Assembly: GCA_963767415.1 (NCBI GenBank)
Contig: CAVYEU010000095.1
Span: 2,959 to 66,958 of the forward strand
Direction of reading: 5' to 3'
Source of the DNA: an uncultured Eubacteriales bacterium
GTDB lineage: Bacteria > Bacillota > Clostridia > Acetivibrionales > CAVYEU01
DNA length: 64,000 nt
Below are positions 1 through 64,000 of the stretch, piece by piece. The translations under genes were made by a program, and so were the position numbers. The notes under the pieces are model-generated. The model was not told where the DNA came from and ran no database searches. It was given only the letters and a program-made list of their open reading frames with translations. Each line of letters begins with the position of its first letter. Positions within the stretch are counted from its first letter, which is position 1.

Positions 1-578
1 TTGCTTACATTCTCCCTAACATTTTTAATCAGAAGACCATATTCATTTGGCATGGAATAGCCAACTGTATCCGGAATATTAACAACAGTTGCACCAGCTT
101 TTATTACTGCTTCAATCAACTTATATAAAAACTCTAGTCTGGATCTACTCGCATCTTCTGCTGAAAACTCTACGTCATTACAATACTTCTTGGCGTGTTT
201 TACCATTGCAACAGCTCTTTCAAAAACTTCATCTTCAGTCATTTTTAGTTTGTACTTCATATGGATATCTGAAGTCGCAAGAAAAGTATGTATTCTAGGA
301 CTATAAGCTCCTTTTACTGCTTCCCAGGCCCTATCAATATCCTTCTCAATAGCCCTGCTTAAGCTTGCAATAATTACATCATGTACATTCTCAGAAATTG
401 TCTTTATAGACTCAAAGTCACCAGGAGAAGCAATTGCAAACCCAGCTTCAATAACATCGACTCCAAGCTTTACTAGTTGTCTTGCAATCTCTAGCTTTTC
501 AGTTATGTTTAAATTAACTCCAGGAGTCTGTTCTCCATCTCTTAGTGTAGTATCAAATATTTTAACCCTCTTAGGCAT
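1..578 (-). CDS. leuA: 2-isopropylmalate synthase, N-terminal part (gene runs off the window start)
   Basis: Reverse translation from the ATG at 576-578 gives [24 protein letters not shown]...; the HMGL-like DRE-TIM motif [11 protein letters not shown] is present; gene is collinear with ilvC and ilvN on the minus strand. Confidence 0.88.
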
Positions 579-607
579 ATTATTTCAATTCCTTCCCACA
601 TAGAAAT

Positions 608-1609
608 CTATTTTTTTAGCCAGCTCATCATTTTTCTTAATTCAGTTCCTACAATCTCTACTTGATGCTCAGATTCATTTCTTCTCATAGCAAGGAAGTT
701 TGCTCTATTAGAGGCTTTGTTTTCAGCTATCCAATTTGATGCAAATATACCATCTTGAATCTCTTTTAATACCTTTTTCATTTCTTTCCTTGATTCTTCA
801 TTGATAATCCTCTTGCCAGTCATATAGTCTCCATACTCAGCAGTATCACTAATTGAATACCTCATATAAGAAAAACCGCCCTGATTAATCAGGTCAACAA
901 TTAATTTTAGTTCATGAACACATTCGAAGTAAGCAATCTCCGGTTGGTATCCAGCACCAACAAGGGTCTCAAAACCAGCTTTCATAAGCTCTGTAACTCC
1001 TCCACATAAAACTGTTTGCTCACCAAAAAGGTCTGTCTCAGTCTCTTCCCTAAATGTTGTCTGCAATATGCCAGCTCTTCCAGCCCCGATACCAGAAGCA
1101 TATGCAAGTGCGTAATCTTTTGCTTTTCCTGAAATGTCCTGATGAATAGCAATTAATGCAGGGACTCCACGTCCTTCCTTATACTGACTTCTTACAGTAT
1201 GTCCCGGCCCCTTTGGTGCAACCATTACAACATCAACAAACTCAGGTGCAATTATCTGGTTGAAATGAATATTAAATCCATGAGCAAACATTAAAACATT
1301 TCCAGATACCAAATAAGGCTTAATACTTTTATCATATGTGTCTGCCTGTGTTTGATCCGGCGTTAACATCATTATAATATCTGCTATTTGAGTAGCTTCA
1401 GAAGTCTCAAGAACTCGAAGTCCATCTTTTGATACCATTTCCCATCTTCGTGATGCTTTCTGTAACCCAACAACAACATCTATCCCACTATCATTTAAGT
1501 TCTGTGCATGTGCATGTCCCTGGCTACCATAACCTATAATTGCAACAGTTTTTCCCTTAAGTAAATCAAATTTACAATCACTGTCATAATACATTTTTGC
1601 CATTTCCAC
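608..1609 (-). CDS. ilvC: ketol-acid reductoisomerase
   Basis: 333-aa ORF beginning [38 protein letters not shown]..., the classic IlvC N-terminal Rossmann fold, with an IlvC-like C-terminal region. Confidence 0.95.
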
Positions 1610-1654
1610 TCACTCCTTATTTATTATAAATTTTTAATTCTAGCCCCTAGAATA

Positions 1655-2143
1655 TTACATCTGATCTTTGCCTCTTTCTATTGCAATTGTTCCTGTCCTA
1701 ACAATTCCTTTTATTCCGAACGGTCGAACCATGTCCTCTAAGGCAGCTACCTTTTCTGAAGATCCTGATATCTCAATAGTTAATATATCTTTAGACACAT
1801 CTACTATCTTAGCTCTAAAGATCTCAACAATCTGAATTATTTCTGTTCTTGAAGATGCTGTTGTACTTACTTTAATTAGTGCAAGCTCTCTTACAACTGA
1901 TTCTGTTTTTTTTAATTGTTTTATTTTTATAACGTCAATTAGCTTGTTTAATTGCTTATAAACCTGTTCTACAGTATAATCATCTCCATCAACTATAATA
2001 GTTATTCTAGAAACATCAGGATTTTCAGTAATACCGACAGCTAAGCTATCAATATTAAACCCTCTTCTACTAAATAGCCCTGATACTCTTGATAGTACAC
2101 CAGGTTGATTTTCGACTAAGACAGATAAAATATGTTTTGCCAT
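1655..2143 (-). CDS. ilvN: acetolactate synthase small (regulatory) subunit, ACT domain
   Basis: MAKHILSVLVENQPGVLSRVSGLFSRRGFNIDSLAVG matches the IlvN/IlvH ACT domain. The likely start is the ATG at 2143, preceded by an AGGAG RBS, not the longer ORF starting at 2194. No ilvB large-subunit gene lies upstream. Confidence 0.85.
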   Translation of the reverse strand: MAKHILSVLVENQPGVLSRVSGLFSRRGFNIDSLAVGITENPDVSRITIIVDGDDYTVEQVYKQLNKLIDVIKIKQLKKTESVVRELALIKVSTTASSRTEIIQIVEIFRAKIVDVSKDILTIEISGSSEKVAALEDMVRPFGIKGIVRTGTIAIERGKDQM

Positions 2144-2300
2144 AAACACTTCTCCTTTAAGCCTTTTAAGATATTGCAAAATCAATGTTACCATAGAACT
2201 ATTTATATTACTATAGCAACTTCTTTGAGTTTTCTGCGATGTTAAGTTTTTACCGATTCAGACTCCATAAGATATCATTAAATTCCATAATAATAAATAA

Positions 2301-2957
2301 TCACAAATTTACTTGTTTTTTAAAATATTTTTCTTTCAAAAACGTTATAACTGCTGGAAGTATTGAAATAAATATTATTGCAAATATCACTAATGTAAAG
2401 TTATGTTTTACAGTGGGAATATTTCCAAAAAAGTAGCCTCCACACAAAAATAGTAACACCCATGATATACCACCCGCTAAATTATAAACAACAAATTTTG
2501 AATATTCCATTGAACCAATACCTGCAACAAAGGGAGCAAATGTACGAATAATCGGGATAAACCTAGCAAATATTATCGTCTTCCCTCCATACTTTTCATA
2601 AAAATCATGAGTCTTCATTAAATATTCTTTATTTAAAAATCTGATTTTTCCCTGACCAAAAATTTTTGGTCCAATGAATTTACCAATATGGTAGTTTACT
2701 GTATCCCCTGCAAATGCCGCAAATATCAGTAGAAAAGCTAAAAATCGGAATTGTAAGCTAGCTATGGCAGCGAACGTTCCAGCAACAAAAATCAAAGAAT
2801 CCCCTGGTAGAATTGGCATAACAACAAGCCCAGTCTCACAAAAAACGATTGCAAACAGAATCAGGTATGTAAACGCCCCATAGTTTTGTAGAATTGCTTG
2901 TAAATGCTTATCTAAATGAATAATAAAATCAAATAAAAATATTATAAAATCTACCAT
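2301..2957 (-). CDS. DedA/SNARE-associated family membrane protein
   Basis: 218 aa, multi-TM, with typical DedA motifs (FCETGLVVMPILPGDSLIFVAG...). Confidence 0.75.
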   Translation of the reverse strand: MVDFIIFLFDFIIHLDKHLQAILQNYGAFTYLILFAIVFCETGLVVMPILPGDSLIFVAGTFAAIASLQFRFLAFLLIFAAFAGDTVNYHIGKFIGPKIFGQGKIRFLNKEYLMKTHDFYEKYGGKTIIFARFIPIIRTFAPFVAGIGSMEYSKFVVYNLAGGISWVLLFLCGGYFFGNIPTVKHNFTLVIFAIIFISILPAVITFLKEKYFKKQVNL

Positions 2958-3062
2958 AACCTTCGATTCCTCCTATTTTTTATAGTACAACAACCGTTAC
3001 TATTATATACTTAATTGTAATTAGGTATATAGCTTTTTATTTTTAGGCAGAGGACAAGATTA

Positions 3063-4115
3063 TTATTTTAATTCATTTAATTGCTTTACCAAGCTATATG
3101 GAATTATTTGATTTGGTATTGTGTCTTTATATGCTCTTTCCTTATGCATATAATCAATAATCTCCTTGGATTTATAATCCTTAAATTTTGTAGCAACTAC
3201 TTCAAGAACACTTAACTCATCCAAAGAAAAATCTGAAATATTAACTTCTTTATTTGATTGGATCCTATAGCTTATATCATCATAGATTAATTCTTCAACT
3301 ACTTTTATTGTTGGTAATGCAATTATTTCATCGTATGCAATTGGCAAAGCTCCAAACAGCATATGTTTATATATTAATCCTGTCATTGATTTACCATGTC
3401 TTCCAAAGAAGATAGAATCAGCATACCACAAAAGATTCATGAGTTTGACTTTATAGAGGTTATCAACAAATTGTGAAAAATAGCCCATAACATTTGCAAC
3501 CTTGTCAATGTTTAAAATCTTGTATCCATTAAGATCACTCTCTTCTTCAAAATTAACATATTGGCTACTAATCTCTTGCCTCTTTAAATAGAGATTTCCA
3601 ACCTCTTCAACCCTATTTGTAATATTTTTGCGAATTCTAGAATACTTTTCTTGAATAAATCTATTCTTATGCTTATCAATACACTCCAAAGCAAACATAG
3701 GATTTACACGAACCATTCTCATTAGATTATCATAAGTTTCATCTTGTATCGTTTTGCTCTCATACCTTGTAACTGTGACATCTCCCCAACCAAGTATTGC
3801 AGATAAATCACTTTGGGTTAATTGATAATAATCACGAATACCTGCAATTTCGTTAGAAGTTAATAATCCATTCTTTTGACGATAGAAATTCCTTGCTCGG
3901 AGCAAATTTTCATCCATCAAACTAGCTGGAACAAATTCATTCTCTTCTTCATCACTTAATGGACATAAAAAATAAATTTCTTCATAATCTACTGTTTCAT
4001 CTTTTACAATGGCTTGAGACAATCTTCTCCTTTGCTCTAATGAATGAGCTTTGTTACAAAAAGGGCAATCCATGGTAATCATGCTGATTAGATAATCATT
4101 ATTCATATTCATCAC
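3063..4115 (-). CDS. putative antitoxin: MqsA-like Zn-ribbon + XRE HTH N-terminus fused to a Panacea/DUF4065-like C-terminal domain
   Basis: N-terminus has CPFC...C and an XRE-type HTH (LTSNEIAGIRDYYQLTQSDLSAILGWGDVTVTRYESKT). C-terminal segment KVKLMNLLWYADSIFFGRHGKSMTGLIYKHMLFGALPIAYDEI resembles the DUF4065/Panacea core (KLQKLLYFAq...G.PL...Y.A...GPV). The gene sits 15 nt downstream of an MqsR-like ORF, and a GAGAGGAG RBS precedes its ATG. Confidence 0.5.
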   Translation of the reverse strand: MMNMNNDYLISMITMDCPFCNKAHSLEQRRRLSQAIVKDETVDYEEIYFLCPLSDEEENEFVPASLMDENLLRARNFYRQKNGLLTSNEIAGIRDYYQLTQSDLSAILGWGDVTVTRYESKTIQDETYDNLMRMVRVNPMFALECIDKHKNRFIQEKYSRIRKNITNRVEEVGNLYLKRQEISSQYVNFEEESDLNGYKILNIDKVANVMGYFSQFVDNLYKVKLMNLLWYADSIFFGRHGKSMTGLIYKHMLFGALPIAYDEIIALPTIKVVEELIYDDISYRIQSNKEVNISDFSLDELSVLEVVATKFKDYKSKEIIDYMHKERAYKDTIPNQIIPYSLVKQLNELK

Positions 4116-4130
4116 TCCTCTCTCACCAAT

Positions 4131-4544
4131 TTAGGTATATGGTCTTTGTGTAGTCAATAGATACCTTGCAAAATGGAACGAAACACAAAAAACTTTGCAG
4201 TTTTTTCTATCCCTTATCTTTGCTTTTATATATACCTCTCGATTTTTTATTGTTTTACCAAATGCAAAGAAGGTAGGTAAGCCATTATCTTTATTATCAA
4301 TAAAAGTTTCCATGTACTCTGAAATATCTAGTGATAAAAGTTGATTTTTAACATCATGCCTATCAAAATCAAGTGCCAGCATAGTATTAAAAGTTGTATA
4401 TGGATCAGTTGGTAATTCATTTTTCTTTTTAGGAAGTATATCCAAATCCCTCAAAATATCAAAATTCGGATTAATCAACACTTCCTTAAGCACTTTTAAA
4501 AATATTATTAAATCGCTTTCAGGTGAAATTATTTTCAAACTCAC
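4131..4544 (-). CDS. putative MqsR-family toxin (mRNA interferase-like)
   Basis: 137 aa. Its C-terminal half (LSLDISEYMETFIDNKDNG...FAFGKTIKNREVYIKAKI...VFCVSFHFA) aligns by eye with E. coli MqsR (GLSESDFYKSMTTYSDHT...DVYRPRLVTGQVYLKITV...VLIVSFKEK). Toxin-first gene order matches mqsRA. Confidence 0.45.
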   Translation of the reverse strand: MSLKIISPESDLIIFLKVLKEVLINPNFDILRDLDILPKKKNELPTDPYTTFNTMLALDFDRHDVKNQLLSLDISEYMETFIDNKDNGLPTFFAFGKTIKNREVYIKAKIRDRKNCKVFCVSFHFARYLLTTQRPYT

Positions 4545-4674
4545 ATTTTCACCTCCATAATAATATTATATGCTATCAATTGATAGTTTGCAAATAAAAT
4601 TATTATCTTTTGATAATAATTTTATGCATAATAATTTTTGAATTTAGGTTTTTATTTTTTTAATTACAGCTAAA

Positions 4675-4702
4675 TTGACTTTGTCTACAACTATGTTATA
4701 AT
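4675..4702 (+). promoter_or_regulatory. sigma-A-type promoter for pgsA (TTGACT-16-TATAAT)
   Basis: TTGACT at 4675-4680, 16-nt spacer, TATAAT at 4697-4702. Confidence 0.5.
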
Positions 4703-4757
4703 GAGTCTCGGTTATTAATTTATGTAGACAACTATGACTTAATAGGAGTTGTTAAGA

Positions 4758-5381
4758 ATGAATCTTCCAAATAAGATAACGTTATCAAGAATATTTTTGG
4801 TACCTATCTTTATGTTATTTATTATACCATTCCCACTTTGGGTATTGGAGTCAAGCTATTTACACATAGTTCATTCTCAGCTGGTAATGCTTAATAACTT
4901 TATTTTGAAAAATGGCAATTATATCGCGGCAATATTCTTTATAATAGCCGCAAGTACAGATGGTGTTGATGGATATATAGCAAGAAAAAGGAAGCAGGTA
5001 ACCCGATTTGGCAAATTCTTAGATCCAATAGCTGATAAACTTTTGGTAACAGCTGCGCTTATAGCCTTGGTTGAACGTAATGACGTAACAGGGTGGGCTG
5101 CCATGATAATAGTAGGTCGAGAGTTTATTGTAACAGGGCTTAGGCTTGTAGCTGCAGGTGAAGGCATAGTAATTGCAGCGAGTAACTGGGGTAAAATAAA
5201 AACTGTTACACAAATGGTTGCTATTGTTGTCGCATTAATTAAAAATTATCCATTATCGTTTTTGACAGATATACCATTTGATAGATATTTCATGTTTATA
5301 GCTGTTGTTGTAACAATATATTCAGGATATGATTATATTAAGAAGAATATAAAAATTATTGGAGTAGGGCAAATCAGCTAA
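4758..5381 (+). CDS. pgsA: CDP-diacylglycerol--glycerol-3-phosphate 3-phosphatidyltransferase
   Basis: CDP-alcohol phosphotransferase motif DGVDGYIARKRKQVTRFGKFLDPIADK. ATG at 4758 follows a TAGGAG RBS; the ORF track starts 9 nt earlier at a TTG. Confidence 0.85.
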   Translation: MNLPNKITLSRIFLVPIFMLFIIPFPLWVLESSYLHIVHSQLVMLNNFILKNGNYIAAIFFIIAASTDGVDGYIARKRKQVTRFGKFLDPIADKLLVTAALIALVERNDVTGWAAMIIVGREFIVTGLRLVAAGEGIVIAASNWGKIKTVTQMVAIVVALIKNYPLSFLTDIPFDRYFMFIAVVVTIYSGYDYIKKNIKIIGVGQIS

Positions 5382-5423
5382 TTTTTCTGTATTTAGAATT
5401 ATTAGAGATGAGGTGTGATTAAG

Positions 5424-5591
5424 ATGAGGGTTCAAGACAGATTGGTATCGAAATCTACTCTTGAAGTAGATAGCAATATTGAATATTATAGAATCATTGA
5501 TTTTTTAAATAAAAATTTGAAAGATAAAAAAATTATGTTTGGATTATCTAAGACAGAGAATAAAATGAAAATCTCGATATACGAAACCTAG
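5424..5591 (+). CDS. small hypothetical protein (55 aa)
   Basis: ATG preceded by a GAGGTG RBS; translates MRVQDRLVSKSTLEVDSNIEYYRIIDFLNKNLKDKKIMFGLSKTENKMKISIYET. Below the ORF-track size cutoff; no recognisable family. Confidence 0.2.
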   Translation: MRVQDRLVSKSTLEVDSNIEYYRIIDFLNKNLKDKKIMFGLSKTENKMKISIYET

Positions 5592-5607
5592 GTATTAAGT
5601 AGTACAT

Positions 5608-6849
5608 ATGGAGGAAGTAATGTCAAAGAAGGTAGTTGTAATAGGCGCTGGACCTGCAGGTATTATGGCAGCATGTGTAGCATCGCAAAAAGGTAACAAA
5701 GTATATTTACTTGAAAAAAATAATAAAATCGGGGAAAAAATTTTAATTTCAGGTAAAGGCAGATGCAACATAACTAATGATACTGATGTTGAAGGTCTGA
5801 TAGAAAACACTCCTGGAAATGGTAATTTTCTTTATTCTGCTTTTCATACTTTTTCAAACACTGACCTAATAAATTTCTTTAATGCCCATGGCTTAGAAAC
5901 AAAGGTTGAAAGAGGAGGACGGGTTTTCCCGGTATCTGATGATGCAAAAGATGTTGTAGACGTATTATTACGATATTTAGAGGAAAGCAATGCTAAGGTT
6001 CTACTAAATTCGAATGCTGAAAAAATTTTGGTAGAAAATAATACTATATCTAGTGTAATACTCAAAAGTGGAAAAGAGATTGTTTGTGATAATGTGGTGC
6101 TAGCAACTGGAGGTGCATCTTATCCATTAACAGGCTCAACCGGTGATGGATATAAAATTGCCAAGTCACTGGGACATACAATTAATGAATTAAAACCATC
6201 CTTAATACCCCTTATCACAAAAGAAAAATGGATTTCAGAGCTTCAAGGGGTATCTCTTAAAAATATTGAGATTACTTTAGTTCATAAAAACTCAAAGGTA
6301 TTGTATACAGATTTTGGTGAAATGATATTTACTCATTTTGGGGTATCCGGTCCTGTTATTCTAAGTGCTAGTAGACATATTTTAGACTATGGATATACCG
6401 GGATAAAACTTTTTATTGATTTAAAACCAGCGCTTAATGTGCAAAAGCTTGACGAACGATTTCAAAGAGATTTTACTAAATATTCAAGAAAACAGTTTAA
6501 AAACTCATTAGATGATTTATTGCCAAAAAAAATGATTCCTATAATGATTAGATTATCAGGCATCTCCCCTGAAAAACCGGTAAACCAAATAACTAAAGAT
6601 GAAAGAAAAATAATCCTTAATCTATTTAAGCAATTTGAACTAAATATCATTGGTTCAAGGCCAATTGATGAAGCTATTGTTACTTCTGGAGGCATATCCG
6701 TCAGCGAAATAAGCCCATCTACAATGGAATCAAAAATAATAAAGAATCTATATTTCGCAGGAGAAATAATTGATGTAGATGCCTACACTGGTGGATACAA
6801 TCTAACCATTGCCTTCTCGACCGGCTATTTGGCAGGGAAAAGTATATAA
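5608..6849 (+). CDS. NAD(P)/FAD-dependent oxidoreductase, HI0933/BaiN (aminoacetone oxidase-like) family
   Basis: VVVIGAGPAGIMAA dinucleotide-binding fold; 413 aa; HI0933-like layout. Confidence 0.75.
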   Translation: MEEVMSKKVVVIGAGPAGIMAACVASQKGNKVYLLEKNNKIGEKILISGKGRCNITNDTDVEGLIENTPGNGNFLYSAFHTFSNTDLINFFNAHGLETKVERGGRVFPVSDDAKDVVDVLLRYLEESNAKVLLNSNAEKILVENNTISSVILKSGKEIVCDNVVLATGGASYPLTGSTGDGYKIAKSLGHTINELKPSLIPLITKEKWISELQGVSLKNIEITLVHKNSKVLYTDFGEMIFTHFGVSGPVILSASRHILDYGYTGIKLFIDLKPALNVQKLDERFQRDFTKYSRKQFKNSLDDLLPKKMIPIMIRLSGISPEKPVNQITKDERKIILNLFKQFELNIIGSRPIDEAIVTSGGISVSEISPSTMESKIIKNLYFAGEIIDVDAYTGGYNLTIAFSTGYLAGKSI

Positions 6850-6853
6850 GATA

Positions 6854-8152
6854 CTATATTCCCTTTAAAATTCTATTTGAGATCTTATTTGCATTAAAAA
6901 TTACTTTTTCAAGGTCAATTGTCTTAAGTTCTCTATTTTCCATTAAGATATCTCCATCTACAATAACGGTATCAACATCTGAAGCCTGAGTTGAATAAAC
7001 GATGGCTGATTGCAAGTCAGTTATCGGATTCATATGGGGTGCTTTTGTATCAATAAGTATGATATCTGCTTTTGCACCTTCCTTTATTATTCCTAAATTA
7101 TTTTTAAATCCTAGTGCACATGCTCCATTCACTGTTGCTAGTCTAATTGATGTATCAGTATTTATTAACAAGGGATCCATATTTACTCCTTTATGTATCA
7201 GAGCAGCAAGGTTCATTTCTTCAAACATGTTTAGGTTATTATTACTTGCTGCACCATCCGTGCCAAGGCAAACGTTTATTCCTTTTTCTATCATTTTAGG
7301 TATATTTGCGATTCCACTGCCGAGCTTCAAATTGCTTGTTGGGTTATGCGAAACATTAACATTCTTACGTTTAAAAATCTCAATATCATTATCAGTAAGA
7401 TGAACACAATGAGCAGCAATAACAGGGACATCAAATATTCCAGTTTTTTCACATACCTCAGCAGAATTCATACCATACATCTCCAAGCTTCGTTCTTTTT
7501 CATTTGCTGTTTCTAATATATGAATGACTATACCGGTATTTAGCTCTTTTGCAAGAAGAGCGGCTTTCTGAAGCAATATTTCATTAAACAAGTATACTGA
7601 GTGAACTTCGATAAATACCTTTATTCTGCCGTTTGAAGAGTTATTCCATCTATTATAATAATCAATTGTTCCTTGAAATTCTTCTTTATATGTGCTTAAT
7701 CTTACTGGACTATTTGTCATTACTGCTCTTATTCCAGTTTCCGATGCTGCTTGCGCTACAATATCCATAAACAAATACATGTCTACAAAACTGGTTGTTC
7801 CACTTTTAATCATTTCCGCGATACCAAGTAATGTTCCCCAATACACATCATCAGGTGTAAGCCTTGCTTCAGCTTTAAAGATATAATTGAAAAGCCAGTC
7901 TTCTAGACATTTGTCTCCTGCAAAATTTCTCAAGAGGGTCATCGCACTATGGGTATGTGTATTAATAAGACCTGGCATTGCAATCTTATTTTTACCTTCA
8001 ATAACTTTATCTACTTTAAAATCTGTAAAATTATTATCCATGCAACTAAGAAACTCAATGATACCATCTCGAATTCCAATATTACAGTTTATGATAGTTC
8101 TTAAAATCGGGTCATTTGTGATAATATCAACGTTTTTTATAAGAATATTCAT
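6854..8152 (-). CDS. mtaD: amidohydrolase, 5-methylthioadenosine/S-adenosylhomocysteine deaminase-like
   Basis: 432 aa with the metal-binding HTH motif (GLINTHTHSAMTLLRNFAGD) and an amidohydrolase-1 fold. Confidence 0.75.
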   Translation of the reverse strand: MNILIKNVDIITNDPILRTIINCNIGIRDGIIEFLSCMDNNFTDFKVDKVIEGKNKIAMPGLINTHTHSAMTLLRNFAGDKCLEDWLFNYIFKAEARLTPDDVYWGTLLGIAEMIKSGTTSFVDMYLFMDIVAQAASETGIRAVMTNSPVRLSTYKEEFQGTIDYYNRWNNSSNGRIKVFIEVHSVYLFNEILLQKAALLAKELNTGIVIHILETANEKERSLEMYGMNSAEVCEKTGIFDVPVIAAHCVHLTDNDIEIFKRKNVNVSHNPTSNLKLGSGIANIPKMIEKGINVCLGTDGAASNNNLNMFEEMNLAALIHKGVNMDPLLINTDTSIRLATVNGACALGFKNNLGIIKEGAKADIILIDTKAPHMNPITDLQSAIVYSTQASDVDTVIVDGDILMENRELKTIDLEKVIFNANKISNRILKGI

Positions 8153-8183
8153 AACAATATGATCTCCTCCAAGAATGAATTAG

Positions 8184-8257
8184 TCGAGGCGACATGATTT
8201 GAACATGCGACTTCTGCGTCCCGAACGCAGCGCTCTACCAAGCTGAGCCACGCCTCG
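8184..8257 (-). tRNA. tRNA-Pro (anticodon CGG)
   Basis: Reverse complement folds as a cloverleaf: 7-bp acceptor CGAGGCG/CGCCTCG, D-arm GCTCAGCTTGGTAGAGC, anticodon stem CTGCG/CGCAG with loop TTCGGGA, T-arm GTTCAAATC. CCA is not encoded. Confidence 0.85.
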
Positions 8258-8289
8258 CATAAATTTAAACCTCTAAATAGATTATATAC

Positions 8290-8331
8290 TGTACTGACGG
8301 TTACAAAATAACATTTTTGTAACCGTCAGTA
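8290..8331. terminator. 18-bp-stem hairpin between tRNA-Pro and the IS remnant
   Basis: GTACTGACGGTTACAAAA-loop-TTTTGTAACCGTCAGTAC, a perfect inverted repeat. Confidence 0.5.
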
Positions 8332-8480
8332 CATGTTAATACTTGCCTCATTAAAAAAATTATTACCTCAGCAAGTATATGTTTTTTTAATTATCATTAA
8401 TATTTTTTCATGCTTTATGATATAATATTTTAATCTCGTATGCAATTAAATTCTTTATGATCTTCTTTAACACTAAAAAA

Positions 8481-8637
8481 AGCAGTACACCGTTATTCGT
8501 GGTAAGAAAACTGACAAAAAAGATGCTACATAGATTGCCGATCTCTTTAATCATGCCCTCGTAGCCGGAAGCTTTATGCCTCCTGTTTATATTAGGCAAC
8601 TTCGTGACCTAATAATGCGCTACAGGTTCACGGTTTG
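8481..8637 (+). pseudogene. IS110-family transposase remnant (internal fragment with an in-frame stop)
   Basis: Translates RGKKTDKKDAT*IADLFNHALVAGSFMPPVYIRQLRDLIMRYRFTV, matching the IS110-family block ..KTDriDAe.LA.l.....l..VpvP.....LR.L.R.R..LV. No intact ORF survives; it lies next to tRNA-Pro. Confidence 0.6.
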
Positions 8638-8664
8638 AAAATTTTTGTCCTTTAGCTGTTCCTA

Positions 8665-11600
8665 TCAGTTAATGTATATTTTCCCTGATTCAGATTCCTT
8701 ATTTGAGTTAAAATTATTAAATGTCACAGACAAGAAAAGTTTCAATCTATTTAATTGATTTACCTCGCTTGCGCCTGGATCATAGTCAATTGCAGTTATA
8801 TTTACGTTTGGATATTTTTCTTTTATCTTATTAAACATACCTCTTCCAGTTATATGATTTGGCATGCAAGAAAATGGCTGCATGCAGATTATATTATTTA
8901 TACCCTCTTCTAGAAATTCAACAACCTCAGCTGTTAGACACCATCCCTCTCCATAAGAATTGCATGTAGATAAGATATCAGATATATAGCCAGCCAAATC
9001 GGATATCTTATGGATATTGCGAAATCTTGAACTTCTGTTTAACTCTAGCATAATTGGTTTCATAAAATACTCTATGACTTTAATAATAGTATTTCCTAAA
9101 ATAAGATCCTTCTTTGCTCCACGAAGTTGCTTGAAATCTTGTATGCTAGAATAGGCACAATAGAGGAAAAAGTAAATGAACTCTGGCACCACAACTTCAA
9201 CACCTTCATTTTCTAAAAACTCAATTATTCTATTGTTTGCGGCAGTATTATATTTCAAATAAATCTCTCCAGTAACTCCAACTACAGGTTTTTTGATCTT
9301 TATGTACTCAAGAGCCTCAAAATCAAGGATTATTTGTTTTATATTCAGTTTAAAATATCTAAAACTTTCTTTACTTTCTAAATCATTACAGCATTTCTTT
9401 ATCCACTTATCCAAGAGTTCATTCGTAGATCCTTTTATTTTTTCATATGGACGAACAGCAAGTGATAAACGCATTAATAGATCCCCATATAGGAAAGCCA
9501 TGATACACCTAATCACAAGTTTAATGGTTATCTTAAATCCGGGGTTCTTTTCTAAACCTGAAAAACTGATTGGGAAGACAGGAACTTCGTCATAACCTGC
9601 ATCAAATAAAGCTTTTCTTACAGTTCCAGTATAATTTGTAAATCTGCACCCCCCGCCAGATTGATAAAACATAATTGAGGTATTATGTAAATCATATTTT
9701 TTTGATTTTAGTGCAGTTAATATTTGACCAACTATAATTATAGCTGGTAAGCAAAGATCATTATTAACATACTTTAAACCCTCATCCAAAACTTCTCTAT
9801 CTGTATTTTGCAATAGCTCAACATTATAATTAGAGTTCTTTAAAACTGAAGCCAAAAGCCTAAAATGTATTGGAGCCATTTCTGGAATCAGAATTGTATG
9901 CGATTTTTTCATTTCTTTTGTAAATCTTATTATCTTTCTTGGCTTTTTTGGGTCTTCTAATATATCTTCATTTCTATTTTTATCATTGATTACTGCCTTT
10001 AATGATCGTATTCGTATTTTGATAGCACCCAAGTTTTTTATCTCATCAATCTTTATAATAGTGTAAATCTTATTCTTGCTTGTTAAGATTTCTTTTGCCT
10101 GCTCAGAAGTAATCGCGTCAAGCCCACAACCAAAAGAGGTTAACTGAATAAGGTCAAGATCTTTCATATCTCTTACAAAGCTTGCTGCAGCATATAACCT
10201 GGAATGGTACATCCATTGGTCAATAAATAACGTTGGTCTATCAACCTTAGCTAAATGGCTTACCGAATCTTCGGTGAGAACCGCTGAACCCAATGATTTT
10301 ATGAGGCTTGGTATTCCTTGATGTATTTCAGGATCAAGGTGATACGGCCTGCCACTAAGCACAATCCCTGACTTTCCAGTAATTCGTAAGTAATCTAAAA
10401 CCCTTTCACCTTCTTGTCTTATTTCAGCTTTAAACCTGCTACTCTCTAAAAAAGCTGATTCTACTGCATTACTAACCTCTTTTTGAGACACTCCAAATCT
10501 ATTAAGTGTATTATAAAGATTTTCTATTAGCTTTTTAATATTAGTAAAGGAAAGAAACGGATTTAAATATAGAACCCCTTCTTGATTCATCAAATCTATA
10601 TTATTTTTTATAACCTCTGGATAACATGCTACCATTGAACAGTTATAATTGTTACTTGCTTCGTCGAACTCTTTTACTTCATAAGGTACGCACGGATAGA
10701 ATATAGTTTTAATTCCTTTTCTTACAAGGGAAATTATATGCCCATGGGCAAGTTTGACAGGGTAGCATACTGTATCTGATGGGATTGTCTCAATCCCTAG
10801 TTCATATATTTCTTTTGAAGAATCTGGCGAGAGTTCTACTCTAAATTTTAAGTATGTAAAAAAAGTATACCAAAACGGATAATTCTCATACATATTTAGA
10901 ACCCTTGGGATACCTATTATCCCTCTTATTCCCTCATCATTTGAAAGTGGTATATATGAAAAAAGTCTTTTTAATTTGTACTCATAAAGATTAGGAACCT
11001 CATTCGATTCTTTATTGATTGATTCTCCTCTTTCACACTTATTACCAAAAATTAATTTATTCTTGCCATGTAAGTTCATAATGGTAAGTAAACATCGATT
11101 GTTACATCTTGAACACCTTGTATTTTCAGTTGAATATGAAAAATTTGATAATTCATTCTTCGATATTAAAGTCGAGGGACACCCGTCCTTGTATTGTTCC
11201 TTAGCTAGTATGGCAGCTCCAAAGGCACCCATTAAACCTGATATATCTGGTCTGATCACATCTTTGCCTGATATAAGCTCAAAACACCTTAATACTGCAT
11301 TATTATAAAAAGTTCCTCCTTGAACGATAACTCGTTCGCCTATTTCATCAGAATTTCTTAGTCTTATTACCTTATTTAGTGCATTTTTAATAACAGAGTA
11401 CGATAGCCCTGCTGAAATATCTCCGATTGTTGCTCCATCTTTTTGAGCTTGTTTAACTTTAGAGTTCATAAAAACTGTGCACCTTGTCCCTAAGTCAATA
11501 GGACTTTTAGCAAATAATGATTTTTCAACAAATTCTTCCAAATCTATGTTTAATGAGTTTGAAAATGTCTGTAAGAATGAACCACAACCAGATGAGCATG

Positions 11601-12930
11601 CTTCATTAATTATAATATTTTGAATATGCCCGTTCTTTATTTTGATACACTTCATATCTTGTCCACCAATATCTAATATGAACTCAACATCTGGTAGAAA
11701 ATATTTGGCCGCCTTATAATGGGCTATTGTTTCAACTTCTCCTATATCAAAACCTAATGCTTTCTTTAAAAGATTTTCTCCATACCCAATAATTGCCGAG
11801 TGTACTATTTTTGTGCCATCTTTAATAGAGTCATAAACTTTTTTTAATATATTTACAGTTATCTCTAATGGTGTACCCTCGTTCACTTTATATATTGAAT
11901 AAAGAATGTTATTATTAGAATCAATGAGAATTGCCTTAGTTGTTGTCGATCCAGCATCTATACCTAAAAAGCAGTTGCCAGAATAGTCTTTTAGGTTCAC
12001 TCTTGGAGTTCTATGCTCATTATGCCTTAAGATGAACTTATCATATTCATTTTGATCCTTGAACAAGGGTGCAAGGTATACTTTAGGATCATCTTTATTA
12101 TTTTGTATTTTTGAAATATTTTTTAATATTAAATCTAGCGATACTGGGGAAAGCCCGACTGAAGATACTGCAGCCCCTATTGCTACAAACAGCTCAGAAG
12201 CACTGGGAATAATAACATTCTCTAGAGATAGATCAAGTGATTTAATAAATCTATTTCTAAGTTCTGATAAAAAGCTTAGTGGTCCTCCTAAAAAAGCGAC
12301 TTTACCTTTTATAGGCTTACCACAAGAAAGACCACCTAATATCTGGTTTACGACAGATTGAAAAATCGATGCTGCAATATTCTCTCTTGTTGCACCTTCA
12401 TTTATTAAAGCCTGAATATCTGTTTTTGCAAAGACACCACAACGGGCTGCGATTGGGTGTATTGTTGAAGAGTTCTTTGCAAGGAGGTTTAGCCCTCTTG
12501 CATCAGTTTTAAGTAGTGTTGCCATTTGATCAATAAAAGCTCCAGTGCCACCCGCACAAATACCATTCATTTTTAGGTCGATACTGTTTCCAAAGTAGAG
12601 TATTTTAGCATCTTCTCCCCCTAATTCAATTGCAACTTCAGTTTCAGGAATTCTCTTACTGATAGCAAGAGAACATGCGATTACCTCTTGTATATACTGA
12701 AGGTTTAATTCTTTTGAAATAGATATCCCACCTGAGCCTGTGACCGAGAAGCATATTGGAGAATCCTTGAATATAACTTTACATTCGCTTAGAATATCTA
12801 CTACAGTATTTCTTATATCAGAATAGTGACGTTTATATTTATGAAATAAAATATTAGAATTTTTATCCATTAACACGAATTTAACCGTTGTTGATCCGAT
12901 ATCTATACCACAGTACTTTAAATTACCCAT
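8665..12930 (-). CDS. large fused acyl-CoA dehydratase activase-related protein (two BadF/BadG/BcrA/BcrD-type ASKHA ATPase modules plus HgdB/DUF2229-like region)
   Basis: 1421 aa. Two actin-like ATPase starts (CGIDIGSTTVKFVLMD... and FLGIDAGSTTTKAILID...) and a Cys-rich HgdB-like C-terminal part, matching the ~1400-aa clostridial 'CoA-substrate-specific enzyme activase' fusions. Confidence 0.7.
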   Translation of the reverse strand: MGNLKYCGIDIGSTTVKFVLMDKNSNILFHKYKRHYSDIRNTVVDILSECKVIFKDSPICFSVTGSGGISISKELNLQYIQEVIACSLAISKRIPETEVAIELGGEDAKILYFGNSIDLKMNGICAGGTGAFIDQMATLLKTDARGLNLLAKNSSTIHPIAARCGVFAKTDIQALINEGATRENIAASIFQSVVNQILGGLSCGKPIKGKVAFLGGPLSFLSELRNRFIKSLDLSLENVIIPSASELFVAIGAAVSSVGLSPVSLDLILKNISKIQNNKDDPKVYLAPLFKDQNEYDKFILRHNEHRTPRVNLKDYSGNCFLGIDAGSTTTKAILIDSNNNILYSIYKVNEGTPLEITVNILKKVYDSIKDGTKIVHSAIIGYGENLLKKALGFDIGEVETIAHYKAAKYFLPDVEFILDIGGQDMKCIKIKNGHIQNIIINEACSSGCGSFLQTFSNSLNIDLEEFVEKSLFAKSPIDLGTRCTVFMNSKVKQAQKDGATIGDISAGLSYSVIKNALNKVIRLRNSDEIGERVIVQGGTFYNNAVLRCFELISGKDVIRPDISGLMGAFGAAILAKEQYKDGCPSTLISKNELSNFSYSTENTRCSRCNNRCLLTIMNLHGKNKLIFGNKCERGESINKESNEVPNLYEYKLKRLFSYIPLSNDEGIRGIIGIPRVLNMYENYPFWYTFFTYLKFRVELSPDSSKEIYELGIETIPSDTVCYPVKLAHGHIISLVRKGIKTIFYPCVPYEVKEFDEASNNYNCSMVACYPEVIKNNIDLMNQEGVLYLNPFLSFTNIKKLIENLYNTLNRFGVSQKEVSNAVESAFLESSRFKAEIRQEGERVLDYLRITGKSGIVLSGRPYHLDPEIHQGIPSLIKSLGSAVLTEDSVSHLAKVDRPTLFIDQWMYHSRLYAAASFVRDMKDLDLIQLTSFGCGLDAITSEQAKEILTSKNKIYTIIKIDEIKNLGAIKIRIRSLKAVINDKNRNEDILEDPKKPRKIIRFTKEMKKSHTILIPEMAPIHFRLLASVLKNSNYNVELLQNTDREVLDEGLKYVNNDLCLPAIIIVGQILTALKSKKYDLHNTSIMFYQSGGGCRFTNYTGTVRKALFDAGYDEVPVFPISFSGLEKNPGFKITIKLVIRCIMAFLYGDLLMRLSLAVRPYEKIKGSTNELLDKWIKKCCNDLESKESFRYFKLNIKQIILDFEALEYIKIKKPVVGVTGEIYLKYNTAANNRIIEFLENEGVEVVVPEFIYFFLYCAYSSIQDFKQLRGAKKDLILGNTIIKVIEYFMKPIMLELNRSSRFRNIHKISDLAGYISDILSTCNSYGEGWCLTAEVVEFLEEGINNIICMQPFSCMPNHITGRGMFNKIKEKYPNVNITAIDYDPGASEVNQLNRLKLFLSVTFNNFNSNKESESGKIYIN

Positions 12931-13014
12931 TAAAACAAAGCACCCTTCTATTTAATTTACTTGATGAAAGTATATCAAAAATAATTATATTTTGCAAAAG
13001 TACTTAGAAGTTGG

Positions 13015-13725
13015 CTATCTTAAAAAATAATGTTTGCCGATAACAGTTACAATGGATCTTGACCATATCCATCTATTTGTTGCAATATCTGGATTGAAAT
13101 AATATATACTACCGTATGTTGGATCCCACCCATTATAAGCATCCCTAGCTGCTCTTAATGACGTGCTATCAGGTTCTAGATCAATTTGTCCGTCTGACAC
13201 CGCTTCAAAAGCTCCAGGTTGGTATATGACCCCTGCGATTGTTTTCGGGAACCTGCTGTTACTAATCCTATTCATAACGACAGCGGCTATTGCAACTTGT
13301 CCAATAAATGGCTCGCCCCTTGCTTCGCCATGAACTAGATGAGCAAGCAAATTCATATTCCTTTCATATATTGAGCTACTTCTTGCTGTATATAAAGGCG
13401 AAGATGAGGATAACCCAAGAGCAGAAAAAGTCTCACTTCCAGCAACCCCATCGACTTTTAAACCATTTTGCCATTGAAACAGTCTGATCGCTTTAAATGT
13501 CTTATACCCGTAGTTACCATCGACTATACCGTTATAGTAGCCCCATTTATGCAGCTTATCTTGAATATCAATAACGTTCTGACCCCTAGAACCATAGTAC
13601 GAAAGTACAGATTTGCTAAAATTAAACAGATTTGTTGTTATATCATAAGCTTTTATATTTATTATAATAAATATAAAAGCTATAGCTAAAATTAAACAAG
13701 TTATTGCTATGAATCTTTTCTTCAT
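13015..13725 (-). CDS. sleB: spore cortex-lytic enzyme / cell-wall hydrolase (PG_binding_1 + SleB/CwlJ Hydrolase_2)
   Basis: Signal peptide, then a peptidoglycan-binding repeat (GNYGYKTFKAIRLFQWQNGLKVDGVAGSETF) and a SleB hydrolase domain (LLAHLVHGEARGEPFIGQVAIAAVVMNRI...YQPGAFE). Confidence 0.8.
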   Translation of the reverse strand: MKKRFIAITCLILAIAFIFIIINIKAYDITTNLFNFSKSVLSYYGSRGQNVIDIQDKLHKWGYYNGIVDGNYGYKTFKAIRLFQWQNGLKVDGVAGSETFSALGLSSSSPLYTARSSSIYERNMNLLAHLVHGEARGEPFIGQVAIAAVVMNRISNSRFPKTIAGVIYQPGAFEAVSDGQIDLEPDSTSLRAARDAYNGWDPTYGSIYYFNPDIATNRWIWSRSIVTVIGKHYFLR

Positions 13726-13809
13726 AATTTAAATCTCCTAATAAAAAAACATTATTATATTTTGTACGTTTTTTAATTTTTTATTAGGTATTAATAAAAA
13801 GATCAAAAT

Positions 13810-13841
13810 AAAAAGGACAGCTTTTTTAGACTGTCCTTTTT
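13810..13841 (-). terminator. rho-independent terminator downstream of the 13840..14229 gene
   Basis: AAAGGACAG-loop-CTGTCCTTT flanked by T/A runs. Confidence 0.6.
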
Positions 13842-14229
13842 ATTTTGTAAAAAACAATACTGCCAAAATGCCTAGTAAAACAATATCCATAGTGTCGCTC
13901 TCAAATAACAATATAACAATTAATATTAATAATATTATCTCTTCTATTGAAAAACTTTCGCCAAATAGTTTTTCTAATCCAAATAACTTCTCTCCTCCAA
14001 ATAGTTTCTCTAATCCAAATAAGTTCTCTAATCCAAATAGGTTAAGTGGTCTTGATGTCTGGTTTGCTTCTTTTCCTGCATAAAATATATCAGTGGTAGA
14101 TTCTATTTCATTTGGAAGCGGGATGTTACTTTTTGATTTACATACTTCAAAATTATTATTATAAAATCCTGATTTAGTATAATTCTTTTTGTAATCTTTA
14201 TTAAATTGCATATTTTTTTTATGATTCAT
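13840..14229 (-). CDS. small repeat protein with five LFGLE(K/N)LFG units and a C-terminal TM helix
   Basis: 129 aa. DNA carries a near-perfect 15-bp tandem repeat at about 13965-14045, encoding LFGLENLFGLEKLFGGEKLFGLEKLFGE. Hydrophobic C-terminus IILLILIVILLF. No known family. Confidence 0.4.
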   Translation of the reverse strand: MNHKKNMQFNKDYKKNYTKSGFYNNNFEVCKSKSNIPLPNEIESTTDIFYAGKEANQTSRPLNLFGLENLFGLEKLFGGEKLFGLEKLFGESFSIEEIILLILIVILLFESDTMDIVLLGILAVLFFTK

Positions 14230-14275
14230 CTATAATATCATCCTCCTAATTTAACAAAGTAAGTAGAACTTAATG

Positions 14276-14599
14276 TTACTTTTGAAGAAAATTTTTCAAT
14301 CTAGTTATGATCTCGCCTCCATTTTCTCCAAGCGCTTGAGCTAATTTATCAAAATCTGAACTGGTAAGTTTTCGACTCAGTTCTTCCTTATCAATTTTTA
14401 ATTCACCATCTTTGGAATTCTCTATTTCTGATATTTTACTTAATAGTTCATCTTTATCAATCTTGTTTATCTTTTTTGTGAGCTCATCAACATTACTTTT
14501 CTTTACCGTGTCTAACGCCTGTAATAATTTGGTTTTTATAACCTTATCATCCATTTTATCTAAAATTTCAGATAATTTTTTATTAAAAATATTACTCAT
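14276..14599 (-). CDS. hypothetical charged coiled-coil protein (107 aa)
   Basis: ORF with K/E/D-rich helical composition; no recognised domain. Confidence 0.35.
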   Translation of the reverse strand: MSNIFNKKLSEILDKMDDKVIKTKLLQALDTVKKSNVDELTKKINKIDKDELLSKISEIENSKDGELKIDKEELSRKLTSSDFDKLAQALGENGGEIITRLKNFLQK

Positions 14600-14733
14600 A
14601 AAATAATTTTCCTCTAAACTTTCATTTTTTTATTTGTAGCTATTTTTATTTAAAATAAATATTAAATATTACTATTATTATAAAATTTAGGATATAATCT
14701 CATAATGAAATTTGAAAAAGGAGATGGATTTTC

Positions 14734-15603
14734 ATGTTGTATGACGTAATCATTATTGGTAAAGGACCTGCAGGTATCTCTGCATCATTATACACATCAA
14801 GAGCAAAGCTTAATACTTTGATTTTAGCAAAAAACGACAGCGATTTAGTTAAAACTGATAAAATTGAGAATTACTATGGTTTTATTGAACCGATTAGTGG
14901 AAAGGATCTGCTAAATAGGGGTGCACAACAGGCTTTGAGACTTGGCGTTAGAATTAAGAACAGTGAAGTAATCTCGATTAAAAAAAATAATCATTTTGAA
15001 GTAAAAACTCCTGATTCCGAATATACTAGCAAATCAGTCTTGTTAGCAACAGGTCAACCACAATTAAAAGTAAAGATACCTAACATTAAGGATTACGAAG
15101 GCAAAGGAGTGTCTTACTGTTCTACCTGTGATGGCTTTTTCTATAACAACAAGAAAATCGGTGTCATTGGTTACAAAGACTATGCAATTCATGAAGCACT
15201 GGAATTAAAAACATTTTCACAAGATATTACAATACTTACTAACGGAAATGATCTTAAGATATCAGATAAATATAATGAAATAATTAAAGATTTTAAAATT
15301 AATACACATGCTATAGCAAATTTTGATGGAGATGAATTTTTAAGCGGAGTCAGATTTTTAGATGGTACTTATGAAACTTTAAATGGTGTTTTTATGGCAT
15401 ATGGTAGTGCTTCAAGCGCTGATTTCGCCAGAAAACTGGGTATTTTCACAAATGAGGACTCAATCATTATTGATAGCAAGCAAAGAACGAACTTTGAGGG
15501 TATATTTGCAGCGGGCGACTGTACTGGGGGCTTTAAGCAAATATCAGTATCTGTAGGTCAAGGAGCCATAGCCGGACGAGGTATAATAGAATATTTAAGG
15601 TGA
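14734..15603 (+). CDS. thioredoxin reductase-like flavoprotein (TrxB family; NADPH-binding GxGxxA motif not evident, possibly ferredoxin-dependent FFTR type)
   Basis: FAD-binding fold DVIIIGKGPAG and redox CxxC (YCSTCDGFF). The second dinucleotide motif reads VIGYKDYA instead of GGGNSA. Confidence 0.7.
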   Translation: MLYDVIIIGKGPAGISASLYTSRAKLNTLILAKNDSDLVKTDKIENYYGFIEPISGKDLLNRGAQQALRLGVRIKNSEVISIKKNNHFEVKTPDSEYTSKSVLLATGQPQLKVKIPNIKDYEGKGVSYCSTCDGFFYNNKKIGVIGYKDYAIHEALELKTFSQDITILTNGNDLKISDKYNEIIKDFKINTHAIANFDGDEFLSGVRFLDGTYETLNGVFMAYGSASSADFARKLGIFTNEDSIIIDSKQRTNFEGIFAAGDCTGGFKQISVSVGQGAIAGRGIIEYLR

Positions 15604-15717
15604 CATGACTAAAGAATTTATTTTTAGTTATATCTATAAATATTTTAAATTATATAGTATAATAGTGTTTAAGAAATATTGTAATATTGTATATAATTTT
15701 GGGAGGGATTTTAGAAA

Positions 15718-16689
15718 ATGGCACAAAGTAGTATTAGCAAAACAAGAGAAATGACCAACTATGAAGAAATATCTGAACGAGATTTAATTATGAAATTTAA
15801 TGAATTTGATTCTCAAAAAACAAATGAAAGTGATTTACTTGAAATGGTTAAGCTGTTATTTAGAGATGGAAAGCAGATAACTAATTCTATTCTTTTATCT
15901 CTAGCATGTAGGCATAATTATATAGAATTGGCTGAATTGTTATTTATTAGTATCAGTAATAACAAAGATTTTAACATTGACAAAATCTTATGGGATGCCT
16001 TACTCAAAAAGAATAAAACTTTGGCTGATTTTCTGATTGCACACGGAGCAAATTTTAATCTAGTAGATGTTGTTAACCCAAACTATTTGATTAGTGATAA
16101 TAATGGCATTGAATTTGATGAATCAGACCAACAGACTGAAATGAAACAGACTATATATAAAACAATAATGCGCTATGTAGATAATATCAATAGCTGTGAG
16201 CTGTTGACTGATGAAGAAACAAAAAGGGAATTTTTTTCTATTATTGAGAATAATATTATAAATCCTATTATGCAAATTGATAATTTAAAAGCTTTGGAGC
16301 AGAGATTAATTCTTGCTTCAATTATCCAAATCAATGACAAAGATTTATTTTATTGTCAATTAGATAATGAAATAAGAATAAGACCAGAACTGGATAGTCC
16401 ACTAAAATGTATTAGAAACCTAAATAATATTTTGGGAAATATGATCAATAAATATAAAAAATCTTCTAGCTTATATGGCGTATCCAATATTTATGAAAGA
16501 CCATCTAAAGTTTATACCCTACAAAATTTATCTGGTTCTTATGTACCAGTTTCTCCTTTATCACCTGTTACAGCAGATGTTCCCCTTACAAGGTCTCCAT
16601 CTACAATAGAACAAAATAGTCAATGGTTTATTCATAAGTCTAAATCGGGAAATCAAAGATTATTCATTCCTAAACAAAATAGTATATAA
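15718..16689 (+). CDS. hypothetical protein with ankyrin-like repeats and an S/P-rich C-terminus
   Basis: 323 aa; LLxxGAN-type repeats (ADFLIAHGANFNLVDV); no catalytic motif. Confidence 0.4.
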   Translation: MAQSSISKTREMTNYEEISERDLIMKFNEFDSQKTNESDLLEMVKLLFRDGKQITNSILLSLACRHNYIELAELLFISISNNKDFNIDKILWDALLKKNKTLADFLIAHGANFNLVDVVNPNYLISDNNGIEFDESDQQTEMKQTIYKTIMRYVDNINSCELLTDEETKREFFSIIENNIINPIMQIDNLKALEQRLILASIIQINDKDLFYCQLDNEIRIRPELDSPLKCIRNLNNILGNMINKYKKSSSLYGVSNIYERPSKVYTLQNLSGSYVPVSPLSPVTADVPLTRSPSTIEQNSQWFIHKSKSGNQRLFIPKQNSI

Positions 16690-16691
16690 AT

Positions 16692-16740
16692 AAAACACCT
16701 CGCATACAATATACAAATATTGTATGCGAGGTGTTTTATT
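16692..16740 (+). terminator. rho-independent terminator after the 15718..16689 gene
   Basis: AAAACACCTCGCATACAATAT-loop-ATTGTATGCGAGGTGTTTT followed by a T-run. The GAGGTG in the 3' arm may double as the RBS for the next gene. Confidence 0.65.
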
Positions 16741-17409
16741 TTGAAAAAAGACATTATGTTTTTATTGATATTTATTTTTGGAATAAATATTTTAAGCGGA
16801 TGTAGTTTAATAGAAAGCGTCAGTCTCAAAAAGAATGCTGAAACCCAAGCTTTCCCTGTAAGCAGTACGGCTTTGAGTGAGAGTGAAGCTCAAAAGCGAA
16901 CTGACAAAGTTCCTATACATCTTTATTTCGCAAATGGAGATAATTCAAAGTTAAAGCTTGAAATCCGGTATATTCCTGTTGAGGAGGCGAAAAAAAGTGT
17001 AAACAATCTTGCTTCCATTGTATTAAAGGAATTAATAAAAGGACCCAAGCCAGGTGGCGGATTAAGATCAACAATACCTGTAGATACCAAACTGATTTCT
17101 TCAATCTCAATAGATGGGGGAATATCTTCTGTTAATCTTTCAAACGATTTTATAAAAAACCATGCAGGAGGTAAAGCCGAAGAAGAATTAACCTTATATT
17201 CAATTGTAAATTCATTAACAGAACTAAAAGAAATTCAAAAAGTAAAATTTTTTATCGAGGGCAAACAACAAAGAGACTTTAAAGGGAATTTTAAATTCAA
17301 TGCATTGTTCCCTAGAAATAGCTCTCTAATAAGTAAAGAAATCGAATCACTAAGTCCAAACGAAAGATCTACTGTAGGCACAAGCAAAACTGAAGATTAT
17401 CTTGAATAA
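16741..17409 (+). CDS. GerMN-domain lipoprotein (sporulation/germination GerM-like)
   Basis: Lipoprotein signal with lipobox (MKKDIMFLLIFIFGINILSGC from a TTG start, or MFLL.. from the ATG at 16756), then a GerMN-like domain (VPIHLYFANGD...KFFIEGKQQRDFKG). Confidence 0.65.
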   Translation: MKKDIMFLLIFIFGINILSGCSLIESVSLKKNAETQAFPVSSTALSESEAQKRTDKVPIHLYFANGDNSKLKLEIRYIPVEEAKKSVNNLASIVLKELIKGPKPGGGLRSTIPVDTKLISSISIDGGISSVNLSNDFIKNHAGGKAEEELTLYSIVNSLTELKEIQKVKFFIEGKQQRDFKGNFKFNALFPRNSSLISKEIESLSPNERSTVGTSKTEDYLE

Positions 17410-17496
17410 TAATATACTAAGGGGACGAAAATATTGACAATATCTTCGTCCCCTTAGTATATTATTATCGTCTTATTATTTCAACGGCTTCTTAAT

Positions 17497-18120
17497 TTAC
17501 TCTTCTACAGATATATTAAATTCCTTTGTATCTCCAGCTGTTTGGGGTCCTTCCCAAGGACGATAATATTTAAATGTTATTTTAGTTGTTCCCGTTTTTA
17601 TTGGTTTAAAGTTCCATATATAATTCCGTGGTGATCCTACTAAATTTAAGTCTTGTGACTCAAAACTCTTTGAGTCTAATTCGATTACGTCTTGGTCTGA
17701 AATTGTATAGTTCCACGTATATCCTGTAGTTGCATTTCCTTTTAATTTAACTGTTCCGATACTATTTAGTTTTATCTTATTTTCTTCATCTCCGCTCTCT
17801 AAAATGGCTACATTTTCTTCATTGTTTTTAGAAGTAATATTAATAGTGCTTGTTTTATCATCCCAAGTAACAGCAAGTCCAAGCTTTTCACATAATGGAG
17901 CTAGCGGAACAAACGCTCGACCGCTGTACATTAAAGTAGGAATGTTATATCCTTCAGTAGTGTTAAATTTTGTCACAACACCATCAAATGCAAGCTTGAC
18001 ATCAGAATTAATGGCACAGCTCACTCCTTTAAGATTGGCTACTCCAACTACTGTAGCACAAGTAATGACAGTAATTATTACCAGAATTAGTATTAATGCA
18101 GTTTTCCCCTTAAGAATCAT
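17497..18120 (-). CDS. secreted protein with Cu-amine-oxidase-N-like stalk domain and chagasin-family (Inhibitor_I42) protease-inhibitor domain
   Basis: Signal peptide; stalk segment AFVPLAPLCEKLGLAVTWDDKTSTINI; Inhibitor_I42 signature GNATTGYTWNYT... Confidence 0.55.
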   Translation of the reverse strand: MILKGKTALILILVIITVITCATVVGVANLKGVSCAINSDVKLAFDGVVTKFNTTEGYNIPTLMYSGRAFVPLAPLCEKLGLAVTWDDKTSTINITSKNNEENVAILESGDEENKIKLNSIGTVKLKGNATTGYTWNYTISDQDVIELDSKSFESQDLNLVGSPRNYIWNFKPIKTGTTKITFKYYRPWEGPQTAGDTKEFNISVEE

Positions 18121-18226
18121 TTAACCCACCTTCCTTATCTTTTGAATTTTAATTAATTGCTTTTCTATTTTATTATACGAAAAATACTATCAATTAACAA
18201 ATTTATTGTTTAGCTGTTCCTAAGAC

Positions 18227-18859
18227 TTAAAGCATTATTGGTTGCGATTTTTCTTGATTTAAATCGTTCTGTAAACGTTGTTTTATAATACAAGTATCAC
18301 ACTGAATTACTATATGGCGATTTTTCTTTTCTGTACAAACACTAAATCCATTTATACCTATATTAATATTACATAAACTAAGAAAATGAATAATAGCTGT
18401 AAAAATATGTCCCAATAAGTTTACAAAATTTTTAGTACTAAACCTTTCCGTTTGAAAAAAAGTACAGCCTTCCTTTGTTTTACCAATTAATATGGTTCCA
18501 AATTTGAAATCTATACCATATTGATCATATTTACTATCTCTAAAATGGGTTGAAGTTCTCTTATAAGCTAAACCAGATCTTATTAATGTTTCATATATGA
18601 TTCCATCATCTTTTTGAAATACAAACATCGCACCCTTATAAAATGATGAAAGTGATTTTATTGGATCTAATTTTGATGCTAATTGTATAGATTTTTCAAA
18701 TTTATCTAAAATTTGTTTTTCATATAAGCTTGTTTTGATATTGAAATTTTTGGGTCTTATTTTGTTTTCTTTACATAAAATTTCTGGATTCGTGACTTTC
18801 TTATGCAAAATTTTTATAGGTATAATTTTTTCATTTAAGATTTTTTCATTTAAATACAT
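18227..18859 (-). CDS. hypothetical protein (210 aa, Cys-rich C-terminus)
   Basis: ORF only; no family recognised by eye. Confidence 0.4.
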   Translation of the reverse strand: MYLNEKILNEKIIPIKILHKKVTNPEILCKENKIRPKNFNIKTSLYEKQILDKFEKSIQLASKLDPIKSLSSFYKGAMFVFQKDDGIIYETLIRSGLAYKRTSTHFRDSKYDQYGIDFKFGTILIGKTKEGCTFFQTERFSTKNFVNLLGHIFTAIIHFLSLCNINIGINGFSVCTEKKNRHIVIQCDTCIIKQRLQNDLNQEKSQPIML

Positions 18860-18995
18860 TTTACATCGTGCTCCTTCTTACTTATCTTTGCTTTTTTAAT
18901 GAATAATTAATTTGAATATAATGTTAGACATATTACTTTTAAAGTCTAAATAAATTATATAATAGAATATAATAAGTGTCAACTTAATTTACAGT

Positions 18996-20498
18996 TTGAA
19001 TGTGATTTTACAAGGAGGAATTTTTATAAAAAAGATACGAGCTTTCTTTTCGGATGCTATGTCTGACATCTTACAAACAAGTATTACAGATTATTACGAA
19101 AGAAGTCTCATTCCAGATTATTCATCAAAGTTCTGTACATCAAGTTTTTGGATTTCCAATATATCTCAAGCAAATAAAATCATATTAAATAAAAATAAAA
19201 TATTTAAATTAAATAAAATAAACACATCAAATTCGAATACTAATGTTGTTGATTTAACTATATTTGAACCTGAGATTTCAAAGACTATATTACTAGACCT
19301 CATACATAAATTTTCGATCCCATCGCAAGATAGATATATAAACGGAAAAAAAGTAGATCAAACATATTATAATAATCTAATTCAAAAAATGCACTTTTAT
19401 AGTCTAAATGAACCCATTAAGGTTCTTTTTGGGATTACTGTGAAAAGAACAGATATAAGATCTTTTCCAACTCAAGATAAAGGATTTGACTCTCCAGACG
19501 ATATTGAATTTGATTATTTTCAAGAATCAGCCTTAGAAATTGCTGAACCTTTAATAATATTACATGCAACAGATGATAAAGCCTGGTACTTTATTCGTTC
19601 TTCGAATTATCACGGATGGGTTCGTGCAAGTAATGTTGGAGTTTTTGACAACAAGAAAGACTGGTTAAATTATCTTAATCCCTCCCAATTTTTAATTATA
19701 ACCGCAAATAAACTAAAATTAGAAGTCAATCCCTATTCGAAAAAATTATCAGAACTCGAATTTGGAATGGGGGTAAAGCTACCATTAATTCTAGATTCCA
19801 ATACCGGGCAGATTATTGACAATCAAACAGCAACGTGTAGTTATACTTGCCGAGGTAATAATTTTTTAATGAGGCAAGTATTAACATGCACTAGCGGTTT
19901 CAAAAATGTTATTTTGAAACCTAGTGCAGTATATAAGGTAAAGATCCCAACACTAAGTGCTGATGGGAGGGTTGCATTAAATACTGTCCTAATACCCATA
20001 TCATCCGATGTATCTATCGGACACTTGGAGTATACTAGAGAAAATATTTTATCACAAGCATTTAAGTTATTAGGAGATAGATATGGTTGGGGTGGGATGT
20101 TCAGAAGCCGAGACTGTTCAGGTATAATTTTAGATATATTTAAGTGCTTTGGAATTATTTTACCAAGAAACACTTCTCAACAAGAATTATCAGCAGGTAA
20201 AACATATTTATTTGAAAATTTAGACGTTTTAGCCCGTAAAAAGATTTTAGACAAATTGTCTCCTGGAGCAGCATTATATATGAAAAATCACGTTGTACTA
20301 TTCCTTGGGAAATACGAAGACCGATACTATTGTATTCAAGCAATTTATGCATATGCTGATAAGCTCAAGCCAAATTCTGATGGGTCATTTGAAAAAATTA
20401 TTTTAAACAGTACAATTGTTACCACCCTTGATCTACCGCTAAAAAGGAATGGAAAGAGTATACTCGAAAATCTTATACTAGCCAAAATGTTTGAATAG
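18996..20498 (+). CDS. SH3-domain-containing NlpC/P60 (C40) peptidoglycan endopeptidase, YkfC-like
   Basis: C-terminal C40 catalytic region GDRYGWGGMFRSRDCSGIILDIFKCFGIILPRNTSQQ...NHVVLFLG with Cys/His. Start codon uncertain. The CDS holds one copy of a 95-bp repeated element at 19836-19932. Confidence 0.8.
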   Translation: MNVILQGGIFIKKIRAFFSDAMSDILQTSITDYYERSLIPDYSSKFCTSSFWISNISQANKIILNKNKIFKLNKINTSNSNTNVVDLTIFEPEISKTILLDLIHKFSIPSQDRYINGKKVDQTYYNNLIQKMHFYSLNEPIKVLFGITVKRTDIRSFPTQDKGFDSPDDIEFDYFQESALEIAEPLIILHATDDKAWYFIRSSNYHGWVRASNVGVFDNKKDWLNYLNPSQFLIITANKLKLEVNPYSKKLSELEFGMGVKLPLILDSNTGQIIDNQTATCSYTCRGNNFLMRQVLTCTSGFKNVILKPSAVYKVKIPTLSADGRVALNTVLIPISSDVSIGHLEYTRENILSQAFKLLGDRYGWGGMFRSRDCSGIILDIFKCFGIILPRNTSQQELSAGKTYLFENLDVLARKKILDKLSPGAALYMKNHVVLFLGKYEDRYYCIQAIYAYADKLKPNSDGSFEKIILNSTIVTTLDLPLKRNGKSILENLILAKMFE

Positions 20499-20517
20499 TA
20501 ATTATTTTAAATAGGTC

Positions 20518-20548
20518 GAAAAAGTTTGCTTTTCTGGCAAACTTTTTT
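20518..20548 (+). terminator. terminator after the NlpC/P60 gene
   Basis: AAAGTTTGC-TTTTCTG-GCAAACTTT followed by TTTT. Confidence 0.6.
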
Positions 20549-20640
20549 ATATAATACATCTTAGTAGAAAAGGTTTAGCGAGAATTCTGTTTTCTTACAG
20601 TTTGCCCAGTATTATAATATATGAATTAAGGTGGAATAGT

Positions 20641-21288
20641 ATGAATAGTAATAAGAAGGTTTCAATGGCAGTTATTAAAAGGTTGCCAAGATATTGTAGA
20701 TATCTTGAGGATCTGTTAAAAATTGGAATAATGAGAATCTCATCAAGAGAGCTTAGTGAAAGAATGGGAATTACTGCATCACAAATTAGGCAAGATCTCA
20801 ATTGTTTTGGTGGATTTGGGCAGCAAGGATATGGATATAATGTAGAAAGCTTATACAATCAGATTGGCATAATATTAGGCTTGAATAATAATTATAAATT
20901 TATAATTATTGGTGCAGGAAACATAGGGCAAGCAGTTGCTCACTACACTAATTTTAAGAAGCGGAACTTTAGTTGTGTCGGAATCTTCGATGTAAAACTA
21001 GAACTAATAGGGAAAATAATTAATTCAATTCAGATTATGCACATTGATATGCTTGAAAGCTTTGTTAAAGATAATAAAGTTAATATCGCTATGCTGTGTG
21101 TTCCATACGCAGAAACCCGTAAGCTTGCAGATAAAGTAGCACGCTTAGGAATTAAGGGGCTTTGGAATTTTTCTCCTATGGATCTAGAATTACCTTATGA
21201 TGTAATAATAGAGAACGTTCATCTTGGTGATAGTCTTATGGTTTTAGGCTATAGGCTAAGTAAGATGTTAGAAGAACAGGCACGTTGA
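20641..21288 (+). CDS. rex: redox-sensing transcriptional repressor Rex
   Basis: AVIKRLPRYCRYLEDL (wHTH) and Rossmann GAGNIGQAV; aligns with B. subtilis Rex. ATG at 20641 follows an AAGGTGG RBS; the ORF track starts earlier. Confidence 0.85.
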   Translation: MNSNKKVSMAVIKRLPRYCRYLEDLLKIGIMRISSRELSERMGITASQIRQDLNCFGGFGQQGYGYNVESLYNQIGIILGLNNNYKFIIIGAGNIGQAVAHYTNFKKRNFSCVGIFDVKLELIGKIINSIQIMHIDMLESFVKDNKVNIAMLCVPYAETRKLADKVARLGIKGLWNFSPMDLELPYDVIIENVHLGDSLMVLGYRLSKMLEEQAR

Positions 21289-21300
21289 AAAAAATATTTT

Positions 21301-22047
21301 CTACACTCCTATTCTTTTTATCATTTTATTATGTGCTAAGAGTTCGAATTCATCGTTTAATGTTTCAAGCCTAATATCTTCATTATATTTTTGTTTCAAA
21401 GCTATAGCTATAAGATGGTCTGTAAGTAAAGGATTTTTGGGAAGTAAACTCCCATGAGAATATGAACAGTATACATTTTTGTATATTGCACCTTCGTAAC
21501 CATCCTCTCCATTATTTCCGTAACCCTTTAGTATCTTACCTAAAGGCTTTATACTATCACCTAAATAAGTCTTTCCAGAATGATTTTCAAATCCAACAAT
21601 TTTGTTATTCTCATTAGTGCAATCTAGGAACTCACATTCGAAAACGAAATTTCCTATCATCCTGTTACGGCTTCCAATCGTCCACAAATCTAAAACGCCT
21701 AAAAATTCAATCTCTTTCCCATCCCAAGTTTTATAGTACTTCCCAAGCATTTGATAACCACCACATATACATAGAAATACCTTATTGTTTTCAACTGCAT
21801 TCTTAATCTCATCAGCTTTTTTATTTAATATATCGTCCTGGATTATCTCTTGTTCAAAGTCTTGCCCTCCACCTAAGAAAACAATATCATAGTTCTCTGA
21901 CATAAAATCGTCTGAAAGACTTATATTAAATATATTTACATTAATTTCTCTCCACTCGCATCGTTTCTTTAAGGCAATAATATTTCCTCTATCACCATAT
22001 AAGTTCAATAGATCAGGGTACAAATGGCATATGTTTAGTTCATACAT
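21301..22047 (-). CDS. gatD: lipid II isoglutaminyl synthase glutaminase subunit (CobB/CobQ-like GATase)
   Basis: 248 aa GATase1-like with FLCICGGYQMLG; immediately downstream of murT. Confidence 0.75.
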   Translation of the reverse strand: MYELNICHLYPDLLNLYGDRGNIIALKKRCEWREINVNIFNISLSDDFMSENYDIVFLGGGQDFEQEIIQDDILNKKADEIKNAVENNKVFLCICGGYQMLGKYYKTWDGKEIEFLGVLDLWTIGSRNRMIGNFVFECEFLDCTNENNKIVGFENHSGKTYLGDSIKPLGKILKGYGNNGEDGYEGAIYKNVYCSYSHGSLLPKNPLLTDHLIAIALKQKYNEDIRLETLNDEFELLAHNKMIKRIGV

Positions 22048-23471
22048 TTATTCCCAAAACTCCTTTAGGTTGAATTTTTGTTGCAATATCTTTCTTATCT
22101 TTAACATTGCAGTATATGTTGGAAGAATAAATAAATTATATTTAGTATTTTCATTGTTTTTTATCGGATTCAATATAGTTTTTTGCAAAAGAATATTAAA
22201 ATTATCTTCAATTTCGATTTTCTTTGTTTGGATTCCGGAATATTTAAGTCTTACAGCCAAATCCTCACCCCTTGTTCCGCAAGTATAGGTATTATTTAAT
22301 GAATCCTCAATCTCAACAAGCTTTTCAAAATCTACATCCCAAAGCCAAGATATATCAGTACCATCTGCAAGGTTATCGTTTATAATAAATACAATATCAC
22401 ACTGAGCAGCCTTATTAATAAGATAACTAATAACTTGGTTAAATCCCGTCGGATTCTTAACAAGAATTATTTTTATCGTTCCATTGCCAACATTGATAGT
22501 CTCCATTCTACCAAAGCTACATTCAAAATTCATTAGCGCATTTATTATACTTTTAATATTAATGTCTAACATAACTCCAAGAGAAATAGCTGCAAGTGAA
22601 TTATAAACATTATAAAGACCTGGTAAATTTATCTTTGCCTCATATTCGCAAACCTCTTCATCAGCTAGCTTATTATCTATGGTAAACTTGATTCTAGAAG
22701 CTTCGTCAGATTCATCTAAAACACTTGTACAAGTGATATTTGCCTCTGGCCTTTCATACCCACAGTTATTGCAAATAAAATGTCCTAAATGGCCATAAGT
22801 CCGGTGGGTATAGTCATATTTATGCTTACAGTATATACAATAGGATGCATCTGCATTAACTATTTGTTCGGTATTATTAATTAAAATATCGGATAAACCA
22901 AAGTAAAATACTTCATCTGTATGATCTTTATTCAATGATACACACAAAGAATCATCAGCATTTAAAATAAGCTTAAGTGTATCACATTTTTTTATCCCTT
23001 CAAAAACACCATTTAGTGTCGTATATAGTTCTCCATATCGATCTAATTGATCTCTAAAAAAATTCGTAACCACCAGAATATCTGGTTTAATATAATTCGT
23101 AACTAAATTAAATGCTGCTTCATCTATCTCAATTAAAGCATGAGATTTTTTACTCTTTCCTAAATAATCTGTATCCTCAATAAAGGTCGAGATTATTCCT
23201 CCAAAAAGATTCGAACCTGATTTATTTGTTATAAAGCTGATACCAGCTTCTACTAAAATTTGGTTTATAATTTTTGTTGTAGTCGTCTTCCCGTTTGTTC
23301 CTGTAATCATAATTATTTTAATATCTCTTGAAATCTCTTGAATAATATTAGGATAGATCCTTCTTGCAATTTTTCCAGGGAAAGATGTTCCACCAAAATG
23401 AAAAACCCGGCATAATTTCATAATAATCTTTGCTGTTACTATCGAAAAACTTAATCTAACGTTGAAGTTCA
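22048..23471 (-). CDS. murT: lipid II isoglutaminyl synthase, Mur-ligase-like subunit MurT (Mur ligase + DUF1727)
   Basis: GGTSFPGKIARRI, P-loop ITGTNGKTTTTK and a C-terminal Cys cluster. Likely start at MNFNVRL (ATG at 23471) after an AAGGAAG RBS. Confidence 0.8.
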
Positions 23472-23666
23472 TAAACTGTTCTTCCTTATTAAATAAAAAT
23501 ATAAGCCACAATTGAGGGCTCTTCGAAAACGTGCATTGTTATTTTAAGAGTCCTAGATAGAATTATACCACACATTTTTTAATACATCCTCTAATATGAT
23601 TTTTTTAATAAATGACGATATATATTTATATATTTTACAAATAATGATTTAAGAGGATACTTTTTT

Positions 23667-23888
23667 ATGTTATCAAAAGTAAAAGTTTTATTTAGAGATG
23701 GTCATTCAGAAGACTTAATATTGTCTGAAAATGATTTAGTAAATTATATGAAAGAAAATAGACATATAGTCTCTGTGTCATATTCTGAAGTAGATGATTT
23801 TGGTGCATTTAATAAAAAACTGAATAAAATAGATATTGTCGATAATGGTGATGGAATACACATTAAATTAAAAAAACCACAGCAATAA
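23667..23888 (+). CDS. small hypothetical protein (73 aa)
   Basis: ORF with an AGAGGA RBS; no family recognised. Confidence 0.3.
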   Translation: MLSKVKVLFRDGHSEDLILSENDLVNYMKENRHIVSVSYSEVDDFGAFNKKLNKIDIVDNGDGIHIKLKKPQQ

Positions 23889-23946
23889 ATTAAAATATTT
23901 ACTTGCTATTTGCGGCATTCCTATTTTTATATCTTATAATAGACAT

Positions 23947-25812
23947 TTATTCTTTAATCGTGTTTAATGCAACTTCATCTCTTGACATCTGTAATGGCAT
24001 TGTAGCTATAACGATATGTTTATGCCTTAATAACTGTTTTTCTACATACGCCCTGGTATGATTGTGCAAGATCTTATGCCACCAAGATTTAACACCAAAT
24101 TCTGGAAGAATCACAGTTATCATGTCACCTTTTTTATAGTCATACTCTACAGATTCAATAAATTTGAGTAGTGGCTCAACGATTTTTCTAAATGGAGAAT
24201 ACTTTACAACTAAAGGTATATCTGTATTAATCTGTCTCCATGTACTTTCTATCCTGTCTCTACCTTCCTCATCTATTGATATATTAAATGCAACAACATT
24301 ATCTGAAATCGTTTTAGCATAGCGCAATGCTCTAATACTAGCTTTATTTACTCCTTGTATTGGGACAATAACACGATTCCTATAGTTTGTATTTGAAATA
24401 TCTACCTGAGATAATTCTTCGGGTTTTATCCTAAGTTGCTTTGATATAGCAGTATAATGATTCTTAACCTTTTTCATTATAATAACAAGTATTGGAATTA
24501 GGATTACTACGATCCATGCACCTTCATTAAATTTTGAAACAGCAATTATAGCTACTACAATAAAAGTAACCAATGATCCAAACCCATTAATAATTGCTTT
24601 TATTATCCAATTCTTTCCCTTATGTCTATTCCATTTTAAAAACATACCAAATTGAGATAGTGTGAAAGAAATAAAAACCCCAACAGCGTACAATCCAATC
24701 AACGATGTTACATTAGCCCTAAATAACGTAATTAACAGAGTCGCTATCGCTGATAAAATAATTATTCCATTTGAATAACTAAGTCTATCTCCTTTTATTG
24801 TTAACTGTCTTGGAGCGTATCCCTCATATGCCATAATAGATACAAGCAATGGGAACCCTGAATATGCAGTATTCGCAGCCATAATCAATATAATAAATGT
24901 TGTTGCTGTAACATAATAAAACATAAAATTATTTCCAAAAATTAGTTCTGCAATCTGAATAAGCACTGCCCCGTTTTCGGGTACCACATGATATATATTT
25001 GCAAGAATTGAAGTTCCACCAAACAATAACAGTACTACTAAGGAAAGTAAAATCAATACTGTTTTTGCATATTTTACTGAAGGACTTTTAAATGCTGGAA
25101 CAGCATTACTTACAGCCTCAACACCAGTAAGTGCAGTACATCCACTTGAAAAAGCCTTTAGAAGTAAAATCAAAGTAATAGGTTGTCCAATCGACCGTAT
25201 TGTTGGTTCAGGAGGAACAAAACCCATTTTATACTTTATTATCCCAAGTATTATCATACCAAGAATCCCAAAGATGAATGCATAAGCAGGAATTCCAAAC
25301 ATACGTGATGATTCACGTACTCCTCTTAAATTACCAACCATTAAAATCGAAACCATAAAGATACATATTAATACTGTATATGGACAAAGTGAAGTAAATG
25401 CAGAGGTTATTTGTTCTACCCCTGAGGACACACTAACTGCAACCGTTAATATATAATCAATTGATAATGCTGCACCTGCTATAATTCCAGCTGTTGCACC
25501 AATATTATCTTTCGCAACAATATATGCACCGCCACCATTAGGGTAATTGTCAATTGTTTGGGTATAAGACAAAGTCAACAAAATCAAAAGACCTATTATC
25601 GCTAATGATATATAGGTCAGTTGAGAATACGCTAAAAGCCCTATAGCTGGGATTAAAACCAGCAATATTTCTTGTCCTGCGTAGGCAACCGAAGAAATCG
25701 CATCGCTTGATAAAATCGGCAAGCCCCAAAGGACATTATATTTTTCATCATTCATTAATTCATTTTTTAAAGGTCTTCCAATCACAACTCTTTTTAGTTC
25801 CTTAACAGTCAT
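23947..25812 (-). CDS. kimA: KimA/YdaO-family K+ importer (APC superfamily, C-terminal cytoplasmic domain)
   Basis: 621 aa. Aligns along its whole length with B. subtilis KimA (GRPLKN...LSSDAISSVAYAGQEIL...YPNGGGAYIVAKDNIG...LLKAFSSGCTALTGVEAVSNAVPAFK...KNHYTAISKQLRI...WHKILHNH). Confidence 0.8.
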   Translation of the reverse strand: MTVKELKRVVIGRPLKNELMNDEKYNVLWGLPILSSDAISSVAYAGQEILLVLIPAIGLLAYSQLTYISLAIIGLLILLTLSYTQTIDNYPNGGGAYIVAKDNIGATAGIIAGAALSIDYILTVAVSVSSGVEQITSAFTSLCPYTVLICIFMVSILMVGNLRGVRESSRMFGIPAYAFIFGILGMIILGIIKYKMGFVPPEPTIRSIGQPITLILLLKAFSSGCTALTGVEAVSNAVPAFKSPSVKYAKTVLILLSLVVLLLFGGTSILANIYHVVPENGAVLIQIAELIFGNNFMFYYVTATTFIILIMAANTAYSGFPLLVSIMAYEGYAPRQLTIKGDRLSYSNGIIILSAIATLLITLFRANVTSLIGLYAVGVFISFTLSQFGMFLKWNRHKGKNWIIKAIINGFGSLVTFIVVAIIAVSKFNEGAWIVVILIPILVIIMKKVKNHYTAISKQLRIKPEELSQVDISNTNYRNRVIVPIQGVNKASIRALRYAKTISDNVVAFNISIDEEGRDRIESTWRQINTDIPLVVKYSPFRKIVEPLLKFIESVEYDYKKGDMITVILPEFGVKSWWHKILHNHTRAYVEKQLLRHKHIVIATMPLQMSRDEVALNTIKE

Positions 25813-25841
25813 ATTTACTTAATCCACCTTAATACTCTATT

Positions 25842-25904
25842 TAGGAACAGCTAAATAATAAATTTCTAGCTTTAAAAACCGGTTTTATTATTTAGCTGTT
25901 CCTA
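25842..25904 (-). promoter_or_regulatory. 21-bp perfect-stem hairpin in the kimA 5' leader (attenuator/terminator candidate)
   Basis: TAGGAACAGCTAAATAATAAA-21 nt loop-TTTATTATTTAGCTGTTCCTA. On the minus strand it lies between a TTGATA-16-TATTAT promoter and the kimA RBS (AAGGTGG). Confidence 0.5.
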
Positions 25905-25929
25905 GGGTATATTTTTAGTGCCTTTATCA

Positions 25930-25957
25930 ATAATACACTATACATAAAGTATATCAA
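25930..25957 (-). promoter_or_regulatory. sigma-A-type promoter for kimA (TTGATA-16-TATTAT on minus strand)
   Basis: Read on the minus strand: TTGATA, 16-nt spacer, TATTAT. Confidence 0.45.
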
Positions 25958-26185
25958 CAGTTAAAGTTAATAATGATATTTGCAATCTACCCTAAATATT
26001 GTACACTAATATCTTAAATAAACCATAAAAATTTTTATATAATTTGTGCAATTTTTACATATGATATTACTATTTAGAGATCGTAGGGGGATCTTTGAGG
26101 GAAGTCTTCAAGCTGTCGTAAGATCTATAACCCTGCTTGCCACCTTAGGTAACCGCAGGGTCTGAATAATGACTATAAAAATTAT

Positions 26186-26920
26186 CTATTTTTTAAAATA
26201 CTCCTTAATTCCTTCAAAAATTGCAGTAGCTACTTTGTCCTGGTACTCTCTTGTTACAAGCAATTTCTCTTCATTTGGGTTAGATAAAAACCCGCATTCA
26301 ACGATTGAGATTATTGCCTTATTATTATTCAAAATGATTATCGGTTCCTTTTTTTCTAAAGCAGTTCGTTTATTATTTGGATCAACTGATCTTTTTATCG
26401 AATCTTGTAAACATAAAGCGAGCCTTTGACTTTGTGGTGAATTTGAGGGATAAAACGTTTGAGCTCCACTATATTTACCTTCAGGAAATTTATTTAAATG
26501 TATACTTACAACAATATCAGTTGCTTCATCGTCCATCATTTTTTTCCTTCTCAATAGATCTTGTTTCCTTTTTTGAACTATTCCCTTTGTTTCTGACTGG
26601 TATTCTAATCTATCTTCTTCTCTAGTCATTAAAACTTTATAATTTTCAGTAGTTAATAAATCCCTTAGTCTTTTTGCAATATACAAGTTTACATCTTTCT
26701 CTTTAAGTCCACTAAAGTCACTCACTGCTCCCGGATCTTCCCCTCCATGTCCAGGATCAATTAACACTATTTTGGATTTAATTTCGGTATTTGTAGTTAC
26801 TGCTGATGAAACATCATGAATAAACTCTATTCCATACAGAACTAAAGATAATAAGATGATAAGTAACGTAAATATAACTCTATTCTTCTTAAAAATTAAG
26901 ATCATACTCTCATACCTCAT
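26186..26920 (-). CDS. cwlD: N-acetylmuramoyl-L-alanine amidase, CwlD-like (germination-specific)
   Basis: Signal/TM, then Amidase_3 motifs (IVLIDPGHGGEDPGA...ADIVVSIHLN...IIVECGFLSNPNE). Confidence 0.8.
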   Translation of the reverse strand: MRYESMILIFKKNRVIFTLLIILLSLVLYGIEFIHDVSSAVTTNTEIKSKIVLIDPGHGGEDPGAVSDFSGLKEKDVNLYIAKRLRDLLTTENYKVLMTREEDRLEYQSETKGIVQKRKQDLLRRKKMMDDEATDIVVSIHLNKFPEGKYSGAQTFYPSNSPQSQRLALCLQDSIKRSVDPNNKRTALEKKEPIIILNNNKAIISIVECGFLSNPNEEKLLVTREYQDKVATAIFEGIKEYFKK

Positions 26921-26993
26921 TTTAAATGTTTATTAATATAAATATTACTAGAGGTATGTTTTTATTACAAAAATCTTTTCTCTTTTTGAAATA

Positions 26994-27133
26994 GCAAAGC
27001 AATAGAGAGGCAAGACAAGACAAGGGAGGTGGAGTGACAGGGGACGGTTCTTTGACACACATGCATGTGTGTCAAAGAACCGTCCCCTGTCACTCCACCT
27101 CCCTTGTCTTGTCTTGCCTCTCTATTGCTTTGC
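26994..27133. repeat. perfect 140-bp palindrome (70-bp arms), GC-rich
   Basis: GCAAAGCAATAGAGAGGCAAGACAAGACAAGGGAGGTGGAGTGACAGGGGACGGTTCTTTGACACACATGCAT and its exact reverse complement, centred at 27063/27064; verified base by base. It overlaps the last codons of capD. Confidence 0.9.
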
Positions 27134-28957
27134 GCAAGTATAACTTGGAACAATAAGACTTATATACTCCATTGCCTGGTCGGAATTTGTCATAATTTTT
27201 TCTTTAAGTTCTTCTATTTCATGTCTTAAAAGCCCTAAATCTGTAAGTATTGGTTTTGCAACAAATATCTTATTATTCTTTGTTTTCCCTAAATCCTCTC
27301 CTTCAATCACTAATTCTTCATATAGCTTCTCTCCTGGTCTAAGTCCAGTAAACTGTATTTCAATATCATCCGTCTTAAATCCCGAGAGCCTAATCAAATT
27401 TTTCGCCAAATCATATATTTTAACTGGCTCGCCCATATCAAGTACAAAGATTTCTCCTCCTTTTGCCATTGCACCAGCTTGTACAACAAGTTGGACAGCC
27501 TCACATATAGTCATAAAAAATCTAGTTATATCTGGATGAGTTACTGTTACAGGACCACCATACTCAATCTGTTTTTTAAATAAGGGAATTACGCTTCCGC
27601 TACTTCCTAGAACATTGCCGAATCGGACCGCAACAAATTCGGTCTTGCTATGCCTATTTAGTGCTTGTATTATCATTTCTGCTACTCTTTTTGTAGCTCC
27701 CATGATATTGGTTGGATTAACAGCTTTGTCAGTTGATACTAAGACAAACTTTTTTACCCCATATTTATCAGAACACTCTGCTAAATTTTGTGTACCAAAG
27801 ACATTATTTCTTATAGCCTCTGTAGGGTTTAATTCCATTAATGGCACATGCTTATGCGCTGCAGCATGAAATACTACATCAGGATTCAATCTTTCAAATA
27901 TATCGTCAATCCTATGCTTTTCTCTAATATTAGCTATTTTCGCATCCAATTTCAAGTTTGGATACTTGCACAACAACTCGTTTTGTATTTCAAATACATT
28001 GTTCTCATTATTATCCAGAATGATTAGTTGCTTTGGGTTAAATGATGCTATTTGTCTACAAAGCTCAGAACCTATAGAGCCACCACCACCAGTCACCATT
28101 ACGACTTGATCTCTCAAATATGATGATATCTCATCAATATCTAAATCCACAGGCTCACGTAACAGGAGATCTTCAATGTCGACATCTCTTATTTTTTGTA
28201 TAACAACCGATTCGTCTATCAATTCTGACATAGACGGAAGAATCTTGACCTTGCAATACGTTTTTGAACATTCACTATAAATCTCATTTATATCCCGGTT
28301 GCTAGCTTTTGGCAATGCGATTATAACTTCACTTATCTTTAGATCTTCAATAACATGCAGTATATCATTACTGGTGCCAACAATTGGCACTCCATTTATT
28401 AGTTTTCCAACCTTGTATTTGTCATCATCAATGATCGCGATAGGTTTACTCATAAGCTCGTGATGCGCTTTTAATTCTTTAATTATTGCAGCTCCTGCAT
28501 CACTTCCTCCAATTATAAGTATCCTTTTATAATTACCAAAAGACCCTATCTGCTTAAGTCTAATTCTTCTAAACACTCTATAAGCAAATCTTACTCCTCC
28601 CACTAAAAAGATATCTACTAAAAAGGCTATTATAAATATACTTCTTGGTATATAAATTCTAGAAATGAAAATATAACTAATAACAATAGCATTACTAACA
28701 AAAGACACCAAAACTATTGTTACCAGTTCAAATATCCCTGCATATTGCCATAGACTGTTGTATAGTTTGAACGCTAAGAAACAAATTATTTTTATAACAG
28801 TTGCAATCAATAGTATTTCAAAAAATGAATTATGGAATTCCTCAGGGATACTCCAAAATGAGAAATCAAACCTTATTAAATATGATATACAAATTGAAAT
28901 ATTAATAAGCAGAATATCTAATAATATCAATAACTTTGTTCTTATCTTATGTCTCAA
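27122..28957 (-). CDS. membrane-anchored polysaccharide biosynthesis protein CapD/PglF-like (NDP-sugar 4,6-dehydratase)
   Basis: 611 aa; N-terminal TM helices; two Rossmann regions (ILIIGGSDAG.., VMVTGGGGSIGSEL); CapD-like length and layout. Confidence 0.85.
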   Translation of the reverse strand: MRHKIRTKLLILLDILLINISICISYLIRFDFSFWSIPEEFHNSFFEILLIATVIKIICFLAFKLYNSLWQYAGIFELVTIVLVSFVSNAIVISYIFISRIYIPRSIFIIAFLVDIFLVGGVRFAYRVFRRIRLKQIGSFGNYKRILIIGGSDAGAAIIKELKAHHELMSKPIAIIDDDKYKVGKLINGVPIVGTSNDILHVIEDLKISEVIIALPKASNRDINEIYSECSKTYCKVKILPSMSELIDESVVIQKIRDVDIEDLLLREPVDLDIDEISSYLRDQVVMVTGGGGSIGSELCRQIASFNPKQLIILDNNENNVFEIQNELLCKYPNLKLDAKIANIREKHRIDDIFERLNPDVVFHAAAHKHVPLMELNPTEAIRNNVFGTQNLAECSDKYGVKKFVLVSTDKAVNPTNIMGATKRVAEMIIQALNRHSKTEFVAVRFGNVLGSSGSVIPLFKKQIEYGGPVTVTHPDITRFFMTICEAVQLVVQAGAMAKGGEIFVLDMGEPVKIYDLAKNLIRLSGFKTDDIEIQFTGLRPGEKLYEELVIEGEDLGKTKNNKIFVAKPILTDLGLLRHEIEELKEKIMTNSDQAMEYISLIVPSYTCAKQ

Positions 28958-28995
28958 AGGATTTCACCTGCTTTTATTGTTATTATTATGCGTTT

Positions 28996-29586
28996 CTATA
29001 GGGAATGTTGTTTCCCCTCAACTACATCTTTAGCTTGTGCCACATGGAATATAGTAATTAATAGTATTTTCAAATCAAACGCAAATGAATAGTTTTTTAC
29101 ATAATATTTATCATACTCAACTTTTTGTTCTATTGGCAATTCATCTCGGCCGTTAACTTGAGCCCAACCAGTTATTCCGGGAATTACAATATTTACCCCT
29201 TCTATATCCCTCAGGTTTATCAAATCATATTGATTATATAATGCGGGACGTGGACCGACAAAGCTCATTTCTCCCTTTATGATATTTATTAGCTGCGGAA
29301 GCTCGTCCAAACTTGTTTTTCTTAAAAAATTTCCTATAGACGTAATGTAATCCTTAGAATTCTCAAATTTATGTGTCGGAATATCCCGCGGTGCTTCAAT
29401 ATACATTGTTCTAAATTTAATTATGGTAAACTTATTTTTATTTTTTCCAATCCTGTACTGCAAGAAGAAAATAGACCCTTTTGATGTCATTTTGATTGAA
29501 ATACCAATTATTATAAATACAGGTAGTAGAACAACTAACACAACTATACCTAATATTAGATCAAAACATCTTTTCATAATTGGCAC
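28996..29586 (-). CDS. undecaprenyl-phosphate sugar phosphotransferase (small PglC/WbaP-C-terminal 'Bac_transf' type)
   Basis: 196 aa, single N-terminal [11 protein letters not shown]...[21 protein letters not shown]. Confidence 0.8.
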
Positions 29587-29616
29587 CTCAATTGTCCTGA
29601 TTCTTATTCTTATTCT

Positions 29617-30792
29617 TTAAGATTCAGCAATAATTAAATTTTTAATCATATCTACTTGTCTTTTCAGAATTGGTTTTTGATCAAAACACTCTAAAACCAA
29701 TTCTCTAGCTTTTTTTCCCATTTGTTCACGAATACGTGGGTTTTCAATTAAATATTGTATTTTGCCTGCCAAGCTTAGATGGTCACGAACTGGAACTAAA
29801 AATCCTGTAATATTGTCAATTACTTCTTCTCTACATCCTCTAATATTAGTCGCAACTGTACACTTTGACATACTCATTGCTTCAAGCAAAGATAAGGGCA
29901 TACCTTCTCTATGAGACGGTAGTGTAAATATATCCATAGTAGCTAAAAGTTCAGGTATGTTCGATCTGTCTCCAGTAAAAATCACTTTATCTTGCAGGTT
30001 GTATTTTTGTATCAGTCTATCAATTTCAATTTTAACTCCATCGCGATCGGATTGTAAAGTGTCTCCTACAAATAAAAATATAACATTTGTGTATCTTTTT
30101 GTAATTTCATTTGCAGCTAATGCCAATTCAACAAATCCTTTTTCTCTAACCATCCTTCCTACAATCCCTACAACTACATTATCTAAAGGTATATTCAATT
30201 CTTTTTTTATTTGAGTCAAGCTCTTTTTTAAGAGGACAGTATCTATATTATACTTGTCAACATCTATACCGTTTCCGATAAATGTTATTTTTTCTTTGGG
30301 AATAATCTTCTCTTCAATTGCAGTTTTATAATCTTCAGAACTTACAGTAAAGACATAATTACAAATATATCCTCCGATTTTTTCAATCAACATAAATATT
30401 TTCTTTTTTAGATGACTCATTTCATCATGGAAATAGAATCCATGCGCAGTATAGACAACAACAGGCACTTTTGCAATAAAGGCTGCAATGCGACCTATAA
30501 TCGCTGCTACTGGTGTATGCAAATGAATACAGTCAAATTTTTCTTGTTTTAAGTATTTTGTTAGTCTCCAAATCGAAACAATATTTTTAATAGGAGAAAC
30601 TTTTCTTGCAATCTCAATATTTTTGATCTTATATCCTAATTTTTTCAGATTCTCTGACCTTTCATCGTGGCTGCAAAGTATTGTAACATCAAATTCGTAT
30701 TTTGTTAACTCATCTATCAACGGTAATAAAATATTTTGAACAGTAAACCCCACAGCACACATCTCTAATATCTTAATTTTATCTTTCTCCAT
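29617..30792 (-). CDS. glycosyltransferase family 4
   Basis: GT4 C-terminal EX7E-type region (PSHREGMPLSLLEAMSMSKCTVATNIRG); 391 aa. Confidence 0.8.
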   Translation of the reverse strand: MEKDKIKILEMCAVGFTVQNILLPLIDELTKYEFDVTILCSHDERSENLKKLGYKIKNIEIARKVSPIKNIVSIWRLTKYLKQEKFDCIHLHTPVAAIIGRIAAFIAKVPVVVYTAHGFYFHDEMSHLKKKIFMLIEKIGGYICNYVFTVSSEDYKTAIEEKIIPKEKITFIGNGIDVDKYNIDTVLLKKSLTQIKKELNIPLDNVVVGIVGRMVREKGFVELALAANEITKRYTNVIFLFVGDTLQSDRDGVKIEIDRLIQKYNLQDKVIFTGDRSNIPELLATMDIFTLPSHREGMPLSLLEAMSMSKCTVATNIRGCREEVIDNITGFLVPVRDHLSLAGKIQYLIENPRIREQMGKKARELVLECFDQKPILKRQVDMIKNLIIAES

Positions 30793-30804
30793 GTTAATCC
30801 CTAT

Positions 30805-30812
30805 CCCCCCCC
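30805..30812 (-). repeat. G8/C8 homopolymeric tract in the 5' UTR of the GT4 gene
   Basis: CCCCCCCC on the plus strand (GGGGGGGG in the mRNA) 13-20 nt upstream of the GT4 ATG, next to an AGGGA SD. G/C runs are otherwise rare in this AT-rich window. Confidence 0.8.
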
Positions 30813-30943
30813 TACAGCATTTTTTATTAATTCCATATCTCCTCCTTCCAATTTTGATTATACCTTAAAAAGTTGAAGGCATCAAAATTATATAATATAC
30901 TATAGAAACAGTAATATACTTAAAAATAAAAGGAGAATCATTT

Positions 30944-33058
30944 ATGTTACCTGACTATTTTGGGTTATTTTTTAAGATCATTGTCTTATTTTTTGGATTA
31001 GTTCTGGTATGGAAAACATTAGGTTTAAGAATCATATCTAATAATAAAATTGGTATCGTTGAAAAATGGTGGTCAGCAAAAGGATCACTTAAAGAGCAGA
31101 TAATAGCATTAAACGGTGAAGCCGGCTACCAACCTGAACTATTAAGAGGAGGTATCCACTTTCTTACTCCGCTAAAATATAAGGTTCATATCTGCCCTCT
31201 TGTTACAATACCTCAGGGTCAGATGGGGTATGTTTTTGCTAGAGATGGAAAACCTTTAGATGCTACTCAAACATTAGGTAAGGTTGTTCCTAAATGTAAT
31301 AATTTTCAAAATGTTCGTGAATTTTTAGAGAATGGCGGTCAAAGAGGCCCTCAAAGAGGTATTATTCGCGAGGGTACCTACGCATTTAATTTAGCCCAAT
31401 TTATCGTAATTACAGAGGATAAAGCACATTATTTACCTATGGGAACTCATGCAGAAGAAAGCACTATAAATAAAATGGTTGAAGTTCTAAGAGAAAGAGA
31501 AGGATTCACGCCAATTATTATAAAAGGTGCAGATGATAAGGTTGGAGTTGCTACAGTACATGATGGACCATCCTTAAATAAAGATGATATAATTGCTCCT
31601 ACTGTTGGAGATTCATCTTTAGATTTAGAAAAGTATCATAACAATTTTCAAGACCCTGAGAAATTTTTACTTGCAGGTGGGTTTAGAGGAAGACAGTATC
31701 AGGTATTAGTAGAAGGAACATACTTTATTAATAGACTTTTTGCTACCATCGAACTTATTGATAAAACGGTTATTGATGTAGGTTTCGTCGGGGTTGTTGT
31801 TTCTTATATTGGACCAAAGGGTCTAGATTCTACAGGGGATGAATATAAACATGGCGAGCTGGTTGATACAGGATGTAAGGGTGTATGGCAAAAACCATTA
31901 ATGCCTGGCAAATATGCATTTAATACCTATGCAGGTAAAATTGTCAGAGTTCCAACAACTAACATTATTCTTAAATGGATTAGTAATCAAAGTGGTAATC
32001 ATAAATATGATGAGAACTTAAAAGAGGTTAGCTTAATTACAAAGGATGCTTTTGAACCGTCCCTTCCATTATCAGTTGTAATGCATATAGACTATAAAAA
32101 AGCTCCCCTTGTTATTCAAAGGTTTGGTGATATTAAGATGTTAGTAGATCAAACGCTAGATCCTATGGTGTCAGCATATTTTAAAAACATTGGTCAAACT
32201 AAGACTTTGATACAACTACTACAAGAAAGAAACGAAATACAAGGTATCGCATCAAGAGAAATGAATGTAAAGTTTGGTCACTATAATCTTGAGTTTGAAG
32301 AGGTGTTAATCGGAACACCATCATCATCAGACGCAGATAAAAAAATAGAGCAGATTCTTGCTCAACTGCGTGACAGGCAAATTGCATTAGAGCAGGTAGA
32401 AACATACTCACAGCAACAAAAAGCTGCAGACAAAGAAAGAGAGCTAAAAGAATCTGAAGCAAAGGCTGCACAGCAAAGGCTTTTAACCGAATCAGATATC
32501 AATATTCAAATTCAAAGTAATCAGGGAAAAGCTGAATACCAAAGATCACTGCAAGAAGCAGCAAAGATCAAGACAATCGCTGAAGCAGAGGCTTCTAAGA
32601 TTAAGACTATTTCATTGGGAGAAGCTGCTAAGATCAAAGCCATAGCTGAATCAGAAGGCGAAAGAGAAGCAAGGGTTGGTATCGGTAAAGCAATCGCTAT
32701 TGAAGAACAAGTGAAGGCATATGGAGGTTCGAGATATCAGCTGGTTCAAGACATTATGAGCAAATTTACTGCTGCATTAGAAAAATCAAAGATTGATTTA
32801 GTGCCCAAAACAGTAATTAGTATGGGTTCTAACGAAAATGGAGGAAGCATTGTAAATGCATTTGAGATCCTTCTAGGACTTATTGTAAACGATAAATTAA
32901 ATATTCAGCTTGATTCTAATGAAGGGAAAAAGGAGAATGAGGAAATTAAGACCATTAAAAACTCAATTTTAGGATCAATTAATGCGAAGAAAGGTACGCT
33001 TCAAAAGCTTAGCACTGAGGAATCGTATCAGGAAGCAAGTACGTGTACTGAAAAATAG
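30944..33058 (+). CDS. flotillin-like SPFH/Band-7 domain membrane protein with EA-rich coiled coil
   Basis: N-terminal TM; C-terminal EAAKIKTIAEAEASKIKTISLGEAAKIKAIAESEGE...YGGSRYQLVQDIMSKF resembles the FloT/YuaG C-terminus. At 704 aa it is longer than typical FloT. Confidence 0.55.
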   Translation: MLPDYFGLFFKIIVLFFGLVLVWKTLGLRIISNNKIGIVEKWWSAKGSLKEQIIALNGEAGYQPELLRGGIHFLTPLKYKVHICPLVTIPQGQMGYVFARDGKPLDATQTLGKVVPKCNNFQNVREFLENGGQRGPQRGIIREGTYAFNLAQFIVITEDKAHYLPMGTHAEESTINKMVEVLREREGFTPIIIKGADDKVGVATVHDGPSLNKDDIIAPTVGDSSLDLEKYHNNFQDPEKFLLAGGFRGRQYQVLVEGTYFINRLFATIELIDKTVIDVGFVGVVVSYIGPKGLDSTGDEYKHGELVDTGCKGVWQKPLMPGKYAFNTYAGKIVRVPTTNIILKWISNQSGNHKYDENLKEVSLITKDAFEPSLPLSVVMHIDYKKAPLVIQRFGDIKMLVDQTLDPMVSAYFKNIGQTKTLIQLLQERNEIQGIASREMNVKFGHYNLEFEEVLIGTPSSSDADKKIEQILAQLRDRQIALEQVETYSQQQKAADKERELKESEAKAAQQRLLTESDINIQIQSNQGKAEYQRSLQEAAKIKTIAEAEASKIKTISLGEAAKIKAIAESEGEREARVGIGKAIAIEEQVKAYGGSRYQLVQDIMSKFTAALEKSKIDLVPKTVISMGSNENGGSIVNAFEILLGLIVNDKLNIQLDSNEGKKENEEIKTIKNSILGSINAKKGTLQKLSTEESYQEASTCTEK

Positions 33059-33059
33059 T

Positions 33060-33087
33060 AAAAAGGCCCATACGGCCTTTTTACTTG
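33060..33087 (+). terminator. terminator after the flotillin-like gene
   Basis: AAAAGGCC-CATA-CGGCCTTTTT. Confidence 0.65.
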
Positions 33088-33099
33088 TATAAAATATTA

Positions 33100-33545
33100 T
33101 ATTATACAACAACTTCATAAATATCTTTATTAATACACTTCTTCCACCCACTTATGTATTCTTTATTCTTATTAAAATTAAATAAGATCAAATACCCTGT
33201 ATCTTTTCGTTTGCTATACTTGCCGAGGTAATAATTTTTTTAATGAAGCAAGTATTAACATGCACTAACGGTTTCAAAAATGTTATTTTGAAACCTAGTT
33301 CAGTATATCAATATACTTCGCCAATTGTTCTAGTGCATTTTTCTCACAATTTTCTCCGTGCCATATCTTAAGCTCAATAATATGTTCTTCTCCACTATAA
33401 GTTATTATTATATCCATTCTGTTATCCATGCGTGTTTCTGGTTCAACATAATAAAATCCAGTTCCGTTAATAATCGGCTTAAAAAAACTATAGCCTTTAG
33501 CGTGGCAGCCCTCGTGCTTTTGCTCTGAAGTGTTAAATCACCCCT
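33100..33545 (-). pseudogene. degenerate remnant of a PD-(D/E)XK_9 (DUF1703-like) nuclease-domain gene, interrupted by a 95-bp repeat copy
   Basis: Minus-strand fragments translate as ...GFYYVEPETRMDNRMDIIITYSGEEHIIELKIWHGENCEKNALEQLAKYI... and ...RKDTGYLILFNFNKNKEYISGWKK... with no start and several stops. The 95-bp element sits at 33213-33309. Confidence 0.4.
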
Positions 33546-33586
33546 CTTGACAAAAAATACGTAAAATGTTATTTTATAATTAGAAA

Positions 33587-33613
33587 TTAGCACTCAATAT
33601 TGATGAGTGCTAA
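33587..33613 (+). promoter_or_regulatory. CIRCE operator (HrcA binding site) of the dnaK operon
   Basis: TTAGCACTC-N9-GAGTGCTAA, a perfect match to the CIRCE consensus, just downstream of TTGACA at 33547-33552. Confidence 0.9.
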
Positions 33614-33636
33614 CAATAAAAAGTGAGGTGAGGATT

Positions 33637-34707
33637 GTGGTATTAGATGATAGAAAAAGGCGTATTCTTCAGGCTATTATCGACGATTACATCGACACTG
33701 CAGAGCCAATTGGTTCAAGGTCAATTGCAAGAAAACATGAGTTAGGACTTAGTTCGGCGACAATTAGAAATGAAATGGCTGATTTAGAAGATCTAGGCTA
33801 TTTAGCTCAGCCACATACTTCAGCTGGGAGAATTCCGTCAGATAAAGGATATAGGTTGTATGTTGATCAATTGATGACTGCTTGTGAACCTTCTTTTCAA
33901 GAAATTGACAATATAAAAAAGGCCATGGAAATTAGCATTAATGAACTCGGTCAATTATTAAAACAAGCTTCTTGGATTACTTCACAAGTAACAAAATATC
34001 CTTCAGTTGCTATTACTCCACAAATTAGCAAGAGCCGTATTAGAACTTCGCAGTTAGTACCAATCGGGTGTGGGAAATTACTCATTGTAGTTGCGACAGA
34101 TACCGATATCGTTAAAAATACTTTAGTTCGTATTTCAGAAACGGTTTTATCTGATGACATTATAAAACTATTAAATATTTTTAACGAAAAGCTTGGAACT
34201 CTTGCATTAGAAGAAATTGATTCTAAGATATATGCAGAAATTGCAATTAATATTTTAAAAATAGACATTGGCTTATTGCCAGTATTAGATGGAATAATTG
34301 ATTGCATTAGCCATATGAACAATAAAGAAGTTTATTTAGAAGGAACAATAAACATCTTAAATTTCCCTGAATTTAGAGATATTGAAAAGGCCAAAGAACT
34401 TCTTAACTTAATGGATGCAAAAGAGCAAATATATAAATTGTTAGAAGAATTACAAGAGCATCAAAATAACAAGCAAATAAATGTTCAGATAGGGACAGAA
34501 AATCCTATCGATATTATCAAGCAATGTAGCTTGATAACCACGCCGGTTAACATTGGTGATATGATAGTAGGTTCAATCGGAGTTATTGGTCCTACTAGAA
34601 TGGAATACAGGAAAGTTATATCATTGATAAATACTATCGGGGAAATATTAAATGAAGAAATAAACAAATTATTTGGTAACAGTTTTGACAATGGTATAAG
34701 CAAATGA
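33637..34707 (+). CDS. hrcA: heat-inducible transcription repressor HrcA
   Basis: VLDDRKRRILQAIIDDYIDTAEPIGSRSIARK...; GTG at 33637 after a GAGGTGAGG RBS. The ORF track starts at a GTG inside CIRCE (33607). Confidence 0.9.
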   Translation: MVLDDRKRRILQAIIDDYIDTAEPIGSRSIARKHELGLSSATIRNEMADLEDLGYLAQPHTSAGRIPSDKGYRLYVDQLMTACEPSFQEIDNIKKAMEISINELGQLLKQASWITSQVTKYPSVAITPQISKSRIRTSQLVPIGCGKLLIVVATDTDIVKNTLVRISETVLSDDIIKLLNIFNEKLGTLALEEIDSKIYAEIAINILKIDIGLLPVLDGIIDCISHMNNKEVYLEGTINILNFPEFRDIEKAKELLNLMDAKEQIYKLLEELQEHQNNKQINVQIGTENPIDIIKQCSLITTPVNIGDMIVGSIGVIGPTRMEYRKVISLINTIGEILNEEINKLFGNSFDNGISK

Positions 34708-34729
34708 TTAATAAGGAGGTTAAAAAATA

Positions 34730-35341
34730 ATGAAAAAGCATGGTAAAGAACATGAAAATAATGTTGTGGAGAATCTTGAACTTGAGGAAAATGCAGTTGA
34801 TATTAAGATCGATAGCTTAAATGAACAATCAGAACATAATGAAGAACTGATTAATGAGGAAAGTAGTGAGAAAAGTAAATTAAAAGAACTTAAAGAAAAA
34901 TTAAAAGAAAAAACTAAGCAATGTGATGAATATATGAATTTGTTACAGAGAAAAACAGCAGAATTTGATAATTTTAGGAAGAGAACCATAAAAGAAAAAG
35001 AATGCATTTATTCAGACGCTGTATGTGAGGTGGTTCAAGCTTTTCTTCCTGTGGTCGACAATTTTGAAAGAGCAATTCAATCTTTAGCTAAGGATGATGA
35101 GGTGAAAAATCTTAAGGCTGGCATTGAATTGGTTTTTAAACAGCTTAAGGATGCAATAAAGAACCTTGGTGTTGAAGAAATAGTATGTGCTAATGAAAAA
35201 TTCAATCCTGATCTTCACAATGCAGTTATGCACGTTAAAGATGAGCAGTCTGGAGAAAATACAGTTTTAGAAGAGTTTCAAAAAGGCTATGTTTTGAAAG
35301 ATAAGGTTATAAGACATAGCATGGTTAAAGTTGCTAATTAA
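34730..35341 (+). CDS. grpE: nucleotide exchange factor GrpE
   Basis: AAGGAGG RBS; GrpE C-terminal motifs (FDNFRKR...NPDLHNAV..VLKDKVIRHSMVKV). Confidence 0.9.
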   Translation: MKKHGKEHENNVVENLELEENAVDIKIDSLNEQSEHNEELINEESSEKSKLKELKEKLKEKTKQCDEYMNLLQRKTAEFDNFRKRTIKEKECIYSDAVCEVVQAFLPVVDNFERAIQSLAKDDEVKNLKAGIELVFKQLKDAIKNLGVEEIVCANEKFNPDLHNAVMHVKDEQSGENTVLEEFQKGYVLKDKVIRHSMVKVAN

Positions 35342-35379
35342 GTTGCTTTATTACTGATTAAAGCACTTAAGTTTTTTAA

Positions 35380-37293
<1,914 letters not shown>

Positions 37294-37304
37294 GAGTAAG
37301 AATA

Positions 37305-38450
37305 ATGGCTAACAAGAGAGATTACTATGAAATATTAGGAGTCAATAAAGGTGATAGTGAAGTCAATTTAAAAAAAGCTTATAGAACACTAGCTAAACAA
37401 TATCATCCTGATATGAACCCAGGAGATAAAGTTTCAGAAGCTAAATTTAAAGAACTAAACGAAGCATATGAAGTTCTTAGTGATTCACAGAAAAGAGCAC
37501 GCTATGACCAATTCGGGCATGCAGGAACTGATCCTTCAAGTGGGTTTGGTGGATTTCAGGGAGGATTTAGTGACTTTGATTTTGGTGGTATTGGTGATAT
37601 TTTTGAAACCTTTTTTGGAGGGTCAGGTTTTAGCAGCAGGTCTAGCAAAACCAGAACTGGCTCACAAAAAGGTGCAGACCTAAAATATTCAATTGAAATT
37701 TCATTTGAAGAGGCTGCTTTTGGTATTGAAAAAGAAATCTCTATAAACAGGCTTGAAAGCTGTACAACATGTAATGGAACTGGTTCAAGATCCGGAACCA
37801 GTTCTAGCACATGTAAGCACTGTAATGGCTCAGGTCAGGTTCAATACAAGCAGAATACTCCTTTGGGACAGTTCGTAAACATTAAAACCTGTGATGTTTG
37901 TCGTGGTGAAGGGAAGATGATAGATAACCCATGTAGCACCTGTGATGGAAAAGGTAAAGTGCGTAAAATGGCTAAATTGAAAGTCAATATCCCTGCTGGT
38001 ATTGATGATGGGATGACAATTTCTTTGCGGCAGGAGGGAGAAAAAGGTTCAAAAGGAGGACCTAACGGTGATTTATTTATAACTATTAAAATGAAAAGTC
38101 ATACACTTTTTGAACGAAATGAATCAAATGTTATTTGTGAAATTCCAATAACATTCGTTCAAGCAGCACTAGGTGCTGAACTTGAAGTCCCAACAATCGA
38201 TGGCAAAGTTAAATATACTATTCCAGAAGGAACTCAAACGGGGGCGGTATTTAGACTTCGCAGTAAAGGCATTCCATACCTGCGTGGGAATGGCAGAGGA
38301 GATCAGTATGTAAAGATAATCGTTGATGTCCCCAAAAAACTAAACGAAAAGCAAAAACAACTACTGCGGGAATTCGCAGAAATAAGCAGTGATGATATGC
38401 ATGAGCAAAGAAAATCATTTTTTGATAAGATGAAAGATGCGTTTAGATAA
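37305..38450 (+). CDS. dnaJ: molecular chaperone DnaJ
   Basis: J-domain with HPD (YHPDMNP), G/F-rich linker and four CxxCxGxG zinc-finger repeats. Confidence 0.95.
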   Translation: MANKRDYYEILGVNKGDSEVNLKKAYRTLAKQYHPDMNPGDKVSEAKFKELNEAYEVLSDSQKRARYDQFGHAGTDPSSGFGGFQGGFSDFDFGGIGDIFETFFGGSGFSSRSSKTRTGSQKGADLKYSIEISFEEAAFGIEKEISINRLESCTTCNGTGSRSGTSSSTCKHCNGSGQVQYKQNTPLGQFVNIKTCDVCRGEGKMIDNPCSTCDGKGKVRKMAKLKVNIPAGIDDGMTISLRQEGEKGSKGGPNGDLFITIKMKSHTLFERNESNVICEIPITFVQAALGAELEVPTIDGKVKYTIPEGTQTGAVFRLRSKGIPYLRGNGRGDQYVKIIVDVPKKLNEKQKQLLREFAEISSDDMHEQRKSFFDKMKDAFR

Positions 38451-38470
38451 AGCAGATAACATAAAAATTA

Positions 38471-38504
38471 AAAGGAGAGAACATAGATCTATGTTCTCTC
38501 CTTT
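38471..38504. terminator. bidirectional terminator between dnaJ and the convergent mcp gene
   Basis: AAAGGAGAGAACATAGATCTATGTTCTCTCCTTT perfect hairpin with A/T flanks. Confidence 0.7.
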
Positions 38505-38532
38505 TAATTTCTTGCACTTGAAATTTAATGTT

Positions 38533-39375
38533 CTATAGTGTTTTGGCAATCCTCTCTATTTCAATAGATGTAGATGCAAACCGCTGCATCACAACAGATA
38601 CTTCTTCAGTAGCTGATGCCTGATGCGTTCCAAGCTGCGCAGTATTTAAAAGCGTAGTAACTATATTTGTCATACCAGTTTGAATAGACTCAAGAATTTT
38701 TCTTATGTCGTTTACTGATTCCGCACTGTTTTCAGCTAATTTTCTAATTTCCTCTGCAACTACGGCAAAACCGTGACCATTTTCGCCAACTCGTGCTGCT
38801 TCAATAGCAGCATTTAGTCCAAGAAGGTTTGATTGGGATGCAATAGTATTAACGAATTGCAGTATCTCAGATGTGCTTTGAATTTCCGTAAGTATATCTT
38901 CTCCTGCCTTTTTTAAATAACTCAAATCCCCTGCCAGTTTTACAGCTGTAGATGACAGCTCCTGAGTTGTTGCGGTTATTTCTTTTGCTGTCAAGGAGAT
39001 TGCTTGGGATGCTTTATACAGTGCCTGCTGGGTATCAATGCTTAAACCTGAGCTTAAAGCCCCTATTATTACACCTTTCTCATTTTTTATAGGAACAGTA
39101 CATGTTTTTGTGGGCATACCATAGACTTCCTTTGGAAGTATCAATGAGATTCTTTCTCCTGTTTGTTGACATTTAAACAATCCTGATTCAGGTGGAATTG
39201 GTTGTCCAATTTTTACATTGGCACTTATTTCTTTTCCTGGTAAGTAATACAAAAAATTTTCCTTATCAGATACAGAGAACATACAGTCAAAGTACAGGAC
39301 ATCTTGAATAAGAGGGAGTGCTTTCCCTAAAGAGTGAAGAATATTGTCCGTATAACTGTTTGAAGGATATTCCAT
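38533..39375 (-). CDS. soluble methyl-accepting chemotaxis protein (sensor + MCP signalling domain, no TM)
   Basis: MCP signalling motif ([37 protein letters not shown]) in the C-terminal half; N-terminal half is an unassigned ligand-binding-like region. Confidence 0.7.
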
Positions 39376-39526
39376 AGTATCAGCTCCTTATAAAAAATAT
39401 ATTTACGAAAGTATTATTATATATATTTTACCTTTTCATATTTTATTTTTCACCTATATTAAAATTTTATCATTATAAACAATTCATTTCAATATCTTCA
39501 ATGTAAAAATTAGCTCTAGGTAACAT

Positions 39527-39556
39527 TCTTGTTAATCCTCTCAATATCTGCTATAA
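39527..39556 (+). promoter_or_regulatory. sigma-A-type promoter upstream of prmA (TTGTTA-17-TATAAT)
   Basis: TTGTTAatcctctcaatatctgcTATAAT. Confidence 0.45.
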
Positions 39557-39663
39557 TCGGTAAAGTATCAAATTTGACACCAGATAAAAGAATTAATGCA
39601 ATAGTTGTGTAGATGATACATTTTATGGACGTTTAGGAAGATATTCTCTGTATTCGAAAGGTT

Positions 39664-40611
39664 GTGTTTTATTTGAAGTGGTATGAGGTTTGTGTCGCGA
39701 CTTGCGAAGAGGCTATTGATGCTGTGTCGAATATGTTTTTAGAGCTAGGGTCTAATGGAACTGTTATTGAAAACCCTAATGAGGTGTTTGATTGTGGTTT
39801 TTATGATTATATAGATGATTCGCTTATTAATAAAACTTCTGAAGATGTAATTGTTAAAGGTTACTTCAATATTGTTAATGTATCATCTTTGAATAGTATT
39901 AAAGCTTCAGTTTACAGCAAATTGAACGATATGAAAAAATTTTTGGATATCGGAAAAGGCAATGTTAGTATTGTTGAAATAGATGATGTTGACTTTGCTA
40001 ATTCTTGGAAGGAATACTATAAGCCCTTTCACATTTCATCTAATATAGTTATAAAGCCCTCTTGGGAAAATTATATGCAAAAAGACAACGAGATCGTGAT
40101 AGAATTAGATCCCGGCATGGCATTTGGTACTGGCACACATGAAACAACTAAAATGTGTGCATTATTTCTTGAAAAATATTTGAAGGAAAATGATTTTGTT
40201 ATTGATATAGGTTGCGGAAGCGGAATTCTATCAATAATCGCTATAAAGCTTGGTGCTAGAAGTATCAAGGCTTTAGATATTGATAAATCAGCTCTAAAAG
40301 TAGCACAGGAAAACTGTGAAATAAATAGTGTTGCTGATTCAATAGAATTTCTTAATTGTGAGCTTAAAGATAAACATTTTGAGAAATCTAATATTATTGT
40401 TGCAAATATTATTGCCGATGTAATAATTGGTATAGCTGATATTCTATCAGATTATCTACTTCCTGATGGGTTATTTATTGCATCCGGGGTCATAAAAGAT
40501 CGAAAAAATGATGTAATTGAAAAGTATGCTTCTTTAGGATATGTAGTCATTGATGCTTTAGAAATAGGCGAATGGGTTGCGATTGCTTTTTTGCAAAACT
40601 CTTGTTTCTAG
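39664..40611 (+). CDS. prmA: ribosomal protein L11 methyltransferase
   Basis: KWYEV... N-terminus and SAM-binding motif VIDIGCGSGILSI. Start may be the TTG at 39673. Confidence 0.85.
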   Translation: MFYLKWYEVCVATCEEAIDAVSNMFLELGSNGTVIENPNEVFDCGFYDYIDDSLINKTSEDVIVKGYFNIVNVSSLNSIKASVYSKLNDMKKFLDIGKGNVSIVEIDDVDFANSWKEYYKPFHISSNIVIKPSWENYMQKDNEIVIELDPGMAFGTGTHETTKMCALFLEKYLKENDFVIDIGCGSGILSIIAIKLGARSIKALDIDKSALKVAQENCEINSVADSIEFLNCELKDKHFEKSNIIVANIIADVIIGIADILSDYLLPDGLFIASGVIKDRKNDVIEKYASLGYVVIDALEIGEWVAIAFLQNSCF

Positions 40612-40696
40612 AATCCTGTCTTCGACATTTCAAAGGGCTCTTAATATTTGTCTATCACTTCTATCATTATACATCATTATACCAAATAAAAATATG

Positions 40697-40724
40697 TAAA
40701 TGTTTTTATAAATAAAACCGATAT
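40697..40724 (+). promoter_or_regulatory. sigma-D (sigma-28)-type promoter for the flaG-fliD-fliS cluster
   Basis: TAAA-N17-CCGATAT (ccgatat at 40718-40724), about 70 nt upstream of flaG. Confidence 0.5.
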
Positions 40725-40794
40725 AGTATGTAGGTAAATAAAATTGAATTAGTTACAAGATCATGGAAGATAAAATAAAAATGGAGGCGGTAAT

Positions 40795-41202
40795 ATGAAG
40801 ATCGATAGCAGGGATGCTCAAACGATGCCTTTACATCAGGCGCAAGAAACATTCAAATCAAAAGTCGATTTAAACAAAATTGAAAGGCTTGATTCAAAAA
40901 AAGTGAATATACAAAAAGACGTCGGGAAAAAAAATATTTCTCAAATAACAACTCAAGATAAAAATGAATTAACAATAGCAGATAAAACGATGCTTGAAGC
41001 AATATTAAAAGCCAATCGGGCACTTGAAGGCTCAAATAGAAAATTGGAGTATTCTGTGCATAAACCAACAAAGGAGGTTGTTGTGAAAGTAATAAATACC
41101 GATACTAATGAAGTGGTACGAGAAATACCTTCAGAAAAGATTTTGGACATGGTTGCGAAAATGTGGGAAAAGGCCGGACTTTTAATAGATGAAAGAAGGT
41201 GA
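40795..41202 (+). CDS. flaG: flagellar protein FlaG
   Basis: 135 aa; C-terminal region YSVHKPTKEVVVKVINTDTNEVVREIPSEKILDMVAKM is typical of FlaG; directly upstream of fliD. Confidence 0.7.
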   Translation: MKIDSRDAQTMPLHQAQETFKSKVDLNKIERLDSKKVNIQKDVGKKNISQITTQDKNELTIADKTMLEAILKANRALEGSNRKLEYSVHKPTKEVVVKVINTDTNEVVREIPSEKILDMVAKMWEKAGLLIDERR

Positions 41203-41208
41203 TTTTAG

Positions 41209-43746
41209 ATGTCTGCAGCTTCGGTAAGTACTACTGGTGATAGTGTGATTAGCGGCACTTATTCGAAAAAATTTAGAATCGGTGGCATGGGCAGTGGCAT
41301 GGATACGGATGCAATTGTAAAACAGTTAATGCAGGCTGAAAGTATACCATTAGACAAATTAAAACAAAAACTGCAACTCAATAAATGGAAGCAGGATGAT
41401 TACAGAGGTATAACCAGTTTACTACAAGGAGTGCAAAATACTTACTTTAATTCTTTAAACCCTGCAACTAATATGCTATCTCAATCAAGCTATATAGAAT
41501 ATACTTCTACAAGCACCGATCCATCAACTGTTACGATAACTGGAAGCTCTTATGCTGTTCCAGGGAGTCATACTATCCAAATAAATAATCTTGCAACGGC
41601 TGCGACAGATTCAAGTACAGCAACAATTACAAAGAATATTGTTGCGTCATCAAGTGCAAACTTTGCAAATGCTGTAAATCAAAACTTATACTTAGATCTC
41701 GACGGGGTACGGAAGCTAATAACAATTGATTCTAGTGTAATAGACATCCCTTCTTTTCAAACTGCAATAGATAATGCAGTTGGATATAATAAAGTTGTTG
41801 TTAGTGATGCGGGTGGTGGGATATTACAGTTTAATACAGTAAGTGGAAGTAATGTTAATAAAATTATCCTTTCGTCGGGAACTAATGATGCATTAATGAC
41901 AAATTTAGGATTTTCAGGTACTGATAATTTAAGTAATAGACTAAACACATTTAATTCTCTTGAAACTATAGCAAATAAAATGAGTAATCCCTTTTCATTT
42001 GATTCTAATGGGAATGTTGCTTTAAGCATAAATAATACAAATTTTACGTTTAACCAAGGTACGACATTAGTAAGTATGATTAATCAAATTAACAGTAGTA
42101 ATACAGCAGGTGTAGTACTTCAATATGATGATATTAATGATAAGTTTAATTTTATTTCAAAACAAATGGGAACAGGTATAAACATTCAATTAATTGAAAC
42201 TGGAAGTAATTTTTTACAGGGCGCAAATTTTAGTAATATTCAAGGTTTGGGTGTTGCTGATACTAAAGGATATTCCGGTGAAAGTTTTAGAGTAATAATT
42301 GATGGAGTTCAACAAAATATTCAGCTTATTTCGGGGGATTATGTTGATGCCGATGACCTTGTCACAGATTTGCAGACCAAAATTCAGAATGCATTTACTA
42401 ATAATACTGTTAATGTAAGTCAAACTAATGGCATAATAAATATTTCACTAGCGACTGGTGGTGGAAGCAATATAAGTATTGGAAATCCGATATCAGGAAC
42501 TTCTGCACTTTCAAAGTTGAAGCTCAGTGCAAATTATACAGCAGGAAAAGATGCATCGGTTGTTTTAGATGGGCAAACACTGGTTAGGAGTACAAATTCT
42601 TTTACTACAAGTGGAATAACATATAATTTACTTAAAGAAGGTCAGCCTTCTCAGACTGTTACTTTGACCCAGGATGTTGATTCGGTTTATAATAATATTA
42701 AAAGCTTTATTGATCAATATAATAGTATGATAGATACAATAAATAAAAAAATATCTGAAGATTACCACAGAGATTATCAGCCTCTTACAGATGCTCAAAG
42801 GGCAAGCATGAATCAGGAAGATGTAAAAAAATGGGAAGAAAAAGCTAATGAAGGATTACTTAGAAATGATCAACTATTATCAAATATAGTTACGAGTGTG
42901 AGAAATGCTATGTATGATCCAATATCAGGGTATAATGGCAATATATCAAATATCGGAATAACAACAGGGGCATATCAAGATAAAGGAAAACTAAATATAG
43001 ATGAACATAAGCTAAAGCGAGCTATTGAGAATGATCCTGATGGAGTAATGAATTTATTTGTAAAACAATCAGAGGATTATCCATACTATTTAAATTATTA
43101 TTCTGTTACTGGGATATCAACTGCACAGAATGCGCTAACTGACTATACTGCTTCTAATAAAAGCTTTAATGTAACTATAGATGGTAATGCTCAAATAATA
43201 ACATTGAATGGCAGTTATTCTACATATAGTGATCTCACTTCAGCTCTTCAAACTAAGATTCAAAGTGCATTTTCTAATACTCCAATATCAGTCACAGCTG
43301 ATTCTGAAGGGTTTTTAACTATTTCTTTAAGTACGACAGGAAGTGATATTAGTTTATCCGATCCTACAAGTGGGGCAAGTGCGTTGTCCGATTTAGGATT
43401 TCCTTCGTTATCAACCAGCGGAAGAATTGCAAGATATAATGAAGAAGGATTAGCATATAGGTTATCTGATATAATTAATGATGCGGTAAGAACTTCAAGA
43501 GACCGTGATGGTAATAAAGGCACATTAATTGAAAAAGCAGGTTTGGTAGGAGATGCAAGTGAAACTACAAACATATTTTATAAAATTATGTCGCATGAGA
43601 CACGAGATATATCAGAAATGAAAAAAAAATTAACAGCTAAAGAAGATTCGTATTATAAAAAATTTACAAATATGGAAGAAGTAATTTCTCGGATGAGTGC
43701 TCAGAGTAATTGGATTGCTCAACAACTTGGTGGAGGAACACATTAA
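41209..43746 (+). CDS. fliD: flagellar filament capping protein FliD (hook-associated protein 2), unusually long with a triplicated internal module
   Basis: N-terminal FliD motif (GMGSGMDTDAIVKQLMQAESIPLDKLKQK...WKQDDYRGI) and a FliD_C-like end. Three ~75-aa paralogous modules (...LQT(A/K)IQ.AF(T/S)N...IS(L/S)..G(S/G)(N/D)IS...SG.SALS.LGF) sit at roughly aa 160-235, 363-440 and 655-730. Confidence 0.85.
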   Translation: MSAASVSTTGDSVISGTYSKKFRIGGMGSGMDTDAIVKQLMQAESIPLDKLKQKLQLNKWKQDDYRGITSLLQGVQNTYFNSLNPATNMLSQSSYIEYTSTSTDPSTVTITGSSYAVPGSHTIQINNLATAATDSSTATITKNIVASSSANFANAVNQNLYLDLDGVRKLITIDSSVIDIPSFQTAIDNAVGYNKVVVSDAGGGILQFNTVSGSNVNKIILSSGTNDALMTNLGFSGTDNLSNRLNTFNSLETIANKMSNPFSFDSNGNVALSINNTNFTFNQGTTLVSMINQINSSNTAGVVLQYDDINDKFNFISKQMGTGINIQLIETGSNFLQGANFSNIQGLGVADTKGYSGESFRVIIDGVQQNIQLISGDYVDADDLVTDLQTKIQNAFTNNTVNVSQTNGIINISLATGGGSNISIGNPISGTSALSKLKLSANYTAGKDASVVLDGQTLVRSTNSFTTSGITYNLLKEGQPSQTVTLTQDVDSVYNNIKSFIDQYNSMIDTINKKISEDYHRDYQPLTDAQRASMNQEDVKKWEEKANEGLLRNDQLLSNIVTSVRNAMYDPISGYNGNISNIGITTGAYQDKGKLNIDEHKLKRAIENDPDGVMNLFVKQSEDYPYYLNYYSVTGISTAQNALTDYTASNKSFNVTIDGNAQIITLNGSYSTYSDLTSALQTKIQSAFSNTPISVTADSEGFLTISLSTTGSDISLSDPTSGASALSDLGFPSLSTSGRIARYNEEGLAYRLSDIINDAVRTSRDRDGNKGTLIEKAGLVGDASETTNIFYKIMSHETRDISEMKKKLTAKEDSYYKKFTNMEEVISRMSAQSNWIAQQLGGGTH

Positions 43747-43782
43747 TAGTAACCCAAAAAGAGCTAAGAAGGAGGGGGTTAA

Positions 43783-44211
43783 ATGGTTTCGCATAATGCA
43801 TATTTCCAATACCAAGAAAATATCATAAATACATCCCGCTCTGAAGAGCTGGTGCTTATGCTGTATAATGGACTTGTTAAGTTTATTATGCAGGCACAAA
43901 AACATTTAGAGGAAAAAGATATTCAAAGTGCACATGAAAAGATTCTAAAAGCACAAAATATTGTAAAGCATCTTAAGGATACATTAGATATGAAGTATGA
44001 AGTTTCAATAAATCTAGATTTAATGTATGAATATATGTATAATAGGTTGATAAAGGCTAATATTAAAAAAGATAAAAAGATATTAGACGAAATGCTTGGA
44101 TTTGCTAAAGAGTTTAGAGATACTTGGTCAAATGCTATGAAATTAGCAAGGATGAAACAAAGTCTTAACCAGAATATCCAACGTGAGCCCAGACTGGAGA
44201 TAAATAGGTGA
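43783..44211 (+). CDS. fliS: flagellar export chaperone FliS
   Basis: GGAGGGGG RBS; FliS-like four-helix pattern (LVLMLYNGLVKFIMQAQ...LMYEYMYNRLIKANIKKD...EFRDTW). Confidence 0.85.
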   Translation: MVSHNAYFQYQENIINTSRSEELVLMLYNGLVKFIMQAQKHLEEKDIQSAHEKILKAQNIVKHLKDTLDMKYEVSINLDLMYEYMYNRLIKANIKKDKKILDEMLGFAKEFRDTWSNAMKLARMKQSLNQNIQREPRLEINR

Positions 44212-44702
44212 ATAACGAATATAATCAAATATTTAAAAAATTGCTTAATATATCAAATGAAAAATATATCAACCTAAAAAAGATATATGAACAAACAGTT
44301 GATCAAAAACATTGTTTTGAAACAGAAAATATCAGTACTCTGCAAAAGATAATTAATAGTAAACAAGAAGCAATTCGCATTATTAATAGTCTTGACAATG
44401 ATTTTGAAACCGATTTTATACTACTTAAGCAGAAACTAGGAATTAGAAATATGAGCGATATAAAAGATACAAGTATACTTCAAATTAAAGAAGTAAAAGA
44501 ACTAAGAACTGTGATTAGCAATATTTTTAAATTATTAAATGAAATAAGTATAATTGAATCACAAATCGGTATTGCGGCAAAACAATTACTAAAAAATATA
44601 GGAAATCAAATAAAAATCATAAATCAAAGTAAAAAACTAATTTCATCTTACAATCCTTTTGCGAATAACACAAGCTCATATTATATAGACAAGAAAAAAT
44701 AA
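44208..44702 (+). CDS. hypothetical flagellar-cluster protein (FliT/FlgN-like chaperone candidate)
   Basis: 164 aa, helical, K/N/I-rich. GTG start overlaps the fliS stop. Called by position (fliD-fliS-fliT order in Bacillus) only. Confidence 0.35.
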   Translation: MNNEYNQIFKKLLNISNEKYINLKKIYEQTVDQKHCFETENISTLQKIINSKQEAIRIINSLDNDFETDFILLKQKLGIRNMSDIKDTSILQIKEVKELRTVISNIFKLLNEISIIESQIGIAAKQLLKNIGNQIKIINQSKKLISSYNPFANNTSSYYIDKKK

Positions 44703-44731
44703 AATTTATAAAAGAACTCATAAAAAAGAGC

Positions 44732-44758
44732 TAAACTAATTTTCTTAAAAACCGATAT
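44732..44758 (+). promoter_or_regulatory. sigma-D-type promoter upstream of the second fliS paralog
   Basis: TAAA-N16-CCGATAT. Confidence 0.5.
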
Positions 44759-44794
44759 TATATATAAGTAAACGAATGAATGGAGGCGCCTATA

Positions 44795-45214
44795 ATGTTT
44801 GAAGACAATACTTTTTTAAATCAAGAAAATATTTCACAAGAAGCTAACAAGGATGAAAAAACTGTGTTGACAGTAAGTCAGGAAGAAATTGTATCGTTTC
44901 TTTATCAAGGATTAGTTGAGTTTATATCAGAAGCTCGTGATAAAATGATTAAGGAAGAATTTGAAGAATCCAGAGAAAAGATTACAAAATCACAGAATAT
45001 AGTTGAAGAACTATATAACACACTTGATATGAACTATGAAATATCTAGCCAAATGGCAGTACTCTATGAATTCATTTACCTAAGACTAAACGTTGCTTCC
45101 GTCGAAAATAAAGTGGATGCGCTAGAAGAGGTTTTAGACTTAGCAATAGAGTTTCGCGACACTTGGTTAGAAGCTGTTGAGCTTATAAAGAAACAGTTTG
45201 CAGTAGTTTCTTAG
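44795..45214 (+). CDS. second FliS-family flagellar export chaperone paralog
   Basis: IVSFLYQGLVEFISEARD...MAVLYEFIYLRLNVASVENK...EFRDTWLEAV is the same architecture as fliS. ATG at 44795 follows a GGAGG RBS. Confidence 0.75.
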   Translation: MFEDNTFLNQENISQEANKDEKTVLTVSQEEIVSFLYQGLVEFISEARDKMIKEEFEESREKITKSQNIVEELYNTLDMNYEISSQMAVLYEFIYLRLNVASVENKVDALEEVLDLAIEFRDTWLEAVELIKKQFAVVS

Positions 45215-45409
45215 ATACTAAAAACCAAAGGAGAGTGTCTAAACAGGATAATAATGGGATTATTTTATAAAACTTTGCGTTTTTTAAAGGTAAAAACAGT
45301 ATTTGACGAAATAGGAAGAAAATTGAATATAGATCTCCTAAAAAATATTTGTTTGAATCTTGTTGTTGTTGAACTCTCCTTTTATATAGATTTAAAAAAA
45401 TCTAAATGA

Positions 45410-45450
45410 ATAAGCAAAAAGGTGCTTAAAAGCACCTTTTTGCTTATTCA
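45410..45450 (+). terminator. rho-independent terminator upstream of pseC
   Basis: AATAAGCAAAAAGGTGCTT-AAA-AGCACCTTTTTGCTTATT. Confidence 0.65.
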
Positions 45451-45477
45451 TTTAGCCGATGAGATGAGGAGGATTTT

Positions 45478-46620
45478 ATGAGAGACTATATACCATACGG
45501 GACACAATGGATTGATGAAGATGATGTAGAAGCGGTGATCGATGTCTTGAAAAGTGATTATTTGACACAAGGGCCTAAAATAGAAGAGTTCGAGGAACAG
45601 GTTGCTAACTACATCGGGGTAAGATATGCTGTAGCTGTATCAAGTGGTACAGCTGCATTGCATGCAGCGTGTTTTGCAGCAGGCTTGAGCCCAGGTGACG
45701 AGGTTATTACGTCCCCTACAACATTCGCAGCCTCAGCAAACTGTGTATTGTATATGGGAGCAAAACCTGTATTTGCAGATATTGATCCAAAAACGTACAA
45801 CATTGATCCTAATGAGATTAAGAAAAAAATTACAGCATTCACTAAAGCAATTATCCCTGTGCATTTCGCAGGTAACCCTTGCAATATGGATGAGATTTTA
45901 AGTATCGCAAAAGAACATAATTTAGCTGTTATAGAAGATGGAGCCCATTCGATTGGAGCGACATATAAGGGGAAGAAAATCGGAAGTATCTCGGGATTGA
46001 CAACACTTAGTTTTCACCCTGTTAAGCATATTACGACGGGTGAAGGCGGAATGATTTTAACTAATGAACAAAATTCTTATAAAAAGTTATCTCTGTTTAG
46101 GACTCATGGGATTACAAGGGATGAAGAATTTTTGCACAAAAATGATGGTCCATGGTATTACGAGCAGCATATCCTTGGGTATAACTATAGACTTACAGAC
46201 ATTCAAGCTGCTTTAGGTATAAGCCAACTAGCCAAACTCGGTAATTCTCTTGAAAGACGGAAAGTGTTGATCAGGATGTACAATGAAGGATTTAGAAGTC
46301 TTAAGAACATTATTTTGCCCACAGAAAACAATGATGGGTTATCCGCATGGCATTTATATGTCATTCAGTTAAGGCTAGAGAATTTGGAATCTTCAAGAAA
46401 ACAAATATTTGATAAGCTAAGGAGTAAAAATATTGGTGTAAATGTACATTATATTCCGGTATATTATCATCCGTACTATATGAAATTAGGCTTTAGTCGT
46501 GGCATTTGTCCAAATGCAGAAAAATACTATGAGCAGGCAATAACTCTACCATTGCATCCGAAGATGACAGATGATGATATTATGTATATAATTAATTGTG
46601 TAAAGGAAGTAGTAACCTAG
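45478..46620 (+). CDS. pseC: DegT/DnrJ/EryC1/StrS family PLP-dependent sugar aminotransferase, PseC-like (UDP-4-amino-4,6-dideoxy-N-acetyl-beta-L-altrosamine transaminase)
   Basis: YIPYGTQWIDEDDVEAVIDVLKSDYLTQGPKIEEFEE... N-terminus typical of PseC/DegT; Schiff-base lysine region SFHPVKHITTGEGG. Confidence 0.7.
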   Translation: MRDYIPYGTQWIDEDDVEAVIDVLKSDYLTQGPKIEEFEEQVANYIGVRYAVAVSSGTAALHAACFAAGLSPGDEVITSPTTFAASANCVLYMGAKPVFADIDPKTYNIDPNEIKKKITAFTKAIIPVHFAGNPCNMDEILSIAKEHNLAVIEDGAHSIGATYKGKKIGSISGLTTLSFHPVKHITTGEGGMILTNEQNSYKKLSLFRTHGITRDEEFLHKNDGPWYYEQHILGYNYRLTDIQAALGISQLAKLGNSLERRKVLIRMYNEGFRSLKNIILPTENNDGLSAWHLYVIQLRLENLESSRKQIFDKLRSKNIGVNVHYIPVYYHPYYMKLGFSRGICPNAEKYYEQAITLPLHPKMTDDDIMYIINCVKEVVT

Positions 46621-46647
46621 GAGGTATAACAACCCGGAGGAGTGCAT

Positions 46648-47571
46648 ATGAACATTCTAGTTACAGGTGGTGCTGGATTTATTGGCCGTTGGGTTGTAAA
46701 AAGACTATTGGATGATAGCCATATGGTATGTGTTCTTGATGATCTTTCAAACGGTAGCTTAGATAATATAAAAGAGTTTAAGGATAATATTAAATTTATT
46801 CATGGCGATATGAAAGACAAAAGTCTGCTGCAAACAATATTTCAAACAAAATATGACATATGCTATCATTTGGCTGCAAGTATAAATGTTCAAGACAGCA
46901 TCGATGACCCCTTAAAAATATTTGAAAATGATACTATTGGAACGGTGAATATTCTGAACTCATGTAAAGAATCAAACACAAAGATTGTTTTTATGAGTAC
47001 ATGCATGGTTTATGATCGTGCTTCTTTTGAGTCTGGGATTACAGAAAAACATCCAACAAAGCCAGCCTCACCATATGCTGGAAGCAAGCTAGCAGCTGAA
47101 AATATGGTATTATCATACTGGTATGCGTACAAGCTGCCAATTGTTGTAGTTCGCCCATTCAATACATATGGTCCTTTTCAAAAATCAAGTGGTGAAGGTG
47201 GAGTTGTTTCAATATTTATAAAAAGACATTTAGAAAATAAAAAACTCCTAATATATGGTGACGGGTTACAAACTCGAGATTTATTATATGTTGAAGACTG
47301 CGCAAGGTTTGTAATTCTAGCTGGATATTTAGACTCTGTTAATGGAGAAATAGTAAACGCAGGTCTTGGCAAGGATATAGCTATTAATGATCTAGCGATG
47401 ATGATTTGCAACAACACTGCCCAAATAGAGCATATAAAACACATTCACCCTCAAAGTGAGATACCAAAGTTACTGTGTGATTATAAAAAAGCCCAAAAAC
47501 TATTAAACTGGACTCCACAGGTTTCATTAGAAAAAGGAATCGAGCTTACAAAATCGTGGATTAAAGAGTAG
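46648..47571 (+). CDS. NAD-dependent epimerase/dehydratase family protein (short-chain NDP-sugar epimerase)
   Basis: ILVTGGAGFIG Rossmann fold and YxxxK (YAGSKLAAE); GGAGGAG RBS. Confidence 0.75.
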   Translation: MNILVTGGAGFIGRWVVKRLLDDSHMVCVLDDLSNGSLDNIKEFKDNIKFIHGDMKDKSLLQTIFQTKYDICYHLAASINVQDSIDDPLKIFENDTIGTVNILNSCKESNTKIVFMSTCMVYDRASFESGITEKHPTKPASPYAGSKLAAENMVLSYWYAYKLPIVVVRPFNTYGPFQKSSGEGGVVSIFIKRHLENKKLLIYGDGLQTRDLLYVEDCARFVILAGYLDSVNGEIVNAGLGKDIAINDLAMMICNNTAQIEHIKHIHPQSEIPKLLCDYKKAQKLLNWTPQVSLEKGIELTKSWIKE

Positions 47572-47636
47572 AATTATATGCCATGTCTTGCATGATGGAT
47601 AAATGTATGGGCTTTACTTAGATCAGCCACCCGAAT

Positions 47637-48321
47637 CTATCCAAATGCTATAAGAGGAGTCTCTCCTAGAGAACTTATTAGGTTTATATTTGCTCCATAT
47701 AATAAAAGTAAATTGACTAATTCGGAACGGTTTTGCTCTATTGCATACATCAATGCATTTTTACCATCATTATCAAATGCATCTAAAAAAGCACCGCTTT
47801 TTATTAAAACTTTAGCAATATCATATTTTTCAAAATTTATTGAATAAATCAAAGCAGTTTTGCGTGTACGCCTGGAAGTTACATCTAAATCAGCATCTTT
47901 TTTTATAAGAGTATCAACTAAGATGAGTTGTCCACGACTGGCTGCTGCAAGTAACCCTGTGTTTTGGTTGAATTCGTCGATACTGAAATTCTTATCTTTA
48001 TCTAAAATCAATTTACCTATCTCAGGTAAATCATATAATATAGCATAAATTAAAGCAGTCTTACCATTTGTATCTTTATAGTCAAAAAACAGTGCTGTAT
48101 GAAATTATTAATCTTGCTATATCAGGGTTATTGGTTTCAAGAGCATTCATTAGTCCAGTTTTCCCATCTGAATCAGTCATATTTAGAACTTGCGAATATT
48201 GATTTATGAGTAATTCGACATCATTAGGGTTTTTACTTTCTATCATAGTAAATAACCTGACTAGTATGTCTCCTTGACTGCTTGAAGTAATGTTTGTTGA
48301 TTGCATAAAATTCCCCTCCAA
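47637..48321 (-). pseudogene. ankyrin-repeat protein gene split by a -1/+1 frameshift in an A6/T6 homopolymer
   Basis: ORFs 48082..48321 and 47637..48011 both carry ANK repeats (DGKTGLMNALETNNPDIARLII; DGKNALMYAIEQNRSELVNLLLLYGANIN). Deleting one T from the T6 run (plus-strand A6 at 48088-48093) joins them in frame (..TVFDYKDTNGKTALIYAILYDLPEIGKLILDKDKNF..). Confidence 0.6.
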
Positions 48322-48451
48322 AAAACTTTAGATAACATTTTAGTAAGAATATTGAGATTTTGAACATTACTTAAGTAAATATTTTCATTAAAGATATACA
48401 AATAAATAAGCGTTTAATTATAAAAGGTTCAAAATAAATTCACTCTAATAT

Positions 48452-48487
48452 AGATTAGCATATTTTTGTAAAATTTGCTAATCTATA
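48452..48487. promoter_or_regulatory. 13-bp perfect inverted repeat (operator candidate) in the divergent ankyrin/metH intergenic region
   Basis: ATATAGATTAGCA-N(~10)-TGCTAATCTATAT. Confidence 0.3.
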
Positions 48488-48703
48488 TTAAAAATAATTT
48501 TTCATGAAAAATTATAGGGATAGGTGGTATTGACTGATTGTCTAGCATTAAACGAGAATTGTTTAAACAAAGATAAGATTACGTGATTGAAAACACACTT
48601 ATTTGTGATTGAAAAGACAACCTGAATTAGTGATTTTGACCTACCTTTACCCTTCATTCTACTTGACTAGACTAAGCCTATCAAGTAGAATTTCCTCAAG
48701 GGG

Positions 48704-51124
48704 GTGAGGATTATTAACAAACGTGAGCTTTTAAATCATCTCGAAGATAATATTATTATATTAGATGGTGCTACTGGCACTGAGCTTCAAGAAAGGGGTA
48801 TGCCTAAAGATGTCTGCCCTGAACAGTGGGTTCTTCAAAATCCCGAAACAATCATTGATATTCAAAGAAAGTATATTCTAGCCGGATCGAATGCTGTTTA
48901 TACATGCACCTTTGGTGCTAATAGAATCAAGCTCAGTGAATTTGGTCTTCAGGAAAATGTCAGACAAATTAATAAAGACTTGGCTATGCTTTCGAGGAGA
49001 ACTGCTAAAGAGAAAGTTTTTGTAGTCGGTTCTGTAGCGCCGACTGGAAGATTCATCAAACCCTTTGGGGATATTGCTTTTGAAGAGGTTGTCAATATTT
49101 ATAAAGAACAGGTTCAAGGGCTCTTAGAGGGTGGTGTTGACTTTTTTGTCATAGAGACAATGATTGATTTGCAAGAGACCAGAGCAGCATTGTTAGCTGT
49201 TTTAGAAAGTTGTGATCTCCCTGTGTGTGTTAGTTTGACATTTGAAGTAAATGGTAGGACACTCACTGGAACTGATCCTAAGACAGCGGTCATTACACTC
49301 CAAAGTCTCGGGGCAGATGCAGTTGGGTGTAATTGTTCAACTGGACCAAGTGATATGTTAAAGATAATTGAACAAATGTCTAAGGTTGCTAAAGTTCCCC
49401 TTATCGCAAAGCCTAATGCAGGTATTCCTAAGCTTATAGATAATAAAACTGTTTTTGATATGCAGCCTCAAGATTTTGCGTCATATACAAAATCTTTCAT
49501 GGATCTTGGAGTTAGATTGATCGGAGGATGCTGTGGTACAACGCCTAGACATATAGAGGCTTTAAAAAATAATTTGACTAAACCTTCTTTATTCAAAATT
49601 CCACAAAAGGATTTTAGCATATTGACTTCATCGAGAAAATCAGTTCATATAGGTGCTGATACTCCTTTAGTCATTGTTGGTGAAAGAATCAATCCAACTG
49701 GCAAAAAGAAACTTCAGGAAGATCTTAAAGAAGGTAAAACCTTGGAGGTTCGAAGACTTGCAATAGAACAAATAAGTAGTGGTGCTAGCATTCTTGATGT
49801 CAATGTCGGTATGCCTGGAATTAATGAAAAAGAAACTATGGTAAGCACTGTTGAATTTTTAAGTTCCATCGTTGATTCTCCACTGTGTATTGATTCATCC
49901 TCCCCCGACGTTATTGAAAATGCATTACGTGTATATCCTGGCAGAGCTTTAATTAACTCTATTTCTTTTGAAAAATCCAAAATAGAAAGGCTTATACCCA
50001 TTGCAAAGAAATATGGCGCTATGTTTATTATACTTCCATTAGACGATAATGGTATTCCATCAACCTTTGAAGCAAGGATTGATATTATCCAGAAAATTTT
50101 TAGGTTTGCAAATAAATTTGGTATTTGTAAATCAGATATAGTAGTTGATGGGCTAGCAATGACTGCCTCATCTGATCAGAATGCTGCTAAATTGACGCTC
50201 GAGACTATTGACTGGTGTTCTAATGTTTTAAAGTGCAACACTATTGTTGGATTATCAAATATTTCGTTTGGATTGCCTAATAGAAGTTGGATAAACGCTG
50301 CATTCCTGGTTATGGCTATGGGAAGGGGTCTATCTATGGCCATTGCTAATCCGCTTGCTGAAATTTTAATAAACTTAAAATATGCATCTGATGCTTTGGT
50401 CAATCGAGATAGAAATTGTAAATATTACGTAGAGCATTTTACTAAAAATGAGCATACTACTGATGATAGAAATGCAAATAAGGATAAGGATCTAAGACCA
50501 GTTGAAAGACTCTATAATACTATCTTGCAAGGTGACAAAGATAATGTCATAGGTATTATTGATGCTGTATTAAAAGAAAATATTGAGCCTAAGGTAATTG
50601 TAGATGAATACCTAATACCTGCTATTAATCATGTCGGAGAGCTATATGAAACAAAAAAATATTTTCTTCCTCAGCTTATTAATAGTGCGGAAACTATGAA
50701 AAAAGCGTTTGAGTTTTTGGAGCCGATGCTTAAGACTGATGAAACTAATAAGACCTCAACCACTATAGTTCTTGCTACTGTAAAAGGAGATATTCACGAT
50801 ATTGGGAAAAATATTGTTGCTTTAATGCTTAAAAACTATGGATTTACCGTAATTGACCTTGGAAAAAATGTTCCTACTTTGACGATCATCAATAAAGCAA
50901 AAGAATTGAATGCAAAAATAATCGGGTTGTCAGCTCTTATGACAACTACAATGGTCGAGATGAAAGAAGTTATTCGTCTTGCAAAAGAATCTGATCAAGA
51001 TTTCAAAATAATCGTTGGGGGTGCAGTTGTTACTTCTCAGTACGCAGATGAAATCGGTGCAGATGGTTATTCCCGTGATGCATATGAGGCAGTTCATTTA
51101 GCTCGGAAATTATTATATAATTGA
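48704..51124 (+). CDS. metH: B12-dependent methionine synthase, short form (Hcy-methyltransferase + pterin-binding + B12 cap/B12-binding; no AdoMet reactivation domain)
   Basis: ILDGATGTEL... Hcy domain with GGCCGTTP; pterin-binding region; B12 cap; B12-binding DxHxxG (GDIHDIGKNIV) with LSALMTTT. 806 aa aligns along its length with Thermotoga-type short MetH. GTG start. Confidence 0.85.
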   Translation: MRIINKRELLNHLEDNIIILDGATGTELQERGMPKDVCPEQWVLQNPETIIDIQRKYILAGSNAVYTCTFGANRIKLSEFGLQENVRQINKDLAMLSRRTAKEKVFVVGSVAPTGRFIKPFGDIAFEEVVNIYKEQVQGLLEGGVDFFVIETMIDLQETRAALLAVLESCDLPVCVSLTFEVNGRTLTGTDPKTAVITLQSLGADAVGCNCSTGPSDMLKIIEQMSKVAKVPLIAKPNAGIPKLIDNKTVFDMQPQDFASYTKSFMDLGVRLIGGCCGTTPRHIEALKNNLTKPSLFKIPQKDFSILTSSRKSVHIGADTPLVIVGERINPTGKKKLQEDLKEGKTLEVRRLAIEQISSGASILDVNVGMPGINEKETMVSTVEFLSSIVDSPLCIDSSSPDVIENALRVYPGRALINSISFEKSKIERLIPIAKKYGAMFIILPLDDNGIPSTFEARIDIIQKIFRFANKFGICKSDIVVDGLAMTASSDQNAAKLTLETIDWCSNVLKCNTIVGLSNISFGLPNRSWINAAFLVMAMGRGLSMAIANPLAEILINLKYASDALVNRDRNCKYYVEHFTKNEHTTDDRNANKDKDLRPVERLYNTILQGDKDNVIGIIDAVLKENIEPKVIVDEYLIPAINHVGELYETKKYFLPQLINSAETMKKAFEFLEPMLKTDETNKTSTTIVLATVKGDIHDIGKNIVALMLKNYGFTVIDLGKNVPTLTIINKAKELNAKIIGLSALMTTTMVEMKEVIRLAKESDQDFKIIVGGAVVTSQYADEIGADGYSRDAYEAVHLARKLLYN

Positions 51125-51152
51125 TAATTAAAGGAACATTACAATAAACAAT

Positions 51153-51797
51153 ATGGACAAAGACTATAAAACAATAATTAATTTATTAAAAAATGAATAT
51201 CCAAATTCAAAATGTGGTTTGGAGTACAAAACACCTTTTGAATTATTAGTAGCTGCAATACTTTCAGCTCAAACAACAGATATTAAGGTTAATCAAATAA
51301 CTAAAGGCTTATTTTTCAAATACCCTACTTACCGTGATTTTTTGTCACTTAAGCAAGAAGACCTTGAAGCTGAAATTAAGATGCTTGGGTTGTACAAGAA
51401 TAAGGCAAAAAATATACTAGCCATGTGTAAGCAGTTGGATGAAAAATACAGGGGTATTATACCAAATACACTTGAAGAACTTACTATTTTTTCCGGGGTA
51501 GGAAGAAAAACAGCTAATGTTATTTTGAGTAATATCTTTGGAATACCAGCAATTGCAGTTGATACTCATGTATTTAGAGTAGCAAACAGAATTGGACTTA
51601 TTAAAGCGAAAAACGCTTTTGAAGCTGAAATACAGCTTCAAAAAGCGTTGGATACTAAATATTGGATTCTGGCGCATAACCTATTAGTATGGCATGGAAG
51701 AAAATGTTGTACTGCAAGAAAGCCAAGATGTGAGGATTGTGTAATCTCAGGTTATTGTATTACTTATGAAAAGTGCTATAATATGATTAATGTGTGA
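51153..51797 (+). CDS. nth: endonuclease III (DNA glycosylase/AP lyase)
   Basis: HhH-GPD (LPGVGRKTANVIL-like FSGVGRKTANVIL) and a C-terminal 4Fe-4S cluster, Cx6Cx2Cx5C (CTARKPRCEDCVISGYC). Confidence 0.9.
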   Translation: MDKDYKTIINLLKNEYPNSKCGLEYKTPFELLVAAILSAQTTDIKVNQITKGLFFKYPTYRDFLSLKQEDLEAEIKMLGLYKNKAKNILAMCKQLDEKYRGIIPNTLEELTIFSGVGRKTANVILSNIFGIPAIAVDTHVFRVANRIGLIKAKNAFEAEIQLQKALDTKYWILAHNLLVWHGRKCCTARKPRCEDCVISGYCITYEKCYNMINV

Positions 51798-51907
51798 AAC
51801 AATTGTTAAGTTAAAGAAAGGCGATGTATTAATATGATCATAAAAAAATACAACATAAAACCAAAAAATTAACCTTAAAGTTAATTGGATACTCAAACAA
51901 TAGATAA

Positions 51908-51947
51908 ATATAGCGATAAAGCCTCAAATGAGGCTTTATCGCTATAT
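51908..51947. terminator. bidirectional terminator between nth and the convergent hsp20
   Basis: ATATAGCGATAAAGCCTCA-AAT-GAGGCTTTATCGCTATAT. Confidence 0.7.
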
Positions 51948-51968
51948 TTTATAAAAATTAGATATTAT

Positions 51969-52433
51969 TTATGAAATATCAATTTTCTTTTCTATTTGAC
52001 ATGTTTCTTCTTTTTTTGGCAGTACCAGTATTAGAATACCATTATCAAACTTAGCAGTAATTTTGTCGCTATGAACATTGTCAATAGAAAACGATCTTGT
52101 CATTGAACTTGTTCTTCTTTCTTTTCTTAAATATCGCTCATTTTTTTCTTCTTTTTCTTCATCTTTTTCTACGCTTATTGTTAATTTGTTATCATTAACT
52201 TTTAGATTTATTTCTTCTTTTTTAATCCCCGGCAATTCAGCTTCAAGTATATATTCTTTTTCATTTTCTTTTATATCTACTTTTAATTGACCACTGTTAC
52301 TAAAGTGTGACGGTAAAATCGAGTCATTAAAAAAGTTTTCAAAACCATCATTTACATTAAGTAGATCGAACAAGCTATTATATTTCCTTTGAATTTCATT
52401 ATTTTCTCTATTAAATGGTATTAAGTTTAACAT
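51969..52433 (-). CDS. Hsp20/alpha-crystallin family small heat-shock protein
   Basis: ACD motifs (ILEAELPGIKKEEINLKV...AKFDNGILILVLPK). Likely start at MLNLIPF (ATG at 52433) after a GGAGGTGA RBS. Confidence 0.85.
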   Translation of the reverse strand: MLNLIPFNRENNEIQRKYNSLFDLLNVNDGFENFFNDSILPSHFSNSGQLKVDIKENEKEYILEAELPGIKKEEINLKVNDNKLTISVEKDEEKEEKNERYLRKERRTSSMTRSFSIDNVHSDKITAKFDNGILILVLPKKEETCQIEKKIDIS

Positions 52434-52861
52434 ACATGTCACCTCCATAATTGATTTAGATTTATTTTTTGGATTACATACCTCAAATTAAATGGTTCCA
52501 AATTCACTAGTCTTAACCTTCTATTGCTATACCATAATTGACACCTCCGTTTCTATCTGTGGCTTTTATTTCCTTCTTATACTCTTATTTATATAATTTT
52601 TCTATGTTATTATCAAATCTTGTCTTTGCCTTTCTTTGACCTTTATAAGCTATTATTTTTATATATTTGAATTTATCTTTATAAATCTCAAATTTTCTTC
52701 GTTTTTTGGAGTATTTCTAATTAGTTGTTACTCAATCCCCAAAATCCAAATATTGCAAATAAATAGAGCTTCTGATTATTATAAAATTTTATTTAGAGAT
52801 TATTACTGATACGGAGCATAGCTCCGTACTGGATCTACTGAGGCGAAATAATCATCTGTTA

Positions 52862-53633
52862 TTATATTCTGTCGATTACACTTTTAGAAATACCAATGAT
52901 CCTTGATAATTGACGTATTGATATGCCTTCAATTAATTTTAGTTTACAGATATATTCATTTCGCATTTGAATGTTCATATTATGTAATTCATTTACGTTC
53001 TCAAGACCAATTTGTACTATGATTTCTAGAACATCATTGTCATCTAGCCTTTTGGGGTCATAATAATCTAAACATTGATCTTTATTACTTTCATTATTAA
53101 ATTTTATAAATAATTCAATAGCCTTTTTATGGTCAGATGAATACAATAGCAAAGCAACTTTGGTATTTACCATATCAAAGTTTTCTATATATTCATTGTA
53201 ACTACTCCATTTATAATCTTGAATATTGCGTGTAATATTTGCTTTGACTGGGTTTTGATGAATATATCTTAAAACCCGTCAAGAAATATGAATCATCTAA
53301 TACTACTTCACTTTTAAATCTTTCTTGAAATAAGTGCCCACATCTTCCATACTTTTTATTGTACCAAAAAACATAGCTACTACTAATTCTTTTTATTATA
53401 TTAGATATGGACTCGTTGCTTTCTTTTAAAAGTAAATGGATATGGTTGCTCATCAAACAATAACTATAAATTTCATATTTACAAATTTCCTTATACCTTA
53501 CAACAGTTTCAAGAAACCTCTGTTTGTCTTCATCGTCTTCAAAAATTATTTGTTTGTTTATTCCACGCATAATAACATGAAATATACCACTATCACTTTC
53601 TATACGACTATGTCTAGACATACAAGCCTCCAT
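52862..53633 (-). pseudogene. Y1 HUH transposase (IS200/IS605 TnpA / REP-associated tyrosine transposase-like) with C-terminal HTH, disrupted by a +1 frameshift in a G-run
   Basis: N-terminal part carries the HuH motif (CLMSNHIHLLL) and YGRCGHLFQERFKSEVV. Removing one G from GGG (plus-strand CCC at about 53280) restores ...DDSYFLTVLRYIHQNPVKANITRNIQDYKWSSYNEY..., which continues in frame into ORF 52862..53173 with an HTH (ISIRQLSRIIGISKSVIDRI). A subterminal hairpin TACGGAGCATAGCTCCGTA sits at 52812-52832. Confidence 0.65.
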
Positions 53634-53717
53634 TTTGTTTATTTTAATTCAATTATTGATAAAAATAATGTTTCTGTAATAAAAGTACCTTTTTTAAATT
53701 TTATCATAACTTCAAAA

Positions 53718-53748
53718 GAGGGACAAGGTACCTGTCCCCTTGTCCCTC
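53718..53748. repeat. REP-like GC-rich palindromic element, copy 1
   Basis: GAGGGACAAGGTACCTGTCCCCTTGTCCCTC; nested palindromes GGGACAAGG/CCTTGTCCC and GGACA..TGTCC. Confidence 0.8.
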
Positions 53749-53768
53749 CAATATAATTAGGAGCATTA

Positions 53769-54743
53769 TCAATCCTTTTCTCTTAATTCCAGTATTTCGG
53801 CTTCAGATATATTTAATATATTTATAATTTCATCTATAGATCTACCTAAGTTTATTAACTTTTTTGCGATTTCATATACCGTTTGTTTTTTCCCTTCTTC
53901 TATACCAAACCTCTTTCCTTCTTCTATACCAAACTTCTTTCCTTCTTCTATACCAAGCTTCTTTCCTTCTTCTATACCAGACTTCTTTCCTTCTTCTATA
54001 CCATCTTTTTTCCCAACTACATAAGTAGACTCATGCATACTTGCCTGATAATGCATATTTTCTATATAACGTTTATAATCAAGTAAATCTTCTTTAGGTA
54101 GCTTCATTTTATTTAATTTCTCTCGTGCCTCGCTTAGCCCTTTTGCACTAAATTCTTCCTTTATCTCTTCATTTTTCAAAAAATAGATCCATTCATCTAA
54201 CGAATCTTTTGCTATATCGTTAAACCTGTTTACCTTTATAAGATAATATTCTGGATATATTTGATAAACAAAATCTTTTGAGTATAACTCTTGCTGTCTT
54301 GCATTTAATTCCAATTCATCATCAAAGTGCAATCCTTTGAATTTTGTTGTACCATGATATACATAATCAAGTCCATGCCCTAGGTCAAAAAATACTACAC
54401 TTATTGAGTATATTTTTTTTACACTTGAATAGGGATCGCTTTCCCTCATGTACTCTGTTATTGACTTGGAAACTCCAAATAGAATCCTTGATAAAAAATC
54501 AAATTCGTTATCTACTTGAATTTCTACAATTATTAACTCCTTGTCTTCGTTTTCTACCATTATATCAACTCTATTGTATTTATCGTCCTTATCTTCTTTA
54601 TTACTTTCACTCTCTATTATATTCACAATTTTTAGATTTTGACGTAATACAACACTTAAGAACCCTTCCAGAACCCCAAAATTCGCTTTACTTCTTAATA
54701 GTTTTTTTATTGCCCAGTCAAACCGTACCAGCTCTCTCTCCAT
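53769..54743 (-). CDS. Rpn/YhgA-like PD-(D/E)XK nuclease-family putative transposase (TIGR01784-like), paralog 1
   Basis: N-terminal PD-(D/E)XK core (RVDIMVEN..ELIIVEIQ) and a C-terminal G(I)EEGKK decapeptide repeat encoded by 30-bp tandem DNA repeats (53880-54010). Confidence 0.65.
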   Translation of the reverse strand: MERELVRFDWAIKKLLRSKANFGVLEGFLSVVLRQNLKIVNIIESESNKEDKDDKYNRVDIMVENEDKELIIVEIQVDNEFDFLSRILFGVSKSITEYMRESDPYSSVKKIYSISVVFFDLGHGLDYVYHGTTKFKGLHFDDELELNARQQELYSKDFVYQIYPEYYLIKVNRFNDIAKDSLDEWIYFLKNEEIKEEFSAKGLSEAREKLNKMKLPKEDLLDYKRYIENMHYQASMHESTYVVGKKDGIEEGKKSGIEEGKKLGIEEGKKFGIEEGKRFGIEEGKKQTVYEIAKKLINLGRSIDEIINILNISEAEILELREKD

Positions 54744-55003
54744 GACCTCTCTCCTACATTTATATTTTATTTAGTATTATATTTAAGTAAGTATAATTGC
54801 TATCTGATAGTATTATACTATAATTATTTTAAGATACGTTATAGTTATTTTTTTTTAATTGTTTTTTCTCAAACTCGTCCAGCCTAATTCAGTCTCTAAT
54901 ATGGTTTATGTACCTACAATTGCTTATCAATAGTAAAAACGCACCCCTTTGTTCTCCTTATTTTTTTTCAATTGCTGGGACAAAAGTGGGAGCAGGGGAA
55001 AAA

Positions 55004-55034
55004 GAGGGACAAGGTACCTGTCCCCTTGTCCCTC
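55004..55034. repeat. REP-like palindromic element, copy 2
   Basis: Identical GAGGGACAAGGTACCTGTCCCCTTGTCCCTC. Confidence 0.8.
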
Positions 55035-55256
55035 TCCACTGATGAAATAGGTAAAAGCCTAAGCAATTTTATACTATTGAAAAACATAGTGATGACATTG
55101 TTTTTAAAGTTGCTGATAAAAGAAATAAAACACTCAAAAGTCTCGATAAATTCAAACTACTAAAACACTTTGAAGCATCTAGAAAGTGGAATAAAAAGAA
55201 TAGTTAAATCAACCGCAACTGATAAAAATAGCCCATACTGTGGCATTCATTTCAAG

Positions 55257-55281
55257 AGAGGGACAGGTACCTTGTCCCTTC
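55257..55281. repeat. REP-like palindromic element, degenerate copy 3
   Basis: GAGAGGGACAGGTACCTTGTCCCTT; one base missing relative to the full element. Confidence 0.6.
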
Positions 55282-55293
55282 CTTCTGTCATTT

Positions 55294-56316
55294 TCAATCA
55301 TGTAATACTTTTTTTATATCATCAATACTTTCAATTTGGAAAATACTTTCAATTAGCGTATCTACCAACACCAAATTATTTTTAAGTTTGATTTGATCTA
55401 ATAATTCTTTTGTTAAATCAATCTTTTTAATACTAAGTAGTTTAACTAAGCAATCTATTTTAGCTTCTATCATACCTTTTTCAATACCTTTTTCAATACC
55501 TTCCTCTTTACCCTTTGCAAGACCATCTTTATAAATTGCTTTTGCTATATTTGATTTATAACATGCTAATCCCATACTATTCACATCTCCTTCCTCTAAA
55601 TTAATTAATTCATTATCAAGCTGGATTTCCATCTCATCTGATAAACTAATTATTGCATTTATAAATATAAAAATCTTCTCTATTTTTTCTCTTGTATAAT
55701 TATTTCTCAATAATTGCCTAATCAATCGTAATTTAAAAATGTATTTCTCTTCATCGGTATTATTATTAATTGAATATAATACTGCTAATACTATAAGTGC
55801 AAATGAATTATTATTTGCCTCTAATGTTTCTATTCTTTGATCAATTATTTTATATATATTAAATTTATATGATACTGATGTATTCAAAAAATTATACTTA
55901 AACTCATTAGGCTTATATTTTATATTTGAATCTGTAAATATAGTTAATGCTACTATTTCTTTTGCATATTTATCATATATTCTATAAAAATACTTAAACA
56001 TCCTTTCTAAAAACAATGTGTCTTGATACCCTTGAATTTCAATATGGATCAAAACCCACTTTTCTTCACCTGTTTTTAAATACACTTTGACCAATTTATC
56101 AGGTATTTTCTTTCCTATCTTTGCTTTTATTGATATTTTTGAAAGTTCTTTATCTAAAAATTCATATGGTTTTGTAAAATCAATTATTTCATAAAGTTCT
56201 GGTAAAAAGAATAAAACAAAATCTTCAAATAAATCCTCTATTATTCCCTTCCAAAGCTCATCATGGCTTACTTTAACAATATTATCAACATCTTTATTCT
56301 CATATATCAATTCCAT
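55294..56316 (-). CDS. Rpn/YhgA-like PD-(D/E)XK nuclease-family putative transposase, divergent paralog
   Basis: PELYEIIDFTKPYEFLDKEL...DKLVKVYLKTGEEKWVLIHIEIQ core and a C-terminal EGIEKGIEKG repeat typical of the family. Confidence 0.65.
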   Translation of the reverse strand: MELIYENKDVDNIVKVSHDELWKGIIEDLFEDFVLFFLPELYEIIDFTKPYEFLDKELSKISIKAKIGKKIPDKLVKVYLKTGEEKWVLIHIEIQGYQDTLFLERMFKYFYRIYDKYAKEIVALTIFTDSNIKYKPNEFKYNFLNTSVSYKFNIYKIIDQRIETLEANNNSFALIVLAVLYSINNNTDEEKYIFKLRLIRQLLRNNYTREKIEKIFIFINAIISLSDEMEIQLDNELINLEEGDVNSMGLACYKSNIAKAIYKDGLAKGKEEGIEKGIEKGMIEAKIDCLVKLLSIKKIDLTKELLDQIKLKNNLVLVDTLIESIFQIESIDDIKKVLHD

Positions 56317-56437
56317 TGTTATTTTATCAACCCAATCTTTTGTCTATTTATTTTGATTATATTTCTTTTGATTTAAAAAAACAATACTAATTGGTAAATA
56401 TGGGCATATTCTACCTTTATAGTGTTATTGATAGAAT

Positions 56438-56467
56438 TTAAGGGAAAGGGACAAGGAACCTGTCCCC
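56438..56467. repeat. REP-like palindromic element, copy 4 (one mismatch)
   Basis: GGGACAAGGAACCTGTCCCCTTGTCCCTCC. Confidence 0.75.
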
Positions 56468-56599
56468 TTGTCCCTCCAATATAATTAGGAGCATTATCAA
56501 TCCTTTTCTCTTAATTCCAGTATTTCGGCTTCAGATATATTTAATATATTTATAATTTCATCTATAGATCTACCTAAGTTTATTAACTTTTTTGCGATT

Positions 56600-57454
56600 T
56601 CATATACCGTTTGTTTTTTCTTCCCCTCCTTCTTCTATACCAAACTTCTTTCCTTCTTCTATACCAAGCTTCTTTCCTTCTTCTATACCAGACTTCTTTC
56701 CTTCTTCTATACCATCTTTTTTCCCAACTACATAAGTAGACTCATGCATACTTGCCTGATAATGCATATTTTCTATATAACGTTTATAATCAAGTAAATC
56801 TTCTTTAGGTAGCTTCATTTTATTTAATTTCTCTCGTGCCTCGCTTAGCCCTTTTGCACTAAATTCTTCCTTTATCTCTTCATTTTTCAAAAAATAGATC
56901 CATTCATCTAACGAATCTTTTGCTATATCGTTAAACCTGTTTACCTTTATAAGATAATATTCTGGATATATTTGATAAACAAAATCTTTTGAGTATAACT
57001 CTTGCTGTCTTGCATTTAATTCCAATTCATCATCAAAGTGCAATCCTTTGAATTTTGTTGTACCATGATATACATAATCAAGTCCATGCCCTAGGTCAAA
57101 AAATACTACACTTATTGAGTATATTTTTTTTACACTTGAATAGGGATCGCTTTCCCTCATGTACTCTGTTATTGACTTGGAAACTCCAAATAGAATCCTT
57201 GATAAAAAATCAAATTCGTTATCTACTTGAATTTCTACAATTATTAACTCCTTGTCTTCGTTTTCTACCATTATATCAACTCTATTGTATTTATCGTCCT
57301 TATCTTCTTTATTACTTTCACTCTCTATTATATTCACAATTTTTAGATTTTGACGTAATACAACACTTAAGAATCCTTCCAGGACCCCAAAATTCGCTTT
57401 ACTTCTTAATAGTTTTTTTATTGCCCAGTCAAACCGTACCAGCTCTCTCTCCAT
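56600..57454 (-). CDS. Rpn/YhgA-like PD-(D/E)XK nuclease-family putative transposase, paralog 2 (near-identical to 53769..54743 but with fewer 30-bp repeat units and an altered C-terminal end)
   Basis: Protein identical to paralog 1 over about 270 aa; the GIEEGKK repeat is shorter and the C-terminus reads GIEEGGEEKTNGI. Confidence 0.6.
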   Translation of the reverse strand: MERELVRFDWAIKKLLRSKANFGVLEGFLSVVLRQNLKIVNIIESESNKEDKDDKYNRVDIMVENEDKELIIVEIQVDNEFDFLSRILFGVSKSITEYMRESDPYSSVKKIYSISVVFFDLGHGLDYVYHGTTKFKGLHFDDELELNARQQELYSKDFVYQIYPEYYLIKVNRFNDIAKDSLDEWIYFLKNEEIKEEFSAKGLSEAREKLNKMKLPKEDLLDYKRYIENMHYQASMHESTYVVGKKDGIEEGKKSGIEEGKKLGIEEGKKFGIEEGGEEKTNGI

Positions 57455-57713
57455 GACCTCTCTCCTACATTTATATTTTATTTAGTATTATATTTAAGTA
57501 AGTATAATTGCTATTTGATAGTATTATACTATAATTATTTTAAGATACGTTATAGTTATTTTTTTTTAATTGTTTTTTCTCAAACTCGTCCAGCCTAATT
57601 CAGTCTCTAATATGGTTTATGTACCTACAATTGCTTATCAATAGTAAAAACGCACCCCTTTGTTCTCCTTATTTTTTTTCAATTGCTGGGACAAAAGTGG
57701 GAGCAGGGGAAAA

Positions 57714-57744
57714 GAGGGACAAGGTACCTGTCCCCTTGTCCCTC
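57714..57744. repeat. REP-like palindromic element, copy 5
   Basis: GAGGGACAAGGTACCTGTCCCCTTGTCCCTC. Confidence 0.8.
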
Positions 57745-57799
57745 TCTAAATAGTAACAAGAAAAAGAAACAAAGAAAAAACAGCTGACAAAGCCTCTGT

Positions 57800-60700
57800 T
57801 TTTTTTTAATAATTACTTTTATACACGAGTACTGCTATGGGAAAGTTATACTTACTGGTGTAGCTAAGGTATTGCATCCATTAAAGTCAAGAGTCTTAGT
57901 TGCTGAACCAAAGAGCAACTGTTCCCCACCTGTAAGTTTACTAGTTTTTATATCAACCTTGAATGAAAAATGTAATTGAGCTCATCTCACCTTACCTAAC
58001 TAATATCACTATTACCTTGAAGTTACTGGTATTAGAAACAGCTACACCAACTGCTTGAACATTATTTGATGGATCTTTAATCGTCGCAGCTTTTCCAGTA
58101 ATTGTTGAAAGCATTAGTAATCTTATTTGTTAGCGTATTTGATAACAAGTATTATTGTTATATCTCTTGATGGACTTGAAACTAAATCAATTGATGGACT
58201 ACTTGATAGTGTAGCAGCATCGCTAGTTGCAAATGGTCCCACAGAGAATGTAAATGCATTGCTAACTTGAGCTACTGTTGGTGCAGCATCTGTCCAGCCA
58301 CTTGGAGGAGCATAAACAGCTTCACTATATCTAATTGTTAGAGCATCCCCTACTCCTGCAGTACCTGCATCTGTACCAACATCAAGAATTCCACCATTCT
58401 TTGATAAACCAGCTGCAGATATTATTACTGGAGCTACTGTGTCAGCTATTGTAAGAGCTGCAGTACTTGCATCCATATTTATCGGATATGCTAAGTTACC
58501 AGATGCATCTATAACATAATTCGATGTATCTGCATTTACAAAGTCAGCTTTTACTTGACCAGTTCCTGCTACGGTACCATCAAGTGTTATTGTCAGTATA
58601 TCTGAGTTAGTACCAGTTACAGCATATGATACAGGTACCAATGTAACATCATTTATACCATTATTTACAGTTAATACGCTGAATGTCTTTGATGCACTTA
58701 ATGTGTTGCTTAGTGTTCCTATTATTGCTATTGGTTTATTAAACTTAAATGATACTGTATCCAATTTACCATCTGCATTAGTATCCGCTGCTTTTGTATT
58801 TCCATCAGCTACCATTACTATTGGTGCAGACTTATCAGCAACCACTGTGCTATTGGTTGATGAATTAAATGTTGCACTTGCCAATGCATTTCCTGCTAGA
58901 TCTGTGAACTCACCTGTTGAAGCTCCTGGAGCAGTGAACTTCCAAGCAAGTTTAGTAGTGCTACTCGGCATAGTACTTGGTAAAATAATTGTTACAAAGT
59001 TGCCATTCAAAACATTTGGATCTATTGTACCACTCATGTCATTAGAGTCATTAGAACCTCCAACGCCAACTGGAAGTGCAAGTGTTGCTCCTGTTAGTAC
59101 TCCTGTATAATCAGCAGCATTTGCATCAGTATAATTTGCACAATACGTAAGCTGCGTTGCTATTGCCGCTGCAGTTATTGATGAACTCATCATTGGTTCA
59201 GAGAACTGAATTGTTAATTTGTTAATCTTTCCAGCATCAACTGTATCATACTGATACATATTAACTATTGTTGGTGGTACTGTTTCTGTTGTATAATTCA
59301 ACGTCGTAATATTAATTGCTGCTTCCTGTCCTGCTGAATTTAGATTATTATTTACACAATTTCCCGATGCATCTCTAATCTTAACTGTTCCATTTGTAGA
59401 TACATCAATTTGTCCATTTAGCCTTGTGTCATTAGCAAGCGCTGCATAGATTATTTCAGCGTTACTGCCTTGGCTATATGTTGCACTTCCCAATGTTCCA
59501 CTTTGATTTGTGAAACAGAATTGATTTTGTGATAATGTTCCATATATCTGCACTGGTTTTGAGAATGTCAATACCAATGTGTCCCCTGCACAGTTGTCTT
59601 GCCCTGGTACGTAGTTTATTGCCTGTGCTGACACCAATAACGGCCTTGTTGTATCATTTGACGTAATTGTAACTGGTGTATCGTTTGCTCCTGCTCCTGG
59701 TACTCCCCATGTGCTTAAAACGTGTGTAGGAGCATTTGCATCCCTTGCTTGCACACCATTTAAGAATAAACCAGTTCCGTCTTTATCAAATTTAGGTGTT
59801 CCTGATGCTATCATTACCTGTAACTGATTTCCATTTCCATTTATATCAGGATTTAATATTGTTGGATTTGAAAATGTTACTGATCCCCAATTTACAATAC
59901 CACCTGCTACAGTTGGTGATAATACTATGTCACTTGGTGATAAGTTTGGATCCGCTATTACATCTACACCATACGTGAATACTAAGTGATCTCCTTGACC
60001 AATTTTTCCAGTACCTGAATCATTTGAGTATGTCACTGATACAATCGCTGGTACTGTAGTAGCTGCTGGTTCAATTGTATTAGCAGTAGAACTAGGATTC
60101 TGATAAGCTGCTGCCGGCTGTGCTGCATTTGGTGCTGTTCCTGATGTTGGTGCAGTTGTTGTAGCTTTCATAAATATATTTTGTTCCAACTGATGCTACA
60201 TCTACATATTTATTAAGAACTGCCTGTAACCATGCTTCTTGTGTTGCATATGCTGATGTTCTTGTACCAAATACGATTTCAACATCTGCTGATGTTGGTC
60301 CGGTTGTTATTGTATATCCGGATCCAAAGAAGTTTGTTGCACCATTTGCATCAAATTAGTTCCATTTATTGCAAATGCTGTACCATCAATACTTGTAGTA
60401 TTAATTGTTATATTTTTGTTGAATGTCAGAATAATATAGTCTCCTGCTGACAATGTTCCATTATTATCTGCATCAACTAACTGATTATTAGTATTAGCAA
60501 CAAGCTCTAAACCTGTACTAACTGCTCCTAAGATTGTTTTACTGTTTGTTGAACCATTTGCCACTATAACATTTCCTGTCGTATCTTGAACATTTGTTAC
60601 TGTTACATTCCAATATACTGCTGACTGCAATGAAGTGGTAAGCAATACTCTTAAGCAATCATTTGATAATGCAGCACTTGAAATTATAAGTTGCTGCGTT

Positions 60701-61400
60701 GGATTTGATTTATTGGCTACTGTATAGTTTGCAATATTTGTTGCTGTTGCTGCTGATACTTTTTTGCTAAATATTACTTGTACTAATGTTGCTGAAAGTG
60801 AAGTTGCTGATGCTACTGTTGGTGGCAGTAAATCAGTATAGGTAATCGGAACACCTGTTGTGTTTGCAAGGCAGTTATTTTGTGATTCATCTACTACTGC
60901 ATTTGCACTGTACTCTACTAATAGATTAACTGTTGAAGCCTGATACCCTGATGTTCCTTCTATTGCATGAAGCATGCGCACTATTTCCAAGTTTGCAGGT
61001 ACCCCAACATATTAGTATTAATCCAGTAAGTCAAATTTAATACCGATGAATCATATGGTGTAGCTGCTGATGTTTCTTCTGCTGTTTCTGATAAGTTAAA
61101 TAACTTATTTGCTCCGTTGAATACACTGAAATCACCTACAGTTACTTGATCATATACTACTTTTTTGTTAAATGTTAATTTTAGCTTATGAGTATAATCG
61201 TTATAAGAAGACGATATTAACTGAGGTGCATTCGTGCTTCTTACATATGTCATTGAAATTCCTGAGCCTGTTGTAGCGTTATTTTGCAATGCATTTGATG
61301 TAGTATCTGTAAATGCATCTGCTAAATAACTTATATAGGTATTGCTTGGTGTTGTTGTATTCCATGTGGATATATGCTGTGTTGATAAAGCTAGTACCAA
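57800..61400 (-). pseudogene. downstream portion of a large T/S/N/A-rich S-layer/cell-surface protein gene, broken into at least 3 ORFs (58123..60189, 60307..60990, 60981..61400) plus a degraded tail
   Basis: Same composition and strand as the SLH-bearing ORF upstream. The ORFs abut or overlap (gaps 61400/61442 and 60189/60307; overlap 60981-60990), none has its own signal peptide or RBS, and translation continues across the breaks in alternative frames. Confidence 0.5.
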
Positions 61401-61441
61401 TTCTGGTCCATTTGCTGATGTTAATATTGTATCAGTTGAGT

Positions 61442-63748
61442 CTAATGCAAATGATGCACCTGCTCTTGATATCTGTTTACTGCTATGTTTAGCTGTGTTG
61501 AATTGATTTCAATAGCTTTATTGAAATCCAGTGTCAATCTTCCAGTTTCTTCATCATAGCTTGCTGCTGTGATAGATGGAGGATTGTTAACTGTTAATGC
61601 CATGGTAGTCTGTGGAATTAGGTTTAATGCTGTGTCTTTAATTGAACCTGCTCCCAATGTGATTGTCCATGGAGATGCTAAAGCTGCTATAGCTTGTGAA
61701 CTTGCTGTACTTAGATCCATTGTAATCTGCGTTCCATCTACTCCAAGACCTTGGAAATCACTTGCTGTTAAAGTTACTGTTCCATTTCCATTTGCCCCTG
61801 TTACTGTGAACTGTGTTGGCTTTACATTTAAAGGATCTCTTTTTATATTTTCATTAAAGTTCAATGTCAATTCACATAACTGAGTATTATAATAAGCTTG
61901 TGTAAGAACTGGAGGTGTAGTATCTGGTGTTGCTAATCCAGTAAATGTTGCTGATGAATTTTGTAAAACTGTATTTAAAGCTAGGTCTTCTACTTCATTC
62001 GATGATGCTTGGGTAATATAAACTATATATTGCTTTGGTATTAAACCGTTTACTGTAAATGGTGAAAATGTAGTATTTGATACATCTGTTCCAGCTAAAG
62101 TAATCATTACAGTTGTCTGATCAGCAGAAAGAGTAATTACTGATTGTGTTGTAAGATCTCTGTAATATCCGGTTGAAACGTCCATTATTCTGTAGTTTGT
62201 AATATCAAGCGTTCCTGTAGTTGACATTGCTTTGCTAAATGTCAATGCGATTTGTGTTGCATTCATTGCCTGTGTACTTACTAATGTTGGTCTTGTTAAA
62301 TCTGGTGAAAATGTTCCTGTCAATGCAGTACCGGTTGCTGGAGTATAAGTCCATGTTACTGATGATACTGTATTGTCTATTGTATCAGTTGTTAGATCTA
62401 CTTCTGTTGTGCTTACTAATACAGGAGCTGAAACTGCATATGTTGTTCCTGGTGTTACAGTATTCTTTAATGCAAATCTGCTTAGTAAGTCTGCTATTGT
62501 TGCTGTTGTAAATCCAGTTCCTGTTAACTTGATTTCTTGTCCAGAAATCGCTGACACTGCTGAAATATTAAATGTTGCTGATACTGTAAAAGCTGCTGCT
62601 GATACTGGTGCAGTTGTCTGGTATGCAACCGAGTATACAACTGATTGATCAACTGTTCCTGCTGTTACTGGTGCAACAGTTAATACTGCAGTATTAGTTG
62701 TTGCATCAAAACCATATACTGTCGCTGCAACTGATGTAGCTGCTGTTGTTCCAATTGCTTGTGATACTGTGAAATCAGTTGTTGCTGGAGCTGTTGCTGG
62801 TGCTTGATTTAATAATACTGCAACCTGTCCATTTGTTGCAGTTGCTGATACAGCATATACTGATGAAGCAACTGGTGCTGGTGTAGCTGAAGTCTGAGTA
62901 GTTTGGCTTCCTGATGCCCCTGGTACTGGTGTAGCTTGTCCAGGTGCTCCTGAAGATTGTCCTGCTGGTTCTGATGATCCTGTCAAACCTGCTACATCAT
63001 TTGCTATACCTGTTTTATCTACTGCATCTTGAGTTACTTTTCCATCTGATGTTAATTTAGCAAATATTGTCTGCGGTGTTTCTATGTCACCATTAGCTTG
63101 TTTATAAGGTGCTGCTAATAATGCATAATAAGCGAATCCTACGAAATCATCTTTTGTTAAGTCTTTATTTTCCAATACTGCCATATTACTTGCATATGCT
63201 GCAAAATTTGGATTGGCTGCTGCATTACTGATCTCTACTATTTTCTCTACAGCTTGATCATAACTAAAATCTCCTGCTGTTGAATCATACCCTAACTGTT
63301 TCAAAACTAGAGTACATAAATCTTTTCCTTTCAATGGGCCTTGAGGATTAAAAGTTCCATCAGGATTTCCTGCAATCATCGCAGCATAATCTGTACTTGT
63401 TGCATATGCGATTTGGTTTACTGCCCATGAATCTATTTGGCCTGAATCTTTAAATTGCGACACTATTTGTTGTGCGTCTGTAGGGTCTATTGCTTTAGCA
63501 TCGTCTTCTAAGCCAAATAATCTTAGAACTAGTATTGCTCCTGCTTCTCTTGTTAGAGAATCCTGTAATGCTGGAACAAATGTGGTAGCTGATGTACCGT
63601 AGTAAAGTCCAAGATCGTGTAACTTCCCTGCCTCTTGCGAGAAGCCAAACTGTTGTGAACTTGCGGGTGCTGCCCACACAGGTACAATAGCTGTCAAAAG
63701 CATTGCCATAACTACTAGTACCGCTAAATTCTTTTTGAGACTTCGCAT
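61442..63748 (-). CDS. S-layer / cell-surface protein N-terminal portion with signal peptide and SLH domains
   Basis: Signal peptide (MRSLKKNLAVLVVMAMLLTAIVPVWA), GGAGGA RBS, SLH-like repeats (..FKDSGQIDSWAVNQIAYA..GNPDGTFNPQGPLKGKDL..), then a long T/S/A/V-rich Ig-like repeat region. Ends at a frameshift-type stop. Confidence 0.65.
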   Translation of the reverse strand: MRSLKKNLAVLVVMAMLLTAIVPVWAAPASSQQFGFSQEAGKLHDLGLYYGTSATTFVPALQDSLTREAGAILVLRLFGLEDDAKAIDPTDAQQIVSQFKDSGQIDSWAVNQIAYATSTDYAAMIAGNPDGTFNPQGPLKGKDLCTLVLKQLGYDSTAGDFSYDQAVEKIVEISNAAANPNFAAYASNMAVLENKDLTKDDFVGFAYYALLAAPYKQANGDIETPQTIFAKLTSDGKVTQDAVDKTGIANDVAGLTGSSEPAGQSSGAPGQATPVPGASGSQTTQTSATPAPVASSVYAVSATATNGQVAVLLNQAPATAPATTDFTVSQAIGTTAATSVAATVYGFDATTNTAVLTVAPVTAGTVDQSVVYSVAYQTTAPVSAAAFTVSATFNISAVSAISGQEIKLTGTGFTTATIADLLSRFALKNTVTPGTTYAVSAPVLVSTTEVDLTTDTIDNTVSSVTWTYTPATGTALTGTFSPDLTRPTLVSTQAMNATQIALTFSKAMSTTGTLDITNYRIMDVSTGYYRDLTTQSVITLSADQTTVMITLAGTDVSNTTFSPFTVNGLIPKQYIVYITQASSNEVEDLALNTVLQNSSATFTGLATPDTTPPVLTQAYYNTQLCELTLNFNENIKRDPLNVKPTQFTVTGANGNGTVTLTASDFQGLGVDGTQITMDLSTASSQAIAALASPWTITLGAGSIKDTALNLIPQTTMALTVNNPPSITAASYDEETGRLTLDFNKAIEINSTQLNIAVNRYQEQVHHLH

Positions 63749-64000
63749 ACTCTCAAATCCTCCTTGTGTTTTGTATTTTGGAAGTAGTGAATAATAATAA
63801 AGCCAGGCTAAACCTACTCCCGATAGTTCAATAACCTGACTTTCAATAAACCTTAGGATAGTACCTTACCATTCGTATCCTTTGGATTCTAGTTTATTAT
63901 AACAAAGTGATTTTTTGACGTCAATGAATTGATCTCAGATGTAAAGAAATTGTAATAGAATTGAAATAATCACGGGGCAAGTCTTTGACTCAAATCGGAT

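Follow-up and report, generated by a model that had tools for sequence, protein, structure and literature searches.

E. coli MqsR and MqsA (PDB 3HI2, 3GN5; Brown et al. 2009, PMC2791442) are encoded in a toxin-first operon, MqsR having a RelE-like fold and MqsA combining an N-terminal toxin-binding zinc domain with a C-terminal XRE-type helix-turn-helix (HTH) domain that bears an S/T-R-Y-E motif. K56, Q68, Y81 and K96 are needed for MqsR toxicity, and MqsA homologues were reported to conserve the four-cysteine structural zinc site perfectly (PMC2791442).

MqsR-like proteins are also the commonest recognisable toxin class beside Panacea antitoxins (n = 90; Kurata 2022, PMC8832971). In Dataset S1 of that study the entries from Trichococcus patagoniensis DSM 18806 and Proteiniclasticum ruminis ML2 pair a toxin of PanT cluster T2, the MqsR cluster, with PanA(HTH), in the order T|A and with gaps of 30 and 36 nt; the N-terminal part of the antitoxin is labelled there only 'HTH'. 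Two MqsR:PanA pairs whose antitoxin consists of a zinc-binding domain (ZBD), an HTH and a Panacea domain, from Bacillus fungorum (WP_099686063.1 / WP_099686064.1) and Lactobacillus rossiae, have been validated as toxic and neutralised (Ernits 2023, PMC10440598); they belong to NetFlax node D2, and the NetFlax entry of Alkaliphilus metalliredigens is Panacea:D2. A Herbaspirillum MqsR:PanA toxin was likewise toxic in E. coli, and was not rescued by its PanA (Kurata 2022, PMC8832971). Other antitoxins containing a Panacea (DUF4065) domain are SocA and DarG, the latter in its C-terminal domain (PDB 7YK3).

We analysed a locus with this combination of genes in a 64-kb stretch of DNA (hereafter the window) from an uncultured low-GC Firmicute, an organism not found in Dataset S1 of Kurata 2022. 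Both genes of this toxin-antitoxin module are intact: an MqsR-type toxin gene is followed by a gene for a ZBD/HTH-Panacea antitoxin. An earlier note on this DNA had thought the architecture uncommon, a view contradicted by the 90 MqsR-like cases (PMC8832971) and the two validated pairs (PMC10440598): MqsR : ZBD-HTH-Panacea is already catalogued and experimentally tested in other bacteria, and the find is correct but ordinary.

The gene pair and its domain architecture

Two co-directional ORFs lie on the minus strand (ORF listing), one of 137 aa at 4131–4544 and, downstream of it, one of 350 aa at 3063–4115, in the toxin-first order given by the earlier note and known from E. coli. The toxin gene (4131–4544) begins with GTG, 5 nt after a Shine-Dalgarno sequence GGAGGTG (4550–4556, minus strand), and a GGAGG-type motif occupies the equivalent place in aligned upstream regions of homologous loci. 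The longest antitoxin ORF begins with GTG at 4115; the Shine-Dalgarno motif GAGGAG at 4115–4120 best suits the ATG at 4106, so the antitoxin gene probably spans 3063–4106 (minus strand, 347 aa, stop codon 3063–3065), and its homologues are mostly 347 aa long. With the toxin stop ending at 4131, the gap between the genes is 24 nt; homologues in the T2 family of Kurata 2022, also ordered T|A, have gaps of 10–36 nt. On either side lie a DedA/VTT-domain gene (2301–2957) and a pgsA-like CDP-alcohol phosphatidyltransferase gene (4749–5381), the flanks named in the earlier note, and an identical public contig carries Pfam labels that agree with these identities. A scan of 2900–4800 revealed no intrinsic terminator, and a composition check gave no GC anomaly marking an insertion of the pair.

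Every source that names the 137-aa gene calls it a 'hypothetical protein'. Its product contains the motif blocks L.xSxY...D...VYxK...SF that had suggested an MqsR-like toxin. Against Pfam MqsR_toxin (PF15723) it scored 19.2 bits, below the gathering score of 26.2 (E = 0.0017, profile positions 24–94 of 95); 24 of 35 toxin relatives matched this profile at E < 0.01, the best at 1e-6, and some homologues carry a precomputed PF15723 label. Neither the toxin sequence nor its family profile found MqsR among the sequences of solved structures (PDB), and aligning the family profile by hhalign with E. coli MqsR gave the expected register at a non-significant E of 0.15. Homology to MqsR is thus not established by sequence alone; it is by a fold search, in which the 137-aa protein showed the MqsR three-dimensional fold. 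Because the Pfam score is below gathering, the assignment rests on the fold, the family-wide weak matches and the context, and the earlier MqsR-like reading stands on these, its Pfam support falling short for the window protein itself. At 137 aa, with an N-terminal extension, the toxin is longer than E. coli MqsR (98 aa). The name 'hypothetical protein' can be replaced by MqsR-type PanT toxin, a putative RNase of the PanT group T2 / NetFlax node D2 type.

The antitoxin passes the cutoff of the NCBIfam MqsA family TIGR03830 (76.4 bits against 61.8; residues 17–140, E = 1.6e-21) and matches the whole of SocA_Panacea, PF13274 (59.7 bits, gathering score 25.7, E 6.6e-16, profile positions 1–113 of 113), which bears out the earlier reading of an MqsA-like zinc ribbon and HTH joined to a Panacea domain; the CPFC and KLMNLLWYAD...GKSMTG...GALP motifs are present. 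Its score against PF15731 was below gathering (22.6 bits, threshold 30), and its profile retrieved only marginal MqsA matches from PDB sequences (E 0.22–0.6). Sequence similarity of the pair as a whole to E. coli MqsR/MqsA is marginal. Comparison with PHROGs yielded only generic repressor families and families without a known function.

In the AF2 model of the antitoxin (pLDDT 82), the ZBD (3933–4106, minus strand; residues ~1–58 in 347-aa numbering) is a beta-sheet with strands at 5–13, 20–34 and 37–47 and with C14, C17, H21 and C48. An XRE-type HTH domain with an invariant T-x-x-R-Y-E-x-K motif follows (3672–3926, minus strand; residues ~61–145). Up to this point the protein resembles E. coli MqsA; it then adds a long helix and a 150-aa Panacea domain (Pfam match 3126–3443, minus strand, residues 225–330 of the 350-aa ORF), whose folded extent is residues ~200–342. 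The architecture is the same as in the B. fungorum and L. rossiae pairs, the ZBD-HTH part ending at ~182 here and at 174 in B. fungorum PanA. The zinc site departs from the four-cysteine CxxC...CxxC form: position 51 is occupied by Ser in the window antitoxin, and only 9 of 77 relatives have Cys there. C14, C17 and H21 are invariant in 79/79 antitoxin sequences and C48 in 80/80, and His21 is the likely fourth ligand, which would give a Cys-Cys-His-Cys site in place of the four Cys of E. coli MqsA.

Conserved pairing and the promoter palindrome

Homologues number 177 for the toxin and 660 for the antitoxin, and the pairing, seen again in dozens of genomes, is more than chance. In 67 of 81 loci the gene immediately upstream of the antitoxin gene, and co-oriented with it, encodes a toxin homologue. 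The subfamily to which the window pair belongs occurs mainly in Clostridia and related Firmicutes, and includes, from the T2 family of Kurata 2022, members in T. patagoniensis, P. ruminis, Clostridium putrefaciens and probably A. metalliredigens. Two of our loci (L027 and L036) agree with the T. patagoniensis and P. ruminis entries of Dataset S1 both in strain and in the length of the gap between the genes; the antitoxins they encode are 65% and 57% identical to that of the window. The validated B. fungorum and L. rossiae members are more distant from this subfamily, and the Bacillaceae relatives among our homologues show ~39–45% identity. Homologues also occur on Clostridium plasmids and gut phage contigs. 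The window's flanking genes (ilvC, ilvN, DedA, pgsA and other neighbours) were shared by 0 of 80 related loci, for which reason vertical inheritance of the locus was rejected.

A sigma-70-type promoter precedes the toxin gene at 4565–4593 (minus strand; 10/12 matches in a promoter scan), with a -35 box TTGCAA (4593–4588), a 17-nt spacer and a -10 box TATAAT (4570–4565). Inside the spacer lies a perfect 14-bp palindrome, CTATCAATTGATAG (O1, 4573–4586), whose 12-mer core TATCAATTGATA (4574–4585) has a single exact copy in the window, 29 nt upstream of the toxin GTG. The core recurs exactly in 59 of the 81 homologous loci, each time immediately before the pair; in most aligned upstream regions the palindrome sits between the -35 and -10 boxes, and the layout TTGACA-N-CTATCAATTGATAG-N-TATAAT is common to many loci. 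Given this conservation and position, the palindrome, proposed in the earlier note as a possible operator ~30 nt before the toxin, is very probably the operator. PanA would be the protein that binds it, its XRE HTH acting as the dimerisation and DNA-binding module; as the palindrome fills the promoter spacer, a PanA dimer bound there would repress its own operon.

A second candidate, O2 (4594–4625; inverted repeats I2 and I4), lies 30 bp further upstream than O1, with TATCTTTTGATA (4604–4615) in the middle of an inverted repeat that is perfect over 14 nt. Of 59 loci, 15 have another site, with two mismatches or fewer, no more than 80 nt from O1; the background rate is 0.025 matches per 160 nt. 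O2 is possibly a second operator, on weaker evidence than O1, so that the window has one strong and one weaker candidate where the E. coli mqsRA promoter has two palindromic operators. The E. coli operator has the form ACCT-N-AGGT, unlike CTATCAATTGATAG, and in the literature we found no description of a CTATCAATTGATAG operator.

Candidate active-site residues and toxin decay

Low-confidence alignments of the toxin with E. coli MqsR keep one of the four residues needed for toxicity: Y81 pairs with Y105 (kept in 49/50), K56 with E79 (Glu in 44/50) and K96 with H124, which does not vary within the family; Q68 aligns with a residue other than Gln. In these alignments the window toxin is without K56, Q68 and K96 of E. 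coli MqsR; toxins of the Bacillaceae type have Lys at the position aligned to K56, where the window subfamily has Glu. Changing Y97 of the B. fungorum toxin abolishes toxicity (PMC10440598), and this catalytic Tyr most plausibly corresponds to Y105. K107, S122 and H124 are invariant in the toxin family, Y105 is nearly so and E79 is highly conserved. The active site likely includes Y105, K107, H124 and E79, and the E. coli residues that are not kept may reflect a different catalytic set.

The same substitutions could be taken to mean that the subfamily's toxin has altered catalysis or none, the locus working mainly through PanA, as a transcription factor under its own control or an 'anti-addiction' antitoxin, and the pair being a relic of a toxin-antitoxin system. 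Consistent with that reading, besides E79 and H124 in place of the residues aligned to K56 and K96, the toxin gene is lost or decayed in about a third of relatives: among ~77 assessable ones it is truncated or frameshifted in ~19 and absent in 8, all of them with a full-length PanA, and at some such loci (e.g. L015, L029 and L059) the operator is kept directly upstream. However, the window toxin is a full-length ORF with every family-invariant residue, and mean column identity across genera is 77% in the toxin family, indicating purifying selection. Invariant H124, K107 and S122 and a nearly invariant Y105 are what an active site should show, and related YoeB/RNase Sa-type RNases employ Glu and His (PMC2791442). 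A toxin gene that does harm once unguarded is, moreover, expected to decay repeatedly. We consider an altered or inactive toxin unlikely.

A further reading, rather unlikely in our view, treats the subfamily of Clostridia and other Firmicutes as a variant of MqsRA in which Glu79 and His124 would form a YoeB/RNase Sa-like acid-base pair, zinc would be held by a Cys3-His site, and PanA would have a toxin-independent role. In that role PanA might repress through the near-universal CTATCAATTGATAG operator, or its Panacea domain might make it a sensor. Such a role would explain why PanA stays intact after toxin loss in about a third of genomes.

Neutralisation, the Panacea domain and biological role

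The reading we prefer, and hold to be highly probable, is that the locus belongs to the published PanAT class 'MqsR-like toxin : PanA(ZBD-HTH-Panacea)', as a type II toxin-antitoxin operon that has spread horizontally and is inserted in the chromosome. Our analysis shows the gene pair, its folds and domain families, and the conservation of both pairing and operator; toxicity, RNase activity, the binding of zinc and of DNA, and what Panacea does are inferred. The single sigma-70 promoter (4565–4593) would drive first the toxin and then the antitoxin gene, and free toxin, as an endoribonuclease of the MqsR/RelE fold, would arrest translation by cleaving mRNA. Truncations of B. fungorum PanA, in which ZBD or ZBD-HTH alone neutralise the toxin and Panacea or HTH-Panacea do not (PMC10440598), suggest by analogy that the N-terminal zinc-binding beta-domain is the neutralising element here as well. 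The C-terminal Panacea domain of a ZBD-HTH-Panacea PanA would then not be the neutraliser, and the favoured published hypothesis has it sensing an activating cue.

That Panacea rather than the ZBD binds and neutralises the toxin was implied by the remark in the earlier note that Panacea domains neutralise many unrelated toxins. Some toxins are indeed neutralised directly by Panacea in other PanAT pairs (PMC10440598), and in DarG the Panacea-type domain itself binds and inhibits the toxin, whereas in the window antitoxin that task is expected to fall to the zinc domain. The Panacea domain of this antitoxin family is, moreover, highly conserved, with an invariant KxKLMxLLW..D block. Yet the only dissected pair of the same architecture, that of B. 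fungorum, behaves in the opposite way, its ZBD sufficing and its Panacea and HTH-Panacea constructs failing (PMC10440598), and the window antitoxin has a complete, conserved MqsA-type ZBD. We therefore judge Panacea-borne neutralisation very improbable, and retain the ZBD as the expected neutraliser.

The pair may, with a minority share of our confidence, serve mainly in abortive-infection defence against phages, Panacea sensing a phage cue and releasing the MqsR-type RNase. Against such a role, PADLOC models match neither protein, the neighbours in the window are ilvC/ilvN, DedA and pgsA, with no defence or mobile-element genes seen there, and a trigger is known for no PanA. Phage defence concerns biological role and not mechanism, and is compatible with the type II operon reading.

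Beyond correct annotation the locus has little importance. The new details are small: the conserved CTATCAATTGATAG palindrome as probable operator, the probable Cys-Cys-His-Cys zinc site, the Glu and His of the toxin aligned to lysines of E. coli MqsR, and the loss or decay of the toxin gene. The operator, the probable Cys3-His zinc site and the candidate catalytic residues Y105/H124/E79 give experimenters three handles, which bear on the published question of what Panacea does when a separate domain neutralises the toxin. Natural 'orphan' PanA loci offer useful comparisons for that question.

Gene pair, neighbours and published relatives

Two co-directional minus-strand ORFs, toxin gene first, are present as the earlier note had read them from the sequence alone, together with every motif that it quoted. 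The toxin ORF (4131..4544, minus, 137 aa) has a GTG start with the Shine-Dalgarno sequence GGAGGTG 5 nt before it, and the antitoxin ORF in its longest form (3063..4115, minus) encodes 350 aa. Because nearly all among the best 120 of 660 antitoxin homologues are 347 aa long, and because a Shine-Dalgarno-like GAGGAG (4115-4120) suits an ATG at 4106, the true antitoxin, PanA, most probably has 347 aa and starts 24 nt past the toxin stop codon; residue numbers of the zinc ribbon follow this form. The flanking genes are also those named at first reading: downstream of the pair is a DedA/VTT-domain gene, and upstream, in divergent orientation, a pgsA-like gene for a CDP-alcohol phosphatidyltransferase. 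Elsewhere in the window, a very long minus-strand ORF (8665-12930, 1421 aa) seems by eye, from its translation, to open with a pair of actin-like ATPase repeats of BcrAD/BadFG type (2-hydroxyacyl-CoA dehydratase activase), after which comes a large region at the C-terminal end.

The suggestion that this would be an uncommon architecture did not survive, because MqsR toxins with ZBD-HTH-Panacea antitoxins (ZBD, zinc-binding domain) have already been published, catalogued and tested. Kurata et al. 2022 (PMC8832971) found MqsR-like to be the commonest recognisable toxin domain beside DUF4065/Panacea antitoxins (n = 90), a pairing that, according to those authors, had been predicted already in 2013. 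Two entries of their Dataset S1, for Trichococcus patagoniensis DSM 18806 and for Proteiniclasticum ruminis ML2 (PanT cluster T2 with PanA(HTH), toxin before antitoxin, gaps 30 and 36 nt), agree by strain and gap length with our homologous loci L027 and L036; the antitoxins there are 65% and 57% identical to that of the window. Ernits et al. 2023 (PMC10440598) validated MqsR(D2):PanA pairs from B. fungorum and L. rossiae, annotated 'Panacea; ZBD (MqsA); HTH', and their dataset gives Alkaliphilus metalliredigens as 'Panacea : D2'. The window pair is thus one more member of a known architecture.

Domains, putative zinc site and candidate active site

The antitoxin proved to join an MqsA-like part to a Panacea domain, as proposed, scoring above cutoff with both NCBIfam TIGR03830 ('type II TA system antitoxin MqsA family', 76.4 vs a curated cutoff of 61.8 bits, residues 17-140) and Pfam SocA_Panacea (59.7 vs a gathering score of 25.7 bits, residues 225-330 of the 350-aa form); its Pfam MqsA_antitoxin match is sub-threshold (22.6 vs 30 bits). 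An AlphaFold2 model (pLDDT 82) divides the chain into a three-stranded beta-sheet at the N terminus, the HTH region, which is helical, a long helix (152-182) and a C-terminal alpha/beta domain. Foldseek with the whole chain gave no match. Structure matches were led by the DarG C-terminal domain (7yk3_D, 8.4), which a recent paper calls homologous to DUF4065 (PMC13621843), so that the Panacea domain recognises a solved relative; they continued with the HigA2 HTH (5j9i_A, 6.6), LmuC (9ny5_C and 9hqx_d, 6.2 and 5.6), MqsA (3gn5_A, 5.5) and the MqsA HTH domain (3fmy_A, 5.4, 23% identity). The HTH motif T-x-x-R-Y-E-x-K, invariant in 81 of 81 antitoxin sequences, aligns with the MqsA segment holding the RYE motif.

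The zinc ribbon (3954-4067, residues 14-51) has only three cysteines. Whereas E. coli MqsA binds zinc through Cys3, Cys6, Cys37 and Cys40, called perfectly conserved (PMC2791442), this family keeps C14, C17 and C48 with H21 instead, all four invariant in every family sequence covering them; the canonical fourth cysteine, position 51, is Cys in just nine of 77 relatives and Ser here. Conservation thus points to a likely Cys3-His site, with His21 the putative fourth ligand.

We assign the toxin, which the earlier note had called MqsR-like, to the MqsR fold, although its own match to Pfam MqsR_toxin is weak and falls short of the threshold (E = 0.0017, 19.2 vs 26.2 bits). Sequence searches of the PDB did not find MqsR; 24 of 35 toxin-family members match MqsR_toxin at E < 0.01. 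In low-confidence alignments, of the four residues that determine toxicity in E. coli MqsR only Y81 is matched by a conserved residue (Y105); K56 is replaced by E79 (codon 4308-4310; Glu in 44 of 50, Lys in Bacillaceae-type relatives) and K96 by H124 (codon 4173-4175), a His invariant in the toxin family. The catalytic set of the RNase may be altered within the MqsR fold, the invariant His and conserved Glu recalling chemistry of the YoeB/RNase Sa type, which Brown et al. (PMC2791442) contrasted with MqsR.

Probable operator and predicted mechanism

The palindrome TATCAATTGATA (4574-4585), noticed at first reading as a possible operator, lies 29 nt upstream of the toxin GTG and is the sole exact copy in the 64-kb window; one copy with a single mismatch, AATCAATTGATA (25455-25466), is probably meaningless, about one such match being expected by chance. 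The exact 12-mer recurs in 59 of 81 loci, in one or two copies, always just upstream of the pair or, in loci without a toxin gene, of the antitoxin. In most of 44 aligned upstream regions it is part of the promoter spacer, with a TTGACA-like -35 on one side and a TATAAT-like -10 on the other; in the window the order is TTGCAA (4593-4588), the extended form CTATCAATTGATAG (4586-4573) and TATAAT (4570-4565). Because the palindrome is kept even where antitoxins are only about 40% identical, this phylogenetic footprinting argues strongly for a predicted operator that would block RNA polymerase, and so for the original guess. E. coli MqsA binds a pair of palindromes within the promoter of its own operon (PMC2791442); similarly, the window has a second, weaker candidate, TATCTTTTGATA (4604-4615), 30 bp further upstream at the centre of a perfect 14-nt inverted repeat. 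Such a second site is not universal: 15 of 59 loci have one within 80 nt, where the background rate is 0.025 matches per 160 nt.

We consider it very likely that the pair is an autoregulated type II toxin-antitoxin operon, and the structural interpretation in the earlier note, apart from its novelty premise, is right. PanA dimers would repress transcription by binding the spacer palindrome, the ZBD would sequester the MqsR-fold RNase, and toxin set free would cleave mRNA and stop growth. Fold, domain families, gene pairing and conservation of the operator are direct results of this analysis; homologues and conservation point to the toxicity, RNase activity, zinc binding and DNA binding. A rival reading has Panacea neutralise the toxin directly. 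In the B. fungorum pair, the toxin, whose toxicity is abolished by a change at Y97, was neutralised by ZBD or ZBD-HTH and not by Panacea or HTH-Panacea (PMC10440598), and the same authors proposed Panacea as a sensor; by analogy, Panacea in this ZBD-HTH-Panacea PanA would not be the neutraliser and may sense a trigger.

Mobility and apparent toxin decay

Clostridia and other Firmicutes supply most members of both families (177 toxins and 660 antitoxins detectable), many as MAGs. Our 81 loci comprise 80 from species-representative genomes and one identical public contig; in 67 of them the gene directly upstream, on the same strand, is a toxin homologue. Not one of the window's neighbouring genes recurs at any of the 80 foreign loci, from which we conclude that the module is mobile; here it is inserted between housekeeping genes, and no compositional signature marks it in the window. 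Distant full-length relatives, annotated 'MqsA family', are carried by Clostridium estertheticum and C. tagluense plasmids, and further relatives (up to 46% identity) by human-gut phage contigs, so the module may travel on phages. One unannotated human-gut 'Bacteriophage sp.' contig (MT835652.1, 11935-12972) holds a full-length homologue of PanA (46% identity, query coverage 100%), and three more gut phage contigs hold homologues at 35-37% identity. A further rival reading gives the pair a primarily phage-defence role.

Another rival holds that the toxin is an inactive relic. At about 77 assessable loci the toxin gene is intact in about 50, truncated or frameshifted in about 19 and, as an upstream homologue, not found in eight, whereas PanA is full length in all, whatever the toxin state; about one-third of homologous loci thus pair full-length PanA with a truncated, frameshifted or absent toxin (e.g., L002 513-764, L004 3512-3976, L005 3813-3971, L015, L029, L046 and L059). 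Misassembled MAGs may account for some of these calls; isolates among the affected loci include Alkaliphilus serpentinus, Acetivibrio mesophilus and Hathewaya limosa. In toxin-less loci such as L015, L029 and L059, TATCAATTGATA lies directly upstream of PanA. This pattern suggests that the toxin has decayed repeatedly while the autoregulated antitoxin was kept. This toxin loss, the zinc site and the active site are minor departures from the E. coli paradigm, new as far as we could find.

Follow-up and report, generated by a model that had tools for sequence, protein, structure and literature searches.

A TA-flanked, hairpin-forming repeat, probably a MITE, lies in frame in an NlpC/P60 endopeptidase gene of an uncultured Clostridia bacterium

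An NlpC/P60 endopeptidase gene in the window (the whole stretch of 64,000 nucleotides that was analysed) contains, in frame, a segment that recurs elsewhere in the same DNA. This raises the questions of what kind of element the segment is, how it entered the gene and why the gene tolerates it. The window holds at least three copies of one hairpin-forming repeat of ~90 bp, two on the plus strand (A, B) and one on the minus strand (C). A reading of the sequence alone (the sequence-only reading) had described A and B as the two copies. Both are real, but they are not the only ones, as copy C was missing from that count.

8285..8379, minus strand: copy C, consisting of TA (8379-78), a 91-bp element (8377-8287) and TA (8286-85)
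19842..19933, plus strand: copy A, consisting of TA (19842-43), an 88-bp element (19844-19931, TACTTGCC...GTGCAGTA) and TA (19932-33)
33215..33307, plus strand: copy B, consisting of TA, an 89-bp element (33217-33305, with a T7 run) and TA

Across the three copies the element measures 88-91 bp, with a G+C content of 28-31%, and it has no coding capacity (frames of at most 31 codons). Its ends read TAC...GTA with a TA on either side in all three copies, which describes the borders better than the TATA flanks proposed earlier. Copies A (19842-19934) and B (33215-33308) differ by three substitutions and one T indel over 94 columns. The resulting identity of ~95-96% agrees with the ~95% given in the sequence-only reading, and identity among the three window copies is 93-96%. 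The 93-mer was matched in 0 of 100 shuffled windows. The longest stretch common to copy C and A/B is 27 nt, with no shared 31-mer. A T-run at 19862-19867 is T6 in copy A and T7 in B and C.

The gene that carries copy A is the following.

18996..20498, plus strand: 500-aa ORF encoding an SH3b + NlpC/P60 protein (SH3_6 + NLPC_P60)

Its product belongs to the YkfC/3M1U-like gamma-D-glutamyl-L-diamino acid endopeptidases. The ORF is intact and retains the conserved catalytic residues Cys374 and His432; in the database the gene (P0001, 498 aa) is called from a start 6 nt further downstream. Copy A, which encodes residues ~284-313 (TCRGNNFLMRQVLTCTSGFKNVILKPSAVY) in frame, is an insertion into this gene. 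Opposite the insert a 30-residue gap is found in all 18 NlpC/P60 homologues compared, which is the outcome that the sequence-only reading expected from such an alignment, and the alignments with PDB entries 3M1U and 6SQX break at the same place. Removal of 90 bp (element plus one TA) yields a 429-aa alignment with the homologue P0005 that is gap-free at the site, where the junction Tyr aligns with a conserved Tyr. The in-frame location claimed earlier thus stands, but the addition is 90 bp or 30 codons and not ~96 bp or 32 codons. Pfam matches of the host protein did not change when the insert was excised in silico, with no SH3_7 match either way, so this restoration test is neutral. In the AF2 model of the host protein, which is confident overall (pLDDT 85, pTM 0.84), pLDDT falls below 50 in no internal segment other than the insert (281-309), which is modelled as a loop between strands; the low value is in part forced by the gapped alignment.

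A segment that is open in the host frame of an intact ORF could also be a genuine protein part, i.e. a coding module or gene fragment copied between loci, and the sequence-only reading had offered a gene-fragment transposition as its alternative. However, the segment is missing from all the homologues just mentioned, and among 1.84 billion representative proteins the 30-residue peptide occurs only in the window's own protein. It is also predicted to be disordered. Copy A is open in one of three forward and one of three reverse frames, copy B is open only in a frame other than that of the host and copy C is closed by stops in all frames, while two of the three copies are intergenic. With stops in the corresponding frames of B and C, and no homologue of the peptide, a gene-fragment transposition is unsupported, and we consider this explanation highly improbable.

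The T-run decides if the insertion adds a multiple of three nucleotides. Copy A would have landed at a TA within a Tyr codon of the cell-wall endopeptidase gene. With T6 it adds exactly 90 bp and its frame is open, so that the gene survives with an additional loop of 30 residues, which may sit between two strands of the second SH3b-like domain. The modified enzyme presumably still works. The T7 copies would add 91 bp, making in-frame tolerance impossible. A homopolymer error could mimic such preservation of the frame, or the repeat could have been collapsed or wrongly inserted in the contig. The contig is indeed metagenome-assembled, and short-read graphs are interrupted at each copy: in the independent k=31 Logan assemblies of two runs, breaks fall within A, B and C alike. 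Yet Logan contigs from these two runs join unique flank to element on both sides of A, both sides of B and one side of C. One of them (L006) reaches 19868 from the unique flank and confirms the left junction of A and its T6, another (L005) starts at 19907 and confirms the right junction, and a contig from the second sample (L007) confirms the left junction of copy B and its T7. A second assembly supporting T6 differs by one SNP. Moreover, the two halves of the NlpC/P60 gene lie on either side of copy A, in collinearity with the homologues. It is hard to believe that an assembly artefact would give these results.

Copy B splits a gene remnant on the minus strand into two pieces.

33101..33214, minus strand: C-terminal piece of a PD-(D/E)XK remnant, ending in ...SKRKDTGYLILFNFNKNKEYISGWKKCINKDIYEVVV and the stop
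33308..33495, minus strand: upstream piece of the PD-(D/E)XK remnant, ending in ...IIELKIWHGENCEKNALEQLAKYI; the gene was already truncated at its 5' end

When 91 bp is cut out at copy B, a continuous minus-strand ORF with restored frame results. Its residues 21-81 match PDDEXK_3 weakly (E = 2.7e-4), and the junction at ~63 falls within this match. The interrupted ORF matched nothing. Copy B is an insertion as well, and the earlier statement that it interrupts a PD-(D/E)XK remnant is confirmed, with the remnant being a minus-strand ORF of weak similarity. The element probably landed here in a gene that was already dying. Copy B is intergenic; the hrcA promoter and CIRCE operator are separate from it and follow ~240 bp downstream. 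Copy C, too, is intergenic. Its end lies 28 nt before tRNA-Pro(CGG) (8183-8257, minus strand), and it would have landed in the leader region of this tRNA gene.

The element is multi-copy in the genome. Copy C has no 31-mer in common with A or B, yet the k=31 assemblies break there, which implies more C-type copies. P0058, a spurious ORF on another contig of the same assembly, reads through a full copy abutting a partial copy. Its peptide '...ITSASI-YCTR...' back-translates to GGCAAGTA-TA-TACTGCAC, i.e. two termini with exactly one TA between them. A word-indexed protein search with the element peptides from both strands returned P0058 alone; the same search missed P0001, so this route is not exhaustive. 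Copy C, P0058 and the assembly breaks at all three window copies provide the further copies that the sequence-only reading had proposed to look for. Searches of other collections gave chance matches at most. The pattern GCAAGTATTAACATGN7GGTT had two such matches in the genome contig collection (Acidobacteriota, Ignavibacteriaceae), with no similarity beyond the pattern. Two different cores had 0 matches in the metagenome contig collection, the viral contig collection gave 0 matches, the phage collection held no match to the element, and in the plasmid collection nothing but 26-mers of E. coli vgrG matched, by chance (E = 0.8). No solo element ends are present in the window.

Every copy folds into two separate hairpins, which in copy A are positioned as follows.

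19843..19881, plus strand: hairpin 1, in which ATACTTGCC (19843-19851) pairs with GGCAAGTAT (19873-19881) around an A/T-rich 21-nt loop
19888..19927, plus strand: hairpin 2, GCACTA(GC)GGTTTCAAAA / ATGTTA loop / TTTTGAAACC TAGTGC

Hairpin 1 has 9 pairs; 8 of them are invariant in A, B and C, and the one at the top varies between C-G, C·A and U-G. The stem of hairpin 2 in copy A consists of 16 pairs with a 2-nt bulge. The fold of copy A has an MFE of -32.9 kcal/mol (z = -7.0 against shuffles) and that of copy B scores z = -4.0, so the two internal inverted repeats noticed earlier are real and fold far better than shuffled sequences. In copy C hairpin 2 is a perfect 18-bp stem, reached through three double-sided changes and a GT insertion, and in copy B two substitutions break stem pairs. 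These compensatory changes hint at a role of the hairpin as such or at the action of quasi-palindrome correction. With three sequences only, the covariation was reached by 52 of 500 shuffles and is not statistically secure.

Hairpins could be conserved for a function at the RNA level instead of for mobility. The repeat would then be a duplicated, host-selected structured RNA or regulatory module, such as an sRNA, a leader or processing signal, an attenuator or an outward promoter. The stable folds and compensatory changes would be in agreement with this, and all three copies are co-oriented with the gene that contains them or lies downstream (NlpC/P60, hrcA, tRNA-Pro). A TTGAAA near the right end combines with the flank at copy B to a promoter-like TTGAAA-18-TATACT. 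A precedent exists in the Bacillus cereus group, where the repeat bcr1 is transcribed and has two stem-loops with compensatory changes (PMC3184786). However, the chance probability of co-orientation in 3/3 copies is ~1/8, and the promoter-like sites are no commoner than in shuffles; promoter and terminator scans at copies B and C gave nothing above shuffles, and a terminator-like tail is missing. With Rfam 15 at the gathering score the window matches tRNA-Pro only, and permissive scans of copies A and C (E <= 10) gave chance matches only (E >= 1). The contexts have nothing in common, one copy being in a CDS and another in a dead gene, and the stem-breaking changes in copy B are as neutral decay would give. 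A regulatory RNA module is in our view distinctly unlikely. Readings as attC site, CRISPR repeat or terminator were rejected, as an array, R'/R'' core sites and a T-tail are all missing.

The ends of the element bear on how it could move. Counting the TA, the terminal inverted repeat (TIR) has a perfect 6-bp core, TATACT/AGTATA, with an imperfect extension to ~15 nt (gapped matches 13/16 in A and 14/17 in C). Shuffles reached the TIR score in 45/2000 and 11/2000 trials, and for copy B in 340/2000, which is not significant. The repeat lies within the range of the generic MITE definition (~4-30 bp), at its short end only. Each terminus is embedded in its own hairpin. A second mode of mobility that should be considered is that of a hairpin-dependent ssDNA element, i.e. 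an IS200/IS605-derived PATE or a REP/RAYT-type repeat. Here both subterminal hairpins, folded as ssDNA, would be recognised by a Y1 (HUH) tyrosine transposase; insertion would take place on the 3' side of a short target that ends in TA and would cause no true target duplication. The weak TIR and the stable hairpins that contain both termini would suit such a route. The three double-sided compensatory changes in hairpin 2 of copy C, with two newly made pairs, point the same way: a dsDNA TIR-binding transposase would not require them, which counts against a conventional MITE. Abutting copies that share one TA fit both routes equally. The window also contains a RAYT-like Y1 gene (52862-53633, minus strand; PF01797 E = 1.2e-13, NF047646 E = 3.6e-9), but this gene carries a frameshift, and neither hairpin of the element is similar to its flanks.

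The left and right hairpins of IS200/IS605 elements are alike, and a REP doublet is made up of one REP in two inverted copies. In contrast, hairpin 1 (9 bp, 21-22-nt loop) and hairpin 2 (16-18 bp, 6-nt loop) of the present element have no sequence in common and differ in stem length and loop. The termini are symmetric (TA-TAC...GTA-TA), and beyond the TA there is no conserved 4-5-nt target 5' of the left end (...TAGT, ...TTGC, ...AACA). Given also the insecure covariation, mobilisation as folded ssDNA appears unlikely. We are similarly doubtful about the wider idea of a two-hairpin mobile module in which the hairpins would be the functional units, either for mobilisation by a Y1/HUH enzyme with TA as cleavage context or for a role at the RNA level. 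If this were true, the in-frame copy would be an early exaptation, providing a new surface loop on the substrate-binding SH3b domain of a peptidoglycan endopeptidase.

In view of the above, the element is best explained as a non-autonomous, TA-flanked MITE of 88-91 bp, the family of which has so far been seen only in this uncultured Clostridia genome; we put the probability of this reading at nearly four in five. It is smaller than 500 bp and has no transposase coding capacity, occurs in several dispersed copies and is AT-rich with a stable stem-loop, as in the generic MITE definition; AT-richness, lack of coding capacity and stable hairpins are listed MITE features (PMC10969869; PMC2229807 Table 1). 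The MITE would insert at TA and leave a TA on each side. Removing the element with one TA restores a collinear protein alignment at A and a continuous ORF at B, which would agree with a duplication of the TA as opposed to TA termini, although a real empty site was not seen at the DNA level and a duplicated TA is then indistinguishable from a terminal-TA element inserted beside a TA. Flanking TAs as in RUP/IS630-Spn1 and other Tc1/mariner/IS630-derived MITEs point to a transposase that is plausibly of the IS630 type. By this analogy, the element could be mobilised in trans by a DDE transposase of the IS630 type whose gene lies elsewhere in the genome; the 64-kb window itself encodes no DDE or IS630 transposase. 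As partners we also considered the Rpn-type PDDEXK_2 'transposase' genes at 53.7-57.5 kb; they were dismissed because they do not share the element ends and their hairpins are G+C-rich terminators. The suggestion in the sequence-only reading of a MITE that can sit in frame agrees with every test run. Neither of the two observations that it named as refuting was made: the homologues lack the segment, and further genomic copies exist.

The resemblance to Correia, RUP and BOX elements that was noted earlier is one of kind, not of sequence. RUP of Streptococcus pneumoniae is an IS630-Spn1-associated MITE of 107 bp, AT-rich, with 9-bp TIRs and 5'-TA-3' termini (PMC2229807, PMC3049150, PMC10969869). 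Like the present element it is a non-autonomous AT-rich repeat of Bacillota of ~100 bp with short TIRs and TA at its ends that inserts at TA and disrupts genes and pseudogenes, and its copies insert beside or into one another (PMC2229807, PMC3049150, PMC10969869). However, the TIRs of RUP pair together to one long stem (PMC3049150), whereas here there is one hairpin per end, and RUP, which was compared by description and not by sequence, has a known partner IS. The two-hairpin form is closest to bcr1, again by description. This mobile interspersed repeat, also from Bacillota, is predicted to be 'cruciform-like with two independent stem loops', with compensatory changes and flanking direct repeats (PMC3184786). 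It differs in its length of ~155 bp, its 5-bp direct repeats instead of TA and its known transcription, and in-frame insertion is not a feature of bcr1.

For the in-frame behaviour of copy A the best analogues are the Rickettsia palindromic elements (RPEs). These repeats of 105-150 bp occur in frame in unrelated genes that are still functional, and the added peptide segment was judged compatible with the protein fold (Ogata et al. 2000, 2002, via PMC10969869, PMC2229807). Only this behaviour is shared. RPEs are longer, specific to Rickettsia and encode a conserved peptide in many genes, and TA termini are not general among them, whereas the host here belongs to the Clostridia and one in-frame case is known, which depends on a variant that is 1 nt shorter. 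The 107-bp form of Correia/NEMIS and ERIC/IRU also have TIRs, as well as TA termini and a TA target duplication, which the present element may share; they have open reading frames and occur fused into host ORFs (PMC2229807). In contrast to the present element they are proteobacterial, and a single stem is formed by their TIRs, which are long (24 bp in Correia). Their IHF or RNase III/E-related functions are not evident here.

The phenomenon is well known; what is new is this example and its family, not the kind of element. It would represent a previously undescribed MITE family in a deep-branching lineage of uncultured Clostridia, where such elements have barely been catalogued. It also provides a clear case, from outside Rickettsia, of a conserved enzyme gene that tolerates a small mobile repeat in frame, with a plain rule for tolerance: only the variant that is 1 nt shorter (T6, +90 bp) preserves the frame. 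There are practical consequences as well. Masking of the element is advisable for annotators of this lineage. It breaks short-read assemblies at every copy, causes a misleading 'unique' protein segment and yields spurious ORFs such as P0058 and the 42-44-aa ORFs at copy B.

The left end and the core of hairpin 2, used as queries with two to three mismatches allowed, found exactly three copies of the element in the window and no solo element ends.

19842-19934, plus strand: copy A, aligned with copy B over 94 columns
33215-33308, plus strand: copy B, aligned with copy A over 94 columns
8285-8379, minus strand: copy C, found by a window-wide repeat search

Pairwise alignment of A and B shows three substitutions and one T indel across the 94 columns, and the likeness has sharp limits, TATAC (left) and GTATAT (right). 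The 93-mer had no match in 100 shuffles of the window and is thus without chance expectation. The sequence-only reading had the element present twice; both of these copies stand, but the count overlooked copy C, which is 92-93% identical to A and B. Copy C ends 28 nt upstream of tRNA-Pro(CGG) (8183-8257, minus strand), the sole tRNA in the window. Copy C and its flank together form a perfect TATAAT (8286-8281) where they meet, some 24 nt upstream of the 5' end of mature tRNA-Pro, and the sole nearby -35-like hexamer is TTGTAA in hairpin 2 of copy C, 14 nt from TATAAT; a promoter scan found no canonical promoter on the minus strand of this region (8281-8310).

All copies read TA-TACTTGC...CAGTA-TA, with an element proper of 88 bp (A), 89 bp (B) or 91 bp (C) and a G+C content of 28-31%. 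The terminal inverted repeat (TIR) is short, with a perfect core TATACT/AGTATA. With gaps it reaches 13/16 in A and 14/17 in C, values attained by 45 and 11 of 2000 shuffles, respectively; the extended TIR of copy B is not significant against shuffles. The two internal inverted repeats noticed earlier both exist and fold much better than shuffled controls: the single strand of copy A reaches -32.9 kcal/mol (z = -7.0) and that of copy B -21.8 kcal/mol (z = -4.0), each forming two separate hairpins, and the reverse strands fold similarly. In hairpin 1, ATACTTGCC pairs with GGCAAGTAT around an A/T-rich loop that holds a run of six T in A (T6) and seven in B and C (T7). A pair count on the three-copy alignment found its pairs invariant, the top pair excepted. 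Hairpin 2, GCACTA(GC)GGTTTCAAAA-ATGTTA-TTTTGAAACCTAGTGC, carries three double-sided changes in C relative to A and B (C-G to U-A, A-U to G-C, U-A to A-U), and a GT insertion in C pairs the two bulged bases to give a perfect 18-bp stem; in B it has two stem-breaking substitutions. The covariation is suggestive and not significant, being equalled by 52 of 500 shuffles with three sequences. Template-switch correction of a quasi-palindrome could, we infer, also be the source of the compensatory changes, without selection.

Copy A lies within an intact reading frame.

18996-20498: host ORF of copy A, 500 aa, SH3_6 and NLPC_P60 domains

The closest solved relative of the host protein is 3M1U, a putative gamma-D-glutamyl-L-diamino acid endopeptidase, and a search of 5.8 billion proteins gave best homologues with only some 40% identity to it. 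All 18 aligned NlpC/P60 homologues show a clean gap of 30 columns that coincides exactly with TCRGNNFLMRQVLTCTSGFKNVILKPSAVY, and PDB alignments are interrupted at the insert; Cys374 and His432, catalytic and invariant in the 18-homologue alignment, are retained. In-silico excision of 19844-19933 (88 bp plus one TA, 90 bp) leaves 470 aa that align with P0005, a database homologue, over 429 residues and gap-free at the site (...DNQTATCSYKVKIPT versus ...DNQSTYGNYAVKVPV), the junction codon TAT, which spans the retained TA, aligning to a conserved Tyr. A confident AlphaFold2 model from the homologue alignment (pLDDT 85, pTM 0.84) shows residues 281-309 as an unstructured loop that links two strands within the second SH3b-like domain; no other internal stretch falls below pLDDT 50, and the gapped alignment partly imposes the low value of the loop. 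Copy A is by these comparisons an insertion, into what appears to be a live NlpC/P60 gene. The homologue alignment proposed in the sequence-only reading thus marks the segment as an insertion; it is in frame, as had been read, but adds 90 bp and 30 codons, not about 96 bp or 32 codons.

Copy A is open in one of three forward frames, that of the host, and in one of three reverse frames; copy C has stops in every frame. The addition amounts to 90 bp because of the T6 run; T7 copies would add 91 bp (B) and 93 bp (C). The in-frame copy therefore either descends from T6 subfamily members or lost one T once it had inserted. T6 is no single-assembly artefact: L006, an independent Logan contig from run ERR11523654, runs from host-gene sequence into the element across T6 and the A that follows, with one SNP relative to the window at 19833, and the right junction is covered by L005. 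These independent junction reads exclude an assembly artefact.

Among 1.84 billion representative proteins, a profile of the element peptide matched none but that of the window itself. Transposition of a gene fragment or coding module, first offered as an alternative, is refuted by this peptide without relatives, the homologue gap and the frames of B and C.

Excision of 33217-33305 plus one TA (91 bp) in silico at copy B fuses two minus-strand ORF pieces (...IIELKIWHGENCEKNALEQLAKYID joined to SKRKDTGYLILFNFNK...EVVV and a stop). Pfam gives the rejoined 100-aa ORF a weak match to PDDEXK_3 at residues 21-81 (E = 2.7e-4, short of the Pfam cut-off), a stretch that includes the junction near residue 63; the 44-aa ORF as interrupted gave no match in the same Pfam comparison. 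Copy B, too, is an insertion, and the rejoined frame agrees with the initial view that it interrupts a PD-(D/E)XK pseudogene; the gene was already truncated upstream and is therefore a remnant. The promoter-like site and CIRCE operator of hrcA (33547-33614) are intact and lie about 240 bp downstream of copy B.

33547-33575: promoter-like site TTGACA-17-TATTTT, preceding CIRCE
33586-33614: canonical CIRCE operator, TTAGCACTC-N9-GAGTGCTAA, overlapping the hrcA start region

This is ordinary heat-shock regulon architecture and is unaffected by copy B.

A protein-database search with the open-frame element peptides of both strands found one further ORF.

P0058: 99-aa ORF on a different contig of 37,889 bp (37.9 kb), same sources as the window

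It contains the reverse-frame peptide of one full B-type copy; YCTRSQNHIF, with which a second copy, diverged or partial, begins, comes directly after it. Back-translated, the joint reads GGCAAGTA-TA-TACTGCAC, two termini with exactly one TA between them, as would be expected for insertion at another element's flanking TA. Being almost all reverse-strand element, P0058 is a spurious ORF and shows that the repeat yields false gene calls. Independent Logan k=31 assemblies (ERR11523654, ERR11523659) end inside all three window copies.

Copy A: L006 ends at 19868, L005 starts at 19907
Copy B: L003 starts at 33280, L007 ends at 33255
Copy C: L004 ends at 8328

Copy C has no 31-mer in common with A, B or the rest of the window (longest shared stretch 27 nt), and the break of L004 therefore indicates further C-type copies in that sample. 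Copy C, P0058 and the breaks in all three copies answer the earlier question of further genomic copies. A one-genome-per-species collection gave two chance matches and no relative of the element; JGI metagenomes, queried with two different cores, IMG/VR and phages gave no match, and plasmids chance matches only. The window's DnaK is at most about 85% identical to any other protein, the best named matches being uncultured Clostridia, Acetivibrionales and Anaerobacterium. The host is thus an unsampled Clostridia lineage (32% G+C), which explains why neither empty sites nor related copies were retrieved.

The element fits prokaryotic MITEs as defined in PMC10969869 (section 2.1) and PMC2229807 (Table 1): it is small and AT-rich, has short TIRs, stable stem-loops and TA on either flank, and is present in several dispersed copies. 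Its sites, one in a gene, one in a pseudogene and one in an intergenic leader, match as well, and so does the clustering of copies side by side. A MITE is thereby supported, as a new family of a known kind. Of the proposed Correia/RUP/BOX-like MITE, the class survives on size, TA, TIR and copies; the likeness to RUP, Correia or BOX is one of kind and not of sequence, short of established membership in any of them. Correia, ERIC and RUP are among the TA-flanked MITEs, and IS630-Spn1 is indicated as the mobiliser of RUP by TA target and TIR similarity (PMC2229807, PMC3049150). With this precedent, the TA flanks, the one clue within the element, suggest that an IS630-type DDE transposase, from a gene beyond the window, would move it in trans; among the substantial ORFs of the window, Pfam scans found no DDE transposase. 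Copy A shares its in-frame tolerance with RPEs, the 107-bp Correia form, ERIC and QMITE1 (PMC10969869, PMC2229807, PMC5896051), and the two independent hairpins with compensatory changes resemble bcr1 of the Bacillus cereus group, also Bacillota (PMC3184786). The T6/T7 frame logic and the paired hairpins with apparent covariation are the least ordinary aspects.

A hairpin-dependent Y1/HUH element, PATE or REP-like, would find a possible enzyme in the window.

52862-53633, minus strand: IS200-like Y1 / RAYT-like tyrosine transposase gene (PF01797, E = 1.2e-13; NF047646, E = 3.6e-9, below cut-off)

We consider this unlikely, since the Y1 gene appears frameshifted (near 53270) with flanks unlike the element, the element's two hairpins are dissimilar to each other, its ends are symmetric, and its left end has no conserved preceding target except TA. 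Still less probable is a host-selected RNA module: Rfam has no family for the element even at E <= 10, there is no terminator tail, promoter-like sites are not in excess, and the contexts of the three copies have nothing in common.

Several other features were observed in the window. The conserved RYIHQNPVKA...WSSY part of the Y1 protein and its C-terminal HTH-like tail run on in another frame (ORF 52862-53173), and no REP-like repeats flank the gene. Next to it is an Rpn-family cluster.

53717-57746: PDDEXK_2 / TIGR01784 'recombination-promoting nuclease/putative transposase' cluster
53769-54743, 55294-56316 and 56600-57454, all minus strand: three Rpn-family genes

Two of these genes duplicate each other almost exactly (300 bp at 100% identity) and contain 24-bp tandem repeats (53863-54014, 56598-56725). 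The cluster has four copies of a G+C-rich hairpin, GGGACAAGG...CCTTGTCCC; a T-run follows the one at 53717, which therefore looks like a terminator. A near-perfect palindrome at 17406-17468 (31-nt arms, 97% complementary, 1-nt spacer), between convergent genes, is probably a bidirectional terminator; L006 ends exactly within it, at 17437. A perfect 140-bp palindrome (26994-27133; 70-nt arms, no spacer, 100% complementary), G+C-richer than its surroundings, separates the two genes below; it may be real or may have arisen by fold-back during assembly.

26186-26920, minus strand: N-acetylmuramoyl-L-alanine amidase
27122-28957, minus strand: Polysacc_synt_2 gene, with its last codons in the right arm

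A SocA/Panacea antitoxin-domain gene (3063-4115, minus strand) lies directly downstream of a 137-aa ORF (4131-4544, minus strand) with no Pfam match, and the two may form a PanA-type toxin-antitoxin pair. Four consecutive minus-strand ORFs at 58123-63748 (688, 227, 139 and 768 aa), all unmatched in Pfam at E <= 1e-5, are some 13 kb away from the flagellar cluster at 40795-45214 (FlaG, FliD, two FliS, FlgN). The window repeat search found many degenerate GTTGCTGATACTG-like repeats in these ORFs, which may encode repetitive surface proteins.

Follow-up and report, generated by a model that had tools for sequence, protein, structure and literature searches.

We analysed a 64-kb stretch of AT-rich DNA (32% GC) from an uncultured member of the Clostridia, referred to below as the window, of which about 86% is coding according to a crude ORF call. 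On its minus strand, a capD-like polysaccharide biosynthesis gene is followed by cwlD, a 373-nt spacer and kimA (Table 1). The assignment of kimA in the original prediction was borne out by a phmmer comparison with Bacillus subtilis KimA (PDB 6S3K; E = 1.8e-154, residues 5-608) and by Pfam matches of the product to AA_permease_2 and K_trans. The cwlD product matched Amidase_3 (E = 1.7e-45) and TIGR02883 (E = 2.8e-64; 216.7 bits, slightly below the cut-off of 221.55 bits), and a database protein (P0121) is identical to its 239-aa form. The nearest KimA in a collection of 5.8 billion proteins is 73% identical to the one encoded here, and the best CwlD homologues reach 60-63% identity, the named relatives being members of Pseudobacteroides, Acetivibrio and Herbivorax; no relative is thus close enough for comparison at the nucleotide level or for covariation tests. 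Relatives do not keep the order of the genes around cwlD and kimA, which indicates that a rearrangement happened here.

Table 1. Features of the cwlD-kimA region and solo copies of the leader repeat elsewhere in the window (positions counted from the first nucleotide of the window)
Feature	Position	Strand	Remarks
Solo copy of the arm repeat	8644-8664	+	Directly 3' of the stop codon of the gene for a 1421-aa CoA-enzyme activase; abuts the IS110 transposase fragment 8492-8640
Solo copy of the arm repeat	18199-18223	+	24/25 identical to an arm; between a gene of unknown function (210 aa) and a gene for a chagasin-type inhibitor
kimA	23947-25812	-	K+/H+ symporter, KUP/APC type, 621 aa
Shine-Dalgarno sequence AAGGTGGA	25823-25830	-	Read from the sequence; 10 nt ahead of the kimA ATG
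Perfect 21-bp inverted repeat with a 21-nt loop	25842-25904	-	In the predicted kimA 5'UTR; two inverted copies of the repeat
Candidate SigA/sigma-70-like promoter, TTGATA-16-TATTAT	25957-25930	-	Consensus scan, 10/12 matches
C-rich, G-poor tract, unstructured	26070-26128	-	On the cwlD-sense strand
Bipartite stem-loop with an internal loop	26129-26162	-	Starts 23 nt past the cwlD stop codon, with UUAUAGAUCUU behind it
cwlD	26186-26905	-	Germination-specific N-acetylmuramoyl-L-alanine amidase, 239 aa
capD-like gene	27122-28957	-	Polysaccharide biosynthesis

Absence of a riboswitch at kimA

The kimA (ydaO) genes of B. subtilis and the B. cereus group carry a c-di-AMP riboswitch at the position that corresponds to this spacer (PMC6488665, PMC10284832). 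By analogy with B. subtilis, a ydaO-yuaA element (RF00379) was to be expected here, yet it is absent from both strands. At the gathering score, the 4227 families of Rfam yielded one tRNA (tRNA-Pro) in the 64-kb window and nothing else. The original prediction had seen no such riboswitch on the sense strand and proposed a cmscan search of both strands as the check; run permissively (E <= 10) over 25750-26250, this search gave no RF00379 match on either strand and returned only spurious miRNA-type matches on the 21-bp hairpin. Even a weak or degenerate ydaO riboswitch is ruled out in the spacer by this result, and the covariance-model match that defines RF00379 is missing, so that the spacer is not a c-di-AMP riboswitch.

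The original prediction also treated the missing riboswitch as remarkable, a view that the relatives do not bear out. We assembled 24 related KimA-encoding loci (37-69% amino acid identity) from Clostridia MAGs, Ruminiclostridium, Clostridium and others, and took 1-4 kb of flanking DNA on either side of each gene. None of the 24 has a member of any Rfam family at the gathering score within about 4 kb, and none of the seven loci rescanned at E <= 0.05 (six of the closest and that of Ruminiclostridium sufflavum) has one at this threshold. The lack of a riboswitch at kimA is normal for this clade and, because all 24 relatives share it, needs no special explanation.

c-di-AMP also binds to the cytosolic domain of KimA and inhibits the protein directly (PMC10284832), and the same has been reported for Listeria (PMC10117814). 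Alignment of the KimA encoded here with 6S3K showed that the residues of the K+ site, D36, Y43, T230 and Y377 (roles according to PMC10284832), are conserved. R337, the one transmembrane-domain residue reported as a strong c-di-AMP interactor (PMC10284832), is also kept, as is F568. In the c-di-AMP pocket of the B. subtilis protein, five residues are changed here (F565L, Q581H, S582T, R587E and W592R), of which Q581 and S582 touch the ligand through amide groups (PMC10284832). This KimA may bind c-di-AMP, and any control by c-di-AMP at this locus would presumably act on the KimA protein itself.

Candidate promoter and leader hairpin of kimA

A sigma-A-like promoter followed by a perfect 21-bp hairpin in front of the ribosome-binding site had been described upstream of kimA, and we recovered both. 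The promoter-like site is a plausible kimA promoter; in this AT-rich region, matches of the sigma-70 type are no commoner than expected by chance (four found versus 7.9 expected). Transcription from it would start near 25923 and give kimA a 5'UTR of about 110 nt. The hairpin arms (25842-25862 and 25884-25904) are 21 nt each and 100% complementary, and the RNA of the kimA strand folds with -29.0 kcal/mol (z = -8.5). The duplex of 21 bp ends 11 nt upstream of the Shine-Dalgarno sequence. In the minimum free energy fold of the leader, it is extended by 4+5 weak pairs reaching the GGUG within the Shine-Dalgarno sequence, an extension not strong enough for further conclusions.

Comparison of this leader with 23 related kimA leaders by blastn, nhmmer and MAFFT revealed no block in common, and a hairpin comparable to the one described here was found in none of the 23. 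Blocks common to the leaders of relatives occur only among themselves and resemble the beginning of an upstream gene in divergent orientation. A conserved novel kimA leader is ruled out by this comparison.

The window contains many other long perfect hairpins, and these have the look of bidirectional terminators, with an A-tract, a GC core, a T-tract and loops of 0-4 nt. The kimA hairpin is unlike them: its loop measures 21 nt, the kimA strand lacks a U-run, and its arms consist of repeat copies.

A dispersed repeat forms the hairpin arms

The geometry of the hairpin stood as originally described; what had been overlooked is that each arm is a copy of a dispersed repeat. This repeat reads TAGGAACAGCTAAAyAATAAA, in a unit of 21-25 nt, and its 13-nt core, TTAGCTGTTCCTA, has four copies in the window versus 0.11 expected, a number reached in none of 100 shuffles. 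Over 21-25 nt, the solo copies and the arms share 86-96% identity. All four copies are intergenic, within a window that is largely coding, and the genes beside them are functionally unrelated (those for the CoA-enzyme activase, the unknown protein and the chagasin-type peptidase inhibitor, and kimA). These unrelated neighbours speak against the arm being a site by which a regulon is controlled. The arm was also rejected as a sigma-54, ECF, SigH or SigD promoter, since the spacings and the downstream boxes, judged by eye, vary among the copies.

Relatives of the repeat were sought in the window and beyond it. The IS110 fragment beside one solo copy is a truncated transposase (PF01548, E = 4.5e-6), about 75-77% identical to a transposase of a Clostridium tagluense plasmid, and is the sole transposase seen in the window. 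The repeat has no similarity to this fragment or to a full IS110 relative (L037), and a cognate transposase or RAYT with matching ends was not found in the 64 kb. The repeat pair may be flanked by TA at each end, the sole candidate for a target-site duplication, although this is inseparable from the palindrome itself. In about 230 kb of related loci, the core motif does not occur at all. A 20-mer of the arm gave nine matches in JGI metagenomes that look like chance, five of them being one unrelated sequence of about 41% GC, and no matches in IMG/VR.

The repeat has three of the properties by which REP, BIME and MITE elements are recognized, namely a copy number above chance, extragenic location and, with 25842-25904, one inverted pair. 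On these grounds, we conclude that the kimA hairpin most probably consists of two copies, placed head to head, of a small dispersed repeat that is specific to this genome and REP/BIME- or MITE-like. A small undescribed repeat of a known kind is the only mildly new item at this locus.

The GC-rich patch downstream of cwlD

As originally noticed, a GC-rich patch stands out from the AT-rich DNA of the spacer, with a GC content of 0.478 at 26070-26159 versus 0.19-0.25 in the flanks. The patch as a whole (26070-26165) has about 46-48% GC and a GC skew of +0.33 on the plus strand, and the sequence quoted in the original prediction sits at 26079-26165. The half of the patch that is proximal to kimA is far GC-richer than other spacers.

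The "several stems" attributed to the patch proved an overstatement, since 26129-26162 is the only segment that beats shuffled controls. This stem-loop reaches -21.2 kcal/mol (z = -4.3) on the minus strand and -17.1 kcal/mol (z = -3.6) on the plus strand, where it is less stable because two G-U pairs turn into A-C mismatches. The adjoining 61 nt (26070-26130), which on the minus strand hold 17 C and 8 G, fold no better than shuffles on either strand (z = -0.30 minus, -0.46 plus). For the whole 126 nt, z was -1.7 on the minus strand and -2.05 on the plus strand, where 4 of 200 shuffles were as good. The patch lies upstream of the promoter-like site of kimA and close behind the cwlD stop codon, which places it in the minus-strand 3'UTR of cwlD and not in the kimA leader.

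Signals and reading frames around the patch were few. A terminator scan of 25700-27300 with a U-run threshold of at least 5 T in the 8 nt after the stem found no sites, and the tail behind the stem-loop contains no U-run. The plus strand of the same interval has no promoter-like or terminator-like site. The original prediction saw no obvious plus-strand gene for the patch to control, and this holds: we found no credible gene downstream on that strand, and the 86-aa ORF there (26169-26429) runs antisense to cwlD over nearly its full length and gave no Pfam match. One frame is open for 34 codons over the patch itself (26061-26165, plus strand), which at 48% GC is the chance expectation for one of six frames. 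It has neither a Shine-Dalgarno sequence nor a Pfam match, and its 37-aa translation gave two matches among 1.84 billion representative proteins, both to TPR proteins with scores summed over 4-6 repeats. A small protein gene is ruled out on these grounds, the repeat-inflated TPR matches being taken as chance. A resemblance to a tRNA or to a 16S 3' end, noticed by eye (GGTAACCGCAGGG versus GGTAACCGTAGGGG), is regarded as coincidence, as ARAGORN and Rfam found nothing.

The patch has no second copy in the window and no relatives in the 24 kimA loci, in 36 loci from other sources, or in JGI metagenomes, IMG/VR and plasmids. Two relatives (L035 and L036) have another gene, of the LysM/SH3 type, downstream of cwlD, and their DNA behind cwlD is dissimilar to the patch, which rules out a patch conserved 3' of cwlD in these two. 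A 21-aa match of the patch to this LysM/SH3 gene (43%, same orientation) was taken as chance and a relic of that gene dismissed, the DNA alignment at this place being no better than shuffles. Of these two relatives, L036 has a 29-bp hairpin and a canonical terminator directly behind cwlD, which makes a terminator the expected element at the position of the patch. Other parts of the window match IS110 elements, namely a transposase fragment at 8513-8637 (43% GC) and an orphan 5' non-coding fragment at 48509-48623; the patch itself has no similarity to the full IS110 relative and is ruled out as an IS110 fragment or bridge-RNA remnant.

Discussion

The observations in the original prediction were confirmed and its interpretation was supported in part; nothing that we found suggests a new riboswitch or sRNA. 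We consider it probable that the spacer is an ordinary intergenic region, composed of unrelated pieces: the 3' end of cwlD, a kimA promoter and a repeat-derived hairpin in the kimA 5'UTR. The suggestion that the patch might be a cwlD 3' element on the minus strand, offered originally as a fallback, fits best, with a stem-loop that lies close to the stop codon and is stabler in the cwlD sense. The cwlD transcript would end in this stem-loop followed by the C-rich tract. The stem-loop may act as a weak intrinsic terminator or as a hairpin that protects the 3' end, and the tract, judging from its base composition, could serve as a Rho loading site; transcription of cwlD would in this way be kept from running on into kimA. 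kimA would then be driven by its own SigA-type promoter, and the repeat pair in its 5'UTR would form the perfect hairpin once transcribed. The pair most likely reached the kimA leader by insertion or duplication of a repeat. At most, the hairpin would influence how the mRNA is processed or how stable it is in a generic way, and it would not be a sensor of K+ or c-di-AMP.

Each of these pieces resembles a known system in part. Like an intrinsic terminator, the cwlD stem-loop is a GC-rich hairpin of the appropriate stability, on the sense strand and shortly past the stop codon; unlike one, it has a bipartite stem with an internal loop and a tail, UUAUAGAUCUU, that falls short of the U-run threshold. 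The tract behind it resembles the rut region of Rho-dependent terminators, in composition only, in being about 60 nt of untranslated, C-rich, G-poor and unstructured RNA 3' of a stop codon, where such regions measure about 60-90 nt; it is short for a rut site. The poor U-run and the GC-richness of the unstructured half are the weak points of the reading as a cwlD 3' end. The repeat is comparable with REP/BIME elements, short MITEs and the Correia elements of Neisseria, which are also short, intergenic and dispersed and occur both solo and as inverted pairs. The likeness to Correia elements extends to an inverted pair in an mRNA leader that gives a long hairpin once transcribed, and may include a TA flank. 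The unit of 21-25 nt and the pair of 63 nt are shorter than Correia elements, and the copies visible in these 64 kb of the genome number only four. Correia elements in 5'UTRs are bound or cleaved by RNase III, with altered expression of the neighbouring gene (PMC2649163). By analogy, the kimA hairpin, whose perfect duplex of 21 bp is long enough for RNase III, might be a site for this enzyme. A bolder version, in which a new REP-like family (TAGGAACAGCTAAAyAATAAATTT) supplies 5'UTR pairs that work as RNase III switches and, separately, the patch is a lineage-specific antisense or leader RNA, appears to us distinctly unlikely.

Other readings of the patch have to be weighed against that of a cwlD 3' end. 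The patch could be what decay has left of foreign or ancestral DNA, for instance of a mobile element or a lost gene, with no present function and an incidental hairpin. The two IS110 pieces noted above are GC-rich intergenic patches of this same window that demonstrably are relics, the unconserved gene order around cwlD and kimA points to rearrangement, and one frame over the patch is open for 34 codons. However, neither the IS110 element nor plasmids nor any Pfam family resemble the patch, and its likeness to the gene behind cwlD in relatives is unconvincing, with a DNA alignment at the shuffle level. The length of the open frame is at the chance level, and the matches of its translation are repeat-inflated; we regard a relic as unlikely. 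The original prediction had put forward a structured RNA or sRNA on the plus strand. In this form, the patch would be a lineage-specific sRNA or cis-acting RNA antisense to the cwlD 3'UTR, or else a distal and possibly ligand-responsive element of the kimA leader. Its conspicuous GC content, a plus-strand fold of the 126 nt slightly better than that of shuffles, and G-runs together with three GATC-centred segments that have alternative pairing potential speak for such an RNA. Rfam was nevertheless empty even at E <= 10, the plus strand offers neither a sigma-70-like promoter nor a terminator, the one hairpin that stands out from shuffles takes its more stable form on the minus strand, the other half is unstructured, and no homologue turned up in the collections searched (related loci, JGI metagenomes, IMG/VR and plasmids). 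A plus-strand RNA would also have no gene downstream to act on apart from an ORF that is mostly antisense to cwlD, and as a leader element on the minus strand, the patch would lie upstream of the kimA promoter-like site. Taken together, an RNA of this kind is highly unlikely.

The inverted repeat, for its part, could be a site dedicated to kimA, either an operator at which a repressor dimer would form a roadblock shortly past the transcription start or a K+-responsive RNA hairpin acting through processing or melting. Its location between the promoter-like site and the ribosome-binding site would suit such a role, the palindrome is perfect, and the extension in the minimum free energy fold touches the Shine-Dalgarno sequence. 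Against this, the half-sites also occur solo beside unrelated genes, arms of 21 bp at a spacing of 21 bp do not resemble those of typical operators, the adjacent genes include no regulator, nothing similar exists in related kimA leaders, and the pairing with the Shine-Dalgarno sequence amounts to a few weak pairs. A dedicated site is, in our judgement, quite unlikely. It is in part compatible with the reading of the spacer as an ordinary intergenic region.

The useful outcome of this analysis is a negative one and has little wider importance. Riboswitch control of kimA is a trait of the Bacillus group and not a rule, and the clade of Clostridia examined lacks it throughout. In AT-rich genomes, two features may give false leads: a perfect leader hairpin, however striking, can consist of paired copies of a dispersed repeat, and a GC-rich patch can be the 3' end of a gene or a relic and not a new riboswitch. 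Should the repeat described here prove abundant across the genome, the known REP/MITE-like elements of the Firmicutes would gain one modest new entry.

Independent assembly and gene context of the cwlD-kimA spacer

An independent 1.1-kb assembly from the same organism (Logan contig L034, positions 1-1147, run ERR11523654) shows no difference from the window over cwlD and the spacer that separates it from kimA. This contig stops within the hairpin loop of the kimA leader, an indication that short-read assembly graphs break at the inverted repeat. At the cwlD loci of two relatives (L035 and L036), cwlD is followed not by kimA but by a gene for a Cu_amine_oxidN1-LysM-SH3 protein, and the region upstream of that gene contains conserved stretches common to both loci (AATTACATGCTGATTT ... 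TATGTAAACTTAA), which may represent a promoter or operator.

On the other side of cwlD, between this gene and the capD-like gene, lies a 140-bp perfect palindrome of approximately 50% GC, whose two 70-nt arms are 100% complementary and adjoin without a spacer; it overlaps the stop of the capD-like gene at 27122. Either a bidirectional terminator of unusual length or an assembly fold-back artefact could account for it. Elsewhere in the window, five hairpins with stems of 21-31 bp resemble bidirectional intrinsic terminators, apparently the form of terminator that is usual in this genome; some have A- and T-tracts on their flanks.

Mobile-element remnants and repeats

Two stretches of the window are related to IS110 elements, whose bridge RNA is encoded in the non-coding DNA immediately preceding the transposase gene. 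One is a transposase fragment of approximately 50 aa (PF01548, E=4.5e-6; approximately 75-77% identity to an IS110 transposase from a Clostridium tagluense plasmid), which carries an in-frame stop; its truncation falls exactly at the start of the solo hairpin-arm repeat copy at 8644-8664. The other shows 84% identity over 116 nt to positions 2087-2201 of L037, a full IS110 relative on C. tagluense plasmid pCM022-180, where this segment is non-coding and directly upstream of the transposase gene. Because no transposase-sized ORF comes after it in the window, this stretch appears to be an orphan remnant of an IS110 left end or ncRNA, and a 39-nt imperfect inverted repeat adjoins it.

A MITE-like repeat of approximately 93 nt, present in three copies, is bounded by the terminal inverted repeats TATACTKGC and contains two internal hairpins. 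Its copy at 19842-19934 is located inside an uninterrupted ORF (18996-20498), between the SH3_6 and NlpC/P60 domains, and leaves the reading frame intact. In addition, an approximately 2.7-kb tandem duplication (100% identity over 300 nt and 99% over 174 nt) contains arrays of a 24-nt tandem repeat.

Coordinates of hairpins, repeats and IS110-related stretches (window positions unless a relative is named)
Feature	Position (strand)	Detail
Short-loop hairpins	16688-16741, 17406-17468, 38465-38510, 45402-45455, 51906-51949	perfect or near-perfect; loops 0-4 nt
Palindrome	26994-27133	
Conserved stretches	L035 3980-4040; L036 3945-4005	both approximate
IS110 transposase fragment	8492-8640 (+)	
IS110 upstream-like stretch	48509-48623 (-)	
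Imperfect inverted repeat	48428-48508	
~93-nt repeat	8290-8385 (-), 19842-19934 (+), 33215-33308 (+)	92-96% identical
Tandem duplication	53700-57770	
GC-rich hairpins AGAGGGACAAGGTACCTGTCCCCTTGTCCCTCT	53717, 55003, 56445, 57713	recurring within the duplication

Follow-up and report, generated by a model that had tools for sequence, protein, structure and literature searches.

TIRtrons, or TIRYTs, are RAYT-like Y1 transposase genes located between inverted repeats; the repeats do not form hairpins, contain a GGGG[AT][CG]A[CG] (GGGGWSAS) motif, and occur as dimers, in clusters and dispersed (Di Nocera et al. 2013, PMC3733652). The TIRYT class corresponds to TnpA-Y1 subclass 2.1, whose proteins are long and have a C-terminal helix-turn-helix-like tail (Quentin et al. 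2018, PMC6006769), and RAYT Group 1 has members in numerous classes, Clostridia among them (Bertels et al. 2017, PMC5581495). REPINs are REP doublets that form hairpins and are mobilised by RAYTs; the unit that moves is considered to be the doublet and not a single REP (Bertels and Rainey 2011, PMC3116915). REP dimers have also been found inside larger palindromes, as with GTAG-15 of Anabaena variabilis and CGTC-1 of Halothiobacillus neapolitanus (PMC3733652). As for long perfect palindromes in general, both template strands of 460-bp examples engineered into the E. coli chromosome fold into hairpins, and their cleavage by SbcCD is lethal (Azeroglu et al. 2014, PMC4245961), and a quasi-palindrome can be perfected by template switching of the nascent strand (PMC7202029).

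The locus described here is a palindrome in the window, that is, the whole stretch of DNA that was analysed (64 kb). Its parts and the two neighbouring genes are as follows, in window positions.

26994..27133, no strand: perfect 140-bp palindrome with 70-nt arms (26994-27063 and 27064-27133), 100% complementary and without spacer.
26994..27033, plus strand: left outer arm extension of 40 nt, which repeats the 3' end of capD and its flank in inverted orientation.
27034..27058, plus strand: inner repeat unit GTGACAGGGGACGGTTCTTTGACAC, a terminal repeat of the TIRYT/RAYT type in left-end orientation, whose 22-nt core occurs exactly elsewhere.
27059..27068, no strand: self-complementary 10-nt centre ACATGCATGT, separating the two inner units.
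27069..27093, minus strand: inverted copy of the inner unit, in right-end orientation.
27094..27133, minus strand: right outer arm extension of 40 nt, whose outer 12 nt are the capD codons Ala-Lys-Gln-stop.
27122..28957, minus strand: gene for a CapD/EpsC-like NDP-sugar dehydratase of 611 aa (Polysacc_synt_2 and related families), with its 3' end inside the right arm.
26186..26905, minus strand: gene for a CwlD-like N-acetylmuramoyl-L-alanine amidase (Amidase_3), 88 nt downstream of the palindrome.

A preliminary description of this DNA had reported a perfect palindrome with 70-bp arms between capD and cwlD, and its coordinates and complementarity were confirmed. The GC content, described as about 50% against an AT-rich background, is 51.4% for the palindrome and 32.5% for the window; the alternation of purines and pyrimidines at the centre is seen in ACACACATGCATGTGTGT; and the palindrome does begin inside the last codons of the CapD-like gene, since the right arm covers the last three codons and the stop (GCA AAG CAA TAG, the outermost 12 nt). 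The 70-mer occurs at two places only within the window when up to three mismatches are allowed, and none of 100 shuffles matched. The next-longest perfect hairpin of the window has arms of 26 nt, and the 70-nt arms are thus 2.7 times as long. At the core, the two inner units and the self-complementary centre together form a perfect hairpin of 60 bp. The predicted fold of the 140-mer as DNA has an energy of -91.4 kcal/mol (z -26.4), and that of a 211-nt minus-strand RNA containing the palindrome -151.1 kcal/mol (z -22.5), with a 68-bp stem and the central 4 nt unpaired. The sequences on the two sides of the palindrome (...GAAATA and GCAAGT...) have no direct repeat in common, such as the target-site duplication of a MITE. 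This absence is as expected for a Y1 transposase, because these enzymes make no target-site duplication.

The best NCBIfam match of the CwlD-like protein is spore_cwlD, at 216.8 bits just below the cut-off of 221.55. In the 88-nt gap between the palindrome and cwlD, no sigma-70-like site was found by a promoter prediction that does not include sporulation-sigma promoters. The closest CapD homologues are about 70% identical to the window's protein and differ in downstream gene order, with VanZ and a two-component system following capD in the relatives, whereas cwlD follows it in the window. No second genome of the window's species was found, and neither was a true empty site among the CapD homologues. 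The homologues mostly end in ...YKKAQ or ...YKKAE, whereas the window's CapD ends in ...YTCAKQ, and the outermost 9 nt of the palindrome, GCAAAGCAA, resemble GCAGAGTAA at the homologous position in a relative (L058). From this position match and the C-termini of the homologues, the capD end looks native, and the outer end of the left arm looks like a copy of it, although only a few bases lie behind both statements. A change of GC skew from negative to positive is located at about 30-32 kb of the window, where the genes switch from minus-strand to plus-strand orientation.

The preliminary description had suggested a search for the arm in other genomes, and the outcome differed between the parts of the arm: the inner unit was found in numerous places and the outer 40 nt matched nowhere. 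Specifically, in a scan of 185,579 species-representative genomes, the 22-mer GACAGGGGACGGTTCTTTGACA had exact matches at 49 loci in 21 genomes, and a genome often has many copies. These genomes include four of Atribacterota, many of Bacillota (Desulfosporosinus, Syntrophomonas and Clostridia MAGs among them, and Desulfofundulus thermobenzoicus DSM 14055 with about 20 copies), and a single MAG under each of the labels Spirochaetota, Stahlbacteria and Deltaproteobacteria. An in-register alignment of the loci defines the conserved unit as the 25-mer GTGACAGGGGACGGTTCTTTGACAC; its flanks vary from copy to copy. The exact 25-nt repeat is thus common to these distant anaerobes and absent from the phage, plasmid and viral collections, which implies that some vector has spread the element horizontally among anaerobes. 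The 25-mer alone has a folding energy of 0 kcal/mol, no better than shuffles, without self-complementarity and without a GTAG tag. Because it does not fold on its own, it is a terminal inverted repeat and not a REP in the strict sense. Its segment GGGGACGG agrees with the GGGGWSAS motif at 7 of 8 positions. Within the 64 kb of the window there is the one doublet and no further 25-mer unit. Neither the unit nor its exact conservation across phyla was found in the literature, including by a search with the sequence string. In some of the other loci (L015, L021, L033, L041, L020 and L025), the full 25-mer is often preceded by its own truncated 5' copies, e.g., gatgacaggggatgatgacaggggatgatGACAGGGGACGG, and units in those genomes also occur in direct arrays with periods of 20-50 nt, a "stutter" pattern.

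In several of these genomes the unit is linked to a Y1 (HUH) transposase gene. A tblastn search located the unit 52 nt upstream of a Y1_Tnp gene in a locus of Atribacterota (L013) and 86 nt upstream in one of Desulfosporosinus (L023). In both, an inverted near-copy (23/25) starts 6 nt after the stop codon, and the encoded proteins are 263-266 aa long. The layout is similar at four more loci (L011, L017, L015 and L031), and the distance from the unit to the gene is 50-110 nt across L013, L023, L011 and L017. All of the unit-linked Y1 proteins, which are about 260 aa long, have the HUH and Y---NP motifs. They probably correspond to TnpA-Y1 subclass 2.1 and RAYT Group 1. Their C-terminus gives only sub-threshold matches to HTH_23, HTH_28 and HTH_5 (residues about 235-263), and a phmmer search against PDB sequences found no relative of the transposase. 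A further case is the relative L003, in which a Y1 gene lies between perfect 26-nt inverted repeats AAGACAAGGGGACGGTTCTTTTGTCT (5859-5884 and 6712-6737) and is inserted at the last codons of capD; the element has replaced these codons, and the C-terminus ...KKDKGTVLLS is encoded by the repeat. Its protein also has the HUH and Y---NP motifs and scores 82.6 bits against the NCBIfam model NF047646 (REP-associated tyrosine transposase), above the cut-off of 80. The insertion point at the capD 3' end is the same in L003 and in the window, although the CapD proteins are only about 70% identical.

The unit also occurs in pairs. The fetched sequences contain 124 cores. Where neighbouring cores no more than 150 nt apart are inverted relative to each other, their order is "plus then minus" in 12 cases, including the pair in the window, and "minus then plus" in none; adjacent direct pairs number 32. 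Since all 12 inverted pairs have the same order, they always correspond to the left end plus the right end of the gene-bearing element. The following four doublets are near-perfect palindromes through self-complementary centres of unrelated sequence.

L009: arm 34 nt, loop 1 nt.
L054: arm 38 nt, loop 2 nt.
L056: arm 29 nt, loop 3 nt.
L055: arm 19 nt, loop 0 nt.

In the eleven doublets other than the window's, the palindrome ends within about 4 nt of the outer boundary of the unit, whereas in the window it runs 40 nt farther on each side. Membership in the repeat family therefore does not account for the outer 2 x 40 nt. A blastn-short search with the outer 40 nt found no other match in the window or in the fetched loci, a JGI metagenome scan with the junction between outer arm and unit found nothing, and a search of 5.8 billion predicted proteins gave no candidates for the peptides encoded by the palindrome in two reading frames.

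The window contains one Y1 gene of its own, together with a group of short hairpin repeats.

52866..53633, minus strand: RAYT/TIRYT-like Y1 transposase gene with a +1 frameshift (Pfam Y1_Tnp, E 1.2e-13), a possible former or trans-acting partner of the doublet.
53717..53750, no strand: related hairpin repeat AGAGGGACAAGGTACCTGTCCCCTTGTCCCTC (families D4 and D5), about 85-95 nt upstream of the Y1 gene.
55003-55036, 55251-55279, 56444-56478 and 57713-57746: further copies of this hairpin repeat.

This is the sole Y1 gene within the 64 kb, and the repeat that flanks it is a diverged variant, not the 25-mer. The frameshift lies in a G-run near 53290, directly before the catalytic-tyrosine motif YIHQNP, and could reflect either a real pseudogene or a homopolymer sequencing error. 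After correction of the frame, the protein shows 38% identity with its L003 homologue over 257 aa and 47-49% identity with the homologues in L022 and L031; it scores 71.1 bits against the NCBIfam model of REP-associated tyrosine transposases, for which the cut-off is 80. The hairpin repeat has a folding energy of -11.2 kcal/mol and contains GGGGACAG, which agrees with GGGGWSAS at 8 of 8 positions. The palindrome had been tied to the repeats at 53-58 kb by shared short cores, and this relation holds in a sharper form: in alignments with the inner unit of the arm that contain two 1-nt gaps, the repeats agree with it at 23-24 of 27 positions, and two of the five copies have scores that none of 500 shuffles reached. 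The outer arm was also considered as a stretched copy of the stems of these repeats, and this was rejected because 28-29 and 223 of 500 shuffles scored as well. The five copies, each 30-40 nt, lie within 4 kb by the Y1 gene and are interleaved with PDDEXK_2 and Transposase_31-like genes. Two paralogous genes annotated as PD-(D/E)XK "transposases" in this region (53769-54743 and 56600-57454, minus strand) have in common a 300-nt stretch that is 100% identical, and near the 3' end of each are four to five tandem 24-nt repeats (TTCTTTCCTTCTTCTATACCAAAC-like) in frame. Elsewhere in the window, a hairpin with 31-nt arms between convergent genes (17406-17468) contains GGGGACG (ACTAAGGGGACGAAAATATTG...), which may be due to chance or may indicate a distant relative of the same repeat family.

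Taken together, these data make it likely that the palindrome was built around a non-autonomous doublet of the terminal repeats of a RAYT/TIRYT-type Y1 (HUH) element, effectively a "TIRtron" without its gene that is comparable with a REPIN. The preliminary description had related the palindrome to mobile DNA, and its core is indeed a repeat tied to Y1 transposase genes. The 25-mer has three properties of TIRtron/TIRYT repeats: it flanks RAYT-like Y1 genes in other genomes, forms no stem-loop, and occurs as dimers and in clusters. It differs from the described repeats in the one motif position noted above, and the palindrome in the window continues 40 nt past the repeat on both sides. With REPINs the locus has in common two inverted transposase-associated units a short distance apart, which form one long hairpin in single-stranded DNA or RNA. 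However, a REP unit is a small hairpin in its own right and carries a GTAG tag, whereas the unit in the window has neither fold nor tag; REPIN stems are imperfect and have a spacer, whereas here 70 perfect pairs are formed without a spacer; and REPINs number tens to hundreds per genome, whereas one copy is seen in the 64 kb of the window. In functional terms we regard the doublet as analogous to a REPIN. The GTAG-15 and CGTC-1 cases resemble the locus in that a repeat dimer stands at the centre of a longer palindrome foreign to the repeat; there, however, the outer palindrome recurs with many dimers, whereas the outer arms in the window are unique and include a stop codon. By analogy with IS200/IS605 and RAYT systems, a transposase acting in trans would recognise such doublets at the replication fork, in the form of single-stranded hairpins, and would move them or would once have done so. 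Since the only Y1 copy in the window is frameshifted, the doublet described here is probably immobile now and inert. We know of no demonstration that this repeat family transposes.

A basic question is whether the palindrome is real. Exact matches to the CwlD-like and the CapD-like protein were each found in a single sequencing run, ERR11523654, on two short Logan contigs. In this independent k=31 assembly, the contig with the cwlD flank stops exactly 30 nt into the left arm, and the contig on the capD side stops exactly 30 nt into the right arm; 30 nt equals k-1, and in a de Bruijn graph a true inverted repeat causes contigs to fork k-1 into each arm. Because the two unique flanks reach the same 30-mer in opposite orientations, the inversion was not invented by the assembler of the window. 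The presence of the palindrome in the organism, and not just in the assembly, is supported only indirectly, in that the k=31 contigs cover the outer 30 nt of each arm. It might be argued that the arms of the inverted repeat are real and that the zero-loop centre, or even the whole inversion, came from a fold-back chimera or from reflection of the graph walk at a palindromic k-mer, in which case a longer insert or loop may be missing. In fact, the window apparently comes from a metagenome-type assembly, the organism was found in a single run, zero-spacer perfect palindromes are a known failure mode, and the 46-aa and 62-aa ORFs inside the palindrome have no record in any other assembly. However, both unique flanks are linked to the outer 30 nt of the arm in the run's own k=31 assembly, which then stops, as it must at a true inverted repeat of 30 nt or more; a reflection would carry the inverted copy on into capD instead of ending after 70 nt in a different unique flank; and near-zero-loop palindromes of the same repeat exist in unrelated assemblies, including L054, an isolate-quality contig of 1.13 Mb. 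We consider an artefact improbable on these grounds.

Other explanations accept the palindrome and give it a different origin. One of them is that a complete TIRtron once stood after capD and that a deletion between its two ends removed the gene and joined the ends. The complete element at the same gene boundary in L003 and the left-end plus right-end orientation of the doublet agree with this idea, which is nevertheless unlikely: with CapD proteins only about 70% identical, another variant of the repeat in L003 and a different downstream gene order, independent insertion is the more likely event, and the spacer left by a deletion would be asymmetric, given that left-inner and right-inner sequences differ in L013 and L023, whereas the centre in the window is perfectly self-complementary. 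A host regulatory hairpin that evolved in place as a terminator, attenuator or mRNA stabiliser, with no contribution from mobile DNA, would account for the position between two co-oriented genes and for the start at a stop codon, and the window has other long perfect hairpins between genes, with arms up to 26 nt. The arms are, however, far longer than any of these, and the inner 25 nt are identical to a cross-phylum repeat tied to a transposase gene. Moreover, the stem is followed on the transcribed strand by UAUUUCAAAAAG, which is not a T-tract, and a terminator prediction for 26100-27400 scored no terminator-like site. The earlier remark that the palindrome is far beyond the needs of a terminator holds, and the lack of a U-tract can be added to it. 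No Rfam family was found at threshold: the gathering scan gave a tRNA elsewhere only, and a relaxed scan gave sub-threshold look-alikes of microRNA precursors, as with any perfect hairpin. A host origin is thus very improbable. The least credible candidate, to which we give almost no weight, is a protelomerase target, a phage or plasmid attachment site or a replication origin. Some telomere-resolvase sites are perfect palindromes with an alternating purine/pyrimidine centre. The preliminary description had proposed a hairpin-ended element, a recombination site or a replication-related structure. This proposal did not stand. No protelomerase or replication gene is adjacent to the palindrome; blastn of 26950-27180 against INPHARED (50,697 phage records) and PLSDB (72,556 plasmid records) gave only chance matches with E 0.2 or worse; and three IMG/VR scans found nothing. 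In addition, the flanking genes are ordinary chromosomal genes for cell-envelope and sporulation functions, and the core belongs to a dispersed repeat family.

If the palindrome was built around a transposase-associated doublet, the long arms call for an additional step. Either nested insertion at a hairpin apex or template switching could plausibly have produced them, and we prefer these two routes jointly. In the former, a symmetric doublet would have inserted into the apex of an existing perfect hairpin just after capD; the window does hold perfect hairpins with arms up to 26 nt, and in this case an empty-site capD would be expected to end in ...GCAAAGCAATAG, with a short hairpin next to it. 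In the latter, the nascent strand would copy itself, so that a quasi-palindrome is extended or made more perfect. Either route would leave the native capD stop codon within the stem. Alternatively, the element in this genome might have long ends of 70 nt, which would supply the last codons of capD, as in L003.

A more speculative idea, which we think has a rather small chance of being correct, is that the palindromes of this repeat with zero or near-zero loops in unrelated genomes are a product of the Y1/HUH enzyme itself. The enzyme might nick beside the repeat, with fold-back and hairpin-templated synthesis then following, as in terminal resolution by the parvovirus Rep protein, or template switching might be provoked by the covalent protein-DNA intermediate. 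At this locus such a process would have continued for 40 nt into the host sequence, with the capD end copied on the way. If so, the repeat family would be a natural generator of long perfect palindromes that are tolerated by a Firmicute chromosome.

Like the engineered palindromes of E. coli, the one described here is perfect, has no spacer and should be able to extrude replication hairpins on both template strands, although it is natural and has 140 bp instead of 460 bp. By this analogy it may be costly to the cell, which would point to a recent origin or to continual self-correction of the arms. On the RNA level, the capD transcript would contain a double-stranded stem of 68-70 bp that begins 9 nt before the stop codon. 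Since there is no T-tract and no terminator-like site was scored, we infer that this stem would act as a barrier to 3' exonucleases and would be a likely substrate of RNase III, and not a canonical terminator.

The central 60 bp of the palindrome are a REPIN-like doublet of TIRYT-type repeats and as such of a known kind, while the 40-nt extension and the full symmetry are unusual. No new category is opened by this locus, because transposase-associated repeat doublets have been described since 2011-2013. What is documented here is a specific 25-nt repeat that distant phyla of anaerobes share to the base and that is tied to a RAYT/TIRYT subclass on which little work has been done and which, to our knowledge, has no demonstrated mobility or biochemistry. 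If the palindrome is real, it offers a natural 140-bp zero-spacer case of how long perfect palindromes form and are tolerated. For the organism itself, a 70-bp RNA duplex over the stop codon, between the genes for a capsule-type sugar dehydratase and a spore-cortex amidase, could affect the expression of both genes.

Follow-up and report, generated by a model that had tools for sequence, protein, structure and literature searches.

A poly-G tract of variable length inside a leader ORF ahead of a putative glycan operon: a candidate mutational expression dial

Phase variation of surface glycans through simple repeats has so far been described mainly in host-adapted Gram-negative pathogens. Repeats can act as promoter spacers, as in switches of the Neisseria porA/opc and Bordetella fim type, or from within a gene, as in Bacillus subtilis swrA, a motility regulator with an intragenic A8/A9 frameshift. 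The poly-G/C loci of Campylobacter jejuni comprise capsule, LOS and flagellar-glycosylation genes (PMC4965091; PMC11955535), and tracts of at least seven G or C serve there as the working threshold for phase-variable loci (PMC4965091); a screen of Moraxella catarrhalis, by comparison, left out tracts for which only 7 or 8 repeats had been seen, judging these too short for confidence (PMC7302503), and this calls for caution with the present tract. Here we describe a tract of eight G, and so of the slippage-prone length expected at SSR-mediated phase-variable loci (G/C of at least 7), that lies shortly ahead of a glycan gene cluster in a 64-kb stretch of DNA with a GC content of 32.5% (the window). 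We consider it a candidate mutational expression dial of a fairly ordinary kind, plausible but unproven. The tract and the genes behind it are as follows.

30805..30812, minus strand: G8 homopolymer (C8 on the plus strand), read from the sequence
29617..30792, minus strand: GT4 glycosyltransferase, 391 aa; its ATG at 30792 matches the N-termini of all close homologues
28996..29577, minus strand: small phosphoglycosyl transferase (PGT) of the PglC/WbaP-C-terminal type (Bac_transf), 193 aa, by domain match
27122..28957, minus strand: CapD/PglF-like membrane-anchored UDP-sugar 4,6-dehydratase (Polysacc_synt_2), 611 aa, by domain match

Starting from the ATG at 30792, the gene order is GT4, Bac_transf, the CapD/Polysacc_synt_2 dehydratase and then a CwlD-type amidase; a 704-aa Band_7/SPFH gene with its start at 30944 diverges from GT4, and the tract lies inside the resulting divergent intergenic region of 151 nt. 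The initial annotation had placed the tract at the head of a GT4-PglC-CapD glycan operon, and domain matches confirm all three genes. The Pfam and NCBIfam matches of GT4, the PGT and the dehydratase stay below equivalog cut-offs, and the sugar roles are putative. By these matches, the trio joins a small monotopic PGT, a membrane-anchored 4,6-dehydratase and a GT4 enzyme, the make-up that characterizes a glycan initiation module of the PglC/PglF (bacillosamine-like) type. The operon itself lacks an aminotransferase; a DegT gene is found at 45478-46620. This DegT/PglE-type aminotransferase gene and that of an NAD-dependent epimerase/dehydratase (46642-47571) come directly after fliD (41209-43746) and fliS (43783-44211). 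The two enzymes could supply the amino-sugar steps missing from the GT4-PGT-dehydratase trio, and their position beside the flagellar cap and chaperone genes hints at flagellin glycosylation. The content of the window is that of a chromosomal core (murT/gatD, hrcA-grpE-dnaK-dnaJ, prmA, fliD, fliS); judged from these genes, the host is a motile spore-former, and it belongs to an uncultured lineage of spore-forming Bacillota that is probably environmental. Two further features of the window deserve mention. The spore-cortex amidase gene of the CwlD type (26186-26920), just 3' of the glycan trio, shows no detectable Shine-Dalgarno (SD) sequence at its annotated ATG (predicted duplex +2.1 kcal/mol), and its start may be mis-set, translationally coupled or leaderless. 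A paralogous pair of PD-(D/E)XK transposase-family genes (53769-54743 and 56600-57454) shares identical 22-nt upstream sequences, and the longest T runs of the window (T9 at 54848, 57559 and 57799) lie near it; the pair looks like a repeated mobile or duplicated element.

Re-reading the minus strand from 30815 to 30790 gives GTAGGGGGGGGATAGGGATTAAC-ATG, which reproduces the C8 at 30805-30812 of the plus strand and the leader sequence as first described, with 12 nt between the end of the tract and the GT4 ATG; a recoded form of the tract is GGAGGTGG. The rarity initially ascribed to the tract is real as well. It is the only G/C homopolymer of at least 7 nt in the 64-kb window, where the next-longest G/C runs are one C6 at 9649-9654 and eleven runs of length 5; among the other homopolymers are an A9 at 43621-43629 and T7 runs within 29-33 kb. 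Base composition predicts 0.021 (G) plus 0.032 (C), or about 0.05, runs of at least 8 nt, and the counts of G/C runs of at least 5 and at least 6 equal the base-composition expectation. The tract is unusual within this window (P about 0.05).

The initial annotation assigned the tract to the 5' UTR/RBS region of GT4. Its position shortly 5' of the gene stands, but the stretch is not a plain 5' UTR. An upstream ATG with a very strong SD had been overlooked, and it places the tract inside a leader ORF, of which the G's form codons 9-11. The signals around this ORF are as follows.

30801..30836, minus strand: leader ORF (uORF) from ATG 30836 to the stop TAG at 30803-30801; MELIKNAVGGG, 11 codons, with the tract as codons 9-11
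30839..30849, minus strand: leader-ORF Shine-Dalgarno sequence GGAAGGAGGAG, with a predicted anti-SD duplex of -15.1 kcal/mol
30885..30857, minus strand: sigma-70-like promoter TTGATG-17-TATAAT, 10/12 consensus matches
30798..30802, minus strand: AGGGA, the weak SD assumed for GT4, which overlaps the leader TAG in the G8 allele

The leader ATG lies 44 nt upstream of that of GT4. Its SD is the strongest among the 30 starts scored in the window (predicted -15.1 against a median of -9.25 kcal/mol). The SD-to-ATG spacing is 4 nt, as compared with 5-12 nt for long ORFs with GGAGG in the window, and because this is shorter than for any such ORF, translation of the leader may be inefficient. The best promoter-like site comes before the leader ORF, with its end 45 nt from the tract, which would place the tract in the transcribed region; the scan used consensus only, and in this AT-rich stretch shuffled sequence yields matches of this kind no less often. 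At GT4 itself, the final 12 nt before the ATG offer a predicted anti-SD pairing of only -4.6 kcal/mol. The best anti-SD partner near the GT4 start is the G run, at a predicted -10.4 (G7) or -10.9 (G8) kcal/mol and 11-12 nt from the AUG. A search of the leader region for terminator-like sites returned none, and that for flanking inverted repeats yielded none that convinced, on which ground an invertible element was dropped from consideration.

We computed and translated the outcomes of the leader ORF for tracts of G5-G13. In the G8 allele, the leader product is MELIKNAVGGG and the ORF ends at a TAG 8 nt before the GT4 ATG, overlapping AGGGA. In the G7 allele, it is MELIKNAVGGDRD, with termination at a TAA (30796-30794) 1 nt before the GT4 ATG. 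With G6, G9 or G12, the leader is in frame with GT4 and the predicted product is a fusion of 405-407 aa (405-406 aa for G6 or G9, equal to an N-terminal extension of GT4 by 14-15 residues). The predicted N-termini are MEKDK... for canonical GT4 and MELIKNAVGGGIGIN... for the fusion or for a -1 frameshift product. Neither of the two frames that occur among the available assemblies, G7 and G8, obviously silences GT4 by these computations.

This arrangement bears on the mechanism first proposed for the tract, in which its length would shift either the distance from SD to ATG or the -35/-10 geometry of the operon promoter. The closeness of the tract to AGGGA (2 nt) and its location within the 151-nt divergent intergenic region speak for such an effect. 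However, AGGGA and the ATG both lie 3' of the tract, the 3' edge of which is fixed, and the spacing stays constant; G7 and G8 differ by just 0.5 kcal/mol in predicted pairing energy; and the sole good promoter match (30885..30857) is wholly upstream, with the tract downstream of its -10 box. A consensus scan finds no pair of -35/-10 hexamers that brackets the tract, as a promoter-spacer switch would have. We find this mechanism scarcely credible.

Does the length of the tract vary? Look-ups with exact proteins recovered four other assemblies of the same organism, 99.9-100% identical to the window nearby; those made with the neighbouring proteins (Band_7, PGT, CapD, FliS, GrpE) returned one informative contig, L086, along with control contigs. 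The four compare with the window as follows.

L002, Logan ERR11523659, 4.1 kb: G7; differs from the window by one SNP (29392 A->G) and the tract
L003, Logan ERR11748453, 1.2 kb: G7; differs by the tract only
L001, ENA ERZ25039473: G7; discounted as noisy, with many indels
L086, Logan ERR11523654, 3.7 kb: G8; differs by the SNP only (29392 G allele)

With the window included, three of five assemblies carry G7 and two carry G8, on unspecified platforms. Repeat number varies between near-identical strains, as at SSR-mediated phase-variable loci, with two lengths seen. Invariance across related strains, which the initial annotation named as evidence against a switch, is not what we find: G7 is present in L001, L002 and L003, and G8 in the window and L086. 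The only SNP among the clean assemblies, 29392 A/G, lies in the phosphoglycosyl transferase gene. The 29392-G background carries both lengths, and G8 occurs on both SNP backgrounds; since L086 (G8) and L002 (G7) share the G and the window (G8) has the A, these contigs indicate that tract length changed independently of the SNP. Two scans extended the search: JGI metagenome contigs, scanned with a pattern that allowed any tract of 3-15 nt, gave 0 matches, and the GTDB species representatives held relatives of at most 57% identity, this species not being among them.

It might be argued that tract length is constant and that the difference between G7 and G8 arose when the homopolymer was miscalled during sequencing or assembly. 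On several sequencing platforms, no sites are more error-prone than long G/C runs, and the other runs and the window source are of unspecified platform. The G7 of L001 is unreliable, given the many indels and frameshifted genes of this assembly relative to the window; its name, contig_159093, is in the style of a long-read assembler, which we take to be Flye-like. Against a general miscalling of homopolymers, the three Logan contigs span 17 other homopolymers of 6-7 nt in all with zero other indels, and the tract is the sole indel in about 9 kb of clean comparisons. Another contig from ERR11523654, the run of L086, is 100% identical to the window across 5.4 kb, an A9 run included. Moreover, G7 comes from two different Logan runs and G8 from two different assemblies, and because Logan retains only 31-mers seen at least twice (PMC12424806), each tract length has at least two supporting reads. 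On this evidence we regard a technical origin, which might be one peculiar to G runs, as rather improbable.

The ends of these contigs show some peculiarities of their own. Position 1 of L003 (window 30836) starts exactly with the 31-mer made of 24 nt and G7, the first k-mer that is specific to G7 or longer; this is a weak hint at G6 reads coexisting in ERR11748453, for which a polymorphism at 30837 or a drop in coverage is an equally good explanation. The start position of L086 does not fit a tract branch in the assembly graph. The low end of L002, at window 29120, is right beside the first of two SNPs of L001 (29119 and 29107), which suggests that coexisting strains in sample ERR11523659 broke the de Bruijn graph there. 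Error-prone L001 is also without 30 nt at window 32559-32590 (gaps of 26 nt and 4 nt that lie 2 nt apart, a net multiple of 3), in the C-terminal part of the SPFH protein, which is repetitive and coiled-coil-like.

Taken with the observed G7/G8 polymorphism, the frames of the leader ORF lead us to tentatively favour, at somewhat less than an even chance, a model in which a slippage-prone tract in a strongly initiated leader ORF sets the leader frame and thereby grades translational coupling to GT4. A slip by a single G would shift the frame of the leader ORF and leave the GT4 frame, the promoter and the SD spacing untouched, and the frame would decide how far the ribosomes recruited by the strong upstream RBS read. 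With G(3n+1), such as G7, they would terminate at the UAA 1 nt before the GT4 AUG, which should give tight termination-reinitiation coupling; with G(3n+2), such as G8, termination at the UAG 8 nt upstream, on the weak AGGGA, should give looser coupling; and with G(3n), such as G6 or G9, ribosomes would read straight into GT4 and produce an N-terminally extended enzyme. GT4 translation would then change by degrees, in a heritable and reversible way; the tract would be a dial and not an ON/OFF switch, no frame would be fully OFF, and downstream genes would possibly be affected through GT4. Coupling would matter because the proximal SD of GT4 is weak compared with that of the leader (-4.6 vs -15.1 kcal/mol). 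What the sequences show is the tract, the leader ORF with its three computed outcomes, the SD strengths and the two tract lengths; translation of the leader ORF, a coupling efficiency that depends on frame, and frequent switching are what we infer beyond this. The phase-variation switch by slipped-strand mispairing that was first suggested thus survives in part: tract length does differ among near-identical assemblies, but the SD or promoter mechanism proposed with it is unsupported.

The same data can be read as a neutral hypermutable homopolymer, the length of which truly varies and for which GT4 initiates alone via the G run or AGGGA, leaving G7 and G8 phenotypically silent. The GT4 ORF is intact, with its canonical start, in all alleles. 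The tract itself is predicted to pair with the anti-SD at roughly the strength of a typical SD, near-equally for G7 and G8, and for this reason GT4 may initiate without the leader ORF. At every tract length, the leader RNA is essentially unstructured (MFE about -3 kcal/mol). Chance alone is also expected to give a few G/C runs of at least 8 nt in a genome of 3-4 Mb with this composition. The relatives point in the same direction. The 391-aa GT4 is a singleton 90% cluster in a collection of 15 billion proteins, its nearest homologues being about 60% identical, and both tract and leader ORF are absent from the nearest relatives at 55-60% identity. Upstream regions of 11 related loci, which include all those at 55-57% identity (L004, L005, L006 and L022), contained no G tract and no leader ORF. 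Because of this absence, selection for the arrangement is unsupported. What stands against neutrality is the SD of the leader ORF: stronger than any other scored in the window and placed just after a good promoter match, it is a source of ribosomes at the GT4 start that is hard to ignore. We judge the neutral reading unlikely, if far from negligible.

As an addition to the neutral reading, the leader ORF may be the decayed stub of a gene that once preceded GT4. In the relatives, GT4 is found mid-operon after other genes, and in the closest ones directly after a UDP-ManNAc-dehydrogenase-type gene. The leader (window 30801-30836) was compared with L088 768-840, L004 2667-2740 and L087 1127-1200. 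The G6-frame leader peptide MELIKNAVGGIGIN shows a weak likeness to dehydrogenase N-termini, MELYK...ISIVGLGYVG, with a crude null P = 0.014 for this one frame only; a negative PSSM score and the choice of the test with the data already in view both count against a relic. The fused-frame leader MELIKNAVGG[G]IGIN is likewise weakly like the N-terminus and the Rossmann GxGxxG start of such genes, for example MELYKGLLDKTDYISIVGLGYVG. The comparison hints at a deleted dehydrogenase-type gene of which the leader ORF would be the 5' stub, rather than at an evolved switch.

In another reading, the locus would be a classic ON/OFF frameshift switch, the real product being the fusion from ATG 30836 at G6 or G9 (405-406 aa), with G7 and G8 as OFF or low states. 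A strongly initiated ATG that comes into frame with GT4 at G6, G9 and G12 fits this reading, as would the coexisting G6 reads at which the 24 nt + G7 start of L003 weakly hints. The logic resembles that of Haemophilus influenzae licA, where repeat number aligns upstream starts with the ORF (PMC2212159). The homologues argue otherwise. All close ones begin M-x3-4-K-[LIV]-K-[VM]-L-Q-x-CAVGFTV, without an extension, and because they all share this N-terminus, ATG 30792 is taken as the canonical start, which leaves the tract outside the conserved coding sequence. No homologue aligns to the upstream extension, and the sole MELI-type extension, that of homologue P0021, was rejected as a conserved leader and put down to faulty gene calling, since it overlaps the dehydrogenase gene before it. 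An exact look-up of the G6, G9 and G12 fusion proteins (405-407 aa) in the 15-billion-protein collection found none of them, G6 or G9 occurs in 0/5 assemblies, and GT4 retains its own start and an SD-like G run. An ON/OFF switch is, on balance, very unlikely.

Structure of the RNA could provide yet another route from length to expression. At G8 or more, the tract and the GG of AGGGA might form a two-tier quadruplex that masks the ribosome-binding region of GT4, whereas G7 could not. With its G-quadruplex option, ViennaRNA gives an MFE of -3.1 kcal/mol for G7 versus about -10 kcal/mol for G8, G9 and G10, the predicted structure covering the tract and AGGGA. This threshold is a model prediction only. 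A quadruplex of two tiers with G loops of 1 nt is marginal, and any ribosome that translates the leader ORF would unwind it; in addition, the leader has no match in an Rfam search even at E <=10. We hold a quadruplex threshold to be highly improbable.

The coupling model can be carried further, to a three-state translational rheostat in which slippage cycles the locus through tight coupling, loose coupling and the N-terminally extended fusion. In an environmental Clostridia lineage, this would amount to phase variation by leader-ORF frame. Some reading into the GT4 frame could be added by -1 ribosomal slippage on the GGG GGG GGA UAG of the G8 allele. In this full form we consider the idea distinctly unlikely. 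In the set of full texts searched, nothing relevant came up for phase variation combined with translational coupling, upstream ORFs or Firmicutes, and a search for the run accessions gave no result.

If tract length tunes GT4 translation, then repeat-driven phase variation of surface glycans would extend to an uncultured, spore-forming Bacillota lineage. It would do so as a mechanistic variant, in which a repeat in a leader ORF alters translational coupling and both the gene and its promoter remain unbroken. Screens and gene callers limited to tracts 'in ORF' or 'in promoter' would misclassify such a locus. If the variation is neutral or technical, what remains is an ordinary homopolymer polymorphism.

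Among described systems, repeat-driven contingency loci at glycan genes come nearest to how this locus would work. The locus is not an intragenic frameshift switch of the C. jejuni or Neisseria lgt type, as the repeat lies outside the conserved coding sequence. With B. subtilis swrA it would share a homopolymer-based heritable switch in a spore-forming Firmicute; the swrA run is intragenic, whereas the tract here lies in a leader ORF ahead of glycan genes. The contingency loci of C. jejuni resemble it in having G/C homopolymers of at least 7 nt in an AT-rich genome, at genes of glycan biosynthesis, with lengths that differ by single G's between closely related cells or strains (PMC4965091; PMC11955535). 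Unlike here, the C. jejuni tracts are mostly in the regulated ORF and cause ON/OFF frameshifts; the tract of this organism, known from sequence alone, is in a separate leader ORF and never disrupts GT4. Closest in position and in graded output is M. catarrhalis uspA1, where a G(n) tract precedes the ORF by 29 bp (PMC7302503). There, too, a poly-G in the transcribed or upstream region shortly precedes the start codon, and expression is high or low rather than ON/OFF; the effect in uspA1 was measured on mRNA with 8-12 G, while the effect proposed here would be translational, via the leader frame. Closest in logic is H. influenzae licA (lic1), in which CAAT repeats separate the body of a glycan-modification gene from its upstream start codon(s) and their number decides the in-frame start (PMC2212159). 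The licA repeats are tetranucleotides inside the ORF, with one frame that gives no product. Here the repeat is a mononucleotide run, ATG 30836 is in frame with GT4 only at G(3n), and GT4 has its own ATG downstream of the tract; an upstream start in frame is not required, and no frame is predicted to be fully OFF.
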